A stretch of 64,000 nt of DNA from Turneriella sp. (lineage in GTDB: Bacteria > Spirochaetota > Leptospiria > Turneriellales > Turneriellaceae), in contig CBDIID010000003.1 in NCBI GenBank assembly GCA_965279515.1, positions 3,104,001 through 3,168,000 of the forward strand, read 5' to 3'. Shown piece after piece: positions 1 to 64,000 of the stretch. The translations under genes and the position numbers were made by a program. The notes beneath the pieces are model-generated. The model was not told where the DNA came from. It worked only from the letters and a program-made list of their open reading frames with translations, and made no database searches. The first letter of the stretch is position 1; each line of letters starts with the position of its first letter.

Positions 1-207
1 CTGAAGAAGGGCGACGCGGTCAAAGCGGGAGATACGATCGGCCTCGCGGGAGCGACGGGGTATTCACATCCCGATTACCCCCATCTGCATTTCGTTGTGC
101 GTGTGCCCGATCAAAAGAATCGGTTCGGCCGTAAGACTGTACCCACGCTTTTTCGCACGGGCACAGGTGTGAAACTGTTAAAAGAAGGGGAGAGTTACAA
201 GAAATGA
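1..207 (+). CDS. M23 family metallopeptidase, C-terminal part (truncated by window edge)
   Basis: Frame 1 reads KKGDAVKAGDTIGLAGATGYSHPDYPHLHF, the M23 HxH motif; TGA at 205-207. Confidence 0.85.
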   Translation: MKKGDAVKAGDTIGLAGATGYSHPDYPHLHFVVRVPDQKNRFGRKTVPTLFRTGTGVKLLKEGESYKK

Positions 208-212
208 TCTCT

Positions 213-2309
213 TTAATTAAACCAATGCGGCGTTTTTTGCGCCCACTCTGAAGCGGCAAAGTTCTTGTGTAACAGTTGGAAAGCCCTTTTTGAAATCTTG
301 CCTTTCTCCGGAAAGTCGCAACCATAACGTGTGACTTTCACAAGCCGGTGCAGCGCCTCGGCGAGCCACGGCGCCGTCGGTGTTTTTTCGGCGACTGGAA
401 AAATGCGCTCGGAGAAAAATACCGCGGCATTGCCCGCGCTCATCAGTTTTTGGTATTCGCCGCGGCCGTCGGCAAAAGCGTATGGCTTGGTAATTTTTGC
501 CGGATAGAGCTGTGTGAAGAACGTCTCATCGAGGCCGGCATAGATACGGTAGTGATCCCACCCGATATTTTCTTTTTCAGTGCCGCCGAGCTTGCACCAC
601 CAGTTTTCACGGAACGAGTCGATGGTGTCGGTTGAGCCGTCGCGGCCGTGGTGGCCGGCCACATAGGGCACAAGGCCGGGATTTCTGAGCAGTGTCAGCA
701 AAGTCTCTTCGTCGGAGCCTTGCTTTTCCAGGGTCTTCGCGATGTTGCGATCGTTAACGATTAGATACGCCGCGAACCTTTTTGCATCCGCCTCAGATTT
801 GAGGAGTATGCTGCGCACCCAACCCACGCGGGCGATTTCGATCTTACCGGGCTTCGAGAGCGCGGGCGAGGCCATGAGTGCCTCATAGTCTTTGAGCGAG
901 GCATGCTCGGTGAGATAGCGCGCTGCGTCGCTGTCGAAGCCGAATTCATGCTCAGGTTTCTGGTTGTTGACCACCAGCAATTTGCGTTCGAGAACCGCCG
1001 CGGCCTCGGCCAAATTCTGTGCATAACGCAGCTTCACGGCCTTCAGGGCATTCAGCGAACTTGTGTCGCCGGCTTTTGTGAGTTTTTTCTCCAGGGTCTC
1101 AGCGAGCTTCGCGTCATAGCGCAGCGCGAGGCGGTAAAAGGCGATCGTGGTAAAAGCGGGATGGTCCGCGTCGATGCGCGCGGCATCCGTAAGATAGACA
1201 TCCTTCTTCGGCGAGTCGGCACCGAGTTTCGAAAGCACGGCCACGAGCCAATGCGGTTTTTTCGTCTCGCCATACTTACGTTCGGCCATAGCAAGGGATG
1301 CGGCATCCTGCGCCTGAAAGTTGTAGATCCATTGGGCCAGATCGTTGCCTTCGCTCATCAGCTTCGCCTTGTCGCTGCTGGTATTCGACCATTTGCGCAC
1401 AAGATAGCGGAATTCATGCGCGATCTCGACGGGGTTGCCCGTGGTGAGCTCGGCGATCAGGTTACGTGCATAGGACTTTTCATCACGGCGCGCCGCGAAG
1501 AGTTTTTTCAGTTTCTGGACATTGGCCTTTACATTGGGATTGCTCACGGCGGCGATTGTGGTTTCAAGCAGCTTCTCTATCTCCGCAGGCTTGGGGCCCG
1601 CGCCCGCAGCGAATTCCGTGAAGGCACCGGTCTGGCGCATGCGCGTGCGCACCATCATGTAGCGCGCGACGTCGCGGTGCAGGGAATTGCCTTTTGCGAG
1701 CGCTTCAAAACCCGCATAGGCCTTGTCGTATTCGTCGCGGTAAAAATAAAATGCCGACTGCTGGTAGAGAAAATCATTCTTCACCGCCTGCGGTGCATCC
1801 TTCGCGGGTGGCGTCAGCTGGCCCTTTTTTTCACTGCAGTTGGCGAAAACGACGTCTTGATTCTTGAGCCAGGTTTTGCCGTGGGTTGACTTGGCGCGCG
1901 CCGGCAACAGTTCGCGCGCATAGTGCAGCGCATCGCCGTGGCAGTTGGTCACATAGCGGTATGTGCCCGCGGGTTTATAGGGGGTCACCTTTTCTGCCGC
2001 GGCATCGGGAAAGAACTCTTTGCGCGCTTTGGCCCAGAGCGCCTCTTCATCCACATCGGTTTTTTGCGCTTCCACAAGGGCGATCGCGCGTGCGGGGTAG
2101 CTGGAACCTGAAAGCAGGGGATAGACCAGCGTGAGGTAGTCAGATTTGAAGGTGGCAAGAACAATGCCCGGCTCGCGCATACGCGCAGCATAGCTGCGCG
2201 ACGAACCCTCGGCATCGATCATCGGTGATTTCTCGAAAAAAGGTCCGCAGGGATAGAGGGCTGTGTGTAGCGCGGCGACGACGGCGAGCGTTTTAGCGAA
2301 GGTTTTCAT
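213..2309 (-). CDS. Large exported helical protein, partner of the DUF3142 gene
   Basis: Likely start MKTFAKTLAVVAALH at 2309 (signal peptide then CGPFF); C-terminal PWLAEALHRLVKVTRYGC..WAQKTPHWF; overlaps the DUF3142 gene. Confidence 0.7.
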   Translation of the reverse strand: MKTFAKTLAVVAALHTALYPCGPFFEKSPMIDAEGSSRSYAARMREPGIVLATFKSDYLTLVYPLLSGSSYPARAIALVEAQKTDVDEEALWAKARKEFFPDAAAEKVTPYKPAGTYRYVTNCHGDALHYARELLPARAKSTHGKTWLKNQDVVFANCSEKKGQLTPPAKDAPQAVKNDFLYQQSAFYFYRDEYDKAYAGFEALAKGNSLHRDVARYMMVRTRMRQTGAFTEFAAGAGPKPAEIEKLLETTIAAVSNPNVKANVQKLKKLFAARRDEKSYARNLIAELTTGNPVEIAHEFRYLVRKWSNTSSDKAKLMSEGNDLAQWIYNFQAQDAASLAMAERKYGETKKPHWLVAVLSKLGADSPKKDVYLTDAARIDADHPAFTTIAFYRLALRYDAKLAETLEKKLTKAGDTSSLNALKAVKLRYAQNLAEAAAVLERKLLVVNNQKPEHEFGFDSDAARYLTEHASLKDYEALMASPALSKPGKIEIARVGWVRSILLKSEADAKRFAAYLIVNDRNIAKTLEKQGSDEETLLTLLRNPGLVPYVAGHHGRDGSTDTIDSFRENWWCKLGGTEKENIGWDHYRIYAGLDETFFTQLYPAKITKPYAFADGRGEYQKLMSAGNAAVFFSERIFPVAEKTPTAPWLAEALHRLVKVTRYGCDFPEKGKISKRAFQLLHKNFAASEWAQKTPHWFN

Positions 2310-3003
2310 GGATGCGGGCGAGCATTTGGGTAACGTCTTCGCGACGCCAAGCACGATTGCTAAAGAGATAGTACGTCTTTGCCTGGGGCAAAATCGGGTA
2401 GATCTCGTAAGTGGCGAGACCCACGGCATTCTGGCAAGGGGAGTCTTGCGGCAGGGCGTGGCGCGCACCACTATTTTTATGCGAAGGGTCGAAAAGCATG
2501 GGGACGACTTCGGCAATGTCCAAGCCCGCGAGCCAGTAGTCGCGGCCGCACCAACTCGCCAGCGCCGTAACAGACAACCGCAGCTTGGGATTTTCCTCTT
2601 TAATGGAGTGTATTAGACTCTTGTAGAATTCGCGCTGCGAATGAAAGACTTCGAAGTCGAGCTGCAAGGCCTCGGCCCCGCTGTTGGTCACGAGTTGCCG
2701 TATGGCATCGAGAATCAGCCGCTGCTGTGGAATTCCATAGCTATGCTGGCGGTGTGCACGCACATGCAGCACGGGCAGGGTGGGATGCCCCCCGGGTAAA
2801 AGGAGCGGTTTTGTGCGCGGCCGGAACACCGGCCTTTTTGCACCCAGATCGATTTCGCCCGCAAAGTAGGCGACGCCGGTTTCGTTACCCAGAAAGCGTA
2901 AATCTTCGGGGCGATCCCATGCCCAGAGATAGATGCGTGGCTCGGCGGCTAAGGCCGAAACCGTAAAAAGCAAGAGGCCGATGCCGCGGCGCATCATGGT
3001 CAA
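2293..3003 (-). CDS. DUF3142 domain protein (TIM-barrel/GH18-like)
   Basis: Motifs LWAWDRPEDL, LQLDFE, LSVTALASWC, EVVPMLF; signal peptide. Confidence 0.8.
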   Translation of the reverse strand: MTMMRRGIGLLLFTVSALAAEPRIYLWAWDRPEDLRFLGNETGVAYFAGEIDLGAKRPVFRPRTKPLLLPGGHPTLPVLHVRAHRQHSYGIPQQRLILDAIRQLVTNSGAEALQLDFEVFHSQREFYKSLIHSIKEENPKLRLSVTALASWCGRDYWLAGLDIAEVVPMLFDPSHKNSGARHALPQDSPCQNAVGLATYEIYPILPQAKTYYLFSNRAWRREDVTQMLARIHENLR

Positions 3004-4277
3004 TAGCCGTACTTTTCGCCCCAGAGTTTTTTCAATTGCTCGCGGATTTCGCGTTCGCGGGCGTTATTGCCGGGTTCAAAAAGTTTCGTGCCCATAATCT
3101 TTTCGGGCAGATATTCCTGCGCCGAAAACCCTCCGGCTTGATCGTGTGAGTATTGGTAGTCTTTGCCATAACCGATATCTTTCATGAGCTTGGTCGGCGC
3201 ATTGCGCAGGTGCAGCGGCACGGGCAAATTACCGGTTTCGCGTACCACATTCTGCGCGGTGTTGATCGCCGCATACGAGGCGTTGCTCTTGGGTGAGGTC
3301 GCAAGATAGGTCGCGGCTTGGGACAGAATAATGCGTGCCTCGGGATATCCGATCATATTCACGGCCTGGAAGCAGGTCGTGGCGACGACGAGCGCGGTCG
3401 GGTTGGCATTGCCGATATCTTCAGAGGCCGCAATCACCATGCGCCGCGCGATAAACAGCGCGTCTTCGCCACCCTCGATCATGCGCGCGAGCCAGTAAAC
3501 CGCGCCGTTGGGGTCGCTGCCGCGGATCGACTTAATGAAGGCGGAGATGATGTCGTAGTGGTTGTCGCCCGCCTTGTCATAGAGCACGGGATTTTGCTGC
3601 ACGAGTTCGAGAACTTTCGCGTCGGTGATTTCGATCGGGTCGCCGGCGATGCCATCGATCACGAGCTCAAATACATTGAGCAAACGCCGCGCATCGCCGC
3701 CCGAAAGTCGGAACAGGGCTTCGGTTTCGGCGAGCTCAATTTTCCGCGTTTTGAGAAAGCTGTCCTTTTGCATCGCGGTAGTTAATAACGAGAGTAAATC
3801 CGCCTCATCGAGATTTTTCAGAATGTAGACCTGGCAGCGCGACAAAAGCGCAGAAATCACCTCAAACGAAGGATTTTCCGTTGTGGCGCCGATGAGCGTG
3901 ATCTTGCCGGTCTCAACCGCGCCGAGCAGCGAATCTTGCTGCGCCTTCGAAAAACGGTGGATCTCGTCGATGAACAGCACGGGCTTCTCGGTAAAGAGCC
4001 CGCCGCCCGAGGCCTTCTCGATCACCTCGCGGATATCTTTGACACCCGAGTTGATCGCGCTCAGCGCATAGAAGGGGCGCTTCAGCTCGCCCGCAAGAAT
4101 ATGCGCGAGCGTCGTCTTGCCAACGCCGGGCGGCCCCCAGAGAATAATCGAAGGCAAATTCTTACTCTCAACCGCGCGGCGCAGCACAGCACCCTCGGCG
4201 ACGAGATGTTTCTGCCCGACATAATCGGCCAACGACTTCGGCCGCATCCGTTCGGCGAGGGGAATTGTGGATTTCAT
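3000..4277 (-). CDS. rarA: Replication-associated recombination protein A (AAA+ ATPase)
   Basis: PLAERMRP, Walker A GPPGVGKTT, FIDEIHRF, SAFIKSIRGSD, ASEDIG, PVPLHLRNA. Confidence 0.97.
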   Translation of the reverse strand: MKSTIPLAERMRPKSLADYVGQKHLVAEGAVLRRAVESKNLPSIILWGPPGVGKTTLAHILAGELKRPFYALSAINSGVKDIREVIEKASGGGLFTEKPVLFIDEIHRFSKAQQDSLLGAVETGKITLIGATTENPSFEVISALLSRCQVYILKNLDEADLLSLLTTAMQKDSFLKTRKIELAETEALFRLSGGDARRLLNVFELVIDGIAGDPIEITDAKVLELVQQNPVLYDKAGDNHYDIISAFIKSIRGSDPNGAVYWLARMIEGGEDALFIARRMVIAASEDIGNANPTALVVATTCFQAVNMIGYPEARIILSQAATYLATSPKSNASYAAINTAQNVVRETGNLPVPLHLRNAPTKLMKDIGYGKDYQYSHDQAGGFSAQEYLPEKIMGTKLFEPGNNAREREIREQLKKLWGEKYGY

Positions 4278-4522
4278 TTTGGTGTTGAGAATGACCGTAA
4301 CGGTATTTTCATCTGACCCCTCAAGCTATCTATTGTCAATTTTTCAGGGTTTCTCTCGGTTTTAGGCTGGAAGCCGCTGGGGAATTATGTCGCATTTTGG
4401 GTAATAGCCGATGGCAGAGTCTGTTTTTAGGGCAAATACGATTTGACGTAAGGTTCTCGCGGTTCGGTCGTGGGAAAATGTCGCCGAGTATTCAGGTTAG
4501 CGTGTGCATTAAGGAATTTTTG

Positions 4523-4807
4523 ATGCCACTTGTCAGAGATGTTTTGGTGCTGGGAAAGCAGGCGGCTATTGGGCCCGCTGCGATGAGCAGGGCATTGAAT
4601 TTTTTGCATGCCCGGAAATTTACATTGCTCAGCATCGAGGATGAAGTTATTGAGGGTGTTTTCATCAGGGATACGTTGCTCAAAAAAATTCCAGAACAAA
4701 AGGTGATTAGTCTCATATTGCAGCATGTTAAACCGACGATGCAGGAATCGGAGATTCTTAAGATCGATCTGGATGTAGAACTGCGTATAGAGGATGTATT
4801 CCTGTGA
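4523..4807 (+). CDS. Hypothetical protein
   Basis: AAGGA RBS before ATG 4523; stop overlaps the start of the kinase gene (GTGA). Confidence 0.7.
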   Translation: MPLVRDVLVLGKQAAIGPAAMSRALNFLHARKFTLLSIEDEVIEGVFIRDTLLKKIPEQKVISLILQHVKPTMQESEILKIDLDVELRIEDVFL

Positions 4808-5874
4808 CACAAGCAGCGCTTTTGACGGAAGTTAAAAATTGTGTTTGCGTGAAATTGTTTGATCGTGTCGCCGAATGCACTGAGATTGAAGGTGACAGGG
4901 AATCTACACACTTTGTTGTGATGGCCGAGCACGGATTTGATAAAGTCGTCGCGCCTTCTGATTTGCCCCGCTTTCCGAATTTCCGGGTTTTTGCAGATAT
5001 CAAGCCGCGGAGCAAATGGGCCCTGCTGGAAAATTTCGAAGATGTAGAGAAAATCGATCGCTCAGGTTATTGCGGTGTAGTGCATTTTAACAAGAGCCAG
5101 GGGCGCCACGTGCTCTACCGGTTTCTTGATGAGGAAGCGATGTCTGTTGCCGCGCGGGTTGAGAAGAGTTACGAAGATTACCTGGCCTTTCTCGCCCACG
5201 AGTTCCGCAATGTTGCGCATGGAGTTCTGAAAATCAGCGAGGTTAATTTTATGAAATTCAATCCCGCTGAATTTTTGAAGGTCGTGGGCGAAAAAATAAC
5301 GCAACTTACCTCGGTTTACCTTGTACCGGACAGGAAAATGCAGTATGCCTCTGAGGCTTCGTATGCCACGAAGATTTCTTTGGCCCGATTCGTAAGAAAT
5401 GCCCAATTGATTGTGGAGCCGTCCGCAATCGCCGCTGGCGTGAAAATCTCAACCTTTGTTTGCGCAAGGGCGCATGAAAAAATCACGATCTCCGAAACTC
5501 ATCTTCTTCAAGCGCTCGTGAATTTGCTGCTGAACGCGATACGCTATGCCGGTTTTCATGCCAATGTGCACCTTAATGCCCGGCTGGAAACCGATGGGTC
5601 TGGTCTGGAAAGCGTATGCTTCGCCGTTTCGGACGATGGCCCCGGCATTATCGAAGCTGAACGCGAGAAAATATTCGAGAAGAAGTACCGCGGACGCGAG
5701 TCCAGTAGCGTCGCCGGCTCGGGTTTGGGCCTATCTATTGTGCAAGATATGGCGCACAGGGTTGGTGGTGAGTGCGGCGTAAATTCACCCCCTGAGCTGT
5801 ACCTTGTACAACCCGGAAAAGGTGCGGAATTCTGGATTCGTGTACCGTTAGCCCGGGATTTCAAGGTTGCTTAA
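4804..5874 (+). CDS. Cytoplasmic sensor histidine kinase
   Basis: H-box AHEFRN, N-box NLLLNAIRY, G1 DDGPGI, G2 GSGLGL. Confidence 0.9.
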   Translation: MTQAALLTEVKNCVCVKLFDRVAECTEIEGDRESTHFVVMAEHGFDKVVAPSDLPRFPNFRVFADIKPRSKWALLENFEDVEKIDRSGYCGVVHFNKSQGRHVLYRFLDEEAMSVAARVEKSYEDYLAFLAHEFRNVAHGVLKISEVNFMKFNPAEFLKVVGEKITQLTSVYLVPDRKMQYASEASYATKISLARFVRNAQLIVEPSAIAAGVKISTFVCARAHEKITISETHLLQALVNLLLNAIRYAGFHANVHLNARLETDGSGLESVCFAVSDDGPGIIEAEREKIFEKKYRGRESSSVAGSGLGLSIVQDMAHRVGGECGVNSPPELYLVQPGKGAEFWIRVPLARDFKVA

Positions 5875-6061
5875 ATCTCTGCAGAACCTCTTCTAATCGC
5901 AGCGTCTGCATGGCGCCGACAGCATTCTCCCAGCGCCCCTCTGCACACAGCCCACTCACACCCGCAGCCTCATACGCCGCCTGCGCGGCAGCAATACAGG
6001 CATCGCGCACCACCGCAGCCAGCTCATCAGGGCTCAACTCTGATCGTAGTTTACCGGGCAT
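5861..6061 (-). CDS. Small conserved protein (66 aa); its 5' end is the first array repeat
   Basis: MPGKLRSEL..VRDACIAAAQAAYEAAGVSGLCAEGRWENAVGAMQTL resembles a widespread small family often loosely labelled acetyltransferase; ATG at 6061 lies inside repeat R1. Confidence 0.75.
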   Translation of the reverse strand: MPGKLRSELSPDELAAVVRDACIAAAQAAYEAAGVSGLCAEGRWENAVGAMQTLRLEEVLQRFKQP

Positions 6062-6090
6062 GGGGTAGGGACGCGGGTGGAATCGGCGCG
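6042..6090 (+). repeat. Array repeat R1
   Basis: GATCGTAGTTTACCGGGCATGGGGTAGGGACGCGGGTGGAATCGGCGCG. Confidence 0.9.
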
Positions 6091-6121
6091 TAAAGATTGT
6101 TAGGGGGAGCCGCATAGATAT

Positions 6122-7048
6122 ATGAAAACACTTCAGATTCATGATTTTTCAAAAATTTTGGATAAATTTGATCGAAAGGATAACATGTCTTCACCAAAGA
6201 TATATGATACTGCAAAAGCTGAAAATTTCAAGAACGAATTCGAAAATTTAGCGAAGACTCTCCAAGCCGATAAATACTGCGTAGTTGGAATCGATATACT
6301 TGGTTATAGTCAATATGAATTTGAAACTCAGGCAATAATTCCACCAGTATTTAAAATACTATTGGATGAGGTCCTCAGACACCTTGTGGGTGCTGAATAT
6401 TTTCTGTTTCATTCTCACACAGAGACTGATCTGCGAAAAAAATTTATTTCTACCGGGGATGGTGGATTCTTGGTTTTGGAAAATCCTCTACAAGGTTTGA
6501 TATGTGCCCTTAAATTTGCCTCGATTCTCCATTTGTTTAATTCTTATAGTTTCTATCCAAGTATGCGCAAGTATTTAGGGGAACTTAAGGTTCGTTATTG
6601 TTTAACCTATAACTCAGTTTTTGAGTTTGAAAGTAACTTCTTTGGATCGGGCCTTATAAACAATGCTCGAATTATGTCACGCGATAAGCTTGACCGCTGT
6701 CTAATGGATAAGGATTCATATACTTGGTTCCTCGAAAAAATAAATGGTCTTGAATCTTTGCAAATATTTGACATGAAAGAAATTTCCGTAAAGCTCGGTA
6801 TTCCGATTCCTAGCCTACCGAAGGGGCCTTTTAGCTACTCAGGAATATTGAACACGCCTTTTGACAAGCCTCGGCTGCGCGCCATAGTGACCCAGAAAAT
6901 CGGATCGGTAAAAGCTAAGGCTCAATTGCTCGACGTATACAACCTGTTCGTCCAAGTATCAACCACTTATCTGGAGGAAACCACTCATGAGCCAGACAAC
7001 TATGTTGTGAATTTAGGAAATCTCAATACGGTCGGTATCGCCGATTGA
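6122..7048 (+). CDS. Class III nucleotidyl cyclase-like protein (cassette)
   Basis: GIDILGYSQ, STGDGGFLV, NFFGSGLINNARIM match the metal-binding Asp and N-x3-R motifs. Confidence 0.65.
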   Translation: MKTLQIHDFSKILDKFDRKDNMSSPKIYDTAKAENFKNEFENLAKTLQADKYCVVGIDILGYSQYEFETQAIIPPVFKILLDEVLRHLVGAEYFLFHSHTETDLRKKFISTGDGGFLVLENPLQGLICALKFASILHLFNSYSFYPSMRKYLGELKVRYCLTYNSVFEFESNFFGSGLINNARIMSRDKLDRCLMDKDSYTWFLEKINGLESLQIFDMKEISVKLGIPIPSLPKGPFSYSGILNTPFDKPRLRAIVTQKIGSVKAKAQLLDVYNLFVQVSTTYLEETTHEPDNYVVNLGNLNTVGIAD

Positions 7049-7075
7049 TGCAACGTTTGGCGCAACTTTCCAACC

Positions 7076-7176
7076 ATGAAACAGATACGAATATTTTTTT
7101 TGGGATGCTCATTCTAAGCTGCAAAGATTCAAATGAGAACTTAACTACGCCAAAACAAAGTAAAACAAGCAAGCTT
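7076..7176 (+). pseudogene. Truncated, frameshifted lipoprotein gene remnant
   Basis: Adding one T to the T8 run gives MKQIRIFFFGMLILSCKDSNEN (lipobox-like); runs directly into half-repeat R2. Confidence 0.5.
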
Positions 7177-7200
7177 GCAGGTGGAATTGGCGGGGGAGGG
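7177..7200 (+). repeat. Array repeat R2 (3' half only)
   Basis: GCAGGTGGAATTGGCGGGGGAGGG. Confidence 0.85.
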
Positions 7201-7205
7201 GCGAC

Positions 7206-7499
7206 ATGAAATATCAGCTAGTGCTTCAATTTCCCGAGCCAAGGGAAGATCCTTTCGATTTTATTGAGCGCCTTAGCGAAGAGATTGAGGCAAATCTGAA
7301 GCATGTCTCAGATTTTGATGGGCATGATATTGGTCAGGGTGAAATTAATTTTTTCATTCGCACGGATTGGCCTGAAAGAGAATTTGAAAATCTCTTTAAC
7401 CTATTAGATACGAAAGAATTAAGAGCTGGCTATCGAGATTTTGATGAAGACGAGTATAAAAGTTTGTTTCCCCACGGCTCAAAATTTCAAGTTAAATGA
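7206..7499 (+). CDS. Small acidic hypothetical protein (cassette/immunity-like)
   Basis: MKYQLVLQF..DGHDIGQGEINFFI; starts 5 bp after R2. Confidence 0.8.
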   Translation: MKYQLVLQFPEPREDPFDFIERLSEEIEANLKHVSDFDGHDIGQGEINFFIRTDWPEREFENLFNLLDTKELRAGYRDFDEDEYKSLFPHGSKFQVK

Positions 7500-7549
7500 A
7501 ATAGTCGCAGGGAGGGGGTAGCGTCAGCAATGGCCTGAGATAGACATGT

Positions 7550-7996
7550 ATGGCAAAATATACATATAGCGAGTATCCACCAACCTTAGCCGAGGCCAGC
7601 ATCCCATATGCGGAATTTTTGAAGACGCAAAATTTACCGGGCCAGATAATTTGGGTAAGGCCATCACAAATTTTAATTTGGCGCCGAACCTGTTATGTAA
7701 AGAATCCAGGTAAGAACAGCTCAGAAGTTAACGATTTGTATAAAAATAACTATAAACGCTTTGGAGCACGGGTTGATGGTCTCGGACCTTTAGATAATCA
7801 AGTAGTAGCTCAAATTACAATGCCATTAAATGATCTGACAGCCCAATATCGTCAGGTCGGGACAAGTCACTTAGGCTACAGTATGCTAGTTGAGCCCATT
7901 AGATGCAAAGCTGTGCATTCCAATCTATTCTGGCGCGTTTTGCAGATGCTTGGGGCTCGCCATTGGGAAGAAGAGCCCAACCGCTTGCTGATGTAA
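7550..7996 (+). CDS. Hypothetical protein (cassette)
   Basis: 148-aa ORF co-oriented with the array. Confidence 0.7.
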   Translation: MAKYTYSEYPPTLAEASIPYAEFLKTQNLPGQIIWVRPSQILIWRRTCYVKNPGKNSSEVNDLYKNNYKRFGARVDGLGPLDNQVVAQITMPLNDLTAQYRQVGTSHLGYSMLVEPIRCKAVHSNLFWRVLQMLGARHWEEEPNRLLM

Positions 7997-8058
7997 GATC
8001 GAGGCACGACTACAATCAATACGCGCCAGTAGCGGAGAGCTCACGCAGAGTTTTTCCA

Positions 8059-8114
8059 ATCGTAGTTTACCGGCCACCGTGTGTGGGCGCGGGTGGACTG
8101 GCGGGGGGGGGGGG
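8059..8114 (+). repeat. Array repeat R3, ending in a G12 run
   Basis: ATCGTAGTTTACCGGCCACCGTGTGTGGGCGCGGGTGGACTGGC followed by G12. Confidence 0.92.
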
Positions 8115-8141
8115 CGAAACCCCCAAGAAAGATAGAACAAC

Positions 8142-8390
8142 ATGAGTGAAATAATTCAAGCCCATCAGTATTCAACTAATAACAGAAAATTAATTGAAAA
8201 TAGCTCACTTTGTGGTTGTTATTATTGTAAAAAAATATATTCAGCGGTAGAAGTTACAGATTACTTAGCGGAAGGCTCTGGTACTGCGCTTTGTCCGAAA
8301 TGCGGTATCGATTCTGTTTTACCTGATAAGAGCGGCTTTCAAATAACAAAGGATTTTTTGAAGTCAATGCATGCGTATTGGTTCTCATAG
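8142..8390 (+). CDS. Small Zn-binding Cys-rich protein (cassette)
   Basis: CGCYYC and ALCPKCGIDSV, ending HAYWF. Confidence 0.85.
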   Translation: MSEIIQAHQYSTNNRKLIENSSLCGCYYCKKIYSAVEVTDYLAEGSGTALCPKCGIDSVLPDKSGFQITKDFLKSMHAYWFS

Positions 8391-8404
8391 GAATAGGATA
8401 TTCC

Positions 8405-8454
8405 GATCGTGGTTTACCGGCCGCGGGACGTGGGCGCGGGTGGATTGGCGGGGG
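8405..8454 (+). repeat. Array repeat R4
   Basis: GATCGTGGTTTACCGGCCGCGGGACGTGGGCGCGGGTGGATTGGCGGGGG. Confidence 0.92.
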
Positions 8455-8492
8455 CGTCAGATTCGGCGGCTCAATTCCAGTAACCAGGGAGG

Positions 8493-9344
8493 TTGGTTTT
8501 GTCAGAAAAATACATTCAGAAAAATGACCCAAATTTAGTCCGTGAAGTCGGTATTTGCCGGGATATCCTGGAATCCATGCGACAAAGCGGATTGAAAGAT
8601 TTAGCAATCACCAATGTGGACTTCAATTTTACCTCCGATGATAAAGAAGAGCTGAAGGGTCTACAGGCCGACTTGGCTGCTGAATTCAAATTTAAAGTCG
8701 ATTACCTGAAATCCATCGCAACAATACGTCGCGAATATGAGCTTTCCATAGAAATGCAAGGTGTTATCATCAGCGATGACCTTTTAATTTTTCTCATTGG
8801 CTACCTATTCACGAAAGCCTTGAACCATAACTGCTGTTTCGGTGACTGGGGCGCAAGCGTCTCAGATAAAATCTATGACTTAAAGGTGGCGACGAAGGAT
8901 GCATTACAAGATAAAGGGTATGAGTATTATCATGGACAACGATTTTACCTCGCTTACCAGTCTTTTTATCTAGCCAACTTAAAAAAAGCCACTGCCGAAC
9001 TGGAGTTCAATCTGGGATGCCTTAAGTATGATTATGGTTTTCGGGGTGATGCAACCGACCATTTTACAAATGCCATTACTATAGATCCGAAAAATCTAAC
9101 GCCATATCTCAACCGCGGCGTTGCTTATTACGATATGCAAGAATATGAAAAAGCCATTTCAGACTATCAGATGGCAACGCGCGATGAGCCCAAGAACCCT
9201 AGCCCGTACATCAATTTGGGGAATGCTTATATCAAGCTCGGAAACAAGGACTTGGCAATCCAAAATTATGACAAGGCGATTGCCTTAGGCGCTGAAGATG
9301 GGCCGAAGATTAAGGCCCATGGACTTAGCCAAATTCAGCTTTGA
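8493..9344 (+). CDS. TPR protein with possible N-terminal RraB-like domain (cassette)
   Basis: TPRs YLNRGVAYYDMQEYEKAISDY and YINLGNAYIKLG; N-terminal VDFNF..FGDWGA; start uncertain. Confidence 0.8.
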   Translation: MVLSEKYIQKNDPNLVREVGICRDILESMRQSGLKDLAITNVDFNFTSDDKEELKGLQADLAAEFKFKVDYLKSIATIRREYELSIEMQGVIISDDLLIFLIGYLFTKALNHNCCFGDWGASVSDKIYDLKVATKDALQDKGYEYYHGQRFYLAYQSFYLANLKKATAELEFNLGCLKYDYGFRGDATDHFTNAITIDPKNLTPYLNRGVAYYDMQEYEKAISDYQMATRDEPKNPSPYINLGNAYIKLGNKDLAIQNYDKAIALGAEDGPKIKAHGLSQIQL

Positions 9345-9904
9345 TGAACTCAATCCGTATTGAAACAAAGAGATTGATCCTACGCACCTGGCAGCGCGAA
9401 GATCTGAGTGATTTCGCGGCTATGAACGCAGATCCCGATGTGATGCGGTTTTTCCCGGCGCCGCTGACGGCAAACGAATCCGGGTTGTTATTTGAAAGAC
9501 TGATTCGCCATTTCGAACTGAAAGGCTTCGGTCTATTTGCGCTTGAACTGAAATCAAGGCCAGGTTTGATTGGATTTACTGGCTTATCAACGGTGACCTT
9601 TACCGCACCGTTTGGCGAAGATATTGAATTAGGGTGGCGCATCATGCGCGAATACCAAGGGAATGGTTATGCAACCGAGGCCGCAAATGCGGCAAAGAAT
9701 TACGGGTTCGATGTATTGGGTCTCAAATCGCTTGTGGCATTTACTGTGCCAACGAACTTGCCATCCCGAAGGGTCATGGAGAAAATCGGCATGGTTCATA
9801 ACCCTGACGATGATTTTGATCACCCGAGAGTCCCTGAGCATCATCCGCTAAGGCGGCATGTGCTGTATAGAGTTGGGGCAACGAGTTCGGCTATTTCGCT
9901 CTGA
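9344..9904 (+). CDS. GNAT N-acetyltransferase, RimJ/RimL type (cassette)
   Basis: IETKRLILR, ELGWR..YQGNGYATEAA, NLPSRRVMEKIGM; TGATG coupling with the TPR gene; stop codon overlaps R5. Confidence 0.93.
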   Translation: MNSIRIETKRLILRTWQREDLSDFAAMNADPDVMRFFPAPLTANESGLLFERLIRHFELKGFGLFALELKSRPGLIGFTGLSTVTFTAPFGEDIELGWRIMREYQGNGYATEAANAAKNYGFDVLGLKSLVAFTVPTNLPSRRVMEKIGMVHNPDDDFDHPRVPEHHPLRRHVLYRVGATSSAISL

Positions 9905-9960
9905 TCGTAGTTTACTGGCTACGGGGTGTGGGCGCAGGTGGAATTGGCGGGGGAGGGGGG
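9903..9960 (+). repeat. Array repeat R5
   Basis: GATCGTAGTTTACTGGCTACGGGGTGTGGGCGCAGGTGGAATTGGCGGGGGAGGGGGG. Confidence 0.92.
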
Positions 9961-9980
9961 GAAAGCCTCGGGAAGATATT

Positions 9981-10397
9981 TTGAGACTAAATATTCATAC
10001 AGTTTACATTCATTTTGTTGATGGCGTTGAGGCATTTCGGCCAGTCAAAGCTTTGGTTGATTTGCAAGGTTGCTCACAGATATTACCAACTGCAGATTAC
10101 GACCCAACAGATAGGACAGAATTATGGTCTTTCAGACCTGGGGATAAGGTTCTGGTAAGAAATCAAGAATTCGGTAAAGACAAGACGATCGGCGATCTTG
10201 CTTACGCGCCATATAGAGAAGCCGAACAAATAAAGGACCTGAATTGGTTCCTCTATAATTTAGTGTTAGAAAAAATCCAGCTCGGCAAACCGATTCAAGA
10301 ATCTCACGCTGATTTTATTAACCAAATTAGAAACGATTTGGCACAGGGCATTTTTCATTATCCGGTCATCAAGGAAAAGATTCAGGATTTAGGATAG
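9981..10397 (+). CDS. Hypothetical protein (cassette)
   Basis: TVYIHFVDGVEAFRPVKA..YDP..ELWSFRPGD; TTG start chosen downstream of R5. Confidence 0.7.
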   Translation: MRLNIHTVYIHFVDGVEAFRPVKALVDLQGCSQILPTADYDPTDRTELWSFRPGDKVLVRNQEFGKDKTIGDLAYAPYREAEQIKDLNWFLYNLVLEKIQLGKPIQESHADFINQIRNDLAQGIFHYPVIKEKIQDLG

Positions 10398-10463
10398 TAC
10401 CTTGAACCGGGGCCTTAAGATGACAAAAAATGCCGCGATTACTGTGGTGGCTGGCTCCCGCCC

Positions 10464-10516
10464 GATCGTAGTTTACCGGACACGGGATATGGGTGTGGTG
10501 GGATTGGCGGGAGGAG
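10464..10516 (+). repeat. Array repeat R6
   Basis: GATCGTAGTTTACCGGACACGGGATATGGGTGTGGTGGGATTGGCGGGAGGAG. Confidence 0.88.
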
Positions 10517-10551
10517 CGTTGACCCCCAGCAGCCATACTAGGAGAATATTC

Positions 10552-11079
10552 ATGCAAGAATCAACTGAAGTTAAGATATTAGCTGGTGGTCCGCGAGCAG
10601 CAGTTATTAGCATTTTGACATTGGGCTTACTTGGAATATTCCTAAGATTCGCTTCGAGTAACTTTAATCCTCAAAACGAAATACCAGAAATTATGTTCCG
10701 CATCATTCTTCTTGCGCCATTTGCTTGGCTATTACTTAAACCTTCAAAGATCGCCTATCAAGGTGTTTTAGCCGTATTCGGAGTAAATTTACTGATCAGT
10801 TTAATAATCACCATCCAGGCTCCGACGCCGATAATCATCGTCCCTTTAATAATGCAGACAGTATTAGGCATTTATCTTTTCTCATCTTACGCACAGGCTT
10901 TTAGTACGAAGTCAAAAAATACGGTTAAGCGCATTTATGCGCAGGCCCGGGAGGCTGAATCGAAAAAGCAGTATTTGGAAGCTAAGAATCTATACGCGCA
11001 GGTAGTGACAGAGTATCCTGGCACCTTGGAGGCCGAACTCGCTGCGGAATGTTTGCAACATTTGCCGCCAACCGTTTGA
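10552..11079 (+). CDS. Four-TM membrane protein with C-terminal TPR-like helices (cassette)
   Basis: AGGAG RBS; four hydrophobic segments; YAQVVTEYPGT. Confidence 0.75.
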   Translation: MQESTEVKILAGGPRAAVISILTLGLLGIFLRFASSNFNPQNEIPEIMFRIILLAPFAWLLLKPSKIAYQGVLAVFGVNLLISLIITIQAPTPIIIVPLIMQTVLGIYLFSSYAQAFSTKSKNTVKRIYAQAREAESKKQYLEAKNLYAQVVTEYPGTLEAELAAECLQHLPPTV

Positions 11080-11117
11080 GTCTTCTAAGCTTAATTGGAA
11101 AGATTGCTAACAGAGAA

Positions 11118-11918
11118 ATGAAATTCTTAGTTTTGATAATTCTGATCATAATGCAAGTGCCAGCCTGCTCGAAACCACCTAAAACGGAGCCATTCGAGTG
11201 CAAGTGCTATTACAGATTTAGCTCGAATGACGTGAAACAAGTCCCTTTCGATCCCGACAAGAGTCACTCACTGTACGAAAAGCAAGAGTATGATAAACTT
11301 ATGGATTTGTGTCTTGCGTATGAAAAGCCCAGCCGTGAAGCGATTGGATGGCTCGCCGAAGCTTCCTTTGCGATCGCAGAGATAGGAGCTGGAAATGGGG
11401 TGCCCAATGGTTCACCGGAGATATACCTTGATAGCGCGTCTGATGAAATAGCTCACGATTATAGCCATGCAACAGAACGCCCCGCTCATTATTGGCCCAA
11501 GGAAATACGGTTCCGCTATGGTGCTTTAGCCATTTGCGCAACATCGTGTTATGCAGAGACAACAAACCCTGAGGACGAAAATTATTCTGAATACCAGAAA
11601 AGGCTACTCGTAGTCTTAATACGAACCAAGCAGTATGGTGAAATTCACAATTTCATAAAATCTGCAAAAGCATCGGGCATGTTGAAGAGATTGGATGCAA
11701 CTTTTTTTCTGGACCTTGGTTCTCAATTCATTAAGTTAAGTGACCTTATTGAAGGAGTTCGATACATTAAATTCCTGCATAAACACATTCCACAACAGAA
11801 AAATCAATTAACTTATTGGCGTAAGTTATTCTTATACGCGGCGGAGCATGACCAAAGACTCGGCGTTATGCAAAGAAATCATGCAAAATCAGAAATCGAT
11901 AAAACATTTCCGCAGTAG
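11118..11918 (+). CDS. Lipoprotein (cassette)
   Basis: Signal and lipobox MKFLVLIILIIMQVPAC. Confidence 0.75.
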   Translation: MKFLVLIILIIMQVPACSKPPKTEPFECKCYYRFSSNDVKQVPFDPDKSHSLYEKQEYDKLMDLCLAYEKPSREAIGWLAEASFAIAEIGAGNGVPNGSPEIYLDSASDEIAHDYSHATERPAHYWPKEIRFRYGALAICATSCYAETTNPEDENYSEYQKRLLVVLIRTKQYGEIHNFIKSAKASGMLKRLDATFFLDLGSQFIKLSDLIEGVRYIKFLHKHIPQQKNQLTYWRKLFLYAAEHDQRLGVMQRNHAKSEIDKTFPQ

Positions 11919-11940
11919 CCAATCTGATCGGGCTCGTTTT

Positions 11941-11992
11941 GATCGTAGTTTACTAACCACACGGTATGGGCGCGGGTGGATTGGCGGGGGAG
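11941..11992 (+). repeat. Array repeat R7
   Basis: GATCGTAGTTTACTAACCACACGGTATGGGCGCGGGTGGATTGGCGGGGGAG. Confidence 0.92.
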
Positions 11993-12006
11993 AGGGTAAG
12001 ACTCGA

Positions 12007-12420
12007 ATGATAAATCTCCTGAAATTCCTAAAGAGACTTTGGCCAAAGGAGAAAGAACTTTGGACTGAAGAAAAGAGCGAGGCTAAACAATGTCTCCATT
12101 GCGGTCGGCTCGGTTCGGGCTATCGAATAAGCTCCCCCGGTCAACTTGCGGAGACAATATTAATTCTGCAAGAGATGCTTAACGACCAAACGCTATCAGA
12201 GGTGCCAAATCTGAAAGGCATGGTTCAGAAGCACAACAAACCATTTGGCCGCGTGTCTGCACGAGGAAAGTGGGAGGATACGCTTATCTACGATTTCGAA
12301 TGTAAGCACTGCCATGATTTTTTTCATTTGGGAGTAGATACCTACCATGGAGGCGGTGGTAGATTGAAGAGAATAGGTCCAGAAATCCAGTATGATAGAT
12401 ATGGTAATACGCTTGCTTAG
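12007..12420 (+). CDS. Zn-ribbon hypothetical protein (cassette)
   Basis: CLHC and FECKHC..FHLGVDTYHGGGG. Confidence 0.75.
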   Translation: MINLLKFLKRLWPKEKELWTEEKSEAKQCLHCGRLGSGYRISSPGQLAETILILQEMLNDQTLSEVPNLKGMVQKHNKPFGRVSARGKWEDTLIYDFECKHCHDFFHLGVDTYHGGGGRLKRIGPEIQYDRYGNTLA

Positions 12421-12433
12421 AATGCTCATTTAC

Positions 12434-12487
12434 GATCCGGGTTTACCCGGCACGGCGCGTGGGCGCGGGCGGAATTGGCGGGGGAAG
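12434..12487 (+). repeat. Array repeat R8
   Basis: GATCCGGGTTTACCCGGCACGGCGCGTGGGCGCGGGCGGAATTGGCGGGGGAAG. Confidence 0.88.
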
Positions 12488-12503
12488 CGGAATTACATAA
12501 ACT

Positions 12504-12776
12504 ATGAACCCAAATAAAATGCCGGTTCTGAGTTTTTGGCCGCGCTTCTTTTTGGATTTATTGGCAGCCGTTACGATGACTATTGTTGGTATGTGGGGAA
12601 CATACCTGTTCTCACTTTCTGACTTCTGGCCCTCTCTTCGCCATCCTGGCGGGGGGCAACACAGTGACCTTAGGGATTTAGTTGAAAACCATTACTGGCT
12701 TATAATTTTAATCGGTACAGTCACTCTTACTTATTATCAACAAGCCAGAAGGCGAAAATCAGGTACGCAGAAATAA
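12504..12776 (+). CDS. Small two-TM membrane protein (cassette)
   Basis: Two hydrophobic segments; starts just after R8. Confidence 0.65.
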   Translation: MNPNKMPVLSFWPRFFLDLLAAVTMTIVGMWGTYLFSLSDFWPSLRHPGGGQHSDLRDLVENHYWLIILIGTVTLTYYQQARRRKSGTQK

Positions 12777-12863
12777 TTGTGCAACTTTGATGCATGTAGG
12801 GTGATGTGCCAAGCCTCCCGCACAGTAGCGGTAACCTTGGCCGGGCGCCTAGACCACTTTTTC

Positions 12864-12897
12864 TTGACGATGCGCTTGTTGTACAATAAATTGTACC
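12864..12897 (+). promoter_or_regulatory. yefM-yoeB promoter and operator
   Basis: TTGACG-N17-TAAATT overlapping TGTACA (12880) and TGTACC (12892), 12 bp apart, like the known YefM operator. Confidence 0.75.
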
Positions 12898-12899
12898 TA

Positions 12900-13148
12900 A
12901 TGGAAGCCGTATCTTACAGCGATCTCCGGAAAAATCTCAAGAAGTACATGGATGATGTATACACAGGCCATTATCCCCTGATCATTACGAGAAAAAATGA
13001 TGAGAATGTTGTCATGATTTCTTTAGATGAGTTTAACGCCTTACAAGAAACCAACTATCTCCTGGCATCAGACGCGAATGCAAAACATCTCAAAAAATCT
13101 ATATCACAGCATAAATCCGGCAAGTTGAAACAAATCAAGATTGCTTGA
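12900..13148 (+). CDS. yefM: Phd/YefM antitoxin
   Basis: VSYSDLRKNLKKYMD..PLIITRK..VVMISLDEFNALQETNYLL. Confidence 0.95.
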   Translation: MEAVSYSDLRKNLKKYMDDVYTGHYPLIITRKNDENVVMISLDEFNALQETNYLLASDANAKHLKKSISQHKSGKLKQIKIA

Positions 13149-13405
13149 TGAATGTTTTATTTACGGACGCCGGTTGGCAGGACTACATTTACTGGCAAAC
13201 GGAAGATCGAAAGACTTTAAAGAGAATCAATGATCTTATTAGAGATATCAAACGATCGCCTTATGAAGGCATCGGAAAACCAGAACCGTTGAAGCATCAA
13301 CTACAAGGGTATTGGTCCCGCAGAATTGATCCGGAACATCGGCTTGTTTACCAGGCTGAGGGCAATAAGACACTGATTATCATTGCCTGTCGTTATCATT
13401 ACTAA
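13148..13405 (+). CDS. yoeB: Txe/YoeB mRNase toxin
   Basis: WQDYIYWQ..GIGKPEPLK..YWSRRID.EHRLVY..CRYHY. Confidence 0.97.
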   Translation: MNVLFTDAGWQDYIYWQTEDRKTLKRINDLIRDIKRSPYEGIGKPEPLKHQLQGYWSRRIDPEHRLVYQAEGNKTLIIIACRYHY

Positions 13406-13450
13406 GTCAGCACTGCGGTCAGCGGCAGCGAGTCGAGGAGTATGGCACCA

Positions 13451-13501
13451 ATCGGCATTTCACGGCCACGGGGTGTGAGCGCGGGTGGAATTGGCGGGGG
13501 G
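13451..13501 (+). repeat. Array repeat R9
   Basis: ATCGGCATTTCACGGCCACGGGGTGTGAGCGCGGGTGGAATTGGCGGGGGG. Confidence 0.85.
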
Positions 13502-13567
13502 ACGTAAATCCAAGAGCTATTTTCCTGAAATATTGCCGCGAGTCTGAAAATAGTCGACATTCCATAC

Positions 13568-13586
13568 GTATATTGTAAACATATAC
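13568..13586 (+). promoter_or_regulatory. Putative brnTA operator (inverted repeat)
   Basis: GTATAT-N7-ATATAC immediately before the brnT ATG. Confidence 0.5.
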
Positions 13587-13886
13587 ATGATAATTCCTGA
13601 TTTTGAAGCCGTGGAAGGCTTTGAATGGGGCAAAGGGAATGTAGACAAAAATTATGATAAGTACCAGGTTACAAATCTTGAATGCGAAGAAATTTTCATG
13701 AACGAACCGCTGCTGATATTTTCAGACGATTTGCACTCAAATAACGAAGACCGATACACTGCCTTTGGCAAAACAAACCACTTTCGGTTTCTCGCATTGA
13801 CTTTCATTCTAAGAAAGAACCGAATTCGTGTTGTTTCAGCGCGCGATATGTCAGCGAAGGAGAAAAAGCAATATGAAAACACTTAA
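13587..13886 (+). CDS. brnT: BrnT family toxin
   Basis: GFEW..N..K..ECEEIF..HS.NEDRY..G..IRVVSAR.MS.KEK..Y. Confidence 0.92.
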   Translation: MIIPDFEAVEGFEWGKGNVDKNYDKYQVTNLECEEIFMNEPLLIFSDDLHSNNEDRYTAFGKTNHFRFLALTFILRKNRIRVVSARDMSAKEKKQYENT

Positions 13887-14148
13887 AAAAATGCCCAAAT
13901 TCAAGACTGAGGATGCAGAGAGAGAATTTTGGGCAAAGAACGACTTTACTGACTTTCTGGATTTTTCGAAAGGCATCAAGGCTAAATTTCCCAACCTAAA
14001 ACCTTCGACCCAGACCATTTCGCTGCGATTGCCGGAGTCACTACTGACCGATATCAAAGTTTTAGCGAACAGGCAAGACGTGCCTTACCAGTCCTATATC
14101 AAAATGCTTTTAGCGGAGAAGATTGCGGAAAAGCTTCGTAAGCGATGA
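13873..14148 (+). CDS. brnA: BrnA/CopG-family antitoxin
   Basis: PKFKTEDAEREFW..ISLRLP..IKVLANRQDVPYQSYIK. Confidence 0.9.
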   Translation: MKTLKKMPKFKTEDAEREFWAKNDFTDFLDFSKGIKAKFPNLKPSTQTISLRLPESLLTDIKVLANRQDVPYQSYIKMLLAEKIAEKLRKR

Positions 14149-14192
14149 TTTAGGGCCACAGCATTCACCAATCTCGATCCAATTCGCTTCCC

Positions 14193-14217
14193 ATCGTAGT
14201 TTACCAACCTAGGGGCG
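14193..14217 (+). repeat. Array repeat R10 (5' half; distal boundary)
   Basis: ATCGTAGTTTACCAACCTAGGGGCG. Confidence 0.75.
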
Positions 14218-14345
14218 AAGGCGAAGAGGTCGCCATCGCTTTCAAGTGTTCTCCCTTTGTTTTTGACATGCTGCGCGATCAAAAGGGCTTCCGGCCCGCT
14301 CCGTATCTGGCCTCGCGGCAACGTCGAGCTTAACAAACTCATTTC

Positions 14346-15107
14346 CTATGGTTTGCTGAGCTTCCATATCCTGGGTAGTAACTTACCCACCCGCCGGCGG
14401 TATTCGGCATAGGTTGATCCGAAGCTGTGCATCAGCGCGCGTTCCTCAAAATACAAACCGATAAAAATATAAGCGGTCACTGCTGCCGAGAGTAACGCAT
14501 GGCCGGTAGACATGTGGGGAGTCGCCCATAACAGAATCAGTATGCCGAGTTGCATCGGATGCCGTACGTAACGGTAAAGCGCAGGTTGTCGGAACTCGTG
14601 ACCTTGGTCTTGCGCGGATTTGCACCAGCCCGATTGCCGCAAGCCCACGAGAGCAGCATGGTCAATCAGGAAAGTAGACCAAACGGCGAAGATGAGGCCC
14701 AGGGCAAAAAACGAAAAAATCAGCGCTCTGGCCAGAGGCAGCTCTATGTTCCAAAGGATACCGGGCAACGGTTGCCAGAAAACGCAAATGGCGATGAGCA
14801 GCGTGGACGACGCGAATGCGTATACTGAACGCTCAAGCTGTATTGAGAACAATCGCTCAATCCATGTTTTTATTCGAGGGCGTGCTGCGACCGAATGGTG
14901 CAATCCGAAAATCAGGATTAAGGCAAGGTCGACGGCAAGCTGTGAAATCGTGTGGTTTTGCCATCGTGGCGAACGCTGATCAATGCCCAGGGGCCCAAGA
15001 TCCAATAGGAATAAGGCGAACCAGGCAAAGGCAATTAGGAACTCCAAATATGCCAAAGCCCCAAAAAAGCGGACAGCACTTTTGCCAAGTGTCGTTGCAT
15101 CGGACAC
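14346..15107 (-). CDS. Isoprenylcysteine carboxylmethyltransferase family membrane protein (MddA-like)
   Basis: FGLHHSVAAR, ERSVY, WQP, LYRYVRHPMQLG..WATP.M, EER.L..FG.TY.EYR. Confidence 0.85.
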   Translation of the reverse strand: MSDATTLGKSAVRFFGALAYLEFLIAFAWFALFLLDLGPLGIDQRSPRWQNHTISQLAVDLALILIFGLHHSVAARPRIKTWIERLFSIQLERSVYAFASSTLLIAICVFWQPLPGILWNIELPLARALIFSFFALGLIFAVWSTFLIDHAALVGLRQSGWCKSAQDQGHEFRQPALYRYVRHPMQLGILILLWATPHMSTGHALLSAAVTAYIFIGLYFEERALMHSFGSTYAEYRRRVGKLLPRIWKLSKP

Positions 15108-15911
15108 TTACTTATCCCTCCAATCAGGCGATTGATTACTTTCTTCCCAACCAGGGACTTCAAGCCAAAGACCCTCGCCGACCGCGACGAGCTCACGATT
15201 CGCATCAAAAACGGCTGAACCTACCAGATTGCGCTTGCCGGTAATTTTTTTTACCCAACCTATCACGATATGCTCCTTACCGATCATGACGGGTCGCAGG
15301 ATTTCCACTTCCAGCTTCGCGAGTACGGCTAATTTCAGCTCGCGGCCTGATAAAGCCGCGATGCCGCCCGGACAATCCAAGGCGGCCCAGATGTACCGCG
15401 CCGCAACCATGCCTTTGCCGTCATCGAGGGATGCGTCGGGAATCCAGGGGCTGGCCACCAGTTTGCCATCACGCCCTGAACCGCAGAAGATCCGCAGGCC
15501 GTCGCCGTCTACCCGCTCAGGACCGCAGACAAAACAACTGGGAAAATAATGGCGCTTAAAGCCTTCATACCCTGCCGACCATTCTCTTGCCTGATTGAAA
15601 TCGGGAGCCTCCGGCAGATCGACGGTTAAATTTCCACTGGAAGGACGCGCTTCGACCACGGGCTTGTCGCCATCGAGCAAGACCACGGAACGCTCCTCAC
15701 GGCGCACGGCTAATGCCGTTTGCAGGGGTGCCGGTGCCTTAACCCTTGCCTCTATCGGCCCCTGGGGATAATCGGTAACCAGTTCGGCGGCAAGACCGCA
15801 AACGTATCCGCCATTGCCGCTCTGGGGCGGGCCGCAAAATCTTTTCGCTACAATCGCCGACTCTGCGGGGCCGCGGGACATCATTGTCGTTTCGTGTTTT
15901 GAGTTTCTCAT
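15108..15911 (-). CDS. Double hotdog-fold thioesterase-like protein
   Basis: RFCGPPQSGNGGY, CFVCG..R.DGL, WAALDCPG; start uncertain. Confidence 0.8.
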   Translation of the reverse strand: MRNSKHETTMMSRGPAESAIVAKRFCGPPQSGNGGYVCGLAAELVTDYPQGPIEARVKAPAPLQTALAVRREERSVVLLDGDKPVVEARPSSGNLTVDLPEAPDFNQAREWSAGYEGFKRHYFPSCFVCGPERVDGDGLRIFCGSGRDGKLVASPWIPDASLDDGKGMVAARYIWAALDCPGGIAALSGRELKLAVLAKLEVEILRPVMIGKEHIVIGWVKKITGKRNLVGSAVFDANRELVAVGEGLWLEVPGWEESNQSPDWRDK

Positions 15912-15980
15912 ACCTTATCAAAAAACAGTTGCCGGAATGTTTTGCCCACGAAAGATCCATTGGAATCAAAGTATTTTTTA

Positions 15981-16454
15981 ATGGCTTCTCCCCGCAAACT
16001 CAAAGAAATTAAAATCGATCGAATTTTAGTGGTTCTTGCGGGGCTGCGCGAAATTGTCATGGAAGAGCTGGCGGATTCATACCGCCGGCTGCATGTCCAT
16101 GACATCAACCCGCCCCATGGTGCCGTTCTTTGCGCCCTGCAAACCAAGCAGCCCACCACGATGCTTGAAATTGCCGGGAAAATATTCCGGGATCAGTCGA
16201 CCGTTACCGCTCTTGTTACGCATTTGACGACGCTGGGTTACGTTAGGGTAATTCAGTCGCCCAAAGACAAACGGAAACGATTCGTCGAATTGACCGATCA
16301 GGGAAAAGAATTGCGCGCCAAAGTTACCAAAGCAGCCCGTAAGATTCAAAGACAGATTTTTGACGGGATTCCATCCCGGGACAGGAAAAAACTGATGGAG
16401 ATGCTCGTGCAGATTGGGCATAACCTGCACAGCCCGCATTTTTCAGAGCAATAA
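15981..16454 (+). CDS. MarR family regulator
   Basis: DQSTVTALVTHL..GYV..SPKDKRKRFVELT; divergent from the thioesterase. Confidence 0.9.
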   Translation: MASPRKLKEIKIDRILVVLAGLREIVMEELADSYRRLHVHDINPPHGAVLCALQTKQPTTMLEIAGKIFRDQSTVTALVTHLTTLGYVRVIQSPKDKRKRFVELTDQGKELRAKVTKAARKIQRQIFDGIPSRDRKKLMEMLVQIGHNLHSPHFSEQ

Positions 16455-16530
16455 AGTCGCGCCGCGTCCCGGCTCGTATCGGCATTGACAATTTAACGCG
16501 GCCTGAGGGATTTATTTTGGGTCATAGGGG

Positions 16531-17433
16531 ATGATTACGAAAGGCGCCGGATATTATTCGAAAAAGGTCTGTAACAACGTGACTGCGATGCTGGCATACT
16601 GGGATTCAAATCAGTTATGCCGTTTTGCAAATGATGCTTATCTGCATTGGTTCGGCCGTACAGCGGAAGAGATGATCGATAAGATTTATCTGAAAGATCT
16701 GTTGGGGCCGTTATACGAGATGAATCTGCCTTATATTGAAGCGGCTTATAAGGGGCATCCGCAGGTCTTTGAACGCGCGATTACGGCACCGGACGGGAAA
16801 ATCCGGCATAGCATCGCGAGCTACACACCGGATGTGATAAACGGCCGGATTGAGGGTATTATCGTTCATGTCGCCGATGTTACATATCTGAAGGAAATAG
16901 AGCTGGAGCTGAAGCGCTCAAAGGAAAAAGCCGAGAAATTAGCGGCTCACGATTACCTGACCGGGCTTCCCAACAGATTATTTTTGAACGACCGTATTGC
17001 GGGCGCACTCACATATGCAAAAAACCATGGCACATCATTAGCGTTGTGCCTGTTGGATTTAGATTATTTCAAAAAAATCAATGATTCCTACGGCCATTTG
17101 GCTGGTGATGAAGTTTTGAAAGAATCTGCCGCTCGGCTAAAATCCGCGCTGAATTCGGCCGACACCGTTTACCGAATCGGCGGTGACGAGTTTGTGATTG
17201 TCATGGAACAAATCACGGATCCGAATCAAATTCAAGTCACCGCGGAGCGGATATTGGCGCGTTTCAGGCAACCCATGACAATCCTCGGGCAGGAAATCAC
17301 GCTCACGCTGAGCATCGGAACAGCCGTTTGCAAAGGAGCAAAAACCTCTGCTGAGGAATTGTTGCAGAAGGCAGACCACGCACTTTATCAGGCAAAAAGC
17401 CTGGGCAGGAACCGCTACTCCAACAGCGCCTGA
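16531..17433 (+). CDS. PAS-GGDEF diguanylate cyclase
   Basis: PAS domain; DYLTGLPNR, FKKINDSYGH, RIGGDEF. Confidence 0.95.
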   Translation: MITKGAGYYSKKVCNNVTAMLAYWDSNQLCRFANDAYLHWFGRTAEEMIDKIYLKDLLGPLYEMNLPYIEAAYKGHPQVFERAITAPDGKIRHSIASYTPDVINGRIEGIIVHVADVTYLKEIELELKRSKEKAEKLAAHDYLTGLPNRLFLNDRIAGALTYAKNHGTSLALCLLDLDYFKKINDSYGHLAGDEVLKESAARLKSALNSADTVYRIGGDEFVIVMEQITDPNQIQVTAERILARFRQPMTILGQEITLTLSIGTAVCKGAKTSAEELLQKADHALYQAKSLGRNRYSNSA

Positions 17434-17544
17434 AAAATTGAGCTCAGTTTACAGCGTCTGAGAGACCGGCCGGCATTCTTAGTTCTTGACGGTGTTCATG
17501 GTCCGATCTACGCGACTCCTAAACTTATTTTACCGGGGGAAATT

Positions 17545-17865
17545 ATGAAGAATGTTTTAATGAGCGGCCTTGTCGTAGCCATCATAGGTCTCACGAGTGC
17601 AACTTTCGCCAAATCAAAGGCTAAGAGCAGCAAGAGTTCAAGCAAACAAAGCAGCTCTACTTCGGGCAAACAAAGCACCACCGCCTCAAGTAAACCTAGC
17701 CAGGATGCCGCAGGAAAACAAACCACGGATACTTCGAAAGATAAGCAAAGCCAGAATCACAAGAATAAGAAAACCCATCGCTGCAGACTTCCCGATGGCA
17801 AGATTGATAGCAATAAGAGCCAGCAGGAATGCTTAAAAGCAAACGGCAAGTGGGTTAAATACTAA
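17545..17865 (+). CDS. Small exported Ser/Lys-rich protein
   Basis: Signal peptide, low-complexity middle, C-terminal C..C..GKW. Confidence 0.75.
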   Translation: MKNVLMSGLVVAIIGLTSATFAKSKAKSSKSSSKQSSSTSGKQSTTASSKPSQDAAGKQTTDTSKDKQSQNHKNKKTHRCRLPDGKIDSNKSQQECLKANGKWVKY

Positions 17866-17917
17866 GTTTCCATAATCGGCGCGGTTATCCGCGAAGCGTG
17901 GGCGCCGCCGTGCGTAT

Positions 17918-18556
17918 ATGACCGAATTCTGGGAGGCGAGTTTCCAGGAGAAAAAGGCAATGTGGGGAGAGTTTCCCACAGACGCGGCCATACGCGCCGC
18001 AGAGCTTTTCAAAGCGCGGGCATATAAGAATGTATTGATTCCCGGTATCGGGTACGGTAGAAATGCAAAACCGTTTATCGGGGCCGGCATACCTGTTACA
18101 GGAATCGAAATTTCTGAAACCGCCATAGCTATGGCGCAGGCGGGTTTCGGTTCTGAAATCCGGATTTTTCACGGTTCGGTAGCGGAGATGCCCTTTGAAG
18201 ATAAGCAATACGACAGCATTTTCAGCTTTGCGCTGATTCACCTCTTGAACGAAACAGATCGGCAGAAATTTATTGCGGCCTGTTATAATCACCTCAGGCC
18301 GGGCGGCACCATGATTTTTCTATCGATTGCTGAGAGCGCGCCGATGTTCGGTACCGGGAAGAAAATTACGGATCGCCTCTTTGAAACCATGCCGGGTGTC
18401 AGGTTGTTTTTTTATGATGCACAATCCATAGGCCGTGAATTTGGCGATTATGGGTTAGAGGGCTTTCAGCAGGTTTCAGAACCGGCAAAAAATACACCGA
18501 CTCTACCCGATCTCGATTTTCTCTGGATTGAATGCCGCAAGAAAATCCAGACCTGA
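17918..18556 (+). CDS. Class I SAM-dependent methyltransferase
   Basis: VLIPGIGYGRNA, GIEIS, HLRPGG. Confidence 0.9.
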   Translation: MTEFWEASFQEKKAMWGEFPTDAAIRAAELFKARAYKNVLIPGIGYGRNAKPFIGAGIPVTGIEISETAIAMAQAGFGSEIRIFHGSVAEMPFEDKQYDSIFSFALIHLLNETDRQKFIAACYNHLRPGGTMIFLSIAESAPMFGTGKKITDRLFETMPGVRLFFYDAQSIGREFGDYGLEGFQQVSEPAKNTPTLPDLDFLWIECRKKIQT

Positions 18557-18620
18557 ATTCTCCGTCTGCGGGATTTTTCCTGTACCGTTGATCCGCATTC
18601 ACAGTTGATTCCGGCAGGCG

Positions 18621-18995
18621 ATGGTAAGCACAATAATACATGCCCAAAAAGAATGGGAAGTTATCTTCAATGAGGGCAAAAACTGGCGTATCGGTATCTA
18701 TCGCCCTAAATACCGCGGCGCAGCGGAAATCCATGAACTGGAACAGCACACCTGCCCCGAGTCGTTTCTGCTGCTTGAGGGCGAGCTGACGATGCTCTAT
18801 CGGCAGCCGGACGGCTCGCTGGCGGAAAAACAGCTACGGCCCATGGAGCTGACGACCTTTACCGAGCCGCATGCGGGCTTTTCTCCCGATTTGTCAGGTG
18901 TTGCTTTTGTCGTCGAAAATGCTGCGTTCGAAACTAGTTATACAGATATCCAGACGCAGGCAGTAACGCGAACGGTTCGCGTCGGTCCCGCTTAA
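18621..18995 (+). CDS. Cupin-like hypothetical protein
   Basis: LEQH..PESFLLLEG..H. Confidence 0.65.
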   Translation: MVSTIIHAQKEWEVIFNEGKNWRIGIYRPKYRGAAEIHELEQHTCPESFLLLEGELTMLYRQPDGSLAEKQLRPMELTTFTEPHAGFSPDLSGVAFVVENAAFETSYTDIQTQAVTRTVRVGPA

Positions 18996-19044
18996 GATCT
19001 GGTTTTGATTTACGCCGCGTCGTTTGACGCTTTAGCTGGCGGCC

Positions 19045-19407
19045 ATGCATAAAATCCTCATCGTCGATGACAGCCCCACGATTCGGGCCGCTGTCAAAGG
19101 CGCCCTCGCCTATAAAAAGGCAGATGTTCTCGAAGCTGCCACGGCGGTAGAAGCGGTGAAAGTATTCGAGCAAGACAGGCCGGCGCTGATCTTTCTCGAC
19201 ATCAACCTGCCCGCAGCCGATGGTTTTGTCGCACTTAAACGCATCCGCCTGATGGACGCCGCGCATGATACCAAGGTCGTGATGCTGACCGGCGTTACCG
19301 ACAAAGCGACGATACAAAAAGCGATTGAAGAAGGCGCCGACGATTACGTTGCGAAGCCCTTCACACCGGTAGTATTGCGTGATAAGACAGATAAATTTCT
19401 GAAATAA
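19045..19407 (+). CDS. Single-domain response regulator (CheY-like)
   Basis: ILIVDD, LDINLP, KPF. Confidence 0.95.
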   Translation: MHKILIVDDSPTIRAAVKGALAYKKADVLEAATAVEAVKVFEQDRPALIFLDINLPAADGFVALKRIRLMDAAHDTKVVMLTGVTDKATIQKAIEEGADDYVAKPFTPVVLRDKTDKFLK

Positions 19408-19412
19408 ATCCC

Positions 19413-20429
19413 TTACCGAACAGGTTTACATTCCAGTAAAAAGTCTTCAAAGACCTGCGAGATATAGAGCTTACCGTTATATACAAACGCGCCCGACGCG
19501 GCGCTGATTTCGTCCCCGGCATTGAAGTAGAGCCCGGTCGCCGTTTTCTGCGCGGGGTCAATCCCCACAATATATGACGGCGCCTTATTGTCGGCCGAGC
19601 TTGCGTGCCGGAAAAACTTCCAGTTGCTGGTATGCGACGAAGTCATGAGCTGGTTTTCGAGGCTGAAGAGATTATCGGGGCCCGCGATTTCGGCGATCAG
19701 CTGCTTATTGCCGAGTGTGCCGTCGGTCTCGCGGCTGAACTCATAGACTTTGCCCTCGCGCGTTGCCGAGACATAGACTTTGCTGCCGCGCGTAAGAATA
19801 CCATTTGCCATCGCGATACCTTCGGCCGCAACACGGCAGCTGCCGCCCAGGTTCTGCGTCAGCGAGTTCAGGGTGCAATACGTTATTTTCGATCTTTTGA
19901 GGCCCCAAAAGACTTCCCACAAACTGCCGCGTGAGCCGTGGTCGTTGGTGACGTAGAAGTTGCCGGTTTCGGTGACAGTCAAGTCATTCGGTGAGTTGAT
20001 CAGATCGTCGCGCACCTGGATCATGAACTCCAGCTTATCGTCGTTTATCTTATAGATCAGCACGCTCTGGTCGTTGTCGTTCATCTCAGCGCCGTGGTTG
20101 ACGACGTAGAGAAAGACATCCTGGCCGTTGCGGAAGATGTCGATGCCGTGCGGCGAAAAGAAAACGGCTGGAGGTTCACCCGTGCGTGTGAGCTTTTTGA
20201 CCTGTTTGGATTTCAGGTTGAGAGCGAAAATATCTCCCGCCACTTTCCATCCCCGCCGCTCATGGCTCGAGACAAAGATCGTGGTGTTGCCGCCTTTTTC
20301 GAGCAACGCAAAATCTTCGGCGCCCGGGCCGACGGTGATTTTCTCACACTTATCGTAGCGGTTCCTGATCTCGATCGAAGAGCAGTGCGCGAAGAGCGCG
20401 GCCAGGGCGAACCATGGCAGGCGCCGCAC
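19413..20429 (-). CDS. Arylesterase/paraoxonase-like beta-propeller lipoprotein
   Basis: GPGAED, FSPHGI, SPND, FYVTNDH, MANGI, GPDN; GTG start with lipobox-like AHC. Confidence 0.85.
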   Translation of the reverse strand: MRRLPWFALAALFAHCSSIEIRNRYDKCEKITVGPGAEDFALLEKGGNTTIFVSSHERRGWKVAGDIFALNLKSKQVKKLTRTGEPPAVFFSPHGIDIFRNGQDVFLYVVNHGAEMNDNDQSVLIYKINDDKLEFMIQVRDDLINSPNDLTVTETGNFYVTNDHGSRGSLWEVFWGLKRSKITYCTLNSLTQNLGGSCRVAAEGIAMANGILTRGSKVYVSATREGKVYEFSRETDGTLGNKQLIAEIAGPDNLFSLENQLMTSSHTSNWKFFRHASSADNKAPSYIVGIDPAQKTATGLYFNAGDEISAASGAFVYNGKLYISQVFEDFLLECKPVR

Positions 20430-20433
20430 GATC

Positions 20434-21075
20434 TCAGAACCGTTCAGCAAGTTTATTACCCAGCGATTCGAGCTGCGCCTTCGCGCCGCTGCGGATATCC
20501 GCCGGCATCTGCTGCGCAATACGCACGATCTTGTCCTGGTTGATCATCGAGTGAGCGATATTGCCGACGATCTTACCGTCGCGCAGCACCTTGATGATTT
20601 CGAGCATGACCTTGTCTTCGAGCAGGTCGGCAAGTTCGCCCAGCTTTCCGTGAAAATTCTTCGCGGCGAGGTCTTTGACGACCTGCGCGACAATGTTTGT
20701 CTCCATCAGGTTGCCGATGCGCGCGGTGCTCTCGGGGCTCGCATAGAGCGCCACCTGGCCCATATAGTCGATGCGCAGCGATTTACCGATCTTCGCCGCC
20801 GCCTTGGGGTCCATGTAAATCACCACCTGTGCGATGATGTACGGTGTCAGGTAGTCGTGCGCAAGTTTGGCGATGATAAAATTGGGGATAAACTGCGTCG
20901 AGACAGCCATGACCTTGAAGACAGGTTTTTGCAGCTCTTCAGTTCTGTGTATGTAGTCGTGTATCTCTTTATGGATTTTCTCGAGCGTGGGCTCGTCGAG
21001 ATTCTTCAGGTACGTGAGATCGCTTTCAGTGACGAGGCTCTCTTTAATTTCTTCAATAACAGATTCTTTGGACAT
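20434..21075 (-). CDS. Alpha-helical hypothetical protein (paralogue of 37590-38780)
   Basis: FIPNFIIAKLA matches FMPNFINAQVA in the other ORF. Confidence 0.8.
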   Translation of the reverse strand: MSKESVIEEIKESLVTESDLTYLKNLDEPTLEKIHKEIHDYIHRTEELQKPVFKVMAVSTQFIPNFIIAKLAHDYLTPYIIAQVVIYMDPKAAAKIGKSLRIDYMGQVALYASPESTARIGNLMETNIVAQVVKDLAAKNFHGKLGELADLLEDKVMLEIIKVLRDGKIVGNIAHSMINQDKIVRIAQQMPADIRSGAKAQLESLGNKLAERF

Positions 21076-21085
21076 GTTGCCTTCC

Positions 21086-21937
21086 TTAATATTCGATAAC
21101 AGCCATTGAGGCCGATGTGAGCGGCAGTCGCGATGTCAACGAAAGTTTTGTCATCATCTGTTTACCATTGTACGATTCGAATTTCTTCGCGCCAGAGGCC
21201 TGCGCTACTGCACGCATCTCATCGGGTGTCGCGCCATAGGTGAATTTCTCATTGTAGATGAGGTCCATAAAATACGGCATCGCCATCTGCATGAGGTTCT
21301 TCACCGGGTGCGTCATCGAGTTGTGCCAGTAATCGAAAACCAGGGTGCTGCCCGGGCCGAAATACTGGCCGACGGACTGAATGGTCGAGCGCACGATCTC
21401 TTCGCTGACATACATCGAAACGCCTTCCCACAGCACGAGCGCGGGTTTCTTTTCGAGCCCCGAATGCGTGAAAATTTCGCTGAGAGATTCCTTCATAAAA
21501 TCGACTTCGCAGTAATGCGGTTGCTCCCCCTCGATTCTCTCGTTGCGGAGGTAGAATTTCTTGCGGCGCTGCGTCGCGGGAAAATCAAATTCCCAGATGC
21601 CGTGCTTGATGGAGTCTTTGAGGCGCAGCGAACGCGAGTCGTAGCCCGCCCCGAGCAATACCACCGGCATCTGTGGGCCGAGCTTTCTCACATAGCTGTC
21701 CATGAAGGCATGGCGCAGGGTGATAAAATCAAACAGGCCCAGCGTCGCAGCGTTGACGAAAAAGGAGACAAATTCGGGCAGAATCGACAGGCGGTTGTAG
21801 ATCGCCATATAAAAGTCAGAGAGAAACCGGCCTGCGTATTTATCGTTCAGTAGGCTCTTTTCCCCATAGTAGCTCAGCTCCAGCGCGCGTATCAGGGCCA
21901 CGATTTCGGCCGTGCGGCTGGGCGTATTTTCTAACAT
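21086..21937 (-). CDS. SAM-dependent methyltransferase, LCM family
   Basis: VVLLGAGYDSR, EFDFP, LWEGVSMY. Confidence 0.92.
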   Translation of the reverse strand: MLENTPSRTAEIVALIRALELSYYGEKSLLNDKYAGRFLSDFYMAIYNRLSILPEFVSFFVNAATLGLFDFITLRHAFMDSYVRKLGPQMPVVLLGAGYDSRSLRLKDSIKHGIWEFDFPATQRRKKFYLRNERIEGEQPHYCEVDFMKESLSEIFTHSGLEKKPALVLWEGVSMYVSEEIVRSTIQSVGQYFGPGSTLVFDYWHNSMTHPVKNLMQMAMPYFMDLIYNEKFTYGATPDEMRAVAQASGAKKFESYNGKQMMTKLSLTSRLPLTSASMAVIEY

Positions 21938-21979
21938 GGGCTGATTTTTTGCCGATACTTAAGGCAGGCAAGTACTTTA

Positions 21980-22768
21980 ATGGTGTCGATGTTCTTTAAA
22001 TCTAAAAAGGCGGACAGTTACTCACCGGAAAGCAAGGCCGAGATTCTGGCCAAACTGCTCGAAAAATACCGCAAGGCCGAGGTGCGGTATGGCGCCAAAT
22101 ACTTCGATAAGGCCAAACTCGACGAGCGTATTAACTTCCAGCGCGCCGCGAAGTCTGACTTCCAGCGCTTCATCCTCGATGAGATGAATTTTTTCAAACA
22201 AATGGAAGCCAAGGCCGAAGAAGACGAGGCCAAGCGCAAAAGGCAAGAAGAGGCGGATGCCCGCATGCGCGAAATCATGGAGGCGAACGACGCCCTCATC
22301 GCCCATTACCCCGACGTCTTTTTTCACCCGTTGGCGACGCTGGAATGCCGCCGTATTGTCGGCGCGGTTTCGAACCTGTTTCCCGAAATCGACGACGAAC
22401 TGCGTTATGTCTTCCAGGGCCGTAAGGAATGGGGCGAGATCAAATTTTACCTCTCCGATCTCGAACGTTTTATCTACAAGCCGCCGATGCGTATGACGGC
22501 CTTTCTCGCGCAATACGTCGCGCAGATCCAGAAGTGGGGCGAAGCCGGCCGCGACGACGCCGACCGCAAGTTCCTGCAGACCGCAGCGATGTGCCTGACG
22601 GGGATTACCAACGAACTTAAAACTTCACTCGATGCGTTGATTGATTCCGACAAAGTGAAGGCGTCGGCTACGATTGCCAAACTCGACGCCATCGTCTCAG
22701 ACTTTCGCCTGAGCGACTGGGCCCAGCATGGGCTCGCGCTCAAGGCTCAGAAGAAACTGGGGATTTAG
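21980..22768 (+). CDS. Hypothetical helical protein
   Basis: 262-aa ORF with host-like codon usage. Confidence 0.8.
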   Translation: MVSMFFKSKKADSYSPESKAEILAKLLEKYRKAEVRYGAKYFDKAKLDERINFQRAAKSDFQRFILDEMNFFKQMEAKAEEDEAKRKRQEEADARMREIMEANDALIAHYPDVFFHPLATLECRRIVGAVSNLFPEIDDELRYVFQGRKEWGEIKFYLSDLERFIYKPPMRMTAFLAQYVAQIQKWGEAGRDDADRKFLQTAAMCLTGITNELKTSLDALIDSDKVKASATIAKLDAIVSDFRLSDWAQHGLALKAQKKLGI

Positions 22769-23857
22769 CTACTTCAACGCTTCTTCGAGATTCAGTTCAG
22801 ACATCGCGTCCATGTCCTGGAATTCCAGCGTCACGCGCGTACGGCCACCGCCGAGGTTCGCGCTGTTGGTGACGGTCGCAGAGAACTGCCCGAGGCTCTC
22901 CTGGTGCTTTTGCACACGGAAGAGCACAATCAGCCCCGGCTGAAAGTGACGCAGCAACAGGCGGTCGGCGAGTTCAAGCTGCAGGCTTTTCATATCGATC
23001 TTTTGAACGGGAAGCGGCCGCGGTTCCTCGAGGATTAATCCGACTTTGCGCAGCTGGGTTTCGAGCGCGGTGGCGATTTTTTTCACCGACTGAAAGATCG
23101 AATCTTCCACAAACAGCGGGGTGTTGACCTGGATATACCCGATCGGGAGTTTTTGTTTGTAGAGGATAGGTACCGTCACCTCTCCATGCAAATGTGTCGG
23201 CACCTTGAGGTCGCTCTTTTGTATTTCTGCGAGGTAGGTGTCTTGCGGAAAATATTGGCGCGGGTTGAATGTGGCAGGTGGTTTGGGGCTGTAATAGATA
23301 ATCCGCGGGTTGCGCACGAGGTTTTTAAGGCGTGTGTCACTCGCTTCACCCGAGGCGAGAAAGATTTTATGGTAGGGAACCAGGTTCTTCAGTTCACCGT
23401 CAAAAAAATTCAGCACAAAGCCATTCACTTTTTTGCGGTTCGCTTCGATGACGAAGGCTATCTCTTTGGACGAAGTGAGATTGGTCATGAAAAAAGGCGT
23501 GGAGTTATCGGTCTCTGCGACATCTTTTTTTCCGTCATCGGTAATTTCGAGTGCCTGCGGATGCAAGATTTCCGTCGGGCCGTTGCGCAGCAGAAACTTA
23601 CAGATAGCGACAATGCGCTTCTTGTTGTGGCGTATGAGTACGCGTCGCTCGGTGGGCGAATTCAGAAACTGCGTGCGGATTTTGAGTTCGGGCCCGGTCG
23701 TGAGCAGTGTGTATGAAATGAAGCCAGCGGGGTGCTCGGCATCGTCGACCAGTATCGAACAGGGCTTTTTGCCCATGATCGTGTTCAGAATCTGGTGAAC
23801 CTGCGGTATTTGATTAACGCGAACCATGGTCGACTCTGCAAACTGCGCAGCGGACAC
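22769..23857 (-). CDS. DUF1577/PilZ-like protein
   Basis: PILY..PIGYIQV segment and PilZ-like C-terminal beta domain. Confidence 0.6.
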   Translation of the reverse strand: MSAAQFAESTMVRVNQIPQVHQILNTIMGKKPCSILVDDAEHPAGFISYTLLTTGPELKIRTQFLNSPTERRVLIRHNKKRIVAICKFLLRNGPTEILHPQALEITDDGKKDVAETDNSTPFFMTNLTSSKEIAFVIEANRKKVNGFVLNFFDGELKNLVPYHKIFLASGEASDTRLKNLVRNPRIIYYSPKPPATFNPRQYFPQDTYLAEIQKSDLKVPTHLHGEVTVPILYKQKLPIGYIQVNTPLFVEDSIFQSVKKIATALETQLRKVGLILEEPRPLPVQKIDMKSLQLELADRLLLRHFQPGLIVLFRVQKHQESLGQFSATVTNSANLGGGRTRVTLEFQDMDAMSELNLEEALK

Positions 23858-23963
23858 AGTGAGTCAATAATTTGCGGCCAAAACAATGCAAATTATGGCG
23901 AACACTTGATACTTTCCGAAAGGTATTTACACGCTAACGCCTGCACAGGGAGGCAATCTTTAG

Positions 23964-25238
23964 ATGAAGGGCACGGTCGACGCCAATAACCGCAATTTTA
24001 CCAGCCTCCCCACGTCTGACGAAGTACGCTGGCTACCGGTGACACAACCCGGCGTGCGTGTGGGCGAGTTGCCTGACGGGCGCATGCGCATCAACCTGGG
24101 GCCATCCCACCCCGCGACACACGGCATTCTCGAAAACCATCTCATCTTGAACGGTGAGACTATCGAATCAGTCGAAATCTACACGGGCTATGTGCACCGC
24201 TGTTTTGAAAAACTCGGCGAGCATTACGGATACAACCAGTTCCTGGTCTGCACCGACCGCATGAACTATGTCTCCACGCCGATGAATAACATCGGCTGGA
24301 TTCTCGCCGTTGAGAGTATGATGGGCATTCAGGCTCCGCCGAAAGCACTGGTCGTGCGCATGATTATCTCTGAGCTCTCGCGTATCATCGACCACATCAT
24401 CTGCCTCGGCATTCTCGGCGTCGACCTCGGCGCCTTTGCTTCGTTCCTTTATATGTTCCACAAGCGCGAAGATATCTACCAGATTCTCGAGAAGATGACC
24501 GGCGCGCGCCTCACGAACACCTTCTGCCGCGTCGGCGGTCTTGAAAAAGATATCTATCCCGCATTTGTGGCGGATGTCAAAAAGTTCCTGAAGACTTTTC
24601 CGAAAGTGCTCAAGGAAACCGATACGCTGCTGACCAAGTCGCGCATCTTCTATGATCGCACGAAGGGCGTCGGCAAAATCTCGGGCGAGCGCGCGTTGGC
24701 CTATGGTTTTACCGGCCCCAACCTGCGCGCGGCGGGTGTCGACTATGATGTGCGCGTCTCGAACCCCTACATGTATTACGACCAGGTCGATTTTGACGTG
24801 CCAGTCGGGGACGACGGCAGCGTCTATGATCGCTACCTCGTGCGCCTCGAAGAGATGCGCCAGTCAATGCGTATCATTGAGCAGCTGGTGAATAATATTC
24901 CCGAGGGTGCCTGGCATGCAGATATCCCCCATGCATACCTGCCGGCGAAAGATAAGGTCTATACCTCGATGGAAGATCTCATCTATCACTTCAAAATTAT
25001 CATGCACGGCATTGAAGTGCCGACGGGCGAGCACTACTTCTCGACAGAAGCGGCGAATGGCGAGTTGGGTTTCACGATCGTCTCGCGCGGAAAAAAGAGC
25101 CCGTGGCGCGTACATGTGCGCAGGCCCTGTTTTTGGTATTATCAGGCTTTCCCGGAGATCGTGACGGGTGGCCTCTTGGCCGATGCGATCGCGAACATGA
25201 GTTCGCTGAACGTCATCGCGGGCGAACTGGACTGTTAA
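23964..25238 (+). CDS. nuoD: NADH-quinone oxidoreductase subunit D
   Basis: [39 protein letters not shown]. Confidence 0.93.
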
Positions 25239-25245
25239 AGACGCG

Positions 25246-25542
25246 ATGACCGCGCTCAATTTTTTGCGCGTTCTGGGTTACCTGGAAGGCATTTCGTTTC
25301 TTCTTCTCATGGGCATTGCCATGCCCCTAAAATATTTCTTCAGCCAACCGATGGCGGTGAGAGTTTTAGGTTCACTGCATGGGTTGCTTTTTGTCGCTTA
25401 TTGCGGTCTGGCGCTGGTGGTTTGTTTTAGGGAAAAGTGGTCCCTGAAACAGTTGATTTTGTGTTGGGTGCTTTCTTGCCTGCCGTTTGGAACATTCTGG
25501 TTTGACCGGAAATATCTCAGGGCAGCCGTAACGCACTCTTAG
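25246..25542 (+). CDS. DUF3817 membrane protein
   Basis: EGISFLLL.GIAMPLKY..G.LHG.LF..PFGTF. Confidence 0.9.
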   Translation: MTALNFLRVLGYLEGISFLLLMGIAMPLKYFFSQPMAVRVLGSLHGLLFVAYCGLALVVCFREKWSLKQLILCWVLSCLPFGTFWFDRKYLRAAVTHS

Positions 25543-25602
25543 CTTCACGCTTTCGTTTTTGTTATTTTGGCATGAAAAATTCCTATCCGGCGTATAGTTG
25601 CC

Positions 25603-26019
25603 GTGAAGAAACTTATCTTAATAACACTAATCTTATCTATTACCGGGCTTATCTGGTCAAATCAGGAGAAAGCGCAAGGCGCCGAAGTCCGGGCATATCT
25701 GGCGAAATGTAACCGACTTTTAGATAAGCATATCAATGCCCTGTCGGCGGCTGGTGATGCGAAACAAACAGCGTATGCGATGCAAAGTTATGCGAAAGAT
25801 ATGAAGCCAATGGTCCAGGTGAGCCGGGCCATGACAAAAAAGTATCCCCCAACCGCTGGTCAGAATAGAGAGATCCGGGCTGAAATGGCGGATATGAATT
25901 CAAAAGTCATTAAGATGAATGAACTTTTGGATGAAGCCAGGAAAAAATACGGTAAGGATAAACATTTCCAGAATGCGGAAAAGATCCTGGTGAATACCGG
26001 CCTTTTTGGCCGCGCCTGA
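25603..26019 (+). CDS. Exported hypothetical protein
   Basis: Signal peptide MKKLILITLIL. Confidence 0.7.
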   Translation: MKKLILITLILSITGLIWSNQEKAQGAEVRAYLAKCNRLLDKHINALSAAGDAKQTAYAMQSYAKDMKPMVQVSRAMTKKYPPTAGQNREIRAEMADMNSKVIKMNELLDEARKKYGKDKHFQNAEKILVNTGLFGRA

Positions 26020-26038
26020 CTTAACGGTTAATCTGAAA

Positions 26039-26057
26039 AGGGGAGTTGGGCTCCCCT
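26039..26057. terminator. Hairpin between convergent genes
   Basis: AGGGGAG-TTGGG-CTCCCCT. Confidence 0.55.
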
Positions 26058-26074
26058 GTTGTCAGCCGACGGAA

Positions 26075-26305
26075 TTACTTCGCGTTGCAGGCCGCTTTGG
26101 CCGATTCAAAAGTCTGATCTGCCTTTTTCCGGCAATCTTTCTTTTCGGCTCCCTTTAATTTCATGCAAGCTTTGGAATCCGCGCCCTTTTTGCCGCGGGC
26201 TGAAGCCAGGCATTTTTTTGGGTCGGCTTTCGCTTCTGCCGTAACCGACGAAACTGCAAAGATGGTTACCATTGCCAGGATAAGTGAGAGTGAAATTTTT
26301 TTCAT
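26075..26305 (-). CDS. Small exported Cys/Lys-rich protein
   Basis: GGAG RBS; MKKISLSLIL signal peptide; four Cys. Confidence 0.75.
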   Translation of the reverse strand: MKKISLSLILAMVTIFAVSSVTAEAKADPKKCLASARGKKGADSKACMKLKGAEKKDCRKKADQTFESAKAACNAK

Positions 26306-26396
26306 GTTGTTCTCCGTTTTGAGGATATCTTGGAAAATACCCTGTGCATGGTACGTTCGGAAGAAATAAACCGGCCGTCGGAAATCCGGCAAAAAG

Positions 26397-27260
26397 TCAC
26401 ATCGAGGCGATGAGATTTTTCAGATCCATTTTTGTTTTCTCTGCACCTTCCCCGATGTAGCGCCGCCCATGCCCCGGGTACACGCGGGAAAAGTCGAAGC
26501 TCAAAAGCCGCTCGTTTGACTTTTTGACCTCTACCCACGAATACCAGCAGGCGTCGCGGAACGAGGTTAATCCCCCCGACCGGCCAGCGGCGAGATGATC
26601 GCCCGTAAAGAGCACTGCATTCTTGTAGAGCAGGCACATGCTGCCGCGCGTGTGCCCGGGCGTTGGTATGATTGTGAGGTCATGCTCCAGGGGGATGGCC
26701 GTATTTGCTGAAACCGGTTTTTCAATACCAAGGGGCATCCGCTCCGCGTCGTGCATGATGCGTTCGGCACCAAAATGCGTGGCAAATTTTTCGTGCCCGG
26801 CGATATCGTCGATGTGGGAAAGAAATATGTAGCGTACGCCGCCCAGTTTTTCGATGCCCTGAATGAGTTTTGGGTAAAAGCGCGGTATATCGATGAGCAC
26901 ATTGCCTTCAGGCCTGCATATGAGATAGCTCGCCGCGCCGAAGGTGTCTTCGTGGGCAAAACCGCAGAAGTAAACATTTTCTTCGAGGGGGATCGGAAAA
27001 GAGGCTAAGACTTCGCCCGAAAGCGGATCCTTTTCCCGCTGCCCGATAGCATGCACGGGACAGGAGTGCAGCGCTTCGAGCGTCAGGCGGCGTTCAGTTT
27101 CGTTTGTTGGTTGCGTGGCAACATAGGCGTGATCCGTCGTATCAGTGAAAAGATTCGGCGCATGTGCATAACAGGTGCCGCAGTCGATGCAGCGGTCATC
27201 GACGAAAACGTTGCCGGGTACATTTTCGGCGAAAATAGCATGGTTCGGATTAAAGGCGAT
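26397..27260 (-). CDS. Ferredoxin-MBL-fold metallohydrolase fusion (start codon unclear)
   Basis: The open frame upstream of 27056 encodes ENVPGNVFVDDRCIDCGTC..CPVHAIG; MBL motifs SHIDD, PGHT, FTGDH, PGHG. Confidence 0.8.
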   Translation of the reverse strand: MAFNPNHAIFAENVPGNVFVDDRCIDCGTCYAHAPNLFTDTTDHAYVATQPTNETERRLTLEALHSCPVHAIGQREKDPLSGEVLASFPIPLEENVYFCGFAHEDTFGAASYLICRPEGNVLIDIPRFYPKLIQGIEKLGGVRYIFLSHIDDIAGHEKFATHFGAERIMHDAERMPLGIEKPVSANTAIPLEHDLTIIPTPGHTRGSMCLLYKNAVLFTGDHLAAGRSGGLTSFRDACWYSWVEVKKSNERLLSFDFSRVYPGHGRRYIGEGAEKTKMDLKNLIASM

Positions 27261-27282
27261 AGTTAAATTTACGAAATAATCA

Positions 27283-27310
27283 GTAGAGACGCAAAATTTT
27301 GCGTCTCTAT
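27283..27310. repeat. GTAG-type REP-like palindrome
   Basis: GTAGAGACGCAAAATTTTGCGTCTCTAT (26-bp perfect core). Confidence 0.75.
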
Positions 27311-27311
27311 G

Positions 27312-28853
27312 CTATTTAATCTTCAACGTTCCCATCAGTTTCAACGCCACGTCGCGGTCTGAAAAATGCAGCGTCTTATTGCCGATAATCTGGTAATCCT
27401 CATGGCCCTTGCCGGCAATGACAAGTACCTGCCGCGGCCCTAAAATCTGTAAGCCCGCGCGGATCGCCTTCTCACGGTCGGCGATGACGAGGTAGCGCGC
27501 GGTTTTCAGGCCCTTGCGCATGTCTTCAATAATGTTCTTCGGGTCTTCGCTGCGTGGATTGTCGTTGGTGAGAATACACAGGTCGGCGTGCAGACTGCCG
27601 ATCTCGGCCATTTGCGGCCGCTTCTCTTTGTCGCGGTCGCCGCCGCAGCCGAAGAGGCCGATGACGCGGGCGGGCGTCAGCTCCTGTGCGGTTTCAAGAA
27701 CTTTTGCCAGCGCATCGGGTGAATGTGCATAATCGATGATGATCGTGCGCTGCTCTTTGCCGCGCAGCACCTCGAAGCGGCCGGGTACCGGCTCGACCTG
27801 GTTGATCGCTGCCAGCGCCTCTTCGGTACCGAAACCGAGGCAGAGCAGGGCAAGAAAACTGGCGCTCAGATTCATCAGGTTGAAACGCCCGAGGAGCTTT
27901 GTTTTAATAAAATAACTTTTCTGTGCGAACACCAGTACGCAGCTATAACCATCGAAGGTCGCTTCGACGTCGGTGACGAGTGCGTCGGCAGATTTTTCCC
28001 TGAGGCTGAGTGCTATCACCGGGAAAGTCGGGTTCTGGCTTTTCAGCCAGGCATGCAGCCTTTTGCCATAGTCGTCGTCGATGCAGATAACGGCGCCCTT
28101 CGATGATTCCGCATTCTTGCGCGAGGCGAGCAGCATGTATTCGAACAGGCGACGCTTTGCGCGGTAATACGCGTCCATATTCTTATGGTAATCGAGATGG
28201 TCCTGCGTCAAATTAGTGAAGATGCCAATCTGGAAGTTGATGCCTTCGAGGCGGCCCTGCGCGAGGCCATGCGAGCTCGTTTCAATGCAGGCATAGAGGG
28301 CTTTCTGTTTTTGCCCCTGGTGCAGCATCCCTTGTAGAGCGACCGTGTCTGGCGTCGTCATGCCTGTCTGGGTCTGGTGCCGTGTGACTTCCATGCCCAA
28401 TGTGCCGATATACATCGACGGTTTTTTGAGTTGGTTCAGTGCCTGGTAGATGGAGTGGGCGACGGTCGTCTTGCCGTTCGTGCCCGTAACACCCACCGAT
28501 GCCATGTAGCGCGTGGGTTCGCCGAAGAAGAACGAGATCGTTCTGCCGGCCGCGCGGAGAAAATCGGGCGTAAAAAATATCGGCAGGTTCTTATTGTAGC
28601 GCGCATCGCTGAGAATCTCTTCTTTGTATTCGCGGTCGACAAAAACCGCCACGGCGTGCTTATCGAAGGCATCCCAGATGAAATCCTTGCCTTTGAAGTT
28701 CAGACCGTCATAGGCGAAAAAGGCTGCCCCGCGCTTCACCTCGCGGCTGTCTTGTGTGACGTATTTGATCTCGACGCGGTCTTCGACGCCAAAGGCTTCC
28801 CAGCCGAGAAATTCCCAGATCGCGCGGGTGAAGTCGTTGGCTACGGCTTTCAT
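27312..28853 (-). CDS. murE: UDP-MurNAc-tripeptide synthetase
   Basis: GVTGTNGKTT, ETSSHGL, NLTQDHLDYH, DYAHSPD, DNPR, AGKGHE. Confidence 0.96.
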   Translation of the reverse strand: MKAVANDFTRAIWEFLGWEAFGVEDRVEIKYVTQDSREVKRGAAFFAYDGLNFKGKDFIWDAFDKHAVAVFVDREYKEEILSDARYNKNLPIFFTPDFLRAAGRTISFFFGEPTRYMASVGVTGTNGKTTVAHSIYQALNQLKKPSMYIGTLGMEVTRHQTQTGMTTPDTVALQGMLHQGQKQKALYACIETSSHGLAQGRLEGINFQIGIFTNLTQDHLDYHKNMDAYYRAKRRLFEYMLLASRKNAESSKGAVICIDDDYGKRLHAWLKSQNPTFPVIALSLREKSADALVTDVEATFDGYSCVLVFAQKSYFIKTKLLGRFNLMNLSASFLALLCLGFGTEEALAAINQVEPVPGRFEVLRGKEQRTIIIDYAHSPDALAKVLETAQELTPARVIGLFGCGGDRDKEKRPQMAEIGSLHADLCILTNDNPRSEDPKNIIEDMRKGLKTARYLVIADREKAIRAGLQILGPRQVLVIAGKGHEDYQIIGNKTLHFSDRDVALKLMGTLKIK

Positions 28854-28919
28854 TCAGGAAACAGGGCATACGCTGCCCCGTTCAGAGTCGCAAATGCCCT
28901 TCGTAGCGAAAACAGAAAA

Positions 28920-30959
28920 TCACAGTAATGCAGCGAATTCGGTCTCGGTCAGCACCTTGACACCCAGTTCTTTGGCTTTTTGCGCCTTGCTGCCGGCGTC
29001 CGCGCCAACCACGACAAAATCGGTCTTTTTGCTGACCGACGACGCCGCGCGCCCGCCCCGGGCCTTGACTTCGGCCTCCGCGCCCTCGCGGGTGAATTTC
29101 AGGAGCGAACCTGTGAAAACAAAGGTTTTGCCTGCGAAATCATCGGAGACCCGGGTGTTTTCCGCCTTAAGGATAACGACGTTGTTTGCCAAAAGTTTCT
29201 TCAAGCGCTGTTGGTTAACTTTGTCGGAGAACCACTGCGAAACGGACTCTGCCGTACCAGGGCCGATTTCGTGGACTGCGGTGAGCTCTTCTTCGCTGGC
29301 GGCGGCCAGGGCTTCGGGCGAAGCGAAGTGTTCGGCCAGGACAGAAGCAATGTGCTCGCCGACATTGGGAATCCCCACCGCGGTGAGAAGTTTTGCGAAC
29401 GGAATCTTACGCCGCGCGTCGATCGATTTGAGAATCTTGCGGGCAAGAATTTCACCCATGCCTTCGAAGGTCATGAGGTCGTCCTGTGTTAATGCGAAGA
29501 GGTCGGCATAGTCTTTGACCTTTTTATTTTTCAGTAGCTTGGCTACCCACTCGGCGCCTAAAAATTCGATGTCGAGGCCATTCTTTGAAACAAAAAATTG
29601 CAAAAATGCTTCATTCATCTCAGGGCAGGCAGGATTCACACAGCGGAAAAATACATCTTCGCGGATGAGTTTTTTGCCGCACGAGGGGCAGGCCGTGACG
29701 AATTTAATCGGCTTGGCTTTTTTCTTACGCTCTGTGGGTTTGGCGGCGACAACCTTGGGTATGACATCGCCCGAGCGCACAACTTCGACCATATCGCCTT
29801 CATGCAGGTCGAGGCGTTCGATTTCATCGGCGTTGTGTAATGACGCGCGCGACACCATGACACCGCCGAGGTTTATGGGCGTCAGCTCCGCGACGGGGGT
29901 GATGACGCCGGTGCGGCCGACCTGGTAAGCGACGCGTTCCAGTTTTGTGACACCCGCGCGCGCAGGAAACTTCAGCGCAATCGCCCAGCGCGGGGCCTTT
30001 GTCGTGGCGCCGAAATTTTCCCATTCGGTGGTGTCGTTGAGTTTGATGACAAGGCCGTCGAGATCGTATTCCAGGGAGGAACGCGTTGCCGTCATCTTAT
30101 CGTAATACTTTTCAATGGTATCGATATCCGCAACGAGATGGTAATCCGAGGTTTTGAAGCCCAGGGCCGGCAGCACTTTTTTCCAGATAGCATCTTGTGT
30201 GCGCATATCTTTAACGAAGCGCTTTTTTGCATCTTTGATTTTCGCGAGAGTATATGGGAAGAATGAAAGATATTTGTCCTTCGCTTCTTTTGAGTCTTGC
30301 TGTCGCAGCGCCCCCGCAGCGGTGTTGCGCGGGTTGGCGAACAGCTTCTTGCCTTCCTTTGCCTGCCTGTCGTTCAGCTTCTGGAAATCTTTAAGCTTGA
30401 TGATAACTTCGCCGCGGATCGTGACGGTATCGGGCGGATTGTCGATCATCAGGCGCAGTGGAATATTCGAAACCGTGCGCACATTGTGCGTGATATCCTC
30501 GCCGATTTCGCCATTGCCCCGCGTCGAACCGACGGTCAGAACACCCTTTTCATAGACAAGGTCGATCGCCAGACCGTCGAATTTGGGTTCCACATGGTAG
30601 ATGGGTTTCGGAATGCCGGCTTTGACAAGGCGGTCATGGAAGGCGCGCAGCTCGGCCACATCCATAGCATTGTCTAAACTCATCATCGGCGGGTCGTGTT
30701 TGACTTCGGCGAAATCTTCGCGCACTTCGCCACCCACCTTGAGCGACGGCGAATCGGGCGTAACCCATTTCGGATTCGGCGCTTCGACTTCCTTGAGAAG
30801 CCGCATGAGATCGTCGTATTCCGCGTCCGAAATCTCGGGCTCGTCGTCGAGGTAATACGCGCGGTTGTGGCGGTAAAGTTCATCGACGAGCGCCTGATAG
30901 TCCTTGCGGGTAAAATCTTTCGCGCCTTTGAAGCTCCCGCTTTTTTTAGCCTTAGCCAT
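28920..30959 (-). CDS. ligA: NAD-dependent DNA ligase
   Basis: EPKFDGL, TRGNGEIGE, ANPRN, VGRTG, Zn finger, BRCT. Confidence 0.98.
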   Translation of the reverse strand: MAKAKKSGSFKGAKDFTRKDYQALVDELYRHNRAYYLDDEPEISDAEYDDLMRLLKEVEAPNPKWVTPDSPSLKVGGEVREDFAEVKHDPPMMSLDNAMDVAELRAFHDRLVKAGIPKPIYHVEPKFDGLAIDLVYEKGVLTVGSTRGNGEIGEDITHNVRTVSNIPLRLMIDNPPDTVTIRGEVIIKLKDFQKLNDRQAKEGKKLFANPRNTAAGALRQQDSKEAKDKYLSFFPYTLAKIKDAKKRFVKDMRTQDAIWKKVLPALGFKTSDYHLVADIDTIEKYYDKMTATRSSLEYDLDGLVIKLNDTTEWENFGATTKAPRWAIALKFPARAGVTKLERVAYQVGRTGVITPVAELTPINLGGVMVSRASLHNADEIERLDLHEGDMVEVVRSGDVIPKVVAAKPTERKKKAKPIKFVTACPSCGKKLIREDVFFRCVNPACPEMNEAFLQFFVSKNGLDIEFLGAEWVAKLLKNKKVKDYADLFALTQDDLMTFEGMGEILARKILKSIDARRKIPFAKLLTAVGIPNVGEHIASVLAEHFASPEALAAASEEELTAVHEIGPGTAESVSQWFSDKVNQQRLKKLLANNVVILKAENTRVSDDFAGKTFVFTGSLLKFTREGAEAEVKARGGRAASSVSKKTDFVVVGADAGSKAQKAKELGVKVLTETEFAALL

Positions 30960-31728
30960 GACTCGTTACCTTCCCGGCGCTATAGACATTCACTTCCGAG
31001 CCCTCGGCAAGCAAAACCGAATGCGGTACGCGGCCTTTGAGAAAGCCCCACGGCTCGCCATAGACGGCTTTAAAGTCTATGTCGATCTTGTACTCGCGCA
31101 CCGCAAAGGTGCGCCATGAAGGGTGTTCGACCCGGTATTCGAGAGTCGTCTTGCCCTTTGTGTAGCCGTAGTAGTGTTCAGTGATAAAGTCCTCAAGGCT
31201 GCCGGGTTTGATGGCTTTGGGATGGATATCGGTGGAGCAGGCCAATTTCTGCAATTGCCCCTTTTCCACAAAGGTGTATTCCGCCTTGAGTTTGTCGTCA
31301 GAGACTACCACGCGTTGGGACATCCGCCGTGTCTTATAATGTTCATTAAAAAGGGTATTAGCAACAAGAGTGATGGCATGGCGCGGCACAATTTCGGTGA
31401 TGAAACTAACGCCGCGGCGCAGCTCGCCGTTTACCGACGGAACAGGATGTTCTGAGGTTTGCGCCGGCATGGATGCCGTCGGTGCGCCAACTGTGCGCTT
31501 CAGGTAAAACCGCAGATTAATTTCGGGAAAATTCACGTGCCAGGGAATGCGAAAGCCTTTCACCCGTGTATCGAGAAACTGAAAGGCGACGAGGGATACG
31601 AGGCATTCGCCGTTAAAGATGTCGAGTTCCGTGTGTTCGGGCACCAGCGGGGCGAGCAGTGCGGGGTCGACAGCATAATTGGCCATCAACAGGTTTTTCC
31701 AGCGTGCGGAGAGGAACGGCTTGCCCAT
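30952..31728 (-). CDS. DUF2071 (YqjF-like) protein
   Basis: FLSARWKNLLMANY, NFPEINLRFY, FITEHY.GY, VEHPSW. Confidence 0.9.
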   Translation of the reverse strand: MGKPFLSARWKNLLMANYAVDPALLAPLVPEHTELDIFNGECLVSLVAFQFLDTRVKGFRIPWHVNFPEINLRFYLKRTVGAPTASMPAQTSEHPVPSVNGELRRGVSFITEIVPRHAITLVANTLFNEHYKTRRMSQRVVVSDDKLKAEYTFVEKGQLQKLACSTDIHPKAIKPGSLEDFITEHYYGYTKGKTTLEYRVEHPSWRTFAVREYKIDIDFKAVYGEPWGFLKGRVPHSVLLAEGSEVNVYSAGKVTSHG

Positions 31729-31753
31729 AACGGATGCCGATCACAGACGGCGC

Positions 31754-32155
31754 TTAGAATAAGGCGTAAAGCAAGGCTTCGATTTCTTTGATGTCACCCG
31801 AGTTTTTCGGCAGCACGTATTCTTTCTGGTCGCCTTTTACCGACTTGATGATCAGGGCCGTGCCGCGCTCGCGGTTCGAGGAGATCTTTCTTTTGATCGC
31901 CTTATCCATGCGCGCCAGCAGCTTGTCGAAATTGTCTTTGCTGACGCGCCGCGTTGCCGGTTCGCCGCCGCTGTAGCTGCCCGACTTGGTGGTCTTTTTG
32001 ACCGGCTCAAATTCGAGGGTGTATGAACCGCCGTCTTCGGTGAACTCATAGGAGTTACCGTTGCCGTCGACGTATTGCAAGATGGGAAGGGCTTTTTCCT
32101 GAGCGATGAGCGCTGCCGAAAACAGGCAGCCGGCAAGTAACAAGGTAGATTTCAT
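31754..32155 (-). CDS. Exported hypothetical protein
   Basis: GGAGG RBS, signal peptide, YVDGNGNSY..SYSGGEP. Confidence 0.8.
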   Translation of the reverse strand: MKSTLLLAGCLFSAALIAQEKALPILQYVDGNGNSYEFTEDGGSYTLEFEPVKKTTKSGSYSGGEPATRRVSKDNFDKLLARMDKAIKRKISSNRERGTALIIKSVKGDQKEYVLPKNSGDIKEIEALLYALF

Positions 32156-32201
32156 ATCGCCTCCGTAATATCATAACATTGCCAGCAAAGGCCGTGCCGG
32201 G

Positions 32202-32887
32202 TCAAATTCCGGCGGGGTTAAATGATTTGAGGCGCTTCCAAAGCCAGGCGGCGAGCAGTTCCCGGCGGCGGGTGGTTTTGTCATAGGTAATTTCGGCCCC
32301 CGCAATGCGGATGAACTCTGCGGGAACCTCCCAGGACAGAGTCAGAAATTCATCGTAAGAGCAGAACGGCGCAAGCTCACTATGCACCCGGGTTAACAGG
32401 TGCCGCGCATCGTAAAAGATATGCCCGCTGGCGCAGACCCAGCTCCGGGCCGGTGAATCTTCTGTCAGATTCTGCAGGCTGTATTGAAACCCCAGCGCGG
32501 CGCCATGGTCGATCAGCCAGAATTTTTTCTCACGGGTCAGTATGTTGCTGTTCCTGGGCGTCCGGTCGGGGTTTTCCGTCAGCCAGTCGAGCCAAAGAAT
32601 TTTCGCGCCATCGGTTTCCGTGATACGGCTGCGGTTCTCCGCATTCACAAGCACAGCGCCCGGTATGTATTCAAAGCCGAGGTTGAGCCCCAGGCCGGTA
32701 CTGGTAAGGAGGTTTTTTCCGCGAGCTCGCCGGTTACTACCTCAGCTACAAGCGCCCCGAAACCCTGGCCGCTGCCCGAGAGTTTCGTAATGAACTTTCC
32801 GCCATCGGTTTCAATCAGCAGCGGCCACGAGCTGCCGGTTTTCTTAGCGGAGAGAATTTTGCGCGCGGTAAAGGTTTCCAGTTGGAT
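32202..32887 (-). pseudogene. HipA-like kinase pseudogene (internal deletion and frameshift)
   Basis: Frame A: GSSWP..KLSGSGQG.GALVAE..LPVP. Frame B: GLNLGFEY..WLD..NPDRTPRNSN..LIDHG. Frame switch near 32690-32700. Confidence 0.75.
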
Positions 32888-33319
32888 CTAAAAAGGAAGG
32901 CGCTTGATTTTCTTTTTTGCCAAGTAGGGCGAATCCGGATTGACATCGATGGTCTGCTCTTTGGGCACCAGAATAACATCCAGGTCTTCCATGGGTATCG
33001 CACCCAGAAGAACTTCTGAGTCTCCAGGCAACACGGCTGCATTACAACTTGTGGTACGGTTCTTGAAGTTAATCATAACCGGACCTACAACTTCTACTTT
33101 TTTTCGCGTTCCGTCGGCCAACTCTGCTTCAGCGGTAGATACGAACGGGAGATCGAGCTGGGTTTTCAGATGTTCATTAATGCAAAGCATATAGGCGCCG
33201 CTATCTACCAACGCGCGCACTGTCTCCCTCCGGATTTCCTCTGTCTTGAGGTATCCTCGTCGTACTAATGCCAAATCACTCGGATTAACTAACTCGATTT
33301 CGGCATAAATCAATCCCAT
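32888..33319 (-). CDS. Clan AA (retroviral-like) aspartyl protease
   Basis: ALVDSGA, LADG, LLGAIPMEDLD. Confidence 0.9.
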   Translation of the reverse strand: MGLIYAEIELVNPSDLALVRRGYLKTEEIRRETVRALVDSGAYMLCINEHLKTQLDLPFVSTAEAELADGTRKKVEVVGPVMINFKNRTTSCNAAVLPGDSEVLLGAIPMEDLDVILVPKEQTIDVNPDSPYLAKKKIKRLPF

Positions 33320-33329
33320 GTTTTTTCCC

Positions 33330-33740
33330 TCAATCCGGATATTTAAATGAAACATCTTGCATCACATCCGGCGACAAACTCTTCGCCACGGGACAAGCCA
33401 GCGCCGCGTTCTCGAGCCTCACCCGCATATCCGCGGCGATACCTGCACAGAAATCAATCCGCACCACGATACGCTCGATCTTACGGATGCCGGCCGTCGT
33501 CATGTGTTTCTCGGCGTACGCGGTCGAGCCGTCGAGCTTCACCTGGTGGCGCTCGGCGAAGATTGCCATTGTCGTGAGCTTACATGCGGCGAGCGCTGTG
33601 ACAACGAGGTCGGTCGGCGAGAATGATTCGCCGCGGCCCATGTTGTCGGTGGGGGCGTCGGTCGTGAGGGTTACGCCGCTGGGGCCATGCTTCGCGACGC
33701 AGCGCAGGCCGCCTTCGTAGTTTAAGCTCTGTGCGACCAT
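33330..33740 (-). CDS. OsmC family protein
   Basis: TDAP.DN.G.GE.FSPTDL..ALAAC..CPVAKSL. Confidence 0.93.
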   Translation of the reverse strand: MVAQSLNYEGGLRCVAKHGPSGVTLTTDAPTDNMGRGESFSPTDLVVTALAACKLTTMAIFAERHQVKLDGSTAYAEKHMTTAGIRKIERIVVRIDFCAGIAADMRVRLENAALACPVAKSLSPDVMQDVSFKYPD

Positions 33741-33813
33741 ATTGCATGGTTCGGCGTCCCTCACCATGCGTCAACTTTTCGCCGGGAGCGCAGATATGTT
33801 TTAGATTGTTGCC

Positions 33814-34671
33814 ATGGCGCATGTGATTCAGGGAAAACTCAAAGATCTGGGGGATGGTTTTACTGTTCTGCGCATTCTGCCGCACATCGACGCACGCGCG
33901 ATCGGGCCTTTTGTGTTCGTCGATCATTTTGGCCCCGCGCCGATCAAAACCGGCCACGAACTTTCCGTGCGCCCGCACCCGCACATTGGCCTGGCCACGG
34001 TCACCTATCTCTACGACGGCCTGATTCTGCACAAAGATTCGATCGGCAGCGAAGAGCTGATCCGCCCCGGCGAGGTGAACTGGATGACCGCGGGCCGTGG
34101 CATTGTGCACAGCGAGCATTCACGCATCGACGACGTGCAAAAACAGATCGAGGGCATACAGACCTGGGTCGCCCTACCGCTGGAGCATGAAGAGCATGAA
34201 CCCGCCTTCGAGCACTATGGCGCGGATGTACTGCCGGAGACCAAGGGTTCGGGCTGGATCTTGCGGCTTGTCGCCGGGACGCTTATGGGTAAAACCTCGC
34301 CCGTCAAAATTCTCTCCCCGCTCTTTTATGCCGACTTAGAACTTACGGCCGGTGCGACGGCCGACCTGGAATTTCCTGCGGGACAACAGGCGGCGCTTTA
34401 CGTCGCGCGCGGTAACGTCACGGCTGCGGGTGAAAAGGCCGGCGTGGGGCAGATGATTGTTTTTGCCGATGGCGAGAAGGTCGCTGTCCACGCACCAGCG
34501 GCAGCGCGTGTGGTGCTGCTGGGTGGTGAGCGCCTCAAAGAGCCGCGCCATCTGTGGTGGAATTTTGTTTCGACTTCAAAAGAGCGGCTTGAAAAGGCCA
34601 AAGCCGACTGGAAGGCCAATGCCATGGGCCTCGTCGCCGGTGAAAGCGACCGCATTCCTTTGCCCGAATAA
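33814..34671 (+). CDS. Pirin family protein
   Basis: GPFVFVDH, PHPHIGL.TVTY, NWMTAG.GI.HSE, WWNFV. Confidence 0.95.
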   Translation: MAHVIQGKLKDLGDGFTVLRILPHIDARAIGPFVFVDHFGPAPIKTGHELSVRPHPHIGLATVTYLYDGLILHKDSIGSEELIRPGEVNWMTAGRGIVHSEHSRIDDVQKQIEGIQTWVALPLEHEEHEPAFEHYGADVLPETKGSGWILRLVAGTLMGKTSPVKILSPLFYADLELTAGATADLEFPAGQQAALYVARGNVTAAGEKAGVGQMIVFADGEKVAVHAPAAARVVLLGGERLKEPRHLWWNFVSTSKERLEKAKADWKANAMGLVAGESDRIPLPE

Positions 34672-34679
34672 CCGCAGCT

Positions 34680-35054
34680 TCAGGTTTCTGAACTGAGCGC
34701 TTTCAGGTTTTCTTTCAAAGCCGCAATCAGCGCTGACCGCGAATCTTCGAAAGAGGGGATCGTATACCCAACCTGGGGTATATCTGTAAGTTTTACCAAT
34801 TCAGGATGCAGCTTGAGAAGCCCGAGCGAACCCTTCAGGCGCTGCATCTTCACATAGACCTGGACCATGATGCCGATCGCCATGGAATCGATAATCGATA
34901 CGCTATCCATGTCGAGCACGAGCGAATGCGAGCCATCGTGGAACATTTGGTCTATTTCAGTATAAATCGCCTGTGCGTTACGGAAGGTGAATTCTTTTTC
35001 GATCAAAGAAGCGAAAACAACGCCGTTTTTCTTTTCGGTTTGCACAACATACAT
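34680..35054 (-). CDS. STAS domain protein
   Basis: LVLDMDSVSIIDSMAIG. Confidence 0.85.
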   Translation of the reverse strand: MYVVQTEKKNGVVFASLIEKEFTFRNAQAIYTEIDQMFHDGSHSLVLDMDSVSIIDSMAIGIMVQVYVKMQRLKGSLGLLKLHPELVKLTDIPQVGYTIPSFEDSRSALIAALKENLKALSSET

Positions 35055-35140
35055 GTAGCCACCCCTAACTTATATATGAGTTAAGGAATTCAAACACCGC
35101 TTCAATAAAATTTTTGACGGGTTTGGTGCAGCGAAACAAA

Positions 35141-35180
35141 AGCCGGCTCGCGGCGCCGAAAGGCACCGCGCGGTCCGGCT
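35141..35180 (-). terminator. Intrinsic terminator after the lipoprotein gene
   Basis: AGCCGG..CGCGG.GCC-GAAA-GGC.CCGCG..CCGGCT hairpin followed by a T-rich tract on the minus strand. Confidence 0.65.
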
Positions 35181-35181
35181 G

Positions 35182-36555
35182 TTACTTCTTCGCGAGCGAG
35201 CCGACTAATTTGCCGACGGTGACGAAGTCACCCGAGATCGGCATGTAAGAGCCATCGAACTTTTTATAATTACCCTGAATTGCCTGTCCGATGACGCCGG
35301 TCACACGGCCCGTGCCGTTCGGGTCAATACCAGCCCAGTTGGATGAAGCAACCAGTCCTTCATAGCCAATCAGCGACGGTTCGTTAATATTAAAGAGGGT
35401 GCGGCCAAAAGCTTCGACGGTGAAGTGTGCGCCGGCTTCAAAGCCCAGCCAGACATCCCAGCGTTTCAACTGGTTCAATGTGGTATCCCATTGGACATTA
35501 AAGTGGGTATAGACATAGAGGTTCGCACCAGGGCCTGCAACACCGTAGAACAGGAATGTAGCTTCGGGGCCTGCATAGACCATCGCGTCGATCGATCCTG
35601 AAAATACCGGAGGAACGAGGTTGTACGTGCTCGTTTTTGTTTTGATAGGGGTCCATTTTTTGTTCGCGTAGGAGATCCCCGCGGTGGCGGAGGCTGCGTA
35701 CTGTACCGAGGTGGTCAGGCTGGCGCTGATCTTGCCGTCGACGCCGAGAACAATCTTGATGCGTGGTACGACGATCACGGGTACAAAGCCGATCACAAAG
35801 GTAATCGGCTGCAGGTTGAAGGTAGTCAGCGTCACCTGCGCGCGCGAAATATCAAACGTTGCACCAGACAGGTTTGCATCGATTTTGGTTACGACTGAAG
35901 GACTTACAGAAAATTCGGCGTTTTTCAGCTCGAACATCTTGATCTTCATGTTCATGACGAATTTCAGATCGAGACCCACGCAGCCGTTGATGGTGCCGGC
36001 GTTCTGGATATTGAGGTTATTAAAAGCGATATACCATTTCTTGGACTTGCACTCAGGGATTGCGTTCGCGGGTTGTGTTGTACCGTAGACAACGACACCT
36101 GGCTGAGGCACGATCGTCTCGACTTTTCCGTTGAGCGGATTATACGTGGCGCCCTGCAGCAGGCTGTTATCGCCCGCGGGGTTCAAGGTGCCTTGTGCTG
36201 TTGCCTCACCATCGACAACGGCTTCGGTAATCGAAACAGGTGCGGTTTGGATTGTTGTGGTGCCCGCTTTTTCTTCAATCGCCGTGACCTTCTTTAAGAA
36301 GCCTTGCGGAGAGGCTGCGTTGATATCAGAGACGATGATATCTCCGGCCTGAACTTTTTTGAGTTCTTCAGAAGTTTTGCTGAATTGCACTGTGGTCGCA
36401 TCGGGTGCGACGATATACTTGGCTTCGACGGGTGTCAGGTCGCGCACGTTGTCGGCGCGCCGGCTGCCGACATAGTCGTCAGCGCCGTTTTCCAGCGCGC
36501 AGCCCATGGTAAATGCGGAGGCAGTTGCCAGTATAAGATGGAGTGCTTTTTTCAT
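35182..36555 (-). CDS. Beta-rich lipoprotein
   Basis: MKKALHLILATASAFTMGC lipobox; GDIIVS..PQGFLKKV; YAGPE..FYGVAGP. Confidence 0.8.
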   Translation of the reverse strand: MKKALHLILATASAFTMGCALENGADDYVGSRRADNVRDLTPVEAKYIVAPDATTVQFSKTSEELKKVQAGDIIVSDINAASPQGFLKKVTAIEEKAGTTTIQTAPVSITEAVVDGEATAQGTLNPAGDNSLLQGATYNPLNGKVETIVPQPGVVVYGTTQPANAIPECKSKKWYIAFNNLNIQNAGTINGCVGLDLKFVMNMKIKMFELKNAEFSVSPSVVTKIDANLSGATFDISRAQVTLTTFNLQPITFVIGFVPVIVVPRIKIVLGVDGKISASLTTSVQYAASATAGISYANKKWTPIKTKTSTYNLVPPVFSGSIDAMVYAGPEATFLFYGVAGPGANLYVYTHFNVQWDTTLNQLKRWDVWLGFEAGAHFTVEAFGRTLFNINEPSLIGYEGLVASSNWAGIDPNGTGRVTGVIGQAIQGNYKKFDGSYMPISGDFVTVGKLVGSLAKK

Positions 36556-36671
36556 GTGTTTATAGTTCCCTTGCGAATAAGATCGATTTATATTAATGGG
36601 GAAACAGCCACCGGTCAGGCCAAAAAAATGACAGAACAGTAAACTATTGTTTTGTTTTTAGTTTATGGTTT

Positions 36672-37514
36672 TCAGTCAAACGCATAACCCAGTGTCAAGG
36701 TGCCATTGATCTCTTGAAAAAATGGGCTGGGGTTGGTGTTCGTCCAAACCTGGGTTGCGCCGAACAAATAGGATAATTGATAATAAAAAATTACTCTGAT
36801 GGGTATGTTGGTCCAGCGTAGAAGAGTGGCTCCGGCGCCTGCGCGCAATGCAGGCCCATGGATAAACGTGCCAGGTACGTCGCTGATGAGGGTTTTTCCA
36901 GCCGGAGAACCGTAGCGGGAGATGACATCGTTGTAACCGGCAAAGGGGTAATACGTACCCACTTGATACCCTAGCTGACCGATTAAGTCCAGCGACCAAC
37001 CATCTCGCCCTGGATAGAAATGGAGTTCTCTGCCTGCGAAAAGCACGTGTGTCTCAGAGATACGGGCTTGAGCCAGATCTGCGTAGTCTGAATTATCGGT
37101 ACGACTGCAGCCATAACGGCCACAGCCCGTTGATCTGGAAGTACCTGCAGTCAATCTTTGGTGCATATCCTGGTACAGATAAGTGACAATCGTCGACCAC
37201 CGCCAGGAAGAATATTGCTGATAGCCAATACCGATTTTGACGATGCCGGTAGATGCCGTCGCATTATATTGGTTACCATTAGGCACTGTTGCAATAACAC
37301 CTATGCTTTCTAAATTCCTGTTTTCCGCAGCGTAAATGCCACCCCAGATCATACCGAAACCCGCTTCTAAAAAAATGGTCTTATCGGGAAAATTTGGCCT
37401 CGTATCAGGAAATGTTATAGGCTCCGCTTCCTCCGGCCTATTGCCGGATCGTGCTGCATGAAGTTTGATGCCAATAAAAAACAGGATCAGCAAAGAAGCA
37501 GATATGCCCCGCAC
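36672..37514 (-). CDS. Putative outer-membrane beta-barrel protein
   Basis: Signal peptide; C-terminal TLTLGYAF strand. Confidence 0.6.
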   Translation of the reverse strand: MRGISASLLILFFIGIKLHAARSGNRPEEAEPITFPDTRPNFPDKTIFLEAGFGMIWGGIYAAENRNLESIGVIATVPNGNQYNATASTGIVKIGIGYQQYSSWRWSTIVTYLYQDMHQRLTAGTSRSTGCGRYGCSRTDNSDYADLAQARISETHVLFAGRELHFYPGRDGWSLDLIGQLGYQVGTYYPFAGYNDVISRYGSPAGKTLISDVPGTFIHGPALRAGAGATLLRWTNIPIRVIFYYQLSYLFGATQVWTNTNPSPFFQEINGTLTLGYAFD

Positions 37515-37589
37515 GCAGGAGTTGAACGGGAAGCGTTTATGGCGTAAATTGGAAATTTTTAGACGGGGTAATGGGCCTCCAAAGCCGTC

Positions 37590-38780
37590 TTACAGTTTCC
37601 GCAGCCAGCCCAGCCGGTCTTTGAGCATCGCCTGGTCGATCTGCGCCTGAGCGTCTTTGATAACTTTTTTATCGAGGGAAGTGGCGATCTTCTCGGCACG
37701 GGGAATTTCAGTTTCAGGCAGTAGTGCCAAGAGGCGCAGGCCAAAAGGTATCAGATTTTCTGAATGCGCCGTGAGGATAACCCTCTTTAACAATTCATCG
37801 TCAAAGCGGTGTGACATCGCCGCCAGGCGCTCAACGTCGCGCTCTGCAAGGTTGTCCGCGATTCTGAGCGCTGTCGGCAGCTGGCCCGATTCTTCGGCGG
37901 CATGAATGAGCTTGGCCAGCGCTTCGGAGTCGAGTTTCGCACAGATCGTCGCCATGTGCGCGTACATTTCGGGCGAAAGATGTTTCAGAAAGGCGAAGAT
38001 GTGCACCAGTGCACCATGCTCGATCGCAAAGGGAACCATCCCCAAGAGCGCATCGACTGAGACGCGGCCGACAAGACCTGCGAGACGCTTGTGCTGCGCT
38101 TCGGTGAAGTAGGCGAGAAGGCCGATCACCGACGGCCAGAGATCTTTGCGCTGCGCAGTCTCGACCATATCGATGATCTTTTCGTCCGAGTAGCCGTCAG
38201 TGAGTGTGGCGACGTGCGCCTTGTTCTGCGTATAGAGCGCCACGCGCAGCAATGATTCCGTGTCGGGGATCTCCCTGGAGAGCGCGAGAATCTTATCCTT
38301 GTCCATGTAATCCACGAACGCGCCCATCGTGAAAAACTTTTTGTCGCGCGTGAGAATACGCGTGAGCCCCACGAGTACATCCATCGGAAACGCCGCGATG
38401 ATGTGCTGCGCACGCGCGGGCACGAGGTTCTCGGCGACCTGGGCGAGAAATTCAATGTTGAGACTCTTCGCGATCGAGACAGCCTGTTTCACATCGACGT
38501 GGTAGGTGAGGTTGGCTGTGATATTGGGGCCGAGCAGAGATTTTGCCACCTGCGCATTGATGAAGTTGGGCATGAATTTCGCGACGCCGGCGAGCTTGCC
38601 CCAGACATCCGATGAATCGGTCAGCAGGCGATCGGAGATCGAATTATTGAGACTGCGGAAATCATCGAGCGACAGGTTCTTGAGGAATTGAATCTTGTCG
38701 GGTGTGATCTTTAGAACATGCGAGAGCTTCTCGATTTCGGTCATCATATCCAGATCGTTCATAATTGAACCAGTGTTCAA
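37590..38780 (-). CDS. Alpha-helical repeat hypothetical protein
   Basis: N-terminal half similar to 20434-21075; C-terminal helical repeats; start may be slightly downstream. Confidence 0.8.
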   Translation of the reverse strand: MNTGSIMNDLDMMTEIEKLSHVLKITPDKIQFLKNLSLDDFRSLNNSISDRLLTDSSDVWGKLAGVAKFMPNFINAQVAKSLLGPNITANLTYHVDVKQAVSIAKSLNIEFLAQVAENLVPARAQHIIAAFPMDVLVGLTRILTRDKKFFTMGAFVDYMDKDKILALSREIPDTESLLRVALYTQNKAHVATLTDGYSDEKIIDMVETAQRKDLWPSVIGLLAYFTEAQHKRLAGLVGRVSVDALLGMVPFAIEHGALVHIFAFLKHLSPEMYAHMATICAKLDSEALAKLIHAAEESGQLPTALRIADNLAERDVERLAAMSHRFDDELLKRVILTAHSENLIPFGLRLLALLPETEIPRAEKIATSLDKKVIKDAQAQIDQAMLKDRLGWLRKL

Positions 38781-38807
38781 CTTTATGGCGTTTTGGCCAG
38801 CGCAAAT

Positions 38808-40427
38808 TTATTGGGGTGAACCGAGCGCTGTACTTATTTTTTGCAGGAGCGCATTCAGGGAAAACGGCTTTTCCAGAAAGTGCGTATCATTCTGCGAAAT
38901 TCCGTAGTTCGTCAGGCTCTCGGGGGCATAGCCTGAAACATAGAGAACGCGCAGTTCTTTGTGATGCATACGGGCCTTCGTGACAAGGTTACTGCCGGTC
39001 ATTTCGGGCATGACGACATCGGTGATGAGCAGGTCAGGTTTAAATTTTCCGCTCTCCAGTATTTCAAGGGCCAGCACGCCGTTGGCTGCGGTCATCACTT
39101 CGTAACCCCGTAGCTGCAGCGTGGACTGCATTAGCTTACGCAGCGCATCCTGATCTTCGGCAATGAGAATTCTTGCCGTACCCCTTTCCGGATGCATTTC
39201 GAGAGCTGGTTCATCGGCCGATGTCAGTGCTTCGTCGATCACCGGCAAATAGACTTTAAAGGTCGTGCCTTTGCCCTGTTCGCTGTAACACCAAAGTGTA
39301 CCCGCGCATTGACTGACAATTCCGAACACCGTTGCCAGCCCCAATCCGGTGCCCTTGCCGGTTGCCTTGGTGGTGAAAAAGGGTTCGAAAATACGCGCCT
39401 GTGTTTCAGCACTCATACCCATGCCCGTATCACGCACGGACAACATCACATATTCACCCGGCGATGTTTTGGGGTTTCCCGCCGCCATCATTTTATCGAG
39501 GGTCGCATTTCCGGTTTCAACGGTAATCGATCCACCCGAGGGCATGGCATCGCGGGCGTTGACGACCAGATTGAGGAGAATTTGTTCGATTTGTCCTGAG
39601 TCAGCCAGAATATTACGCAGCGGGGAGTGCAGCTCAGTGACAAATTCGATATCCGCGGGCAGAAGCCGGCGCAGCATCGGCTCGATGTTCATCATCAGCG
39701 CGTTGAGATCCAGAATCTTCGGTTGCAGCACCTGGCGCCGGCTGAAAGCCAGAAGTTGCCGGGTCATCGTCGCTGCCCGCTGCGCCGTCTCGAGAATCTG
39801 CCGTATGGCTTCGCTGGTTTCAGGTGCAATATGCTGGTCGGAGATCGCCATTTCGCCATTAAGCAGAATGACTGCGAGCATGTTGTTGAAGTCGTGCGCA
39901 ACACCGCCAGCGAGTTGCCCCATCGCCTCCATGCGTTGTGCCTGCCGCATTTTTTCTGTTTGCTCGGCATCGGACTGCAGGCGTGTCATGGTTTGCTGTT
40001 GCACCAGCCCCGCGTTTTTGAGTTTTACGAATTCTGTAACGTCTTCTGCCTTGTGGATGATGTAGAGTACTTCCCCGGTCTCGCTGAGGACAGGCAAATT
40101 GACCGGGGCCCAATAACGTTCTTCAAATCCGCCGCCTTCAGAATCGGGCCTGCGGATGTCATACTTTTGGATAGCCATGACATCGGGTTTCTTATGCGCC
40201 AGAACCCGCATGAGCGAGGCGCGCAGGTTACCGGTTCCGGTAGCCTCGTCGTCGTCAGGGTTATCGGGAAAAACTTCGAAAATGCCTTTGCCGAGAATTT
40301 CGTCGCGTTGCGTTTTTGTCGCGGCGGCATATGCATCTGTGACAGCAATGATCCCCAGATCAGGAGATAGAATCATGAACAGCCCGGGCAAGGCTTCAAA
40401 AATTTTCTGAAAATCCGATGCCGGCAT
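38808..40427 (-). CDS. PAS-histidine kinase-receiver hybrid
   Basis: GGVAHDFNN, NLVVNARDAM, FEPFFTTK, GTGLGL, TDVVMP. Confidence 0.96.
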   Translation of the reverse strand: MPASDFQKIFEALPGLFMILSPDLGIIAVTDAYAAATKTQRDEILGKGIFEVFPDNPDDDEATGTGNLRASLMRVLAHKKPDVMAIQKYDIRRPDSEGGGFEERYWAPVNLPVLSETGEVLYIIHKAEDVTEFVKLKNAGLVQQQTMTRLQSDAEQTEKMRQAQRMEAMGQLAGGVAHDFNNMLAVILLNGEMAISDQHIAPETSEAIRQILETAQRAATMTRQLLAFSRRQVLQPKILDLNALMMNIEPMLRRLLPADIEFVTELHSPLRNILADSGQIEQILLNLVVNARDAMPSGGSITVETGNATLDKMMAAGNPKTSPGEYVMLSVRDTGMGMSAETQARIFEPFFTTKATGKGTGLGLATVFGIVSQCAGTLWCYSEQGKGTTFKVYLPVIDEALTSADEPALEMHPERGTARILIAEDQDALRKLMQSTLQLRGYEVMTAANGVLALEILESGKFKPDLLITDVVMPEMTGSNLVTKARMHHKELRVLYVSGYAPESLTNYGISQNDTHFLEKPFSLNALLQKISTALGSPQ

Positions 40428-40502
40428 GGTCAGTACCAGTACAATGCTGACACCCGCCTGTTACCGCGTCAATTTAATCTCAGGGAATCCCCTGCGCGAT
40501 CA

Positions 40503-41444
40503 CTAACGCCTACCGCCGTGACCACCATGCCCGCCGTGATGGCCGCTGTTATGCCCGCCCTGCCCGCCATGGTGCCCGCGGCCGCCGTTGCCATGTCCTT
40601 GTTGTGTATGAGCTTGCCGGCCATGGAACCTCTCGCCGCTGCCCTGCCGGCGCGCATGCCTTTCGCCTGTGCGCGTGTGGTAGCGGTTGCGCATGCTTAC
40701 CCGCTGCACCTGCGCGTGACCGCGGGCATGCTGTAGGGCATCGCGCCTGAACTGCTGCTGGTGGCTCTGCGGCAGCGTATTGCTCCGCCGCATGGCATCG
40801 ACGCGTTCGCGCCACTGGCCGAGCTGCTGTTGTTGCGCCGCGGAGAGGTTATTGTAATAGCGCTCGAGATAGGGTTGGCGCGCGCAGAGAATATTCCATT
40901 CGCCGGGCGAACTGGTGACATAGAGATATACGGGCGGCTGTGTCTGCACACTGTCGACGAGCCAGCGCTTGGTATAATAGTCGGGGTCGTTCGGAGCTGC
41001 AGCTGCCGCGTCGGCAGTGAAAATCTGCGCGGCGATGAGCTCTTCTGTTTTGGCATTCAGCAGCCTCAGTTCCAGGCCCGATTCGCGGTAGATGCCGAAA
41101 AGCAAGCTATCCGCTCCGATGAGTTGGCCGGCCGGCACCATCGTCTTGTCGTCGACGATGCCGGTTTGTTCAAACGCCTGCTCTTCGAGAATATCTTCTT
41201 CTTTAGATTTATCAATGATCGTTACAGAGGGGCAAGATGCGAGCGCAGAAAGGAACAGCGTTGCCTCAGACCCGCTCTTGTCGGTTTCCTCTCCGTCGGC
41301 ATCCGTGAAAGCAAAGACGGCGAGGCGGTTCAGGTTGCTCTTCTTCTCGGCTTCGCAGATGAAATCCACAGCTCTTTGCTGCGTCGTTTCGGCAAATACT
41401 GCCGTCGCAGATAATAATAGAATCAGGCATGCCCAATATTGCAT
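40503..41444 (-). CDS. CsgG/FlgO-like domain protein with Gly/His/Arg-rich tail
   Basis: LAVFAF, ILEEQAFEQTG, GQLIGAD; tail HHGGQGGHNSGHHGGHGG. Confidence 0.7.
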   Translation of the reverse strand: MQYWACLILLLSATAVFAETTQQRAVDFICEAEKKSNLNRLAVFAFTDADGEETDKSGSEATLFLSALASCPSVTIIDKSKEEDILEEQAFEQTGIVDDKTMVPAGQLIGADSLLFGIYRESGLELRLLNAKTEELIAAQIFTADAAAAAPNDPDYYTKRWLVDSVQTQPPVYLYVTSSPGEWNILCARQPYLERYYNNLSAAQQQQLGQWRERVDAMRRSNTLPQSHQQQFRRDALQHARGHAQVQRVSMRNRYHTRTGERHARRQGSGERFHGRQAHTQQGHGNGGRGHHGGQGGHNSGHHGGHGGHGGRR

Positions 41445-41642
41445 AAGGCCTCCGTTTCAACACTATCCTGTATATCTGACCCCGGATATCCGAATTCGTT
41501 CCGGCCGGGCACAAAAAAATGGCGTTCGCAAGGCGACTCAGCCGTATAGTTTGCTCCATGGGGCTTTGCTTGACAAACGGCGTGAATACTTTCTGGTGGG
41601 TGAATGCTCGTGTCTCACACGGGATTGATGCCGTCTAAGGCC

Positions 41643-42920
41643 ATGCGCCGTTTTTTGACGGCGCTGCTCATCCCTGTTCAGTTCTTCTTTTGGAATGCGG
41701 ATTCTGCGCTTCAGGCGGCGCCGCTCAAACGCTCCGTGGCTGTGTTAAACTTTCAGAATTCTTCCGGGGCGCGTAGTTTAGAATACCTGAACACTGCCTT
41801 GCCCGAATCGATTAGCGGAGCTTTGGCTTCCGCGCGTGAAATCCGCGTCGTCGAGCGCAATGCACTCAAGAAGGTGCTCAGTGAAATTGAACTCGGTCAA
41901 ACCGGGGTGATCGATACGGCGCAGGTTGCCGAAGCGGGCAAGCTCGCGCATGCGGAGATACTGCTTTTAGGTAGTTTCTCCGGGGATCCGGAAAAAATCA
42001 CTGTTATACTCAAGGCAGTCGATGTGAAAACCGGGGTGGTCTTAGAAGGCCGCACCGTAACTGCACCGCTCGCAGATGTATTCGAGCAGTCGAGTCAGGC
42101 GGCACTACAGATCGCTGCGGCAGTTTCCGGGGGGCAGTCCGGTTTTTTGACACTGACGAGTAATCCCGATGAAGCTGAAGTACGCATCGACGGCGTCATG
42201 GTTGGCAAAACGCCGCTCGTCGAATATAAGCTCTCTGCCGGCAAACACAACATATTTCTGCGAAAGCTGGGCCATAAAGAAGAGGAGCATACAGTTACCA
42301 TACAGGCAGGCGCCATAGAGAAAATTAATGAAACGTTGCTGCCAGCGCGTAAGGCCGTCTATATTTTGCTCGGCTTCGGTTATCAGCGCCTGCTGCCGCC
42401 ATCGGGGCCAGCCCAACAGGGAAATTTATTTTCCGCGCAAATCGGGTTTATCATCGGCAAATGGGCGTTTGATTTAACCTACGCGCTCAATCCGTCATGG
42501 GACCATTCATACAACTATGCGACGCCCTTTGGTTCGCTGAATGATTCGCGCAGCTTTACGTTTAATGCCTATCTGCTGGGTGTAACATTCTCGCCTTTTG
42601 ACTTCCGGTACATCTCACCTTATGTCGGTGTGTTCGGCGGATTTACCCGTATCTCAGACTATGAACTGACGGGTGCCGATAAAACCTCGTCGCGGATCGC
42701 CAGCTTTGACCTCTTTCAGTTGGGAACCAAATTCGGTGTAGAAATTATGCCGCGCCAGCTGTTCAGTCTTTTTATCGAGGGCCGTTACCAGTATTTTCCC
42801 GCATCGGTCAGCCGGCCGACGAAGGTAAGCCAGGGAGTATTGGGCGGGCCGACGCAGATTGCAGGTGAAACCAATCTCAGTAGCCTTTCCATCGGCGGGG
42901 GAGTGCGCCTGCATTTCTGA
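41643..42920 (+). CDS. CsgG/FlgO-like + PEGA + outer-membrane barrel protein
   Basis: VAVLNF, VVER..EIELGQTG, PEGA motif SNPDEAEVRIDG..GKTPL, C-terminal GVRLHF; start uncertain. Confidence 0.8.
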   Translation: MRRFLTALLIPVQFFFWNADSALQAAPLKRSVAVLNFQNSSGARSLEYLNTALPESISGALASAREIRVVERNALKKVLSEIELGQTGVIDTAQVAEAGKLAHAEILLLGSFSGDPEKITVILKAVDVKTGVVLEGRTVTAPLADVFEQSSQAALQIAAAVSGGQSGFLTLTSNPDEAEVRIDGVMVGKTPLVEYKLSAGKHNIFLRKLGHKEEEHTVTIQAGAIEKINETLLPARKAVYILLGFGYQRLLPPSGPAQQGNLFSAQIGFIIGKWAFDLTYALNPSWDHSYNYATPFGSLNDSRSFTFNAYLLGVTFSPFDFRYISPYVGVFGGFTRISDYELTGADKTSSRIASFDLFQLGTKFGVEIMPRQLFSLFIEGRYQYFPASVSRPTKVSQGVLGGPTQIAGETNLSSLSIGGGVRLHF

Positions 42921-42938
42921 GATGCGGCGGGGGGAGTT

Positions 42939-43406
42939 ATGAGAAAAACAGTTATCTTTGTTCTGACGGCTATCGCTTCACATTGCGCAACCGGATGCGT
43001 TAAGAATACCGAAGAGCCTGGTACTCCGATCTTCGAGGGCACAACCGAGATAACGCTCACCTCACCGAGCTCAGCAACGAGTCTCGGTAGCGGGAATTTT
43101 ATGTATTCGGTTCCTTCGGAGGTCAAGTATATCGTTTTTGGGCTTTTCAATAACCAGGTCGCAACCTCGGGTAAAACCATCACGAATCCCTCTGTGTTCA
43201 TGTACGGCAGTCGCGATGGGCTTTCAGACTTTGCCAGGGGTCAGCAAACAAAAACAACTTTGCATAATTATAACCAGTCAACCAGGGATTTTGATTCGGC
43301 AGCCGTTACACCCCCCAATGCTTCGTATTACTGGGCGGTCTGGGGCTATGATCAATACGGGAATGTTACACATTCTTCACGTCAGCGCCAGGTTACTCTC
43401 CCGTAA
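42939..43406 (+). CDS. Lipoprotein
   Basis: Signal with ATGC lipobox; YYWAVWGYD. Confidence 0.75.
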   Translation: MRKTVIFVLTAIASHCATGCVKNTEEPGTPIFEGTTEITLTSPSSATSLGSGNFMYSVPSEVKYIVFGLFNNQVATSGKTITNPSVFMYGSRDGLSDFARGQQTKTTLHNYNQSTRDFDSAAVTPPNASYYWAVWGYDQYGNVTHSSRQRQVTLP

Positions 43407-43458
43407 ATATCATCATCGCTAAAGGCTGACAACCTGTCTTAAAAGCGCGGTATGGCGT

Positions 43459-46400
43459 GTGCCGCGTCGTACCGACATCAAGAAAGTGATGATCATCGGT
43501 TCGGGGCCGATTGTCATCGGCCAGGCCTGCGAATTTGATTATTCAGGCACGCAGGCCGTCAAAGCCCTCAAAAAAGAGGGATATCAGGTTATCCTGATCA
43601 ACTCAAACCCCGCTACGATCATGACCGATCCCGAGCTGGCCGATCGTGTCTATGTCGAGCCTATTACCCTGCCTTATCTGACAAAAATTATCGAGGTCGA
43701 ACGCCCCGATGCCCTGCTGCCTACTGTAGGCGGCCAGACTGCGCTCAATGCGGCGCTTTCACTCGTGCACGCGGGCGTGCTCGAAAAATACGGTGTCGAG
43801 CTGATTGGTGCCAACGAAGCCTCGATCAAGAAGGCCGAAGACCGCAAACTTTTTAAAGAAGCGATGGAGAAGATCGGTGCAGCGATGCCCGAATCGGGCA
43901 TCGTGACCAGCATCGACGAAGCCCTGGCTTTGGTCGATCGCATCGGCCTGCCGGCAATTCTGCGCCCTTCGTTTACCCTGGGTGGCAGCGGCGGGGGCAT
44001 CTGTTACAATAAAGAAGAATACATTTCGATGGTCTCAAAGGCGCTCACCGAAAGCCCGACGCACCAGGTGCTCATCGACCAGAGTATTCTCGGCTGGAAA
44101 GAATATGAGCTCGAAGTCATGCGCGACAAGGCCGACAACGTCGTCATCATCTGCAGCATTGAGAATCTCGATCCGATGGGTGTGCATACCGGTGATTCGA
44201 TCACGGTCGCGCCGCAACAGACCTTGTCTGACGTCGAATACCAGAACCTGCGCGACCTCTCGATCAAAATCATCCGCGAGATCGGTGTCGAAACCGGTGG
44301 TTCGAACATACAGTTTGCAGTCAACCCGCGCGACGGCCAGATCATGGTTGTCGAGATGAACCCTCGTGTTTCGCGCTCCTCGGCGCTGGCTTCCAAAGCA
44401 ACGGGATTTCCCATCGCGAAGATTGCGGCGCTGCTTTCGGTCGGTTATACGCTCGACGAAATTGCGAACGATATTACCAAAAAGACGCCGGCATCGTTCG
44501 AGCCGACGATCGACTACATCGTCACAAAAATACCGCGTTTTACTTTTGAAAAATTCCCTGAATCTTCGCGCACGCTCGACACGCAAATGCGCTCGGTGGG
44601 CGAAGCCATGGCGATCGGCCGTACCTTTGCCGAGTCGTTCCAGAAGGCAATGCGTTCCCTTGAAACGGGCCGCTTCGGTTGGGGCGGTGACGGCAACCTC
44701 GACTTCACGCTCGAAATTCTGCGCGTGGGCGACGAAGCAGCACAACGCAAACATATTCTCGAAAAAATCAGCGCACCGACCGACGCGCGCATTTTTTACC
44801 TGCGCGAAGCCCTGGTCCGCGATTTCAGCATCGAAGAAGTTTACCAGCGCAATTCGATCGATCCCTGGTTTTTAACGCAGCTGAAGCGCATTCTCGACAT
44901 AGAGGCGCGTGTGATCACCGCGTACCGCAAAGCCGCGAAGCTACCAGCAGAACTCTTGCGCGAAGCGAAACAAGCCGGTTTCCACGACCGGCAGCTGGCA
45001 TATGCGAAATGTTTCGACGCGGTGCAGATACTTGCGAAAGAACTTTCACGCCTCGAGCAGGGCTCATCCGCCTTTATGGGTAAGATGCATGAGCTGAACC
45101 AGATGCTTGCGCGCACCGAGGCCGAAATTACCACGGCTCGCCTTGCCGCGGGTGAAAAGCCCGTCTACAAACGCGTCGATACCTGCGCGGCTGAATTTGA
45201 ATCCTTCACACCCTACATGTATTCGACCTATGAAACCGAAAACGAGTCGGCTGTATCAGACAAACAAAAGGTCTTGATTTTAGGCGGCGGTCCTAACCGT
45301 ATCGGCCAGGGTATTGAGTTCGACTATTGCTGCTGCCACGCGAGTTTTGCGCTGCAAGAGATCGGTATCGAGAGCATCATGGTGAACTCGAATCCCGAAA
45401 CAGTTTCGACCGACTACGATACCTCGGATCGCCTGTACTTTGAACCGCTGACGGTCGAAGATGTCATGCACATCTACCGCGAAGAGCAGGCGCGCGGCGA
45501 GGTAAAGGGTGTCATTTTACAATTCGGCGGGCAGACGCCGCTGAAACTCGCGAAAGCCTTGAGCAGCCAGGGTGTTCCGATTCTGGGTACCAGCTTCGAG
45601 AATATCGAACGCGCAGAAGACCGTAAGCTCTTCAACGAACTGATCGAGAAACTAAAACTCAAGCAGCCGCGCGGACGCATGGCGGCTTCGGCCGAAGAGG
45701 CGCTGGCGGCGGCCGAGCAGATTGGTTATCCGGTGCTGGCGCGCCCGTCCTTCGTTTTGGGTGGCCGCGCGATGATGATCGTGCACAACGAAGCACAACT
45801 CAGAACCTATATGGCGACCAGCGTCGAGGTCAGCCACGAACGCCCGGTGCTCATCGACGAGTTCTTGTCGGGGGCGCTCGAGGTCGACGTCGACGCGCTT
45901 TCTGACGGTAAAGATGTCTTTATCGCCGGTATTCTCGAACACGTCGAAGAGGCGGGCGTGCATTCAGGCGACTCGGCCTGTATTCTGCCGACGAAAAATA
46001 TTCCCGAAAATGTTCTGACCGAGCTGCGCCGCATCACACGCGAGATTGCGCTCGAACTTAAGGTCATCGGCTGTATCAATATCCAGTTTGCCATCGTCGA
46101 CGGTGTCGCCTATATTCTCGAAGTGAATCCCCGTGCGTCGCGCACCGTGCCGTTTATCTCAAAGGCCATCCGCACGCCGCTCGCGAAGATTGCAACCAAG
46201 CTGATGCTGGGGCACTCGCTGGTATCGCTCGGGCTCACAAAAGAAATTTTGCCAAAGCTCTATCACGTTAAAGAAGTAGTGCTGCCGTTTAAAAAGTTCT
46301 CCGGTGCCGACACGATTTTAGGTCCCGAAATGAAATCTACCGGCGAAGTCATGGGCATCGGCAAGACTGTACCCGAGGCCTTCTATAAGGCGCAGATCGC

Positions 46401-46803
46401 TGCCGGCCATAAACTTCCCGATAAGGGAACGATCTTCATTTCGGTGAACGATCCCTCAAAGGCACCGCTCATACCCGCGCTGAAGGCAGCCGAAGCCGCT
46501 GGCTTCAAAATTCTCGCAACCGAAGGTACGGCGGCGGGGCTCACCCAGGCGGGCGTCAAGACCGAGCGTGTGAACAAAGTACACGAAGGCCGGCCGCATG
46601 TCGTCGACAGTGTCAAATCGGGGGATGTCCAGCTGATCATCAATATTCCCACCGACGTCAAGACACGCAACGACGCTTTGGAAATCCGTCTTGCGGCACT
46701 GCAATATTCAATACCCTATTATACGACAGTCGAAGCCGCGCGCGAGGCGATCACAGGTATTGTGGAAATGCGGGGTAAGCCTGAAGAAATTTACGTTCTT
46801 TAA
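43459..46803 (+). CDS. carB: Carbamoyl-phosphate synthase large subunit
   Basis: [17 protein letters not shown], two ATP-grasp domains, MGS domain. Confidence 0.99.
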
Positions 46804-46886
46804 CCTCACCCCCTAACCCCCTCTCCTTATAGGAGAGGGGGAATTGCAAACTCCCTCCCCTATAAGGGGAGGGTTGGGGTGGGGTT
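46803..46886. repeat. REP-like composite inverted repeat between convergent genes
   Basis: CCTCACCCCCTAACCCCCTCTCC-TTATA-GGAGAGGGGG ... CCCTCCCC-TATAA-GGGGAGGGTTGGGGTGGGG. Confidence 0.75.
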
Positions 46887-49485
46887 ATCCGTTCAGGTAA
46901 ATCACCAGCTCGACTTCGATATCTTCATCTTTAATGTGAAACTGGTTTTCCACGACGAGAATCTCGCCGTGCTCCGTGGCGAGTCGCTGATCGACCAGGG
47001 TTCGTATTTCATCGGCGCTTTGCAGTAGGGTCGGCGTCGCCGGTTCGACGCTTTTTTCCGTGAGAAAGGTCAGGGTATTTGTATATGCACTGCCAAGGAT
47101 GTTGGTGATTTCAAGCAGCGGGCTTGCATCAAATTCGCCTTCGTGCTGTATGCCCGCGGCGTCAAACAAGAGTTTTGACATACGGCCTGCGCCAGGCTTT
47201 GTGAGAATGAGATCGATCGCTCCCGCGGCCGGTAACATCGGCAGGTGGAACAGGTAAATGTCATCGGCGCGTTCCATGATTTTCTCATAGAAGCTGCCAG
47301 AATTTGCCGCTTTGACGCGCGAACCTTTGCTTTTTTTAACGGCGATGCTGGTGTTGCCGGTGAGCATCTGTATGCCTTTGACAGCTGCCTTATTGCTCTG
47401 CGAAATCCATTTACGGATCAGCTCTTTATTGTTCGTGTCGAAAAGCTTTTCGATCGGTACTGCCGCACTGCTGGGCACCATCCCTTCGGGGATGGAATCT
47501 TCATTTGGTTTTTTTGCCGCTGCCATACTATCACTCCACAGAACGCGCTCCCGCTGACGGTTTAGATCGATGATCTCCGCAAGGTCAAGGATGAATACGA
47601 TTTCATTGTCACCGAGCATCGACGCACCGGCAAGCCCCGGTACAGGACGGTAATTTTCATTGAGGGATTTCACGACGAGGTCCTGTTTCTTGAGAAATTC
47701 GTCGATGCCGAGGGCAACCTTCTGCCCATGCAGATCAGCGACGATCGCAAAATGATGGTTTTCCGTGCTTTCTTCGATCGGCGGGTAACCCAGCACGCGG
47801 TCGAGCCGCAGGTAAGGCAGCATCATATTGCGTGAATGCAGAATATCCCTGCCGTCGATGCCGACGATGCTGCCGGCCGGCACCTTGAGGCTTTCTTCGA
47901 TGACCGAGAGTGGCAGCGCAAACACGTCGTTGCGCACTTTGAATGTCAGCGTCGTGAGGATAGCCAGCGTCAGCGGCAGTTTAACTACCATGCGCGTGCC
48001 TTTACCCTCGACCGAGGTGATCGTCAGATCGCCGGACAGGCGTTCTATCGATTCGCGTACGATGTCCATGCCGAAACCGCGGCCCGATACGTCGTCGGCG
48101 GTCTCTTTGGTGGAAAAGCCCGGCATAAAAATAAAATCGCGGATATCTTCCGGGGTTAGCAGTGCGGCCTTTTCGGCAGTGACGAGATTTTTTTCGAGCG
48201 CACGTTTGAGGATTTTTTCGAGGTTCATACCGCGACCGTCATCTTCGACCGTCACAAGTATACTACTGCCAGCCTGCGCGGCGCTGATTTTGAGCGTGCC
48301 TTCGCCGGTTTTGCCGGATGCGATGCGCTCGGCGGCAGGTTCGATACCGTGGTCCAGGGCGTTGCGTATAAGATGCGTCAGCGGCTTGACGATTTCGTCG
48401 ATCACGCGCTTGTCGAGCTCAGTCTTCTCGCCGCTGATCTCGAGCCGGATAGCCTTACCGGCGCTTTCGGCGTAATCGCGCACAAAGCGCTTGAAACGGG
48501 AAAATACATGTTCGATCGGCAACATGCGCGCGTGCATGACGATGTTCTGTATCTCAGCGGCGATGCGGAAAATTTCGCGGTTTTTCTCCGTAAGCCGCAG
48601 CGCCTGGTTTTCAGCGCCCTTGGTGACCGTGAGCTCGTCGGCGATATTGGTGAGCCCACCGTTCGCCAGCACCAGTTCGCCCGTCAGGTTAAGCAGGCGA
48701 TCGAGAACCTGAACGGAAAGGCGGATAGTATCGCCGCCGCTACCCTGCACGTCGGCGACGGTTTCAATTCTTTCACGCGCCGGTGCCGCTTCCGCAAAAC
48801 CTGTGCGGGCGATTTCGGCGACAGAGATATTTTCGATAAGATCGACGTTGAGGTTATCGCGGATATCGGCAATACTCGCAGGGGTCTCCACGATGAAAGA
48901 CAGCTGCCGGTCAGAGGCGAGAAAATCCGGGCTTTCGAGTTTTTCATCTGTGGGCTCTTTGGAGATTATCGTGCCGAGTTCGGCGAGTTTAGTCTCGACC
49001 AGAAAGGCCCGTACCGCGGGGGCCAGCTCCGCGCGCGCGACATGCAGCCGCACTTCGACCCGGCGCGGAGCATTATCTGCGGGTAATCCCCCTGTGCCCG
49101 CGCCTTCGAGTAGCAGCACCTGCAAACGGTCGGTGGTGGGGAGAATCGCAATTTCGGCCGGATTATTGCCGCTGCGCAGCGCCTCGCCAATTTCTGCCAT
49201 CGCGGCGCGGCAGTCGTTAAACAGGCGGAGCGCGTCGCGGCCGACGGCAAGTTTGCCGGTAAGCGATTCCTGCAGCGTCGTCTCGAGCGCATGGCCGAGC
49301 GCGACGAGGTTCGTCAAATTCATCATCGCCGCATTGCCCTTGATGGTATGCGCGGCGCGGAAAATATCCTCGAGAAAATTCGTATTGCCGGGTTCGCTCT
49401 CGAGGCGTACCAGGGCCCCCTCAATCGCGTTCAGGTTTTCGGATAAATCTTCTAGGAATGCGGAAGCCTCTGACCCGTTGGCCAT
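46885..49485 (-). CDS. cheA: Chemotaxis kinase CheA with C-terminal CheC-like domain
   Basis: Hpt FRAAHTIKG, HLIRNALDHG, GFST..SGRGFGMD, CheW-like P5; extension contains LEITNIL. Confidence 0.93.
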   Translation of the reverse strand: MANGSEASAFLEDLSENLNAIEGALVRLESEPGNTNFLEDIFRAAHTIKGNAAMMNLTNLVALGHALETTLQESLTGKLAVGRDALRLFNDCRAAMAEIGEALRSGNNPAEIAILPTTDRLQVLLLEGAGTGGLPADNAPRRVEVRLHVARAELAPAVRAFLVETKLAELGTIISKEPTDEKLESPDFLASDRQLSFIVETPASIADIRDNLNVDLIENISVAEIARTGFAEAAPARERIETVADVQGSGGDTIRLSVQVLDRLLNLTGELVLANGGLTNIADELTVTKGAENQALRLTEKNREIFRIAAEIQNIVMHARMLPIEHVFSRFKRFVRDYAESAGKAIRLEISGEKTELDKRVIDEIVKPLTHLIRNALDHGIEPAAERIASGKTGEGTLKISAAQAGSSILVTVEDDGRGMNLEKILKRALEKNLVTAEKAALLTPEDIRDFIFMPGFSTKETADDVSGRGFGMDIVRESIERLSGDLTITSVEGKGTRMVVKLPLTLAILTTLTFKVRNDVFALPLSVIEESLKVPAGSIVGIDGRDILHSRNMMLPYLRLDRVLGYPPIEESTENHHFAIVADLHGQKVALGIDEFLKKQDLVVKSLNENYRPVPGLAGASMLGDNEIVFILDLAEIIDLNRQRERVLWSDSMAAAKKPNEDSIPEGMVPSSAAVPIEKLFDTNNKELIRKWISQSNKAAVKGIQMLTGNTSIAVKKSKGSRVKAANSGSFYEKIMERADDIYLFHLPMLPAAGAIDLILTKPGAGRMSKLLFDAAGIQHEGEFDASPLLEITNILGSAYTNTLTFLTEKSVEPATPTLLQSADEIRTLVDQRLATEHGEILVVENQFHIKDEDIEVELVIYLNG

Positions 49486-49563
49486 GGGTTATTTTCGGCT
49501 TTTCGCGGGGGGGTGGAGAGAAATATTTATGTAAACGTTCGGCCATCCGGTCGATAACAGAGT

Positions 49564-50535
49564 ATGGCGGTTCAGAGCATTCAGACCCTTCGTGGCGATA
49601 AGATTTCTATCAGGAGCTTCACCTTCAGCTTTGCGCTGGGGGTTTTCCTGCTCGTGGAACTGGTACTGCTCTCGAGCCTCACCGCTTTCAGCTTTATTTC
49701 CCTGAAAGAAACCGCGCGCCAGCTCGAGATGGGTTACAGCGAGCGCGGGCGCGAAATTGCCCTCTCGCTTGCAGCGAGCACCATCGCCACCGACGTCAAA
49801 TCCCAGGCTAAGCTATCTGCACTGTTCGCCGGCATCGTGAACAAGAACCAGTATCTCGAGGGGGAGCGCCCCATTACCGAAGTTTTTGTGCTCCGGAAAG
49901 ACGGCCGGGTACTCGCACACAGCGACTATTCGCTCGTGACGACGCGCACGCGCGAGGCGGCGAATGAGGTCTCGGCGAAGTACAACAACGAATTCTACCA
50001 TTCCTCGCTCTTTTACGAAGCTAACAGTGTACAACAGCAGAATCTCGAAAAACCCGAGGGGATCTTCCACGGCAAGAATTCCTTTATTGTCGATTCGCTG
50101 ATGAGCTCCGATGTGCATTATTCGACCGACTTTTCCACGACCCTGAGGGAGACCGATGCGCGCACGAAAAAGGAAAAATCCTACGCCACGCTGCACGTGG
50201 TGATGAACCGCCTGGGCGAATATTATTACCTCTCCGCGATTTTCAACAAATACCTGTTGTTATTCGGTATTGTTTTCCTTGCCGGGTTTCTCGTTACCGG
50301 AATACTGCTTTTCGCCTTTTTCCTGCGCGCGCGCTATATACAGCGCGAATGGAAGGCTGCGCTGACCTATCTCTGGGAAAATGAGGTCATCAAAACCGAG
50401 GTCACACACGGCTTTCAGGCACTGTCAGGCAAATTGAACGACATTGAGAAGCGCGTCAACCAGCCGCCGGCGCTGCCGCAGGGGCGTCCGCAGACTGACA
50501 TTCTCGATGCGATTCTCATTGAACCTGTGAAATGA
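49564..50535 (+). CDS. Two-TM membrane protein with extracytoplasmic sensor-like domain
   Basis: Two TM segments; DGRVLAHSD. Confidence 0.75.
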   Translation: MAVQSIQTLRGDKISIRSFTFSFALGVFLLVELVLLSSLTAFSFISLKETARQLEMGYSERGREIALSLAASTIATDVKSQAKLSALFAGIVNKNQYLEGERPITEVFVLRKDGRVLAHSDYSLVTTRTREAANEVSAKYNNEFYHSSLFYEANSVQQQNLEKPEGIFHGKNSFIVDSLMSSDVHYSTDFSTTLRETDARTKKEKSYATLHVVMNRLGEYYYLSAIFNKYLLLFGIVFLAGFLVTGILLFAFFLRARYIQREWKAALTYLWENEVIKTEVTHGFQALSGKLNDIEKRVNQPPALPQGRPQTDILDAILIEPVK

Positions 50536-50541
50536 TCGCCC

Positions 50542-51360
50542 ATGCTCGAATTTAATACAGCATTCGAAAAAGACATTCTGGTCATCGAGCTCGAGGGCTC
50601 GCTTGATTCGCATAGCGCCGCCGATTTCCGTGCATGGTTTAATGAAAAGACGCGCGCCGGCTACCGGGCGTTTGCGATCGATTGCCTCTGCCTCGAATAC
50701 ATCTCTTCTGCCGGCATCAGCGCGCTCATCGATCTGCAAAACGCGCTCACGGGACAGAACGGCAAGATGCTGCTGTTCCAGCTTTCGAGTGAGACCCGCC
50801 AGCTGTTAAAATTTCTGCAGCTGGAGAAAAAACTCAATCTCGCGGGCGACTACGACGATGCGATCGCGGCGCTGACAGGTATTAAAAAGGTTATCAAAGA
50901 AGAAGCGCCGCCGATCGTCGAGGCGGGGGAAATCCGCGTTGTGCCAAAAGCACCGGAAAGCGAAGTCACTGCTGTCACAGAAGACGTATCGGCGAAACCA
51001 GCCGAAGATATCATGCATATGGAAGAGCATTTTTCGCCGGAGAAAAAGGGACTGCATCCCTTGCATGAAGATAAGCCCGCAGCGCCAGCCGCACAGGCTG
51101 CGCCGGTTGCCCCGACACCGCCATCGCTTGCTGCTGCACCCGTAGCGTCAGGCGCTCCCGTGGCGACAGAACTTCCGCCACCAGAGCCCCCGGTGATAGA
51201 AGATAAACCATCGCCCGAAGCCCAGGAATTAAAACTGAATGTGGCCGCGAAACGGCTCATCACCTGTCCGAACTGCAAGGCGGTACTGCGCCTTGCAGTG
51301 GCGGGCGAGTATCTCTGCCCGGCATGCCGGTTTCGTTTTACTTATAAAGGTAATGCTTAA
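50542..51360 (+). CDS. STAS domain protein with Pro/Ala linker and Zn ribbon
   Basis: LEGSLD, YISSAGI; CPNC..CPAC. Confidence 0.85.
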   Translation: MLEFNTAFEKDILVIELEGSLDSHSAADFRAWFNEKTRAGYRAFAIDCLCLEYISSAGISALIDLQNALTGQNGKMLLFQLSSETRQLLKFLQLEKKLNLAGDYDDAIAALTGIKKVIKEEAPPIVEAGEIRVVPKAPESEVTAVTEDVSAKPAEDIMHMEEHFSPEKKGLHPLHEDKPAAPAAQAAPVAPTPPSLAAAPVASGAPVATELPPPEPPVIEDKPSPEAQELKLNVAAKRLITCPNCKAVLRLAVAGEYLCPACRFRFTYKGNA

Positions 51361-51363
51361 TCT

Positions 51364-51397
51364 TCTTTTGCCCATGAATTAATTCATGGGCAAAAGA
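51364..51397. terminator. 34-bp perfect palindrome (bidirectional terminator or REP-like)
   Basis: TCTTTTGCCCATGAATTAATTCATGGGCAAAAGA between convergent genes. Confidence 0.75.
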
Positions 51398-51398
51398 G

Positions 51399-52544
51399 TT
51401 ATTCCAGAACGGTTTTTAAATCTTTCGCAAACGCAATTGCATAGACCGGAATCTCGTGGCCGAGGCCGGCGAGTGTATCCATGCTGAGGCGCTGGCTGGT
51501 TTTGCCGGGGCCGAAGTCAAGAATGTGCGTGATCGATTTATCGTTCTTCACCGGCAGCATCGATTTTTCCCAGTAGAGAGTTTTGACCATCAGGTCATCG
51601 GTCATGCGCATGCCGAGCTCGGGTGAGCTTTGCAGGTTCGTGCCATCCCAAAAGGAGTAAACTGGCATCTTAAGATCGGAGCCCTTGAAATCGAAGCCGA
51701 TCTTCGCGAGGTCGGGTTTGAATTTCTCGAGAATCGGCGTCATGAGTTCGCAGTGGAATGGGCAGGTCGAGCGCAGGTAGACGAATTTAATCTGCTTTGC
51801 TTCAAACTCCGCCTTATAACGTTCGTGAAAGGCAATGAGGTCGCCACGCGCGCCGGAGAGAATGCGGTTCGCGGGTGTGTTATAGAGACTCACGAAAATC
51901 TTCTTCGCGGCGCCGTTGAACTCTTTCACCCACGCTTCGATTGTCGCATGGCTTTCGCCGAGAACCGCGACCATGGGTGCTGGACCCTTGGCGCCTAAAC
52001 CTTCGCTCTTGGCGCTCTCTTCAGCAGTGGCGGTGATATGGGGAAAAACTTCCTGCGCGCGCACACCCATCAGAAACAGGTACTGGATGTACTTATAGAC
52101 GGCGTCGTTGTATGCCTGGCCTTCGAGTCCGAGCGCCGTAAAACTCGCAGCGATGAGGCCCTGGCTGTGGCCGGTTGCCCCCGCGGTGTGGGCCAGCATG
52201 GTTTTGCGGTCAAAGCCCTGCTGGTTGAGGTATTCGTAATGCGCGAACTGTGTTGCCTGAATCAGGCCGAGGGAGATCCCGGCGATTGACATAAAATCAT
52301 CAGAGGGCGCCGAGTCTGCTTCGGTGAGCCACTTGCGGAAATCGACTTTTTCGGGATGGGCGGCGGTGCCTTCGACCATTTTTGCGGCGGCTTCGATGGC
52401 TGATACAGCGACATCAAAGTAGGGTTTCATCGAGGCTTCGGCGTAGAGCTTCTGCATCTCTTTGAGGTAGGGGGCGCCTTGCCCGCCGAACTGGAGGAGG
52501 AATTTTGCCTGGCCCGCTTTCGCGGCGTCGAGTAGTTTGGACAT
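51399..52544 (-). CDS. Stand-alone ACP acyltransferase (SAT/MAT-like)
   Basis: FGGQG, GHSQG, PFH, DFGPG. Confidence 0.85.
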   Translation of the reverse strand: MSKLLDAAKAGQAKFLLQFGGQGAPYLKEMQKLYAEASMKPYFDVAVSAIEAAAKMVEGTAAHPEKVDFRKWLTEADSAPSDDFMSIAGISLGLIQATQFAHYEYLNQQGFDRKTMLAHTAGATGHSQGLIAASFTALGLEGQAYNDAVYKYIQYLFLMGVRAQEVFPHITATAEESAKSEGLGAKGPAPMVAVLGESHATIEAWVKEFNGAAKKIFVSLYNTPANRILSGARGDLIAFHERYKAEFEAKQIKFVYLRSTCPFHCELMTPILEKFKPDLAKIGFDFKGSDLKMPVYSFWDGTNLQSSPELGMRMTDDLMVKTLYWEKSMLPVKNDKSITHILDFGPGKTSQRLSMDTLAGLGHEIPVYAIAFAKDLKTVLE

Positions 52545-52642
52545 CCGCTCGCTTTCCGAATTTTATTCAGAGCGTCGAGTGAAATGAGCTTTATCGCCGT
52601 TAAAATCGCTTGAAATTGAATTCAGGGCCACCAGAACGGTAT

Positions 52643-54088
52643 ATGCTGAGCCGCATGCTCCTTGTGACTGGTCTGTGCGCATTCCGTCTGGCAGCGGTTG
52701 ACCTTCCTGGTGACTCGGCAATCCGACAGATGAAAGAGCGCGGCGCCGCCGCGGCCGAAGACTTGAGTCGCGCCTATGGCGTCGATGGCTTTGCGACGGA
52801 TATCTTCCACAAAGATGAGTCGCTGCTCTCGCTGGCCGTGCAATCAGGTAATCCACAGGCCGTGAAGTGGCTGCTCGACCACGGTGCGAAAATCGACGGC
52901 CATGATGGCCGCGGTATGCCGCTCTGGTTTGCCGCATTCCGTAAAGATACCGCGATCGTTCGCCTTCTCATCGCGAAAGGCGCCAAACCGAAGGTCGTAG
53001 CGGCGCGTGTGAATATGATCGAACCCGCAGTGCGCTCCGGCAGTATGGAACTGGCACAGATACTGATCGATAATGGCGCTCAGGTGGATTACCCCTTGGT
53101 ATTATTATCATGCACAGATGCGCCCTTAGCAATGACCCGCTATCTTTTGCCGAAAGCAGAAATGTCCGCGTACTGGATGACGCGCTGCATGGACTTTGCG
53201 CTCGAAAAGGATAAGTTCGACATTGTCACTTATTTGCTCAAAGAGAAAAATACCGAGGTCTCTGCCGGCACGCTTTTTATTGCACTCGCTGCGATCATAC
53301 AGCGGCAAGCGCCGCTGCCGGCGGAGTTGCTGCAGATGATTGTCGACCGCACACCCGACATCAATGCCATCGATACCCTTTCATTCCATTTCATTCCCGG
53401 CGACACTTCGGGGTTTAGCTTCGAAGATAAAACGGCGCTGATGGTTGCCGCATTTTACAACCGAACTGACTTGCTGCATATGCTCTTAAAACGAAACCCA
53501 GACGTGGGCAGGCAGACCCCTGGGCGCAAATACACAGCCCTGCATTATGCTGCCATGCGTTGCCACCGCGAAGCCATTGATGTCCTGCTGGAGTACCGCG
53601 CCTCCCTGAATCAGAACGATATTTTCGAAATGGCGCCGCTGAACTATGCGGCGGATCATTGTCCGCGGGAAATCGTGGCCCAGCTGGAGCGTGCTGGCGC
53701 GCAGAAGACAATCCTAACCCACAGCACGAAACGCGATGTCCGCAACGTCTTGTTTCATTATGGAATTCCCATCGCCTATACTATTTTTGCCGTCGCGATG
53801 CGCGAGGGCGTTTATAAGGATAATCCGCAGGATAACTGGTTTGGCCGCATCAATGGCCCGCTGGCCACGGCATTTCTGCTCGGGCCTGTGCCGGCTTTTG
53901 TTTTGATAGAGTCGAAATCGCTGGGGCTTCTGGGTGGCATTCTCGCGCCTTATATTGCCGTCATCGGCGGGATTGCCGGCCTTACCCTCGGCCTCATCTA
54001 CAATGAACGTTTCAACGACAACCGCGGTATCTATTACGCTTCGGTTGCGCCGATCTACGCGTTCACCCTGGCGCAGTTTTTTTTCTGA
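52643..54088 (+). CDS. Ankyrin-repeat protein with C-terminal TM helices
   Basis: KTALMVAA, YTALHYAA, PLWFAA, LLDHGA. Confidence 0.88.
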   Translation: MLSRMLLVTGLCAFRLAAVDLPGDSAIRQMKERGAAAAEDLSRAYGVDGFATDIFHKDESLLSLAVQSGNPQAVKWLLDHGAKIDGHDGRGMPLWFAAFRKDTAIVRLLIAKGAKPKVVAARVNMIEPAVRSGSMELAQILIDNGAQVDYPLVLLSCTDAPLAMTRYLLPKAEMSAYWMTRCMDFALEKDKFDIVTYLLKEKNTEVSAGTLFIALAAIIQRQAPLPAELLQMIVDRTPDINAIDTLSFHFIPGDTSGFSFEDKTALMVAAFYNRTDLLHMLLKRNPDVGRQTPGRKYTALHYAAMRCHREAIDVLLEYRASLNQNDIFEMAPLNYAADHCPREIVAQLERAGAQKTILTHSTKRDVRNVLFHYGIPIAYTIFAVAMREGVYKDNPQDNWFGRINGPLATAFLLGPVPAFVLIESKSLGLLGGILAPYIAVIGGIAGLTLGLIYNERFNDNRGIYYASVAPIYAFTLAQFFF

Positions 54089-54124
54089 ACTTGGGGTTTT
54101 CCTGCATGACAAAGTGATCGCCGT

Positions 54125-55045
54125 TTGCGGTCGGTACCGCCGATCGTGTTCACACAATTCTGTAAAAAAATCGCCGCGGCGCCGGCTTTTCAAAATTCCA
54201 TCATCGGCGTTATTTTATTCGCAGGGCTGCTCGTCGGTCTCGAAACATACCCGGCTATCGAACAACGGTACGGCCGTATCCTGGATATTGTTGATATCGT
54301 CATTATTGTACTCTTCACGGCAGAGGTTTTAATCAAAATCGGCGCCGAGGGCGCAAAACCGTGGCGCTATTTCCGCGATCCATGGAATGTCTTCGACTTC
54401 ATCATTGTCACGGCGTGTTTCCTGCCCTTCGACAACCAGTACATCACCGTACTGCGACTGATCCGGCTGCTGCGTATTTTGCGCCTCCTGCGTGCCTTAC
54501 CCAAATTGCAGATTCTGGTCAATGCCCTGTTTAAAAGTATTCCTTCGATGGGTTATGTAGCGGTGCTCATGGGACTCCTCTTTTACGTCTTCGCGATAGC
54601 CGGTGTTTTTCTGTTCGGAAAAAATGACCCGCTGCATTTTGGCAACCTGAGCCAATCACTTTTATCGCTGTTTCAAACGGTGACGCTTGAGGGCTGGATT
54701 GAGCTGCTGAATATTCAGCTTCACGGTTGCGACAAAGTTGGTTATGAGGCATTTAAAGCTCTCTGCACGCATCCGCAACAAATGGCGCTTGCACCACTGT
54801 TTTTTATCACGTTCATTCTTTTGGGAACCTTCATTATGATGAACCTTTTCATCGGTGTCATACTCAACGGCATGGAAGAGGCGCGCAATGAACTGGCCGA
54901 TCTGAAAAAAAAGGAAGCTGCCGCCAACCCGCGCGCTTATGATTTAAAGCGCATTGAAGTAGAAGTTGAAAAGCTCAACACGAGCCTCAAGACCCTGCAG
55001 ATTACCAAAATCCGGTTCCGGGAAAAAGGTGACGAGGATGCCTGA
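54125..55045 (+). CDS. Voltage-gated cation channel (BacNav/Cav family)
   Basis: WNVFDF, S4 LRLIRLLRILRLLR, filter TLEGWIE, MNLFIGVI, coiled-coil tail. Confidence 0.93.
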   Translation: MRSVPPIVFTQFCKKIAAAPAFQNSIIGVILFAGLLVGLETYPAIEQRYGRILDIVDIVIIVLFTAEVLIKIGAEGAKPWRYFRDPWNVFDFIIVTACFLPFDNQYITVLRLIRLLRILRLLRALPKLQILVNALFKSIPSMGYVAVLMGLLFYVFAIAGVFLFGKNDPLHFGNLSQSLLSLFQTVTLEGWIELLNIQLHGCDKVGYEAFKALCTHPQQMALAPLFFITFILLGTFIMMNLFIGVILNGMEEARNELADLKKKEAAANPRAYDLKRIEVEVEKLNTSLKTLQITKIRFREKGDEDA

Positions 55046-55060
55046 TGGCGAAGACGTCTT

Positions 55061-56833
55061 TTAAGCGTAGATATGTTCTTTGCCCTTTGCGGCGAGAAAT
55101 TTACCGAAGCCTCTCTTTTTACCTAAATCAGGCAGTGCCTTTCCGTTTTTGACTGCCGCGCGTCCGTTGATAAAGACCGCGCGCACTGCGGCGTCGTTGC
55201 GGCGCACGAGCCTGACAAGACCGCCGAATTCCGGCATCTTCGCCTCATGGATTTCTTCAACCTCATCGGTGATAGCCTTGGGATCGAGGATGGTAATATC
55301 GGCCTGCATGCCGATGCTGAGTTTGCCGTTATTTAACCCGAACCAATCGGCGATTTCGCCGGTAAGGCGCCAGATGGCTTTTTCGACGCTCATGAAGGGT
55401 TTGCCCTCTTTCTCAGCCGCGCGCACGAGGTTCAGCATCCGCAAGGGAAAATTGTAATGGGCCATACCGCGCAGGTGCGCACCGGCATCGGAAAAGCCGA
55501 TCAAGACATCGGGGTGGCTCACGATGTAACGCAGCGGTTTCACGCGGTCGTTGCCGATCACCGTATACCAGCGGATGTCATTGCCGTACTCAGCACAGAG
55601 GTCGAGAAAGGTATCGACAACATGCTGTTTGCGTTCGCGGGCTATCTCCACGAAAGATCGGCCGATGAGATCGGTATCCGGGCATTCGACGACTTTAGAT
55701 TGGTTGAAATCGCGGTGGAAGACGCGCGGCAGAAACCAATTGGTCCACTGCCGGCGAAACCAGCTGCGGTATTTGGAATCGCTCAGCAGTTTTTTGCGCT
55801 CGGCGAGATTTTCCAGGTGGATCGCAGCTGTGCCGGCGCCGAATTCCTCGAAGACGACGACATCGACGCCGTCGGCGTAGAGATCAAAAATCTCGGGCAG
55901 CGCCTGCAGGCGAATATCGGCGCGGAGCACCTTGTTGAAGAACCGCGTCAGGCCTGCGACGAGGCGGTAGAGGGTGCGGTTCGAGCGCACGTCCATGAGC
56001 GAGATAATTGTCGTTTTGAGCTTACGCCGCATGAACCCCATGCTCTCCTTAAAAAATAATAGCACATTATACTTCGTCGAAACATTCGGCACGCCCTGAA
56101 AGACTGCGCCGCGTTTACGCAGAAGATTGCAGAAGCTATGGATCTCGCTCCACCGCGCATAGGTCGAGGGCAGCGCACGGCTGCGGAAACGCTCGCCGTC
56201 CATTTTATCCCATGTCAGCGTATTGATCGAGAGGCCAAGGTAACCCGCGTCGAGGGCTTCATCGAGCAGGCGCTCCATACGGCGCTGCTCTTCTTTGGTT
56301 GGCTTTTCTCCCTTAGTTAATGAACGCCCGAGTCCCATGACATGGGCGCGTATTGCCGAATGCCCGAGAAAGCTCGCGACATTGGGCCCGAGCTTCAGGC
56401 CATTGATGTGATCCGCGTATTCCCGCGCGGTATTCCAGCTTTTCTTCTTTAATAGGGGCAGAACCTGTTTGCGGGGGATTGCCTCGACGCGGCTGAACAT
56501 ATCGGCGAGATCTTCAGGCGTGCCGATGCACAGGCTAAGGGAGCAGCTGCCAATAGCGACAGTGGTTACGCCATGGCGCACCGATTCAGAAAGCGCTGGT
56601 GCCGCTTCAATCTCCGCGTCGTAGTGTGTGTGGAAATCGATAAAACCGGGAGTCACCCAAAGCCCGTCGGCCTTGTGAAAGGCCTTCGCCTGCGTCCGCG
56701 GTATGGCTTCCCTGCTGATCGCCGCGATTTTTCCGCCGCGCACGCCGACATCGCCGACAAAGGCAGGTGCGCCTGTGCCGTCATAGATCGTTCCGCGGCT
56801 AATGACAAGATCGAATTTTTTTGGGTTCGGCAT
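55061..56833 (-). CDS. N-acyl-D-amino-acid deacylase family amidohydrolase
   Basis: PGFIDFHTHYD, GVTTV, SDAGAH. Confidence 0.92.
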   Translation of the reverse strand: MPNPKKFDLVISRGTIYDGTGAPAFVGDVGVRGGKIAAISREAIPRTQAKAFHKADGLWVTPGFIDFHTHYDAEIEAAPALSESVRHGVTTVAIGSCSLSLCIGTPEDLADMFSRVEAIPRKQVLPLLKKKSWNTAREYADHINGLKLGPNVASFLGHSAIRAHVMGLGRSLTKGEKPTKEEQRRMERLLDEALDAGYLGLSINTLTWDKMDGERFRSRALPSTYARWSEIHSFCNLLRKRGAVFQGVPNVSTKYNVLLFFKESMGFMRRKLKTTIISLMDVRSNRTLYRLVAGLTRFFNKVLRADIRLQALPEIFDLYADGVDVVVFEEFGAGTAAIHLENLAERKKLLSDSKYRSWFRRQWTNWFLPRVFHRDFNQSKVVECPDTDLIGRSFVEIARERKQHVVDTFLDLCAEYGNDIRWYTVIGNDRVKPLRYIVSHPDVLIGFSDAGAHLRGMAHYNFPLRMLNLVRAAEKEGKPFMSVEKAIWRLTGEIADWFGLNNGKLSIGMQADITILDPKAITDEVEEIHEAKMPEFGGLVRLVRRNDAAVRAVFINGRAAVKNGKALPDLGKKRGFGKFLAAKGKEHIYA

Positions 56834-56873
56834 GCTTCACGCGGAACCCCACGGTTCGGGCGTAAAGATATTT

Positions 56874-59579
56874 TCAGCGGCTGAGGAAAACGTCGATGCG
56901 CCGGTTCTTTTGCGCCATCGCGCCGCGCGCATTATAAACCGGGCTCGAATCGCCGAAACCCTGGTAGGCGATGCGTTCGGCGGATATCCCCTTGTCGACC
57001 AGATAGTCATAGACCTTGCGGGCCGCGGCCTCTGTGAGTTTGAGGCTTCTCTCGATACCCGCGCCCGGCGCCGAATGCACCTCGATCTTGATTTTATATT
57101 TGGGGTAACGGCTGAGAAGATTATAAAGCAGGCTGAGCCTCTCGTCACCCGGGTTTTCGATATCGGCATTCGGCAGGCGAATTTGAAATCCGCTGCCGCT
57201 TGCCGGCGCCAGTATGCCTGTCTCGAAACGGCGCGGCGCGGTTGTGGTCGTGTTACCCAGGGCATCCGTTGCGGTCAGCGTGTACTGATAGAGCGTCAGC
57301 GATTCGACGGCAGCGCCGGTGTCACTGCGGCCATCCCAAAAGACTGTGAGTGGGATCTCCCCCTCACCCTGAAACCTGCGCACGGGAATCAGTTTGACTC
57401 CCTTGCTTTCAGGCACGACCTCATCGATGGCCAGCGTATACGACTTAATCTGCGAGAGGTCGGCGGCACTCAGGCGAAAGGCCTGTTCTTCATTTTCGCC
57501 GTCGCCGTCCGGGGTGAATTGCCGCACATTGAGGTCGGCCTGAATCTCGAGCTCGGGTGGAGTGCTATCGAGCAGTATTTTGATCGGCGGCGACTCGGGG
57601 CTGTTGCCGTTTTCATAGCGGCCGCGGAATGCCAGGCAGTAGGTGCCGTCGGGGGCGCGGTTTGCCGAAGCTGCTTCGCCCCGCCAGACAAATGCCAGGG
57701 ATTTATCTTTTTTTGTTTTTTTCTTTTTCTCGTTCGGTTTGAGATCGAGTACGGGAATCTTAAAGATAATATCTTCGGCTTTAGGCGAGCAGGCCTTGCG
57801 GATCAGAATTTCACCGTCGATATAACCATCGGCAAAGGCAACAGAGGGGAAAAGCTCCAATTCAGAAAAGGCCTTCTGCGCCGGGTTAAATCCCATTGCG
57901 GAGCTTTTGAGAAACAGCGCATCGATGCGGCGCGATATATAGAAGTTCGCGCTCAGCGCCTCGCTGCGGTTACCCGCGGCGTCGCGGCCGGTCAGGCGGT
58001 AGCGGTAAACACCCTCTTCGGCGGGTTCGCCATTATCTCTTTTGCCGTCAAAATCGACGCGTGTGGGGGCGTTTTCCGGCCACTGGAAGCTGCGGATTTT
58101 TTCACCCGCGGTATTGAGGACCACCCCCTCATAGCTGTCTGAAGCGGTCGTATCCTGGGTGATCGTTAAGAGGTCGCGCTGGCCATCGCCATTGGGCGAG
58201 ATGAGATCGTCGCTGATTTCTACACTGGCGCCCGGGCGTTTGGTGTCGATGGCGATCTCACCGGTCACGTGCCGGCTTTCGTTGTTCTTCTCATCCATCG
58301 CCCAGAATTCGTAGTTATAGACGCCGTCGGGTAAACTCTCGGTCGAAGCTTCTTCTTCAAAGACCGTATCCTTGACGGGTTTTTTCTTCTGCGCAGTAAT
58401 ACGACCGTTCCAGCTGAAGCGTTCGGGTATATCAGAGCGTCCGCGTGGCGCCATGAAGCTGCGGAAGAACAGCGTGAAGCTGAAATCCTTCTCGCGGATG
58501 CGTTCGTCGCCCTTCTGCTTGTGGACTATATTGCCCTTGGCATCGCGGATACGGAACTCATAGTACACGATCGGGCTCTTATCGGTGACCTTGGCCGTGA
58601 AGGTGATGATGTCGCGCACGCCGTCATTGTCCGGTGAGAAGGATTTCCCCTCGCTCTCAAAGCTCACCTCCGGGGGATCAGAATCAATACCGCCCAGCCT
58701 GACCCCGGCCGTGACGCTGTGGATGTCGCTGCGGGTCGAATTGCCGACGCTCAGGTTATAAAAGAGAAAACTGTCGCCGAATGAGAATGGTACATGGGCG
58801 CCAAGGCCGAGAGACAGGCCATTACCGGTCGCGGAGTAGTTGCTTGTCCCGTAACCGGCCGACAGTAAAAACCAGCGGTACTGCGTCTGTATGCCGACCA
58901 GGATAGGAACGCGGTCGAAACGGTCGCTGCCATAGGTCGAAACAATCGTTGCCCAGTTGAAGTTCGTGCTCTGGTAAAACCCGGTGATAATCCCCACATG
59001 CGCGGCAGGTTTGGCGAGCAGCTCGCTTTCACCGACGGGGATAGCCAGGTTTTGTGTCGTCAGAAAGACCGAAGGCGAATAAATCCCGAAGCCGTCGTTG
59101 TCGCCGAACGCAGTATGCCACTTGCTGTCTATAAGGAGGGAAGGGTTGATGCCGAAGCCAAAGGCCTGCCGGCTGTCGAATGTGGTGTAGCGGGGACTGA
59201 GGCTGAGGCCCGTCGCGACACGTTTAGATAAAAAACCGCCATACGAAAAATTCAGCGCCGCACTTTTGTCATCCGCCTGCAGGTAATCGACGCCAAGGCC
59301 CAGGCCGCCGAAGGGGCTGAAGAGTGCCGTGTCGGCAAAAAAGCCGGTGAGGTTAGAGCCGAAGATGCCGCCCGCGAAAAAAGCGTTCTGCGAACCGTAG
59401 GCGAGCATTGCGGGGTTTACCGCAGTCGCAGCCTGCACAGGAATGTTGTGCGTTACCTGGCCACCGACCGCGGCGTTGAAAGGCCGCAGCGGCAGACTCA
59501 GATAGTTGGCCGTGCGTTCTGCGGCGAGGCTGGTCGCAGCACAAAGTGACATAATAGTGAAGAGGGATATCCGACGCAA
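56874..59579 (-). CDS. Outer-membrane protein with barrel, Ig-like repeats and OmpA-like C-terminus
   Basis: SPDNDG, SPNGDG and TPDGDG repeats, WDG motifs, GFG.S.P..NRRIDV; start approximate. Confidence 0.85.
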   Translation of the reverse strand: MRRISLFTIMSLCAATSLAAERTANYLSLPLRPFNAAVGGQVTHNIPVQAATAVNPAMLAYGSQNAFFAGGIFGSNLTGFFADTALFSPFGGLGLGVDYLQADDKSAALNFSYGGFLSKRVATGLSLSPRYTTFDSRQAFGFGINPSLLIDSKWHTAFGDNDGFGIYSPSVFLTTQNLAIPVGESELLAKPAAHVGIITGFYQSTNFNWATIVSTYGSDRFDRVPILVGIQTQYRWFLLSAGYGTSNYSATGNGLSLGLGAHVPFSFGDSFLFYNLSVGNSTRSDIHSVTAGVRLGGIDSDPPEVSFESEGKSFSPDNDGVRDIITFTAKVTDKSPIVYYEFRIRDAKGNIVHKQKGDERIREKDFSFTLFFRSFMAPRGRSDIPERFSWNGRITAQKKKPVKDTVFEEEASTESLPDGVYNYEFWAMDEKNNESRHVTGEIAIDTKRPGASVEISDDLISPNGDGQRDLLTITQDTTASDSYEGVVLNTAGEKIRSFQWPENAPTRVDFDGKRDNGEPAEEGVYRYRLTGRDAAGNRSEALSANFYISRRIDALFLKSSAMGFNPAQKAFSELELFPSVAFADGYIDGEILIRKACSPKAEDIIFKIPVLDLKPNEKKKKTKKDKSLAFVWRGEAASANRAPDGTYCLAFRGRYENGNSPESPPIKILLDSTPPELEIQADLNVRQFTPDGDGENEEQAFRLSAADLSQIKSYTLAIDEVVPESKGVKLIPVRRFQGEGEIPLTVFWDGRSDTGAAVESLTLYQYTLTATDALGNTTTTAPRRFETGILAPASGSGFQIRLPNADIENPGDERLSLLYNLLSRYPKYKIKIEVHSAPGAGIERSLKLTEAAARKVYDYLVDKGISAERIAYQGFGDSSPVYNARGAMAQKNRRIDVFLSR

Positions 59580-59666
59580 AGGCAAGGCAGCGTAGTAGAA
59601 AAGAAACACATCGGGCAAAGCTAAAATAGTACTACAAAATATGGCCATTTCTCACGAAGATAGAAT

Positions 59667-60233
59667 ATGCAGGATATCGATTTCAGCCGTTATTATCGCC
59701 GCGGCCGCAGGGCGGGAGCATACTCCGCCACAGAGAGTACGGAGTCCCGGGGCACACCCCTCAAAGTGAATAAAATCTCACTGTATCTTGCTATTGCCTT
59801 CTCGTCCCTGGCAATCGGTTTTATCGGCGGCACACAGCTGCAGAAGAGCAAAATGACGCGCGAGATCGAGGGCAAGATCGTGCCTGACAGCATCGCCACT
59901 GCAAACGTCGCGCAGCCCGGAAACGCCGAAGAAGAAAAGGTTTCAGAGAACGTTCACATGACCCGCCCGGACGAAAAGGCGCGTCCCGAAGCGTCGGCAA
60001 AAGAACCGAAGGCAAGCTACCTGATTCTCGCGAAAATCTTCCCCGACGAGAAAGAAGCGTCGCTCGCAGGCCTCAACCTGAAACGCAACGGCCAGAAGGC
60101 ATTTATGGCGCGTAACGGCAAAAAGGTGAAGCTCTATGTCGGCCCGATCGAAGGCAAACCCGAAGCGTATGAGATTTTGGCCAAACTGAAGAAGAATTCC
60201 GACTTTTCGGGAGCTATCCTCTACAAAAAATAG
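59667..60233 (+). CDS. SPOR-domain membrane protein
   Basis: One TM segment; C-terminal KLYVGP. Confidence 0.7.
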   Translation: MQDIDFSRYYRRGRRAGAYSATESTESRGTPLKVNKISLYLAIAFSSLAIGFIGGTQLQKSKMTREIEGKIVPDSIATANVAQPGNAEEEKVSENVHMTRPDEKARPEASAKEPKASYLILAKIFPDEKEASLAGLNLKRNGQKAFMARNGKKVKLYVGPIEGKPEAYEILAKLKKNSDFSGAILYKK

Positions 60234-60236
60234 CGT

Positions 60237-60698
60237 GTGATCCGCGACGCACAGCTTCAAGATGCGGCAGATATCGCCGCGCTACTCAAACCCTACGTCG
60301 AAAAAAAGATCCTGCTCCACCGCTCGCTGGATGAAATCCGCGAGAATGTCGATAAGACCGTCGTCGAGATCGAGGACGGCCGCATCGTCGGCACAACCAG
60401 CCTTGTCTTCTTCTCTGAGACGCTCTGCGAGATCCGCGCTCTGGTAATCTCCGATGCCGTTCAGGGATCAGGAATCGGCCGTCGCCTGGTGCTTGCGGCT
60501 GAAGAGAAGGCGCAGCGCCTGCAGGCGACGCGACCCTTGCGGTTTTTCGCCCTGACCTATACTCCTGAGTTCTTCGAGCGCGTGGGTTACACGCGCACGA
60601 CGAAAGATATGTTTCCTGAAAAAATCTACGAGGTCTGTAACTTCTGTCTGCGCAAAGACGACTGCCACGAGATCGCGGTGCAGAAGATCGTCGCGTGA
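60237..60698 (+). CDS. Short GNAT N-acetylglutamate synthase-like protein
   Basis: LL.RS, EIRAL, GIGRRLV, FALTY..EFF, PEKI..C..C. Confidence 0.8.
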   Translation: MIRDAQLQDAADIAALLKPYVEKKILLHRSLDEIRENVDKTVVEIEDGRIVGTTSLVFFSETLCEIRALVISDAVQGSGIGRRLVLAAEEKAQRLQATRPLRFFALTYTPEFFERVGYTRTTKDMFPEKIYEVCNFCLRKDDCHEIAVQKIVA

Positions 60699-60904
60699 GC
60701 GATCGTTAAAAAAATCCCCGCCGCGATTTTGAAAATTTTTCCGGCAGGTGCCAAAAAAAATCTGAAATCAAAAAACTCCGGTGAGATAATTTTTTCGAGT
60801 AATTGGTTGACGCCTCACGTGTCTCGGTTACGATGTGACATAATTCCTGTCATGAGACATAATACGGTCACAGAAACTGCAGTCGGAAATCAAAAATAAA
60901 ATTC

Positions 60905-62053
60905 ATGGAACTCCTGCGCAAACTTAGACCACTCTTCCTCGTCGCCTTCGCTCTGACGTTTGCGATCTTCGCGACGATTTATATCTTTCGTTTTTTCAAC
61001 CGCGCAAATCTCGAGAAGGCATTGGGCGGCCGTGAGAGCTTCTCGCTGCTCTTCGTCGTCACCTCGGCGCATGACGACAAGAAAGTTCAGGTCGTCTCCG
61101 TCGCCGAGGTTTTCCCTGCGACGCAGCGCATCGGCGTGATTTCGTTCTTCCCTGCGACACGCCTCAAAGACGATGCGTCCAGCCTCGAGGAAATCTATAA
61201 ATCCAAGGGTGTTTCGGGCGTCAGTTCAGCTGTTTCTGAGTTTTTAGGCGAGCGCATCGTCGCTTATGTCAAGGCGCGCGACAATACTTTGGCCCAATTT
61301 GTCGATATTTTGGGCGGAATTGAGTACTTTTTGCCTTCCACGGACCTGTTAAAGGATGAAAACCTGCCGCGCGGCCAGTTTGTGCTCGATGGCAGCCTGG
61401 TTTCCCGCCTGCTGAATCCGCCTGAAAAAAACGAATACACCCCGGCCTTCAAGCTGTTTCGCTACTATTCTCTCTTCCTCAATGCCTGGAACCAGCGCGC
61501 ACGACTCTGGCCCCTGATTAAAGAGGAAAAGGTATTCTCTGTCGCGGTCAAAAACCTCGAAACAAATACATCCGCCTCAGACCTTTTCGCTCTCTGCCAG
61601 CAGTTTGCCACACAGAAGGGCTGGGTGCCGATTCTGCTCGAGATACCCGTGCGCCGGGTAAAAGACGCCTTCCATGTCGACAAAGACTCCGTGGGCATCT
61701 CGATGCGTGCGCTGACGAAACAGCTGACGCAGAAAGAGCATCCCTTTGTGAACGACCCCCCGAAGATGGAAGTCAAGAATGGCACACACGTCGCCAACCT
61801 CGCGCGCACCATGCGCACCGAGCTTTCCCGTAAGGGCGTGCAGATTCTGGAATTTACCAACGCCGACCACAACGACTACGACAAAACTATACTCTTAGGT
61901 ACAAGCGGCAATGCCTTCTACCTCGAAAGCATCGCCCGCATCATGGGCGTACAGAAGTCGTATGCGGCGGTCAACCGCTCGCTCTTTACCGATCTCGTAC
62001 TGGTGCTCGGCAAAGACTACAACAAGCTTAAGGGCGAGGAGGTAATCCGCTAA
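60905..62053 (+). CDS. LCP-like protein with LytR C-terminal domain
   Basis: N-terminal TM, FVDILGG, EVKNGT..NLA, NAD, LVLGKDY. Confidence 0.8.
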   Translation: MELLRKLRPLFLVAFALTFAIFATIYIFRFFNRANLEKALGGRESFSLLFVVTSAHDDKKVQVVSVAEVFPATQRIGVISFFPATRLKDDASSLEEIYKSKGVSGVSSAVSEFLGERIVAYVKARDNTLAQFVDILGGIEYFLPSTDLLKDENLPRGQFVLDGSLVSRLLNPPEKNEYTPAFKLFRYYSLFLNAWNQRARLWPLIKEEKVFSVAVKNLETNTSASDLFALCQQFATQKGWVPILLEIPVRRVKDAFHVDKDSVGISMRALTKQLTQKEHPFVNDPPKMEVKNGTHVANLARTMRTELSRKGVQILEFTNADHNDYDKTILLGTSGNAFYLESIARIMGVQKSYAAVNRSLFTDLVLVLGKDYNKLKGEEVIR

Positions 62054-62616
62054 TGGCAGACGACCTCAAGCAGATTGAGATTCTCACCAAGGCACTCGAC
62101 GCCAAAAAGGGTGGCGATATCACTGTGCTCGACCTCAGGGCGCAATCCTCATACCTGAGCTACTTTGTCATCGTTACCGCGCTCTCTAAGACGCACATCA
62201 AGACCCTCTTTGACGAAGTCCACAAGACCGCCGTTGAGAACGGCATCGAACGCCCGCGCGCGCAGGCACCGCAGTTCGAGAGCGGCTGGGTCACTTACGA
62301 CTTCGGCTTCTATGTCATCCATATCTTTGAAGAAGAAAAACGGAAATTTTATAACCTCGAAGGCATCTGGAAGGGCGCGACGCGCGTTTCTGCCGGTGCC
62401 GTAAGTTCTCATACCTCGGAAAGCGCTCAAACGCCGCGGAAAACTGTCGCCTCAAAAGCGAAAAAAACTGCAGCGAAACCTGAAAGCTTTGCGAAAAAAA
62501 AGACGACAATTAAGAAGAAGACGATTAAGGAGAAAACAATGGCGACAAAGAAAAAACCTGCAAAGAAAAAAGCGGCTAAAAAACCCGCAAAGAAAAAAGC
62601 CGCGAAGAAGAAGTAA
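62053..62616 (+). CDS. rsfS: Ribosome silencing factor with Lys-rich extension
   Basis: KKG.DI.VLDL, YFVIVT, W..YDFG..IHIF..R.FYNLE.IW. Confidence 0.9.
   Translation: MADDLKQIEILTKALDAKKGGDITVLDLRAQSSYLSYFVIVTALSKTHIKTLFDEVHKTAVENGIERPRAQAPQFESGWVTYDFGFYVIHIFEEEKRKFYNLEGIWKGATRVSAGAVSSHTSESAQTPRKTVASKAKKTAAKPESFAKKKTTIKKKTIKEKTMATKKKPAKKKAAKKPAKKKAAKKK
62539..62616 (+). CDS. Putative 25-aa basic histone-like peptide, in frame with rsfS
   Basis: TAAGGAG-N6-ATG then MATKKKPAKKKAAKKPAKKKAAKKK. Confidence 0.55.
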   Translation: MATKKKPAKKKAAKKPAKKKAAKKK

Positions 62617-62651
62617 GCTTCGCGCCTTCCCCACGAGGGGATACATTGGTT

Positions 62652-62698
62652 AAGGGGCCGCAAAGGAACGGAAACGTTCCCGCGATGGCCCCTTTTTT
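62652..62698 (+). terminator. Intrinsic terminator
   Basis: AAGGGGCC..GGAACG-GAAA-CGTTCC..GGCCCCTT followed by a T run. Confidence 0.65.
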
Positions 62699-62984
62699 AT
62701 TGCAGGGTTCTGTTTGTGGGTACCGCGACGCCGGTATCAATCGCACCGAACTGTTCTTCGTAGCGGCGCACGTTTTCCTGGAGAGCCTGGAGCAGGCGTT
62801 TCGCATGCCCTGGGGTTAGAATAATGCGTGAAACCAGCTTGCCGAACGGCGCCGGGTGTTGCTGAATAAAGAGGTAATCGAGGATGAACTCTTCCTTAGC
62901 ATGGCCGATATTGGTGACATTGGCGAACGTACCCTTAAGAATCTCGGGGTCGAGATGGATCTCAATTTTGTTTTCGCCGGCCAT
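62697..62984 (-). CDS. DUF3467 protein
   Basis: GTFAN..I.H..EEFILD..SRIILTP.HAKRL..AL..N. Confidence 0.92.
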   Translation of the reverse strand: MAGENKIEIHLDPEILKGTFANVTNIGHAKEEFILDYLFIQQHPAPFGKLVSRIILTPGHAKRLLQALQENVRRYEEQFGAIDTGVAVPTNRTLQ

Positions 62985-63062
62985 GTTTTGCGGGGGATTC
63001 ATGCCGCTCAAAAAAGACAGGCTTACTGCTTGACAACGACAAAAAAGAAGTATGATAGCGCC

Positions 63063-63617
63063 ATGTTCCAGCGTAAATATCCCGCGGTGATTGCCCTCAG
63101 CGTCTTTACAGCCATCTTTACCCTTTCCTGCTCTGATTATTCCCGCGACCGCTACGATGCGGCGTCACCCGATGAGAGAAGTCCGGCGCGCGATCAATTC
63201 GTTGGCAGCATCTACTTCGGCACCAGCTCATCGGCACTTTCGAAGGCCGCGCTGGCCGATCTGGGGCGCATGGCCAGCCGCATCCAGGAGCGCCGCGGCT
63301 CTACCGGGCGGGTCATCCTCATCGGTTATGCCGATCGCCACCGCGGGGTCGAAGAAAACTCAGAACTCGCAGGTGAACGTGCACAGCGGGTGGCGATAGC
63401 GCTTGAAAAGCGCGGCATCGAGCTCGAGCGTATCGTCATCGACGGCCGCGGAGTGCGCCTGACCCGGCAGCAAGAGGCCGAGCGGCGTGTAGATATCTAT
63501 CTCGAGAACGGCGGTGGCAGCGGACGGCGTCTGAATACGCTTTATCCGGTTCTCATCGGTTTTTTCCTGCTGGTGACTTTTGCGCTTGCTGTGGTGATCT
63601 TCCGCCGCCGGCGCTAA
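63063..63617 (+). CDS. OmpA-family lipoprotein with C-terminal TM helix
   Basis: TLSC lipobox; IYF, IGYAD, N.ELA.ERA, RRVDI. Confidence 0.85.
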   Translation: MFQRKYPAVIALSVFTAIFTLSCSDYSRDRYDAASPDERSPARDQFVGSIYFGTSSSALSKAALADLGRMASRIQERRGSTGRVILIGYADRHRGVEENSELAGERAQRVAIALEKRGIELERIVIDGRGVRLTRQQEAERRVDIYLENGGGSGRRLNTLYPVLIGFFLLVTFALAVVIFRRRR

Positions 63618-63619
63618 GC

Positions 63620-64000
63620 TTAGGCAGCTTTGAAAAGCTGATCGACGATTTCTTTCGCGCGCGCGAGAAAGGCTTCTTCTTCGGCGCGTGTAAAAGGGCC
63701 CCAGACGCCCTTTTGCATGCGTTTAACCAGTTCCACGTATTCAAGCGAACCCGCCACCGTTAGCGCTGTCCGCGCCTTATTTTCAAAGATCTTGATCGAT
63801 GAGCCGTCGGGTGTGACCAAGGCCCGCGGAGGTATCTTGGTACCACCGCGAATCATGCAGCCTGCAGTAATCATTGCACCGTCGCCGATTTCAGCATCGT
63901 CCAGAATGATACTGCCGATACCAATCAGCACCGCGCGGCCGATTTTGCAGCCGTGCAGCATTGCATTGTGTCCGACGAGCGTATAGTCGCCGATCGTGAC
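63620..64000 (-). CDS. Gamma carbonic anhydrase family protein (5' truncated)
   Basis: VGHNAMLHGC.IG..LIG hexapeptide repeats. Confidence 0.88.
   Translation of the reverse strand, partial: VTIGDYTLVGHNAMLHGCKIGRAVLIGIGSIILDDAEIGDGAMITAGCMIRGGTKIPPRALVTPDGSSIKIFENKARTALTVAGSLEYVELVKRMQKGVWGPFTRAEEEAFLARAKEIVDQLFKAA

Follow-up and report, generated by a model that had tools for sequence, protein, structure and literature searches.

Nine cassette-like gene units separated by copies of a small gene's first codons in a Turneriella genome: possible tandem accretion at a gene start

To our knowledge, it is not settled how genes become mobile cassettes or how new recombination sites arise. Several described systems resemble parts of the arrangement reported here. 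Elements targeting dusA (10.1101/2021.06.18.448947) and the SXT/R391 elements at prfC (PMC5812530) insert at the 5′ end of a gene and supply a replacement start, and tandem arrays are known for SXT/R391, as far as the accessible portions of these papers describe them. According to the same portions, these elements differ from the array described here in that they measure tens of kilobases, carry their own integrase and target a conserved gene. CIME/IME accretion (PMC5704250) and the additive flexible genomic islands at tRNA genes (PMC7771536) share with our array integrase-less units that have partial target copies between them. In the accessible text of both reports the targets are gene 3′ ends or tRNAs, whereas here a small dispensable gene is targeted at its 5′ end. 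For integrons, the available part of 10.1101/2022.09.11.507474 gives GWT as the consensus triplet of integron-integrase insertions outside att sites, that of PMC12901181 states that attI-bounded (attI-derived) cassettes recombine, and that of PMC5027507 describes attC bottom strands as G-rich and stabilised by G:T pairs.

The array lies in a 64,000-nucleotide stretch of a Turneriella sp. genome (the window, whose numbering is used below unless a contig is named). Upstream of a small resident gene, nine gene units follow one another, with repeat copies between them. We tentatively read it as the outcome of tandem site-specific accretion at codon 6 of that gene, driven in trans by an atypical integron integrase, and we give this reading slightly less than an even chance.

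The small gene, the target of the array (5861..6061, minus strand), encodes a 66-aa protein of the GLCAEGRWE family. Its homologues comprised 531 representatives at E<=0.001, and no relatives were found in viral contigs. The protein matched no Pfam or NCBIfam family, and its database label, ‘acetyltransferase’, had no domain behind it. In the 15 closest homologues (GRWENA type), the protein starts at a distance of 11-17 residues from the first conserved Ala, which in the small protein lies 14 residues from the ATG at 6061 and 6 from an alternative TTG at codon 9 (alignment row L010, on the wrong strand, was left out). The N-termini of the three closest homologues, P0001 (90% identical), P0003 and P0004, on contigs of 18.9, 45.7 and 20.9 kb, retain GKLRSE, GKSGSE or LRSE. 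On this comparison, ATG 6061 is the best-supported candidate for the true start. The conserved fold begins at about residue 8-14, past the repeat. The gene was patchily distributed, being present in 8 of the 13 other genomes of the genus, and was found directly before rarA in five of these relatives. Here, a 136-aa ORF and a histidine-kinase-type gene, the latter without any other match at the thresholds used, stand between the small gene and rarA (4397-5874).

The repeat family spanned positions 6038-14211. R1 and R3-R9 are full copies, eight in all, each about 50 bp long, and two further copies are partial; all are given here on the minus strand. The repeat contains the first six codons of the small gene and about 30 upstream bases. 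The original prediction that it is the 5′ end of the adjacent gene was thus borne out, since R1 holds codons 1-6 of the best-supported start. R1 (6038..6088) as a whole covers codons 1-7 and about 27 upstream bases, and the putative crossover, G^AT, would fall between 6045 and 6044 in codon 6. The codons quoted in the prediction were correct letter for letter in R1 (ATG CCC GGT AAA CTA CGA TCA, from 6061), R3, R6, R7 and R8. A GTG stood in register in R3 (8054..8113), R6 (10460..10515), R7 (11937..11995), R8 (12430..12489) and R9 (13446..13505), the last two with a variant core, while R4 (8401..8455) had GCG and R5 (9899..9958) had GTA. R10 (14189..14211), at the far end of the array, was reduced to the core (GGTAAACTACGAT) with a different left arm and had TAG in register. 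R2 (7177..7201) was the C-rich arm alone, identical to R5 at 25 of 25 positions, and lacked both the GAT core and the half in which a start would lie.

Among the nine core-bearing copies, 6-9 agreed at positions in the stretch that begins with the C-rich arm and runs four bases beyond GAT, and 3-5 at positions further on; all nine shared a sharp conservation boundary at GGTAAACTACG^AT. Identity to R1 (33-37 of 47 positions) showed no gradient along the array, and R1 itself had a second, doubled right arm. On the plus strand, the G-rich arm of R2-R9 had four G runs (e.g. GGG-CGC-GGG ... GGGGG-A-GGGG), a possible G-quadruplex or, alternatively, a possible ribosome-binding tract of the gene that follows. 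Promoter-like sites occurred at chance level (15 against 15.6), and an Rfam search with the repeat gave no match. A profile search and a covariance model detected the repeat at no second locus in the 4.9-Mb genome. A REP/RAYT system was considered and rejected, as copies were confined to one locus and the single Y1 transposase was accompanied by unrelated palindromes. An IS110 system was rejected as well, with no PF02371 match and copies at one locus only.

It had also been proposed that most copies keep a start codon. A start-like codon was indeed present in five of the nine other copies, but GTG is merely the repeat consensus at that position. Frames opening at the five GTG codons ran for only 7-50 codons, the 20 bases upstream of the start were 20-35% purine in all copies, R1 included, and the plus-strand complement of GTG lay within the inner stem of a predicted hairpin. 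Non-consensus letters in the six repeated codons fell 9, 8 and 7 times on codon positions 1, 2 and 3, an even spread that is not the drift pattern of coding alleles. The proposal that each unit carries an allele, so that insertion restores the gene, holds in part. A crossover would supply new codons 1-6, and the geometry of R1 agrees with restoration, but the copies are not coding-allele-like and three of the eight other core-bearing ones could not supply a start.

Similarity reaching into the gene body, which had been noted beside R3, R5, R7 and R10, was tested on 80-nt flanks against two nulls. It was detected for R3 (p=0.004-0.035) and R7 (p about 0.02) and was absent for R4, R6 and R8; the values for R5, R9 and R10 were 0.07-0.15, 0.05-0.25 and 0.14-0.45. 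A second test used the spacers between the preceding stop and the core, of which five out of seven were long enough (R5 has no spacer). The R3 spacer, taken whole and in register (57 nt), gave p=0.006-0.018, the short gene-body-like spacer of R7 gave 0.03-0.09, and the five combined gave p=0.005-0.05. The similarity was therefore upheld for R3 and, weakly, at the border of significance, for R7, and it was not significant for R5, R9 and R10. The spacer adjoining R3 (7997..8053, minus strand) aligns in register with the body of the small gene at about 60% over 53 columns and looks like a decayed gene body.

A relative with an empty site, suggested as a check on the original prediction, was found (G001). 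There, a cupin-like gene and the small gene are about 80 bp apart, where this genome has 12.5 kb between them, and the flanking genes are about 77-80% identical to those of this genome. The 12.5-kb interval is made up of the 8.1-kb array and a 4.4-kb block without repeat copies. This block (14220-18600), absent from G001, contains an mddA-like methyltransferase, MarR, GGDEF and SAM methyltransferase genes, and its last gene is 48% identical to a gene in a big attC array.

Variable arrays upstream of homologues, which had been anticipated too, were seen in none of eight genus relatives and at none of 80 distant metagenome loci (40-66% identity) among the matches listed, and the same counts hold for occupancy of the same target, as for dusA/prfC elements. 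In the genus relatives, the gene's own 5′-end repeats were sought upstream of it, with only 0.3 kb available in G012; 37 of the 80 metagenome loci had more than 1.5 kb upstream. Self-repeats at metagenome loci were rejected as arrays, being paralogous ends of upstream genes (L023, L040, L097), a local 53-nt duplication (L076) or short chance matches. A pattern search matched five copies here and none in the 33 other genomes of the order, and the covariance model found the eight full copies here and a single match at E=0.07 among the 33 others. No second instance was detected in viral contigs, GTDB contigs or plasmids, and no other array of this type turned up when the genome outside the two big attC arrays was screened. 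Among sequencing runs, four from one study, probably the source, contained the sequence, with no RNA run listed; their assembled contigs were identical to the window with no joint inside the array, contigs being blind to rare excision. In the literature covered by our search, we found no description of cassettes separated by host gene start copies. The accessible parts of PMC3607928 and PMC8618304 do not cover the genus Turneriella.

The original prediction also allowed that the small protein might be a component of the system, which the survey does not favour. No array was present at homologues (eight in the genus, 80 metagenome loci listed), and the neighbours of the distant metagenome homologues among those matches were miscellaneous by Pfam (58 of 107 neighbour ORFs scanned). 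Because of these array-less loci and miscellaneous neighbours, the small protein is best read as a passive target or bystander. The start of the gene in G001 resembled the core weakly (p=0.04; one of eight relatives). Starts of the form M-[PA]-x-K were present in relatives without arrays, so the core looks ancestral to the small gene.

These comparisons bear on an explanation that needs no recombinase, in which short-homology or RecA-type single crossovers with DNA of relatives carrying other genes upstream of the small gene duplicated a variable length of its 5′ end. The variation in end points is in keeping with this, R2 having one arm, R10 the core, R3 about 57 extra bases and R7 about 20, and unit 1 lies between two copies of the G-rich arm. 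However, the non-coding arm is 70-85% kept among copies and yet its counterpart in G001 does not align. The even spread of changes over codon positions, the sharp common boundary at GAT and the finding of no relative with a variable slot also argue against it, and we consider this explanation quite improbable.

The nine units measure 0.3-1.4 kb and contain 15 genes, all on the plus strand and divergent from the small gene, with a GC content of 35-45% against 53% for the chromosome. The distance from a stop to the following site is -1 to 67 nt, and starts come 13-42 nt past the previous site (90 nt for BrnT). Unit 1 has one gene of 308 aa (6122..7048) and unit 2 (7206..7996) has genes of 97 aa (7206-7499) and 148 aa (7550-7996), all without Pfam matches. 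Unit 3 encodes an 82-aa Cys-rich protein (8142..8390). Unit 4 (8493..9904) consists of a TPR protein (8493-9344) and a GNAT acetyltransferase (9341-9904) whose stop lies inside R5. The single genes of unit 5 (9981..10397; start uncertain, with the frame open from 9858) and unit 7 (12007..12420; about 137 aa, with Cys/His pairs) had no Pfam match, and between them unit 6 (10552..11918) encodes a membrane protein (10552-11079) and a putative lipoprotein (11118-11918). Unit 8 (12504..13405) carries a 90-aa membrane protein, a YefM antitoxin and a YoeB toxin, and unit 9 (13587..14148) a BrnT toxin and a BrnA antitoxin.

Part of this cargo belongs to families that occur elsewhere as integron cassettes. 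Homologues of the unit 1 gene were present in 17 of 150 other genomes of the class, and 11 of the 13 loci examined in same-class genomes were canonical attC-bounded cassettes with matching GTT.../...AAC ends. The YefM-YoeB pair had a 79% identical counterpart between two canonical attC sites in G011; on inspection, four of five other YefM-YoeB homologue loci were without attC, and none of the four unit 3 homologue loci was attC-bounded. Two families (unit 1 and YefM-YoeB) are thus attC-bounded elsewhere, with homologues inspectable for only four of the nine units.

The same units bear on the possibility that an ICE or phage integrase, since lost, built the array. R10 is compatible with a far junction of such an element. 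Against this, the units are short and uniformly oriented, and their 15 genes include no integrase and no transfer-gene remnant. No integrase was found beside the examined homologue loci (58 of 107 neighbour ORFs scanned, among the matches listed), and a gene as patchily distributed as this one would be a poor target for an ICE or phage integrase. A lost integrase of this kind appears decidedly improbable.

About 140 long canonical attC-like sites were found in the genome, mostly in two arrays. Both of these cassette arrays, at about 93-171 kb and 3.73-3.81 Mb of G000:C3, are very large, have attC-like sites of 186-217 bp and begin at an attI-like site with no adjoining integrase. The genome contains four PF00589 (tyrosine) recombinases and one PF00239 (large serine) recombinase, all outside the array, and no match exceeded the TIGR02249 (IntI) cut-off either here or in 19 genomes of the family. 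The candidate integrase is a 366-aa tyrosine recombinase about 180 kb from the array (G000:C3:2926093-2927193, minus strand), which scored below that cut-off and matched IntI4 in two separate stretches. Its gene adjoins no array in this genome. In 6 of the 10 relatives fetched (L152-L161), the orthologue adjoins attC sites, and the attI-like site beside the orthologues ends in AATAGAC-GTT or similar. Just upstream of the gene, here and in several relatives, is a GAAC-N7-GAAC direct repeat, which we take to resemble a LexA box. A 301-aa IntI-like recombinase (G000:C3:2781225-2782130, plus strand), whose best solved match was IntI4 and which is conserved across the genus in the vicinity of purM and genes resembling xanthine dehydrogenase, was dropped as the enzyme, since no repeat array adjoins it here or at six orthologue loci. 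Two further observations were made on these sequences. Four near-identical units about 459 bp apart follow directly after attI in G011 (L153:4500-6260), and in each of the small contigs C1 and C2 of this genome (G000) the long ORFs occur two or three times, which suggests concatenated or mis-assembled small replicons.

The site itself, GGTAAA-CTAC-GAT, can be compared with an L box, a short spacer and a GWT-type triplet, and its GAT agrees with the GWT consensus. Against eight attI-like sites of the genus, the 35 nt preceding GAT scored above shuffles (p=0.001-0.065; p<=0.021 in eight of nine copies, 0.065 in R7), the copies being non-independent, and their att scores of 6-11 were about half those of true attI sites (12-26). 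R1 read on the plus strand was rejected as an attI (p=0.68-0.75). An attC-arm-like box abuts R1, and only R1 (6086..6101, plus strand). It matches the commonest-but-one canonical attC arm of the genome at 14 of 16 positions, and its terminal GTT lies 20 nt ahead of the unit 1 gene. Its per-position p was 5e-6, for a match noticed post hoc and equalled in score by one at 15237 inside coding sequence.

Such likenesses could also mean that the repeats are a short, degenerate attC family in an integrase-less cassette cluster. The first cassette would have entered at a secondary site within or next to the gene start, with the overlap with the gene a one-off, and later ones would have joined at R10 or the R1-adjacent GTT box, leaving the gene untouched. 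In either orientation, both repeat arms showed a likeness to canonical attC arms, with z reaching about 4. An ungapped test against genomic background gave p=0.02-0.47. The plus strand is G-rich and was the more stably folded in eight of eight copies, as were canonical attC bottom strands (25 of 25), in line with the accessible part of PMC5027507. A predicted 20-pair hairpin paired in 87% of cells, and unit 1 begins GTTAGGG directly after the canonical-type box. On the other hand, covariation in this hairpin was not above shuffles (119-234 of 500) and only 2 of 18 strand-copies had a folding energy more favourable than -2 SD. Ends of the RYYYAAC ... GTTRRRY form were not found, R3-R9 having ATC and GGCGGGG instead and the GTT box being present beside R1 only. 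The apparent ancestry of the core within the gene and the gene-body-like spacer of R3 speak against this explanation as well, and we think it unlikely.

We return to accretion at codon 6 as the preferred reading. The first codons of the small gene would contain a recombination target, GGTAAA-CTAC-G^AT, with the crossover in codon 6. Small circles, each with one site and one to three genes, would have entered one after another at G^AT, every insertion leaving a further copy behind. Codons 1-6 and the upstream bases would come from whichever copy lies closest to the small gene, so that the gene would stay intact. The recombinase would act in trans and is most likely the atypical 366-aa integron integrase of the genus, given the resemblance of the site to its attI/attC boxes and a cargo that derives in part from the pool of attC cassettes. 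By analogy, integron logic would favour R10 as the growing end and attP logic R1; R10, being only a core, might be the far junction. A single fixed crossover does not account for R2 without its core or for the doubled arm of R1, and the weak att likeness, the antisense orientation of all 15 genes relative to the GAT site and the occurrence in one genome only count against an integrase acting in trans. A bolder version, which we also regard as unlikely, is that the atypical integrase turned a gene start into a new class of recombination site, which was copied onto captured genes, and that these cassettes re-insert and mend the start. If this were true, the array would be a snapshot of the birth of cassettes and att sites, and a substrate for studying how genes gain recombination sites.

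The geometry, kept from the original prediction, would be that of dusA/prfC elements and CIME accretion, without a sign that restoration is selected. Recombination of these sites by the 366-aa enzyme would mean that gene starts can become founding points of new arrays for integron-type systems, and detection based on attC would miss such arrays. Otherwise, the locus is a neat but solitary case of tandem accretion at a gene 5′ end. Compared with CIME/IME or additive islands, the units here look like integron cassettes. They are similar to those of CALIN, attG insertions and delta-attI-type cassettes in having one to few genes per unit, toxin-antitoxin and GNAT cargo and co-oriented genes, as far as the accessible text of 10.1101/2022.09.11.507474 and PMC12901181 goes. 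With integron attI/attG sites, as these sources in part describe them, the repeat may share the GWT crossover triplet, an attI-like spacing (TAA-5 nt-GWT) and a recombinase in trans, the last being our proposal for this locus. Unlike in integrons, the candidate integrase is below the IntI family cut-off and the 15 genes, read toward the GAT site, are antisense without exception; genes in the canonical arrays of this genome are mostly sense (26 of 38 gaps). Unlike CALIN and integrons, the array has no attC closed by AAC/GTT, and its sites are copies of a host gene start. What this one genome shows is a row of nine cassette-like units separated by the first codons of a host gene, and not by attC, in the presence of about 140 canonical sites and a candidate integrase.

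What the first reader, a model, noticed from the sequence alone, without database searches (positions are those of the whole stretch)
6042..14217. Integron-like cassette array delimited by a ~50-bp repeat that is not attC
Seen: ten co-oriented copies of GATCGTAGTTTACCGGCCACGGGGTGTGGGCGCGGGTGGAATTGGCGGGGGAG start at 6042, 7177 (3' half), 8059, 8405, 9903, 10464, 11941, 12434, 13451 and 14193 (5' half). They separate units of one to three unrelated, AT-richer, plus-strand genes, and each unit's first ORF starts within about 5-90 bp of the repeat. I did not see the repeat elsewhere in the window. Known: this cargo (small hypotheticals, GNAT, TA pairs) is typical of integron arrays. However, the repeat lacks the RYYYAAC...GTTRRRY inverted architecture of attC, and no intI or other recombinase lies in the window. 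Inference: a gene-capture array using a different recombination site, driven by a trans-acting recombinase or by homology-directed accretion.
Basis: partly seen in the sequence, partly recalled or inferred. Interest (0 to 1): 0.92.

Follow-up and report, generated by a model that had tools for sequence, protein, structure and literature searches.

The report
Short-repeat gene cassette array in spirochaete
An environmental spirochaete keeps nine blocks of foreign genes in a row, separated by copies of a short sequence found only at this spot, which looks like a side branch of its large integron-like gene-capture system, although movement of the blocks has not been shown.

Summary
The array is real. 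Ten co-oriented copies of a ~50-bp G-rich repeat (8 full, 2 partial) separate nine AT-rich units; the repeat occurs nowhere else in the 4.9-Mb genome and was not found in 150 related genomes or in GTDB, metagenome, viral or plasmid scans. It fails attC tests.

The same chromosome holds two integrase-less arrays of ~126 long (~220-nt) attC-type sites and an IntI-like recombinase lacking the IntI insertion, whose orthologues head such arrays in congeners. Homologues of two cargo modules (yefM-yoeB, GNAT) are long-attC cassettes in one congener. The first repeat overlaps the start of a conserved small gene and resembles that native region; the repeats weakly resemble one attI type of the genus; copies decay away from this head.

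Best reading (0.45): a relic satellite array of integron-pool genes whose attC was replaced by copies of an attI-like head site, served in trans. Against: no second array, shuffling or circle was seen, and the similarity statistics are post hoc.

The parts
5861..6061 (-). Conserved 66-aa small gene (automatic label 'putative acetyltransferase', no Pfam); its start codon and first 7 codons lie inside S1
   Evidence: (8 of 13 congeners)
6042..6101 (+). S1, head copy; core 6043-6088, followed by a native-like CGTAAA element 27 nt from the small gene's ATG and a GTT at 6099-6101 (possible attI-like crossover, inferred)
6122..7048 (+). Unit 1 gene, 308 aa, family with relatives in Leptospira and Bacteroidota; one relative is named guanylate-cyclase-domain protein
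7049..7066 (+). Possible remnant of the right end (spacer and R' box) of a long attC; second-best R' score of ~8500 positions scanned
7076..7176 (+). Broken start of a lipoprotein-like gene (frameshift in a T run, then cut off by the deletion that also removed the 5' half of S2)
7177..7201 (+). S2, 3' half of the repeat with G-run
7206..7996 (+). Unit 2: 97-aa ORF (7206-7499) and a doubtful 148-aa ORF (7550-7996); no Pfam hit
8058..8114 (+). S3, closest to consensus (37 of 39)
8142..8390 (+). Unit 3: 82-aa Cys-rich ORF
8405..8454 (+). S4 (35 of 39)
8499..9904 (+). Unit 4: TPR protein (8499-9344) coupled to a GNAT gene (9344-9904) whose stop codon lies in S5; the GNAT homologue in G011 is a long-attC cassette
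9903..9961 (+). S5 (36 of 39)
9981..10397 (+). Unit 5 ORF, no family
10464..10516 (+). S6 (32 of 39)
10552..11918 (+). Unit 6: membrane protein (10552-11079) and lipoprotein-like ORF (11118-11918)
11941..11996 (+). S7 (33 of 39)
12007..12420 (+). Unit 7: 137-aa Cys-motif ORF
12434..12487 (+). S8 (31 of 39)
12504..13405 (+). Unit 8: 90-aa ORF plus yefM-yoeB with its own promoter; yefM-yoeB is a long-attC cassette in G011 (79% nt)
13412..13423 (+). Decayed R''-like box right after yoeB, at the position of the cassette's R'' in G011 (9 of 12 identical)
13450..13508 (+). S9 (33 of 39); keeps a GTAAA element after the G-run
13587..14148 (+). Unit 9: brnT-brnA toxin-antitoxin pair; its G011 homologue is solo, without attC
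14193..14223 (+). S10, most decayed, terminal copy (26 of 39)

Best explanation
A relic satellite cassette array of the genus's integron-like system. Shown: the units are of the size, GC and (for two modules) identity of long-attC cassettes, but they carry no long attC; they are joined by copies of a ~50-60-bp segment whose first copy is the 5' end and upstream region of a resident gene. Inferred: this chromosomal segment resembles the system's attI and served as a secondary entry site for the IntI-like recombinase Y3 (possibly with Y4) encoded elsewhere. Cassettes entered at the head; aberrant recombination between the head site and a cassette's R'' end replaced the long attC by a copy of the head site, as proposed for delta-attI cassettes of class 1 integrons (PMC12901181), and such circles re-entered at the head. 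This gives gene-site-gene-site order, co-orientation, loss of attC and older copies pushed to the right. The array now looks inactive or slow, since copies are 5-20% from consensus. The G-runs at the 3' end may also act as ribosome-binding sites.
For: Cargo: yefM-yoeB and GNAT homologues are bounded by long attC on both sides in G011; S5 begins 29 nt after the last aligned GNAT codon where the G011 attC begins at 33 nt; a decayed R'' follows yoeB at the G011 position; unit GC 0.38-0.46 vs median 0.43 for 122 long-attC cassettes. Enzyme: Y3 orthologues in 11 of 13 congeners, heading long-attC arrays in G011, G002, G005, G013 and G007; in this genome Y3 is intact but separated from two arrays of 75 and 51 sites, so those arrays too could only be served in trans. 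Head site: S1 matches the native upstream region of the small gene in G011 (P=0.001) and G006 (P=0.01), S3-S9 do not; ATG-27 nt-GTAAA spacing is shared with 3 of 8 congeners. attI likeness: copies align with the G005/G007 attI (P=0.005-0.007 vs random genome windows). Polarity: identity to consensus falls from S3 to S10 (rho -0.84, p=0.009; -0.76, p=0.049 without S10). Empty site in congeners.
Against: No direct sign of mobility: no second array or repeat-linked unit elsewhere and no joints in four runs of one study. attI likeness holds for one attI type only; 6 of 8 attI sites, including both of this genome's own array heads, give P 0.68-0.97. GTT follows only 2 of 8 full copies. The 9 nt before the repeat do not look like a cassette R'' (mean -11.05 vs -11.2 background; only S9 does), which a direct R'' crossover predicts. 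S2-S9 share states that S1 lacks (a G-run in place of CGTAAA; five core positions), so today's S1 is not their direct template. Only 2 of 8 homologous placements of cargo are cassettes; 6 are solo; four other cargo proteins had no homologue in 5 congeners. S1 does not match the native region of G007 or G003 (P 0.18, 0.33). All alignments were first noticed by eye and then tested.
Confidence: 0.45

Rival explanations
1. Imported orphan array (CALIN-like) whose sites are a short, divergent attC class of an unsampled lineage or another recombinase; the likeness of S1 to native sequence is chance or a hybrid junction.
For: The repeat starts with ATC-N4-TTTAC, the same register as AAC-N4-TTTAC at the left end of the long attC; a profile of 121 long-attC left ends scores the copies in the top 0.05-1.6% of genome positions; an L'-like element follows the G-run more often than expected (P 0.005-0.008). 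S3-S9 form a family distinct from S1.
Against: No AAC/GTT core; no fold better than shuffles on either strand (z -2.0 to +1.2); unfavourable covariation term (+1.45); unit ends are not complementary (own 5.5 vs cross 6.3) while long-attC cassette ends are (6.2 vs 3.8 of 7); no donor found; the L'-like signal may simply be the native CGTAAA element; register chosen by eye.
Confidence: 0.2
2. Recombinase-independent accretion: the G-rich repeat is a break- or recombination-prone element (G-quadruplex), and units were added or lost by homologous or microhomology-driven exchange between copies.
For: 6 of the 8 plus-strand four-G-run motifs in the window lie on repeat copies; G4Hunter-like scores 1.07-1.60, 5 of 8 at or above 1.2, against 0.04% of 20,000 genome windows; shared variants among copies are not nested in array order; variable G-run lengths. 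A role of G4 DNA in recombination was suggested for the Borrelia vls locus (PMC3585125, title and start of abstract only).
Against: Explains exchange between existing copies but not how a new gene acquires a copy, nor the sharp 5' boundary; 50 bp at 70-87% identity is a poor RecA substrate (general knowledge); about 300 such motifs exist in the chromosome without arrays.
Confidence: 0.15
3. Tandem accretion of minimal islands (CIME-like) that integrate into the 5' end of the small gene and each bring a replacement start and upstream region; the repeats are their att sites.
For: On the minus strand 6 of 8 full copies keep an ATG/GTG in the frame of the small gene, with no indel in that part (sequence listed); S1 is the live gene start; tandem accretion with integrase-less CIMEs is described (PMC5704250, passages); one large serine recombinase is present.
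Against: The repeat covers only the variable N-terminal 7 codons, not conserved among congeners, so no shared target exists; no synonymous bias in that frame (0.34 vs 0.30 expected); no unit holds a recombinase remnant; no repeat near the serine recombinase.
Confidence: 0.12
4. Not a capture system: relic of a repeated coding segment, or an assembly artefact.
For: S10 differs from consensus mostly synonymously in one plus-strand frame (5 of 7 changes); S6 lies in frame with the next ORF.
Against: S1-S9 show no synonymous excess in any of six frames, with a stop and frameshifts; copies sit strictly between genes; two contigs span the region unchanged.
Confidence: 0.05

Closest known systems
delta-attI-type (attI-ORF-attI) gene cassettes of class 1 and 2 integrons (PMC12901181)
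   Same: Cassette genes followed by a copy of the head site in place of attC; attI x R'' recombination proposed as origin; IntI1 excises and inserts them.
   Different: There they are single exceptions inside normal attC arrays next to intI, with an intact GTTRRRY core; here all nine junctions are of this type, most lack GTT, the recombinase is ~180 kb away and lacks the IntI insertion, and function is untested.
CALIN / sedentary chromosomal integron arrays (IntegronFinder 2.0, 10.1101/2022.02.28.482270)
   Same: Co-oriented AT-rich one-to-three-gene units, toxin-antitoxin and GNAT cargo, no adjacent integrase, polar decay.
   Different: Sites have no AAC/GTT core, no significant hairpin and no complementary unit ends.
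Long-attC, short-integrase arrays of this genus (this genome and congeners; compare scan notes e1-8063674, e1-7600216)
   Same: Same host, overlapping cargo pool, same unit GC and size, similar A-x-C-N4-TTTAC register.
   Different: Sites ~50 bp instead of 185-230 nt, G-rich, unstructured, single locus, no R'/R'' complementarity.
CIME tandem accretion at att sites (PMC5704250)
   Same: Integrase-less units separated by copies of a chromosomal target that overlaps a gene end.
   Different: Units are 0.3-1.5 kb with no trace of integration or transfer genes; target sequence is not conserved among congeners.

Membership tests
Integron (IntI + attI + attC array) | intI with the IntI-specific insertion adjacent to the array | tested here: not met
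   No recombinase in the units or flanks examined; genome-wide TIGR02249 below cut-off (Y3 161 and Y4 149 bits vs 265); Y3 has 23 residues where IntI4 has 64
Integron / CALIN | attC core RYYYAAC...GTTRRRY | tested here: not met
   No pair 40-250 nt apart on either strand; AAC before 1 of 8 and GTT after 2 of 8 full copies
Integron / CALIN | attC folds as a bottom-strand hairpin with covariation | tested here: not met
   z -2.0 to +1.2 over 16 folds; covariation term +1.45; positive control long attC z -5.0
Integron / CALIN | Each cassette's R' complements its own R'' | tested here: not met
   8 units own 5.5 vs cross 6.3; control 68 long-attC cassettes 6.2 vs 3.8, 46 perfect (the two statistics differ in form)
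Integron / CALIN | Hit by the IntegronFinder attC covariance model | not testable with these tools
   Model not available; Rfam gave no hit
Integron / CALIN | Co-oriented cassette-type cargo | tested here: met
Long-attC system of this genus | 185-230-nt site with AAC-N4-TTTAC ... GTAAA-N6-GTT | tested here: not met
   No credible hit of full, left or right profiles in window 3000-20000; only weak register likeness
delta-attI-type cassettes | Downstream site is a copy of the platform's attI | tested here: inconclusive
   All sites are copies of the head site; likeness to a genuine attI for 2 of 8 attI sites (one type), none to this genome's own two
delta-attI-type cassettes | Excision and insertion by the integrase | not testable with these tools
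   Needs an assay; no joints
REP / MITE | Dispersed copies across the genome | tested here: not met
   10 of 10 copies in one 8.2-kb locus; one Y1 transposase 0.5 Mb away
CRISPR-like array | Cas1 present, constant spacer length | tested here: not met
   No Cas1; units 302-1453 bp
CIME tandem accretion | Conserved target (attB) in relatives, used by related integrative elements | tested here: not met
   N-terminus and upstream region of the small gene vary among 8 congeners and none carries such units

The most novel reading that the evidence does not exclude
A new cassette recombination site was born in this lineage from an ordinary gene start and upstream region: the short integron-like recombinase adopted it, and it replaced attC at every junction, giving an array that grows and shuffles by a double-stranded attI x attI-type route alongside the single-stranded long-attC route in the same cell. 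This would be a natural snapshot of how cassette sites originate.
Probability: 0.25. Interest if true: 0.85.

Novelty: new variant of a known kind. Interest (0 to 1): 0.55.

Why it matters
How gene cassettes and their sites originate is an open question (stated in the Discussion of PMC12901181). A genome holding one candidate recombinase, two giant long-attC arrays and a second array built from copies of a local chromosomal site offers a direct test of whether an integron-type enzyme can found a new array at a secondary site and swap attC for a head-site copy. The host system matters too: about 126 cassette sites served by an enzyme that falls below the IntI cut-off, in a spirochaete branch where a 2013 paper saw integrons only in Treponema (PMC3607928, passages). 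If the repeat proves inert, it is a local curiosity and only the long-attC system remains of interest.

Tried and rejected
Search for the repeat elsewhere: exact pattern in 60 relatives, 0 of 60; sequence model in 60 relatives, 10 with single or double weak hits at E 7e-4 to 0.1 and none clustered; in 150 genomes of the class, 1 weak hit that is an isolated match with no neighbouring copy; loose pattern in 33 genomes of the order, 3 single hits vs 4 control hits; GTDB scan, 23 loci, none with a second credible copy; viral scan, 3 loci, likewise; two metagenome patterns, 0; plasmids, 0. Many congeners are fragmented, so these are 'not found', not 'absent'.

Sister strain: none; 6 of 6 flank and cargo proteins found are singletons at 90%. 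No RNA holder listed. Reads: contigs only, no joints; contigs drop rare variants.

Other catalysts: no Cas1, no IS110; one RT beside a long-attC remnant, one serine recombinase, one Y1 transposase, none with the repeat nearby. An mRNA/RT origin was rejected because both toxin-antitoxin units keep their upstream promoter regions. Y4 has no array at its locus in the 8 relatives fetched.

The repeat as sigma-70 promoter or terminator: counts equal or below shuffles. Coding relic. The S10-spanning reading frame was not scanned against Pfam, so its coding status stays open. Viral search with the unit 3 protein: nothing. PADLOC: only 3 weak partial hits among 14 proteins.

Literature: no paper with integron + attC + Turneriella or Leptospira + integron + attC sites + Spirochaetes; searches listed none describing this arrangement (listings only). 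Subscription papers and bioRxiv supplements were not covered.


Full report
Observation. A profile of the 8 full copies finds 10 hits at E<=10 in the 4,898,536-bp genome, all inside window 6032-14222. Full copies are 26-34 of 39 identical pairwise. The nine units between them are 302-1453 bp at 38-46% GC and hold one to three plus-strand ORFs, among them TPR, GNAT, YefM-YoeB and BrnT-BrnA. Two contigs from one study, possibly the assembly's source, span 4000-16000 without a difference. The host is a Turneriella-like spirochaete: its YefM clusters at 90% with a protein named from Turneriella parva; this is an inference about lineage only.

It is not attC. There is no RYYYAAC...GTTRRRY pair. No copy folds clearly better than shuffles on either strand (z -2.0 to +1.2), against z -5.0 for a long attC of congener G011. 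The consensus fold has an unfavourable covariation term. Unit ends are not complementary, whereas those of true cassettes in this genome are. It is not an Rfam family, a tRNA piece, a promoter or a coding relic.

It was not found elsewhere. Searches of relatives, GTDB, metagenomes, viruses and plasmids gave only isolated chance-level hits. Three of three congeners compared over the whole region lack window ~4.4-18.5 kb between rarA and the gene at 18621, and in G006, G001 and G003 the small gene abuts that gene's homologue. The array is therefore a lineage-specific insertion in a variable spot. With no sister strain, gain, loss or shuffling could not be observed, and no joint appeared in the contigs.

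The genome has a large integron-like system. Of four tyrosine recombinases, two look like XerC and XerD and two (Y3, Y4) are IntI-like but score 161 and 149 bits against a cut-off of 265. Y3 keeps the catalytic residues (sequence) and has 23 residues where IntI4 has 64. Y3 orthologues occur in 11 of 13 congeners. Of 19 regions fetched around them, those of G011, G002, G005, G013 and G007 show 185-218-nt sites with AAC-N4-TTTAC and GTAAA-N6-GTT ends upstream of the gene; many of the others end at a contig edge or show no array. A profile of these sites gives 157 hits at E<=1 in this genome, including two arrays of 75 and 51 sites at C3 ~91-170 kb and ~3734-3805 kb, both far from Y3. In 68 of these cassettes the R' and R'' boxes complement each other (6.2 of 7 vs 3.8 across cassettes), so they are genuine cassettes. 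None of these sites lies in the window array.

The cargo overlaps that cassette pool. Of 8 homologous placements found by DNA search (a 35-nt chance hit and the small gene left out), two, yefM-yoeB (79%) and GNAT (72%) in G011, are bounded by long attC on both sides; six are solo and none is beside the short repeat. In the window, S5 begins 29 nt after the last aligned GNAT codon, where the G011 attC begins at 33 nt. A decayed R''-like box follows yoeB at the G011 position, 27 nt before S9, and an R'-like end precedes the broken gene at 7076. These remnants are short and were picked from ranked lists, so they are suggestive only. No cargo gene has a homologue in this genome's own long arrays, and four more cargo proteins had none in five congeners.

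The head copy looks native. S1 overlaps the start of a 66-aa minus-strand gene found in 8 of 13 congeners. In this genome and in G011, G007 and G006 a GTAAA element lies 27 nt from that gene's ATG (G003 near-match; four others no; read). S1 aligns with the G011 and G006 regions (P=0.001, 0.01, mononucleotide shuffles) but not with G007 or G003, and S3-S9 align with none (P>=0.066). So the repeats most likely descend from local chromosomal sequence. S2-S9 share a G-run where S1 has the native element, so they come from a derived copy, not from today's S1. Identity to consensus declines from S3 to S10 (37, 35, 36, 32, 33, 31, 33, 26; rho -0.84, p=0.009; p=0.049 without S10), as expected if new units enter at the left.

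Links between the repeat and the integron sites are weak but point one way. The copies align with the attI of G005 and G007 (two near-identical sites; P=0.005-0.007) and not with six other attI sites, including this genome's two. Their 5' end shares the register of the long attC's left end (top 0.05-1.6% of positions), and an L'-like element follows the G-run (P about 0.006), which may just be the native element. The extended R'' signature upstream is absent except in S9. All of these were noticed by eye first, and the copies are not independent.

Mechanism. I favour (0.45) a satellite array founded at a chromosomal site that mimics attI, fed in trans by Y3, possibly with Y4, in which attC was replaced by copies of the head site. 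The precedent is the delta-attI cassette: PMC12901181 (abstract, Results section 5 and the first part of the Discussion read) reports cassettes whose attC is replaced by part or all of attI, shows that IntI1 excises and inserts them, and offers attI L-box x attC R'' recombination as a possible origin. Shown here: anatomy, cargo kinship for two modules, native likeness of S1, presence of the enzyme. Inferred: that Y3 acts on the repeat, the crossover point, and the order of events. Rivals: an imported array with a short divergent attC (0.2); G-quadruplex or homology-driven accretion (0.15; strong G4 scores; PMC3585125 seen as title and start of abstract only); CIME-like accretion at a gene's 5' end (0.12; PMC5704250 passages); relic or artefact (0.05).

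Comparison and novelty. It is arranged like an integron array but fails membership on integrase, core, fold and end complementarity. CALIN is defined by attC clusters without integrase (10.1101/2022.02.28.482270, passages), which this is not. A 2013 paper names Treponema as the only spirochaete clade with integrons (PMC3607928, passages). My searches found no paper on integrons in Turneriella or on an array made wholly of head-site copies (open-access library only; supplements not consulted). Earlier scan notes describe short-integrase arrays with long or unusual sites in other spirochaetes (e1-7600216, e1-8063674) and ~45-65-bp junction arrays in Actinobacteria (e1-4098132, e1-2555590); they are unchecked leads, and look-ups by place and sequence showed no note on this locus.

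Verdict. Real, single-locus, non-attC array tied to a non-canonical integron system; a new variant of a known kind; mobility unproven. Interest 0.55. Most novel reading (birth of a new cassette site from a native gene start): probability 0.25, interest 0.85 if true.

Noticed in passing
G000:C3 ~90.8-169.9 kb and ~3734-3805 kb (outside the window): Two giant arrays of ~220-nt attC-type sites (75 and 51 at E<1e-10), each with an attI-like head and no adjacent integrase; the only fitting enzyme, Y3, lacks the IntI insertion and lies at 2.93 Mb beside a site remnant.
   Followed up: partly
G000:C3:2781225-2782130 (L001) and L076: Y4, a second IntI-like recombinase, is a solo core gene in 7 of 13 congeners with a conserved upstream motif; in G025 its homologue sits divergently beside the Y3 homologue and directly before an attI and array, hinting that the two work as a pair.
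   Followed up: partly
L069 ~10430-12300 (G011): Four tandem 459-bp, apparently gene-less cassettes directly after attI.
   Followed up: no
G000:C3:3380136-3389577: Another cluster of repeated sequence (up to 7 spaced copies, 52 shared 11-mers) that is neither long attC nor the window repeat.
   Followed up: no
G000:C3 ~1300966-1301969: The genome's single reverse transcriptase (512-aa frame) lies next to a long-attC remnant, so it may be cassette cargo.
   Followed up: no
G000:C3 just upstream of both long arrays; L069, L070: Genes and attI regions just upstream of the long arrays are strikingly C-rich on the cassette strand.
   Followed up: no
G000:C3 ~3740500-3741850, and matching ends near 99157, 3750285, 3766305: An insertion-sequence-like element with the same terminal sequence has inserted a few bases after the R' box of several cassettes.
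   Followed up: no
window 6122-7048: Unit 1 encodes a nucleotidyl-cyclase-like protein family of 43 members spread over Leptospira, Bacteroidota and Fibrobacter; a defence role is conceivable, PADLOC gave no hit.
   Followed up: partly
window 17918-18556: Methyltransferase gene outside the repeat array with a 48% homologue inside long array A (C3:149208-149819), suggesting more cassette-derived genes in this variable region.
   Followed up: partly
window 4397-5874: An orphan ORF and a histidine-kinase-like gene are inserted between rarA and the small gene, which are adjacent in congeners.
   Followed up: no
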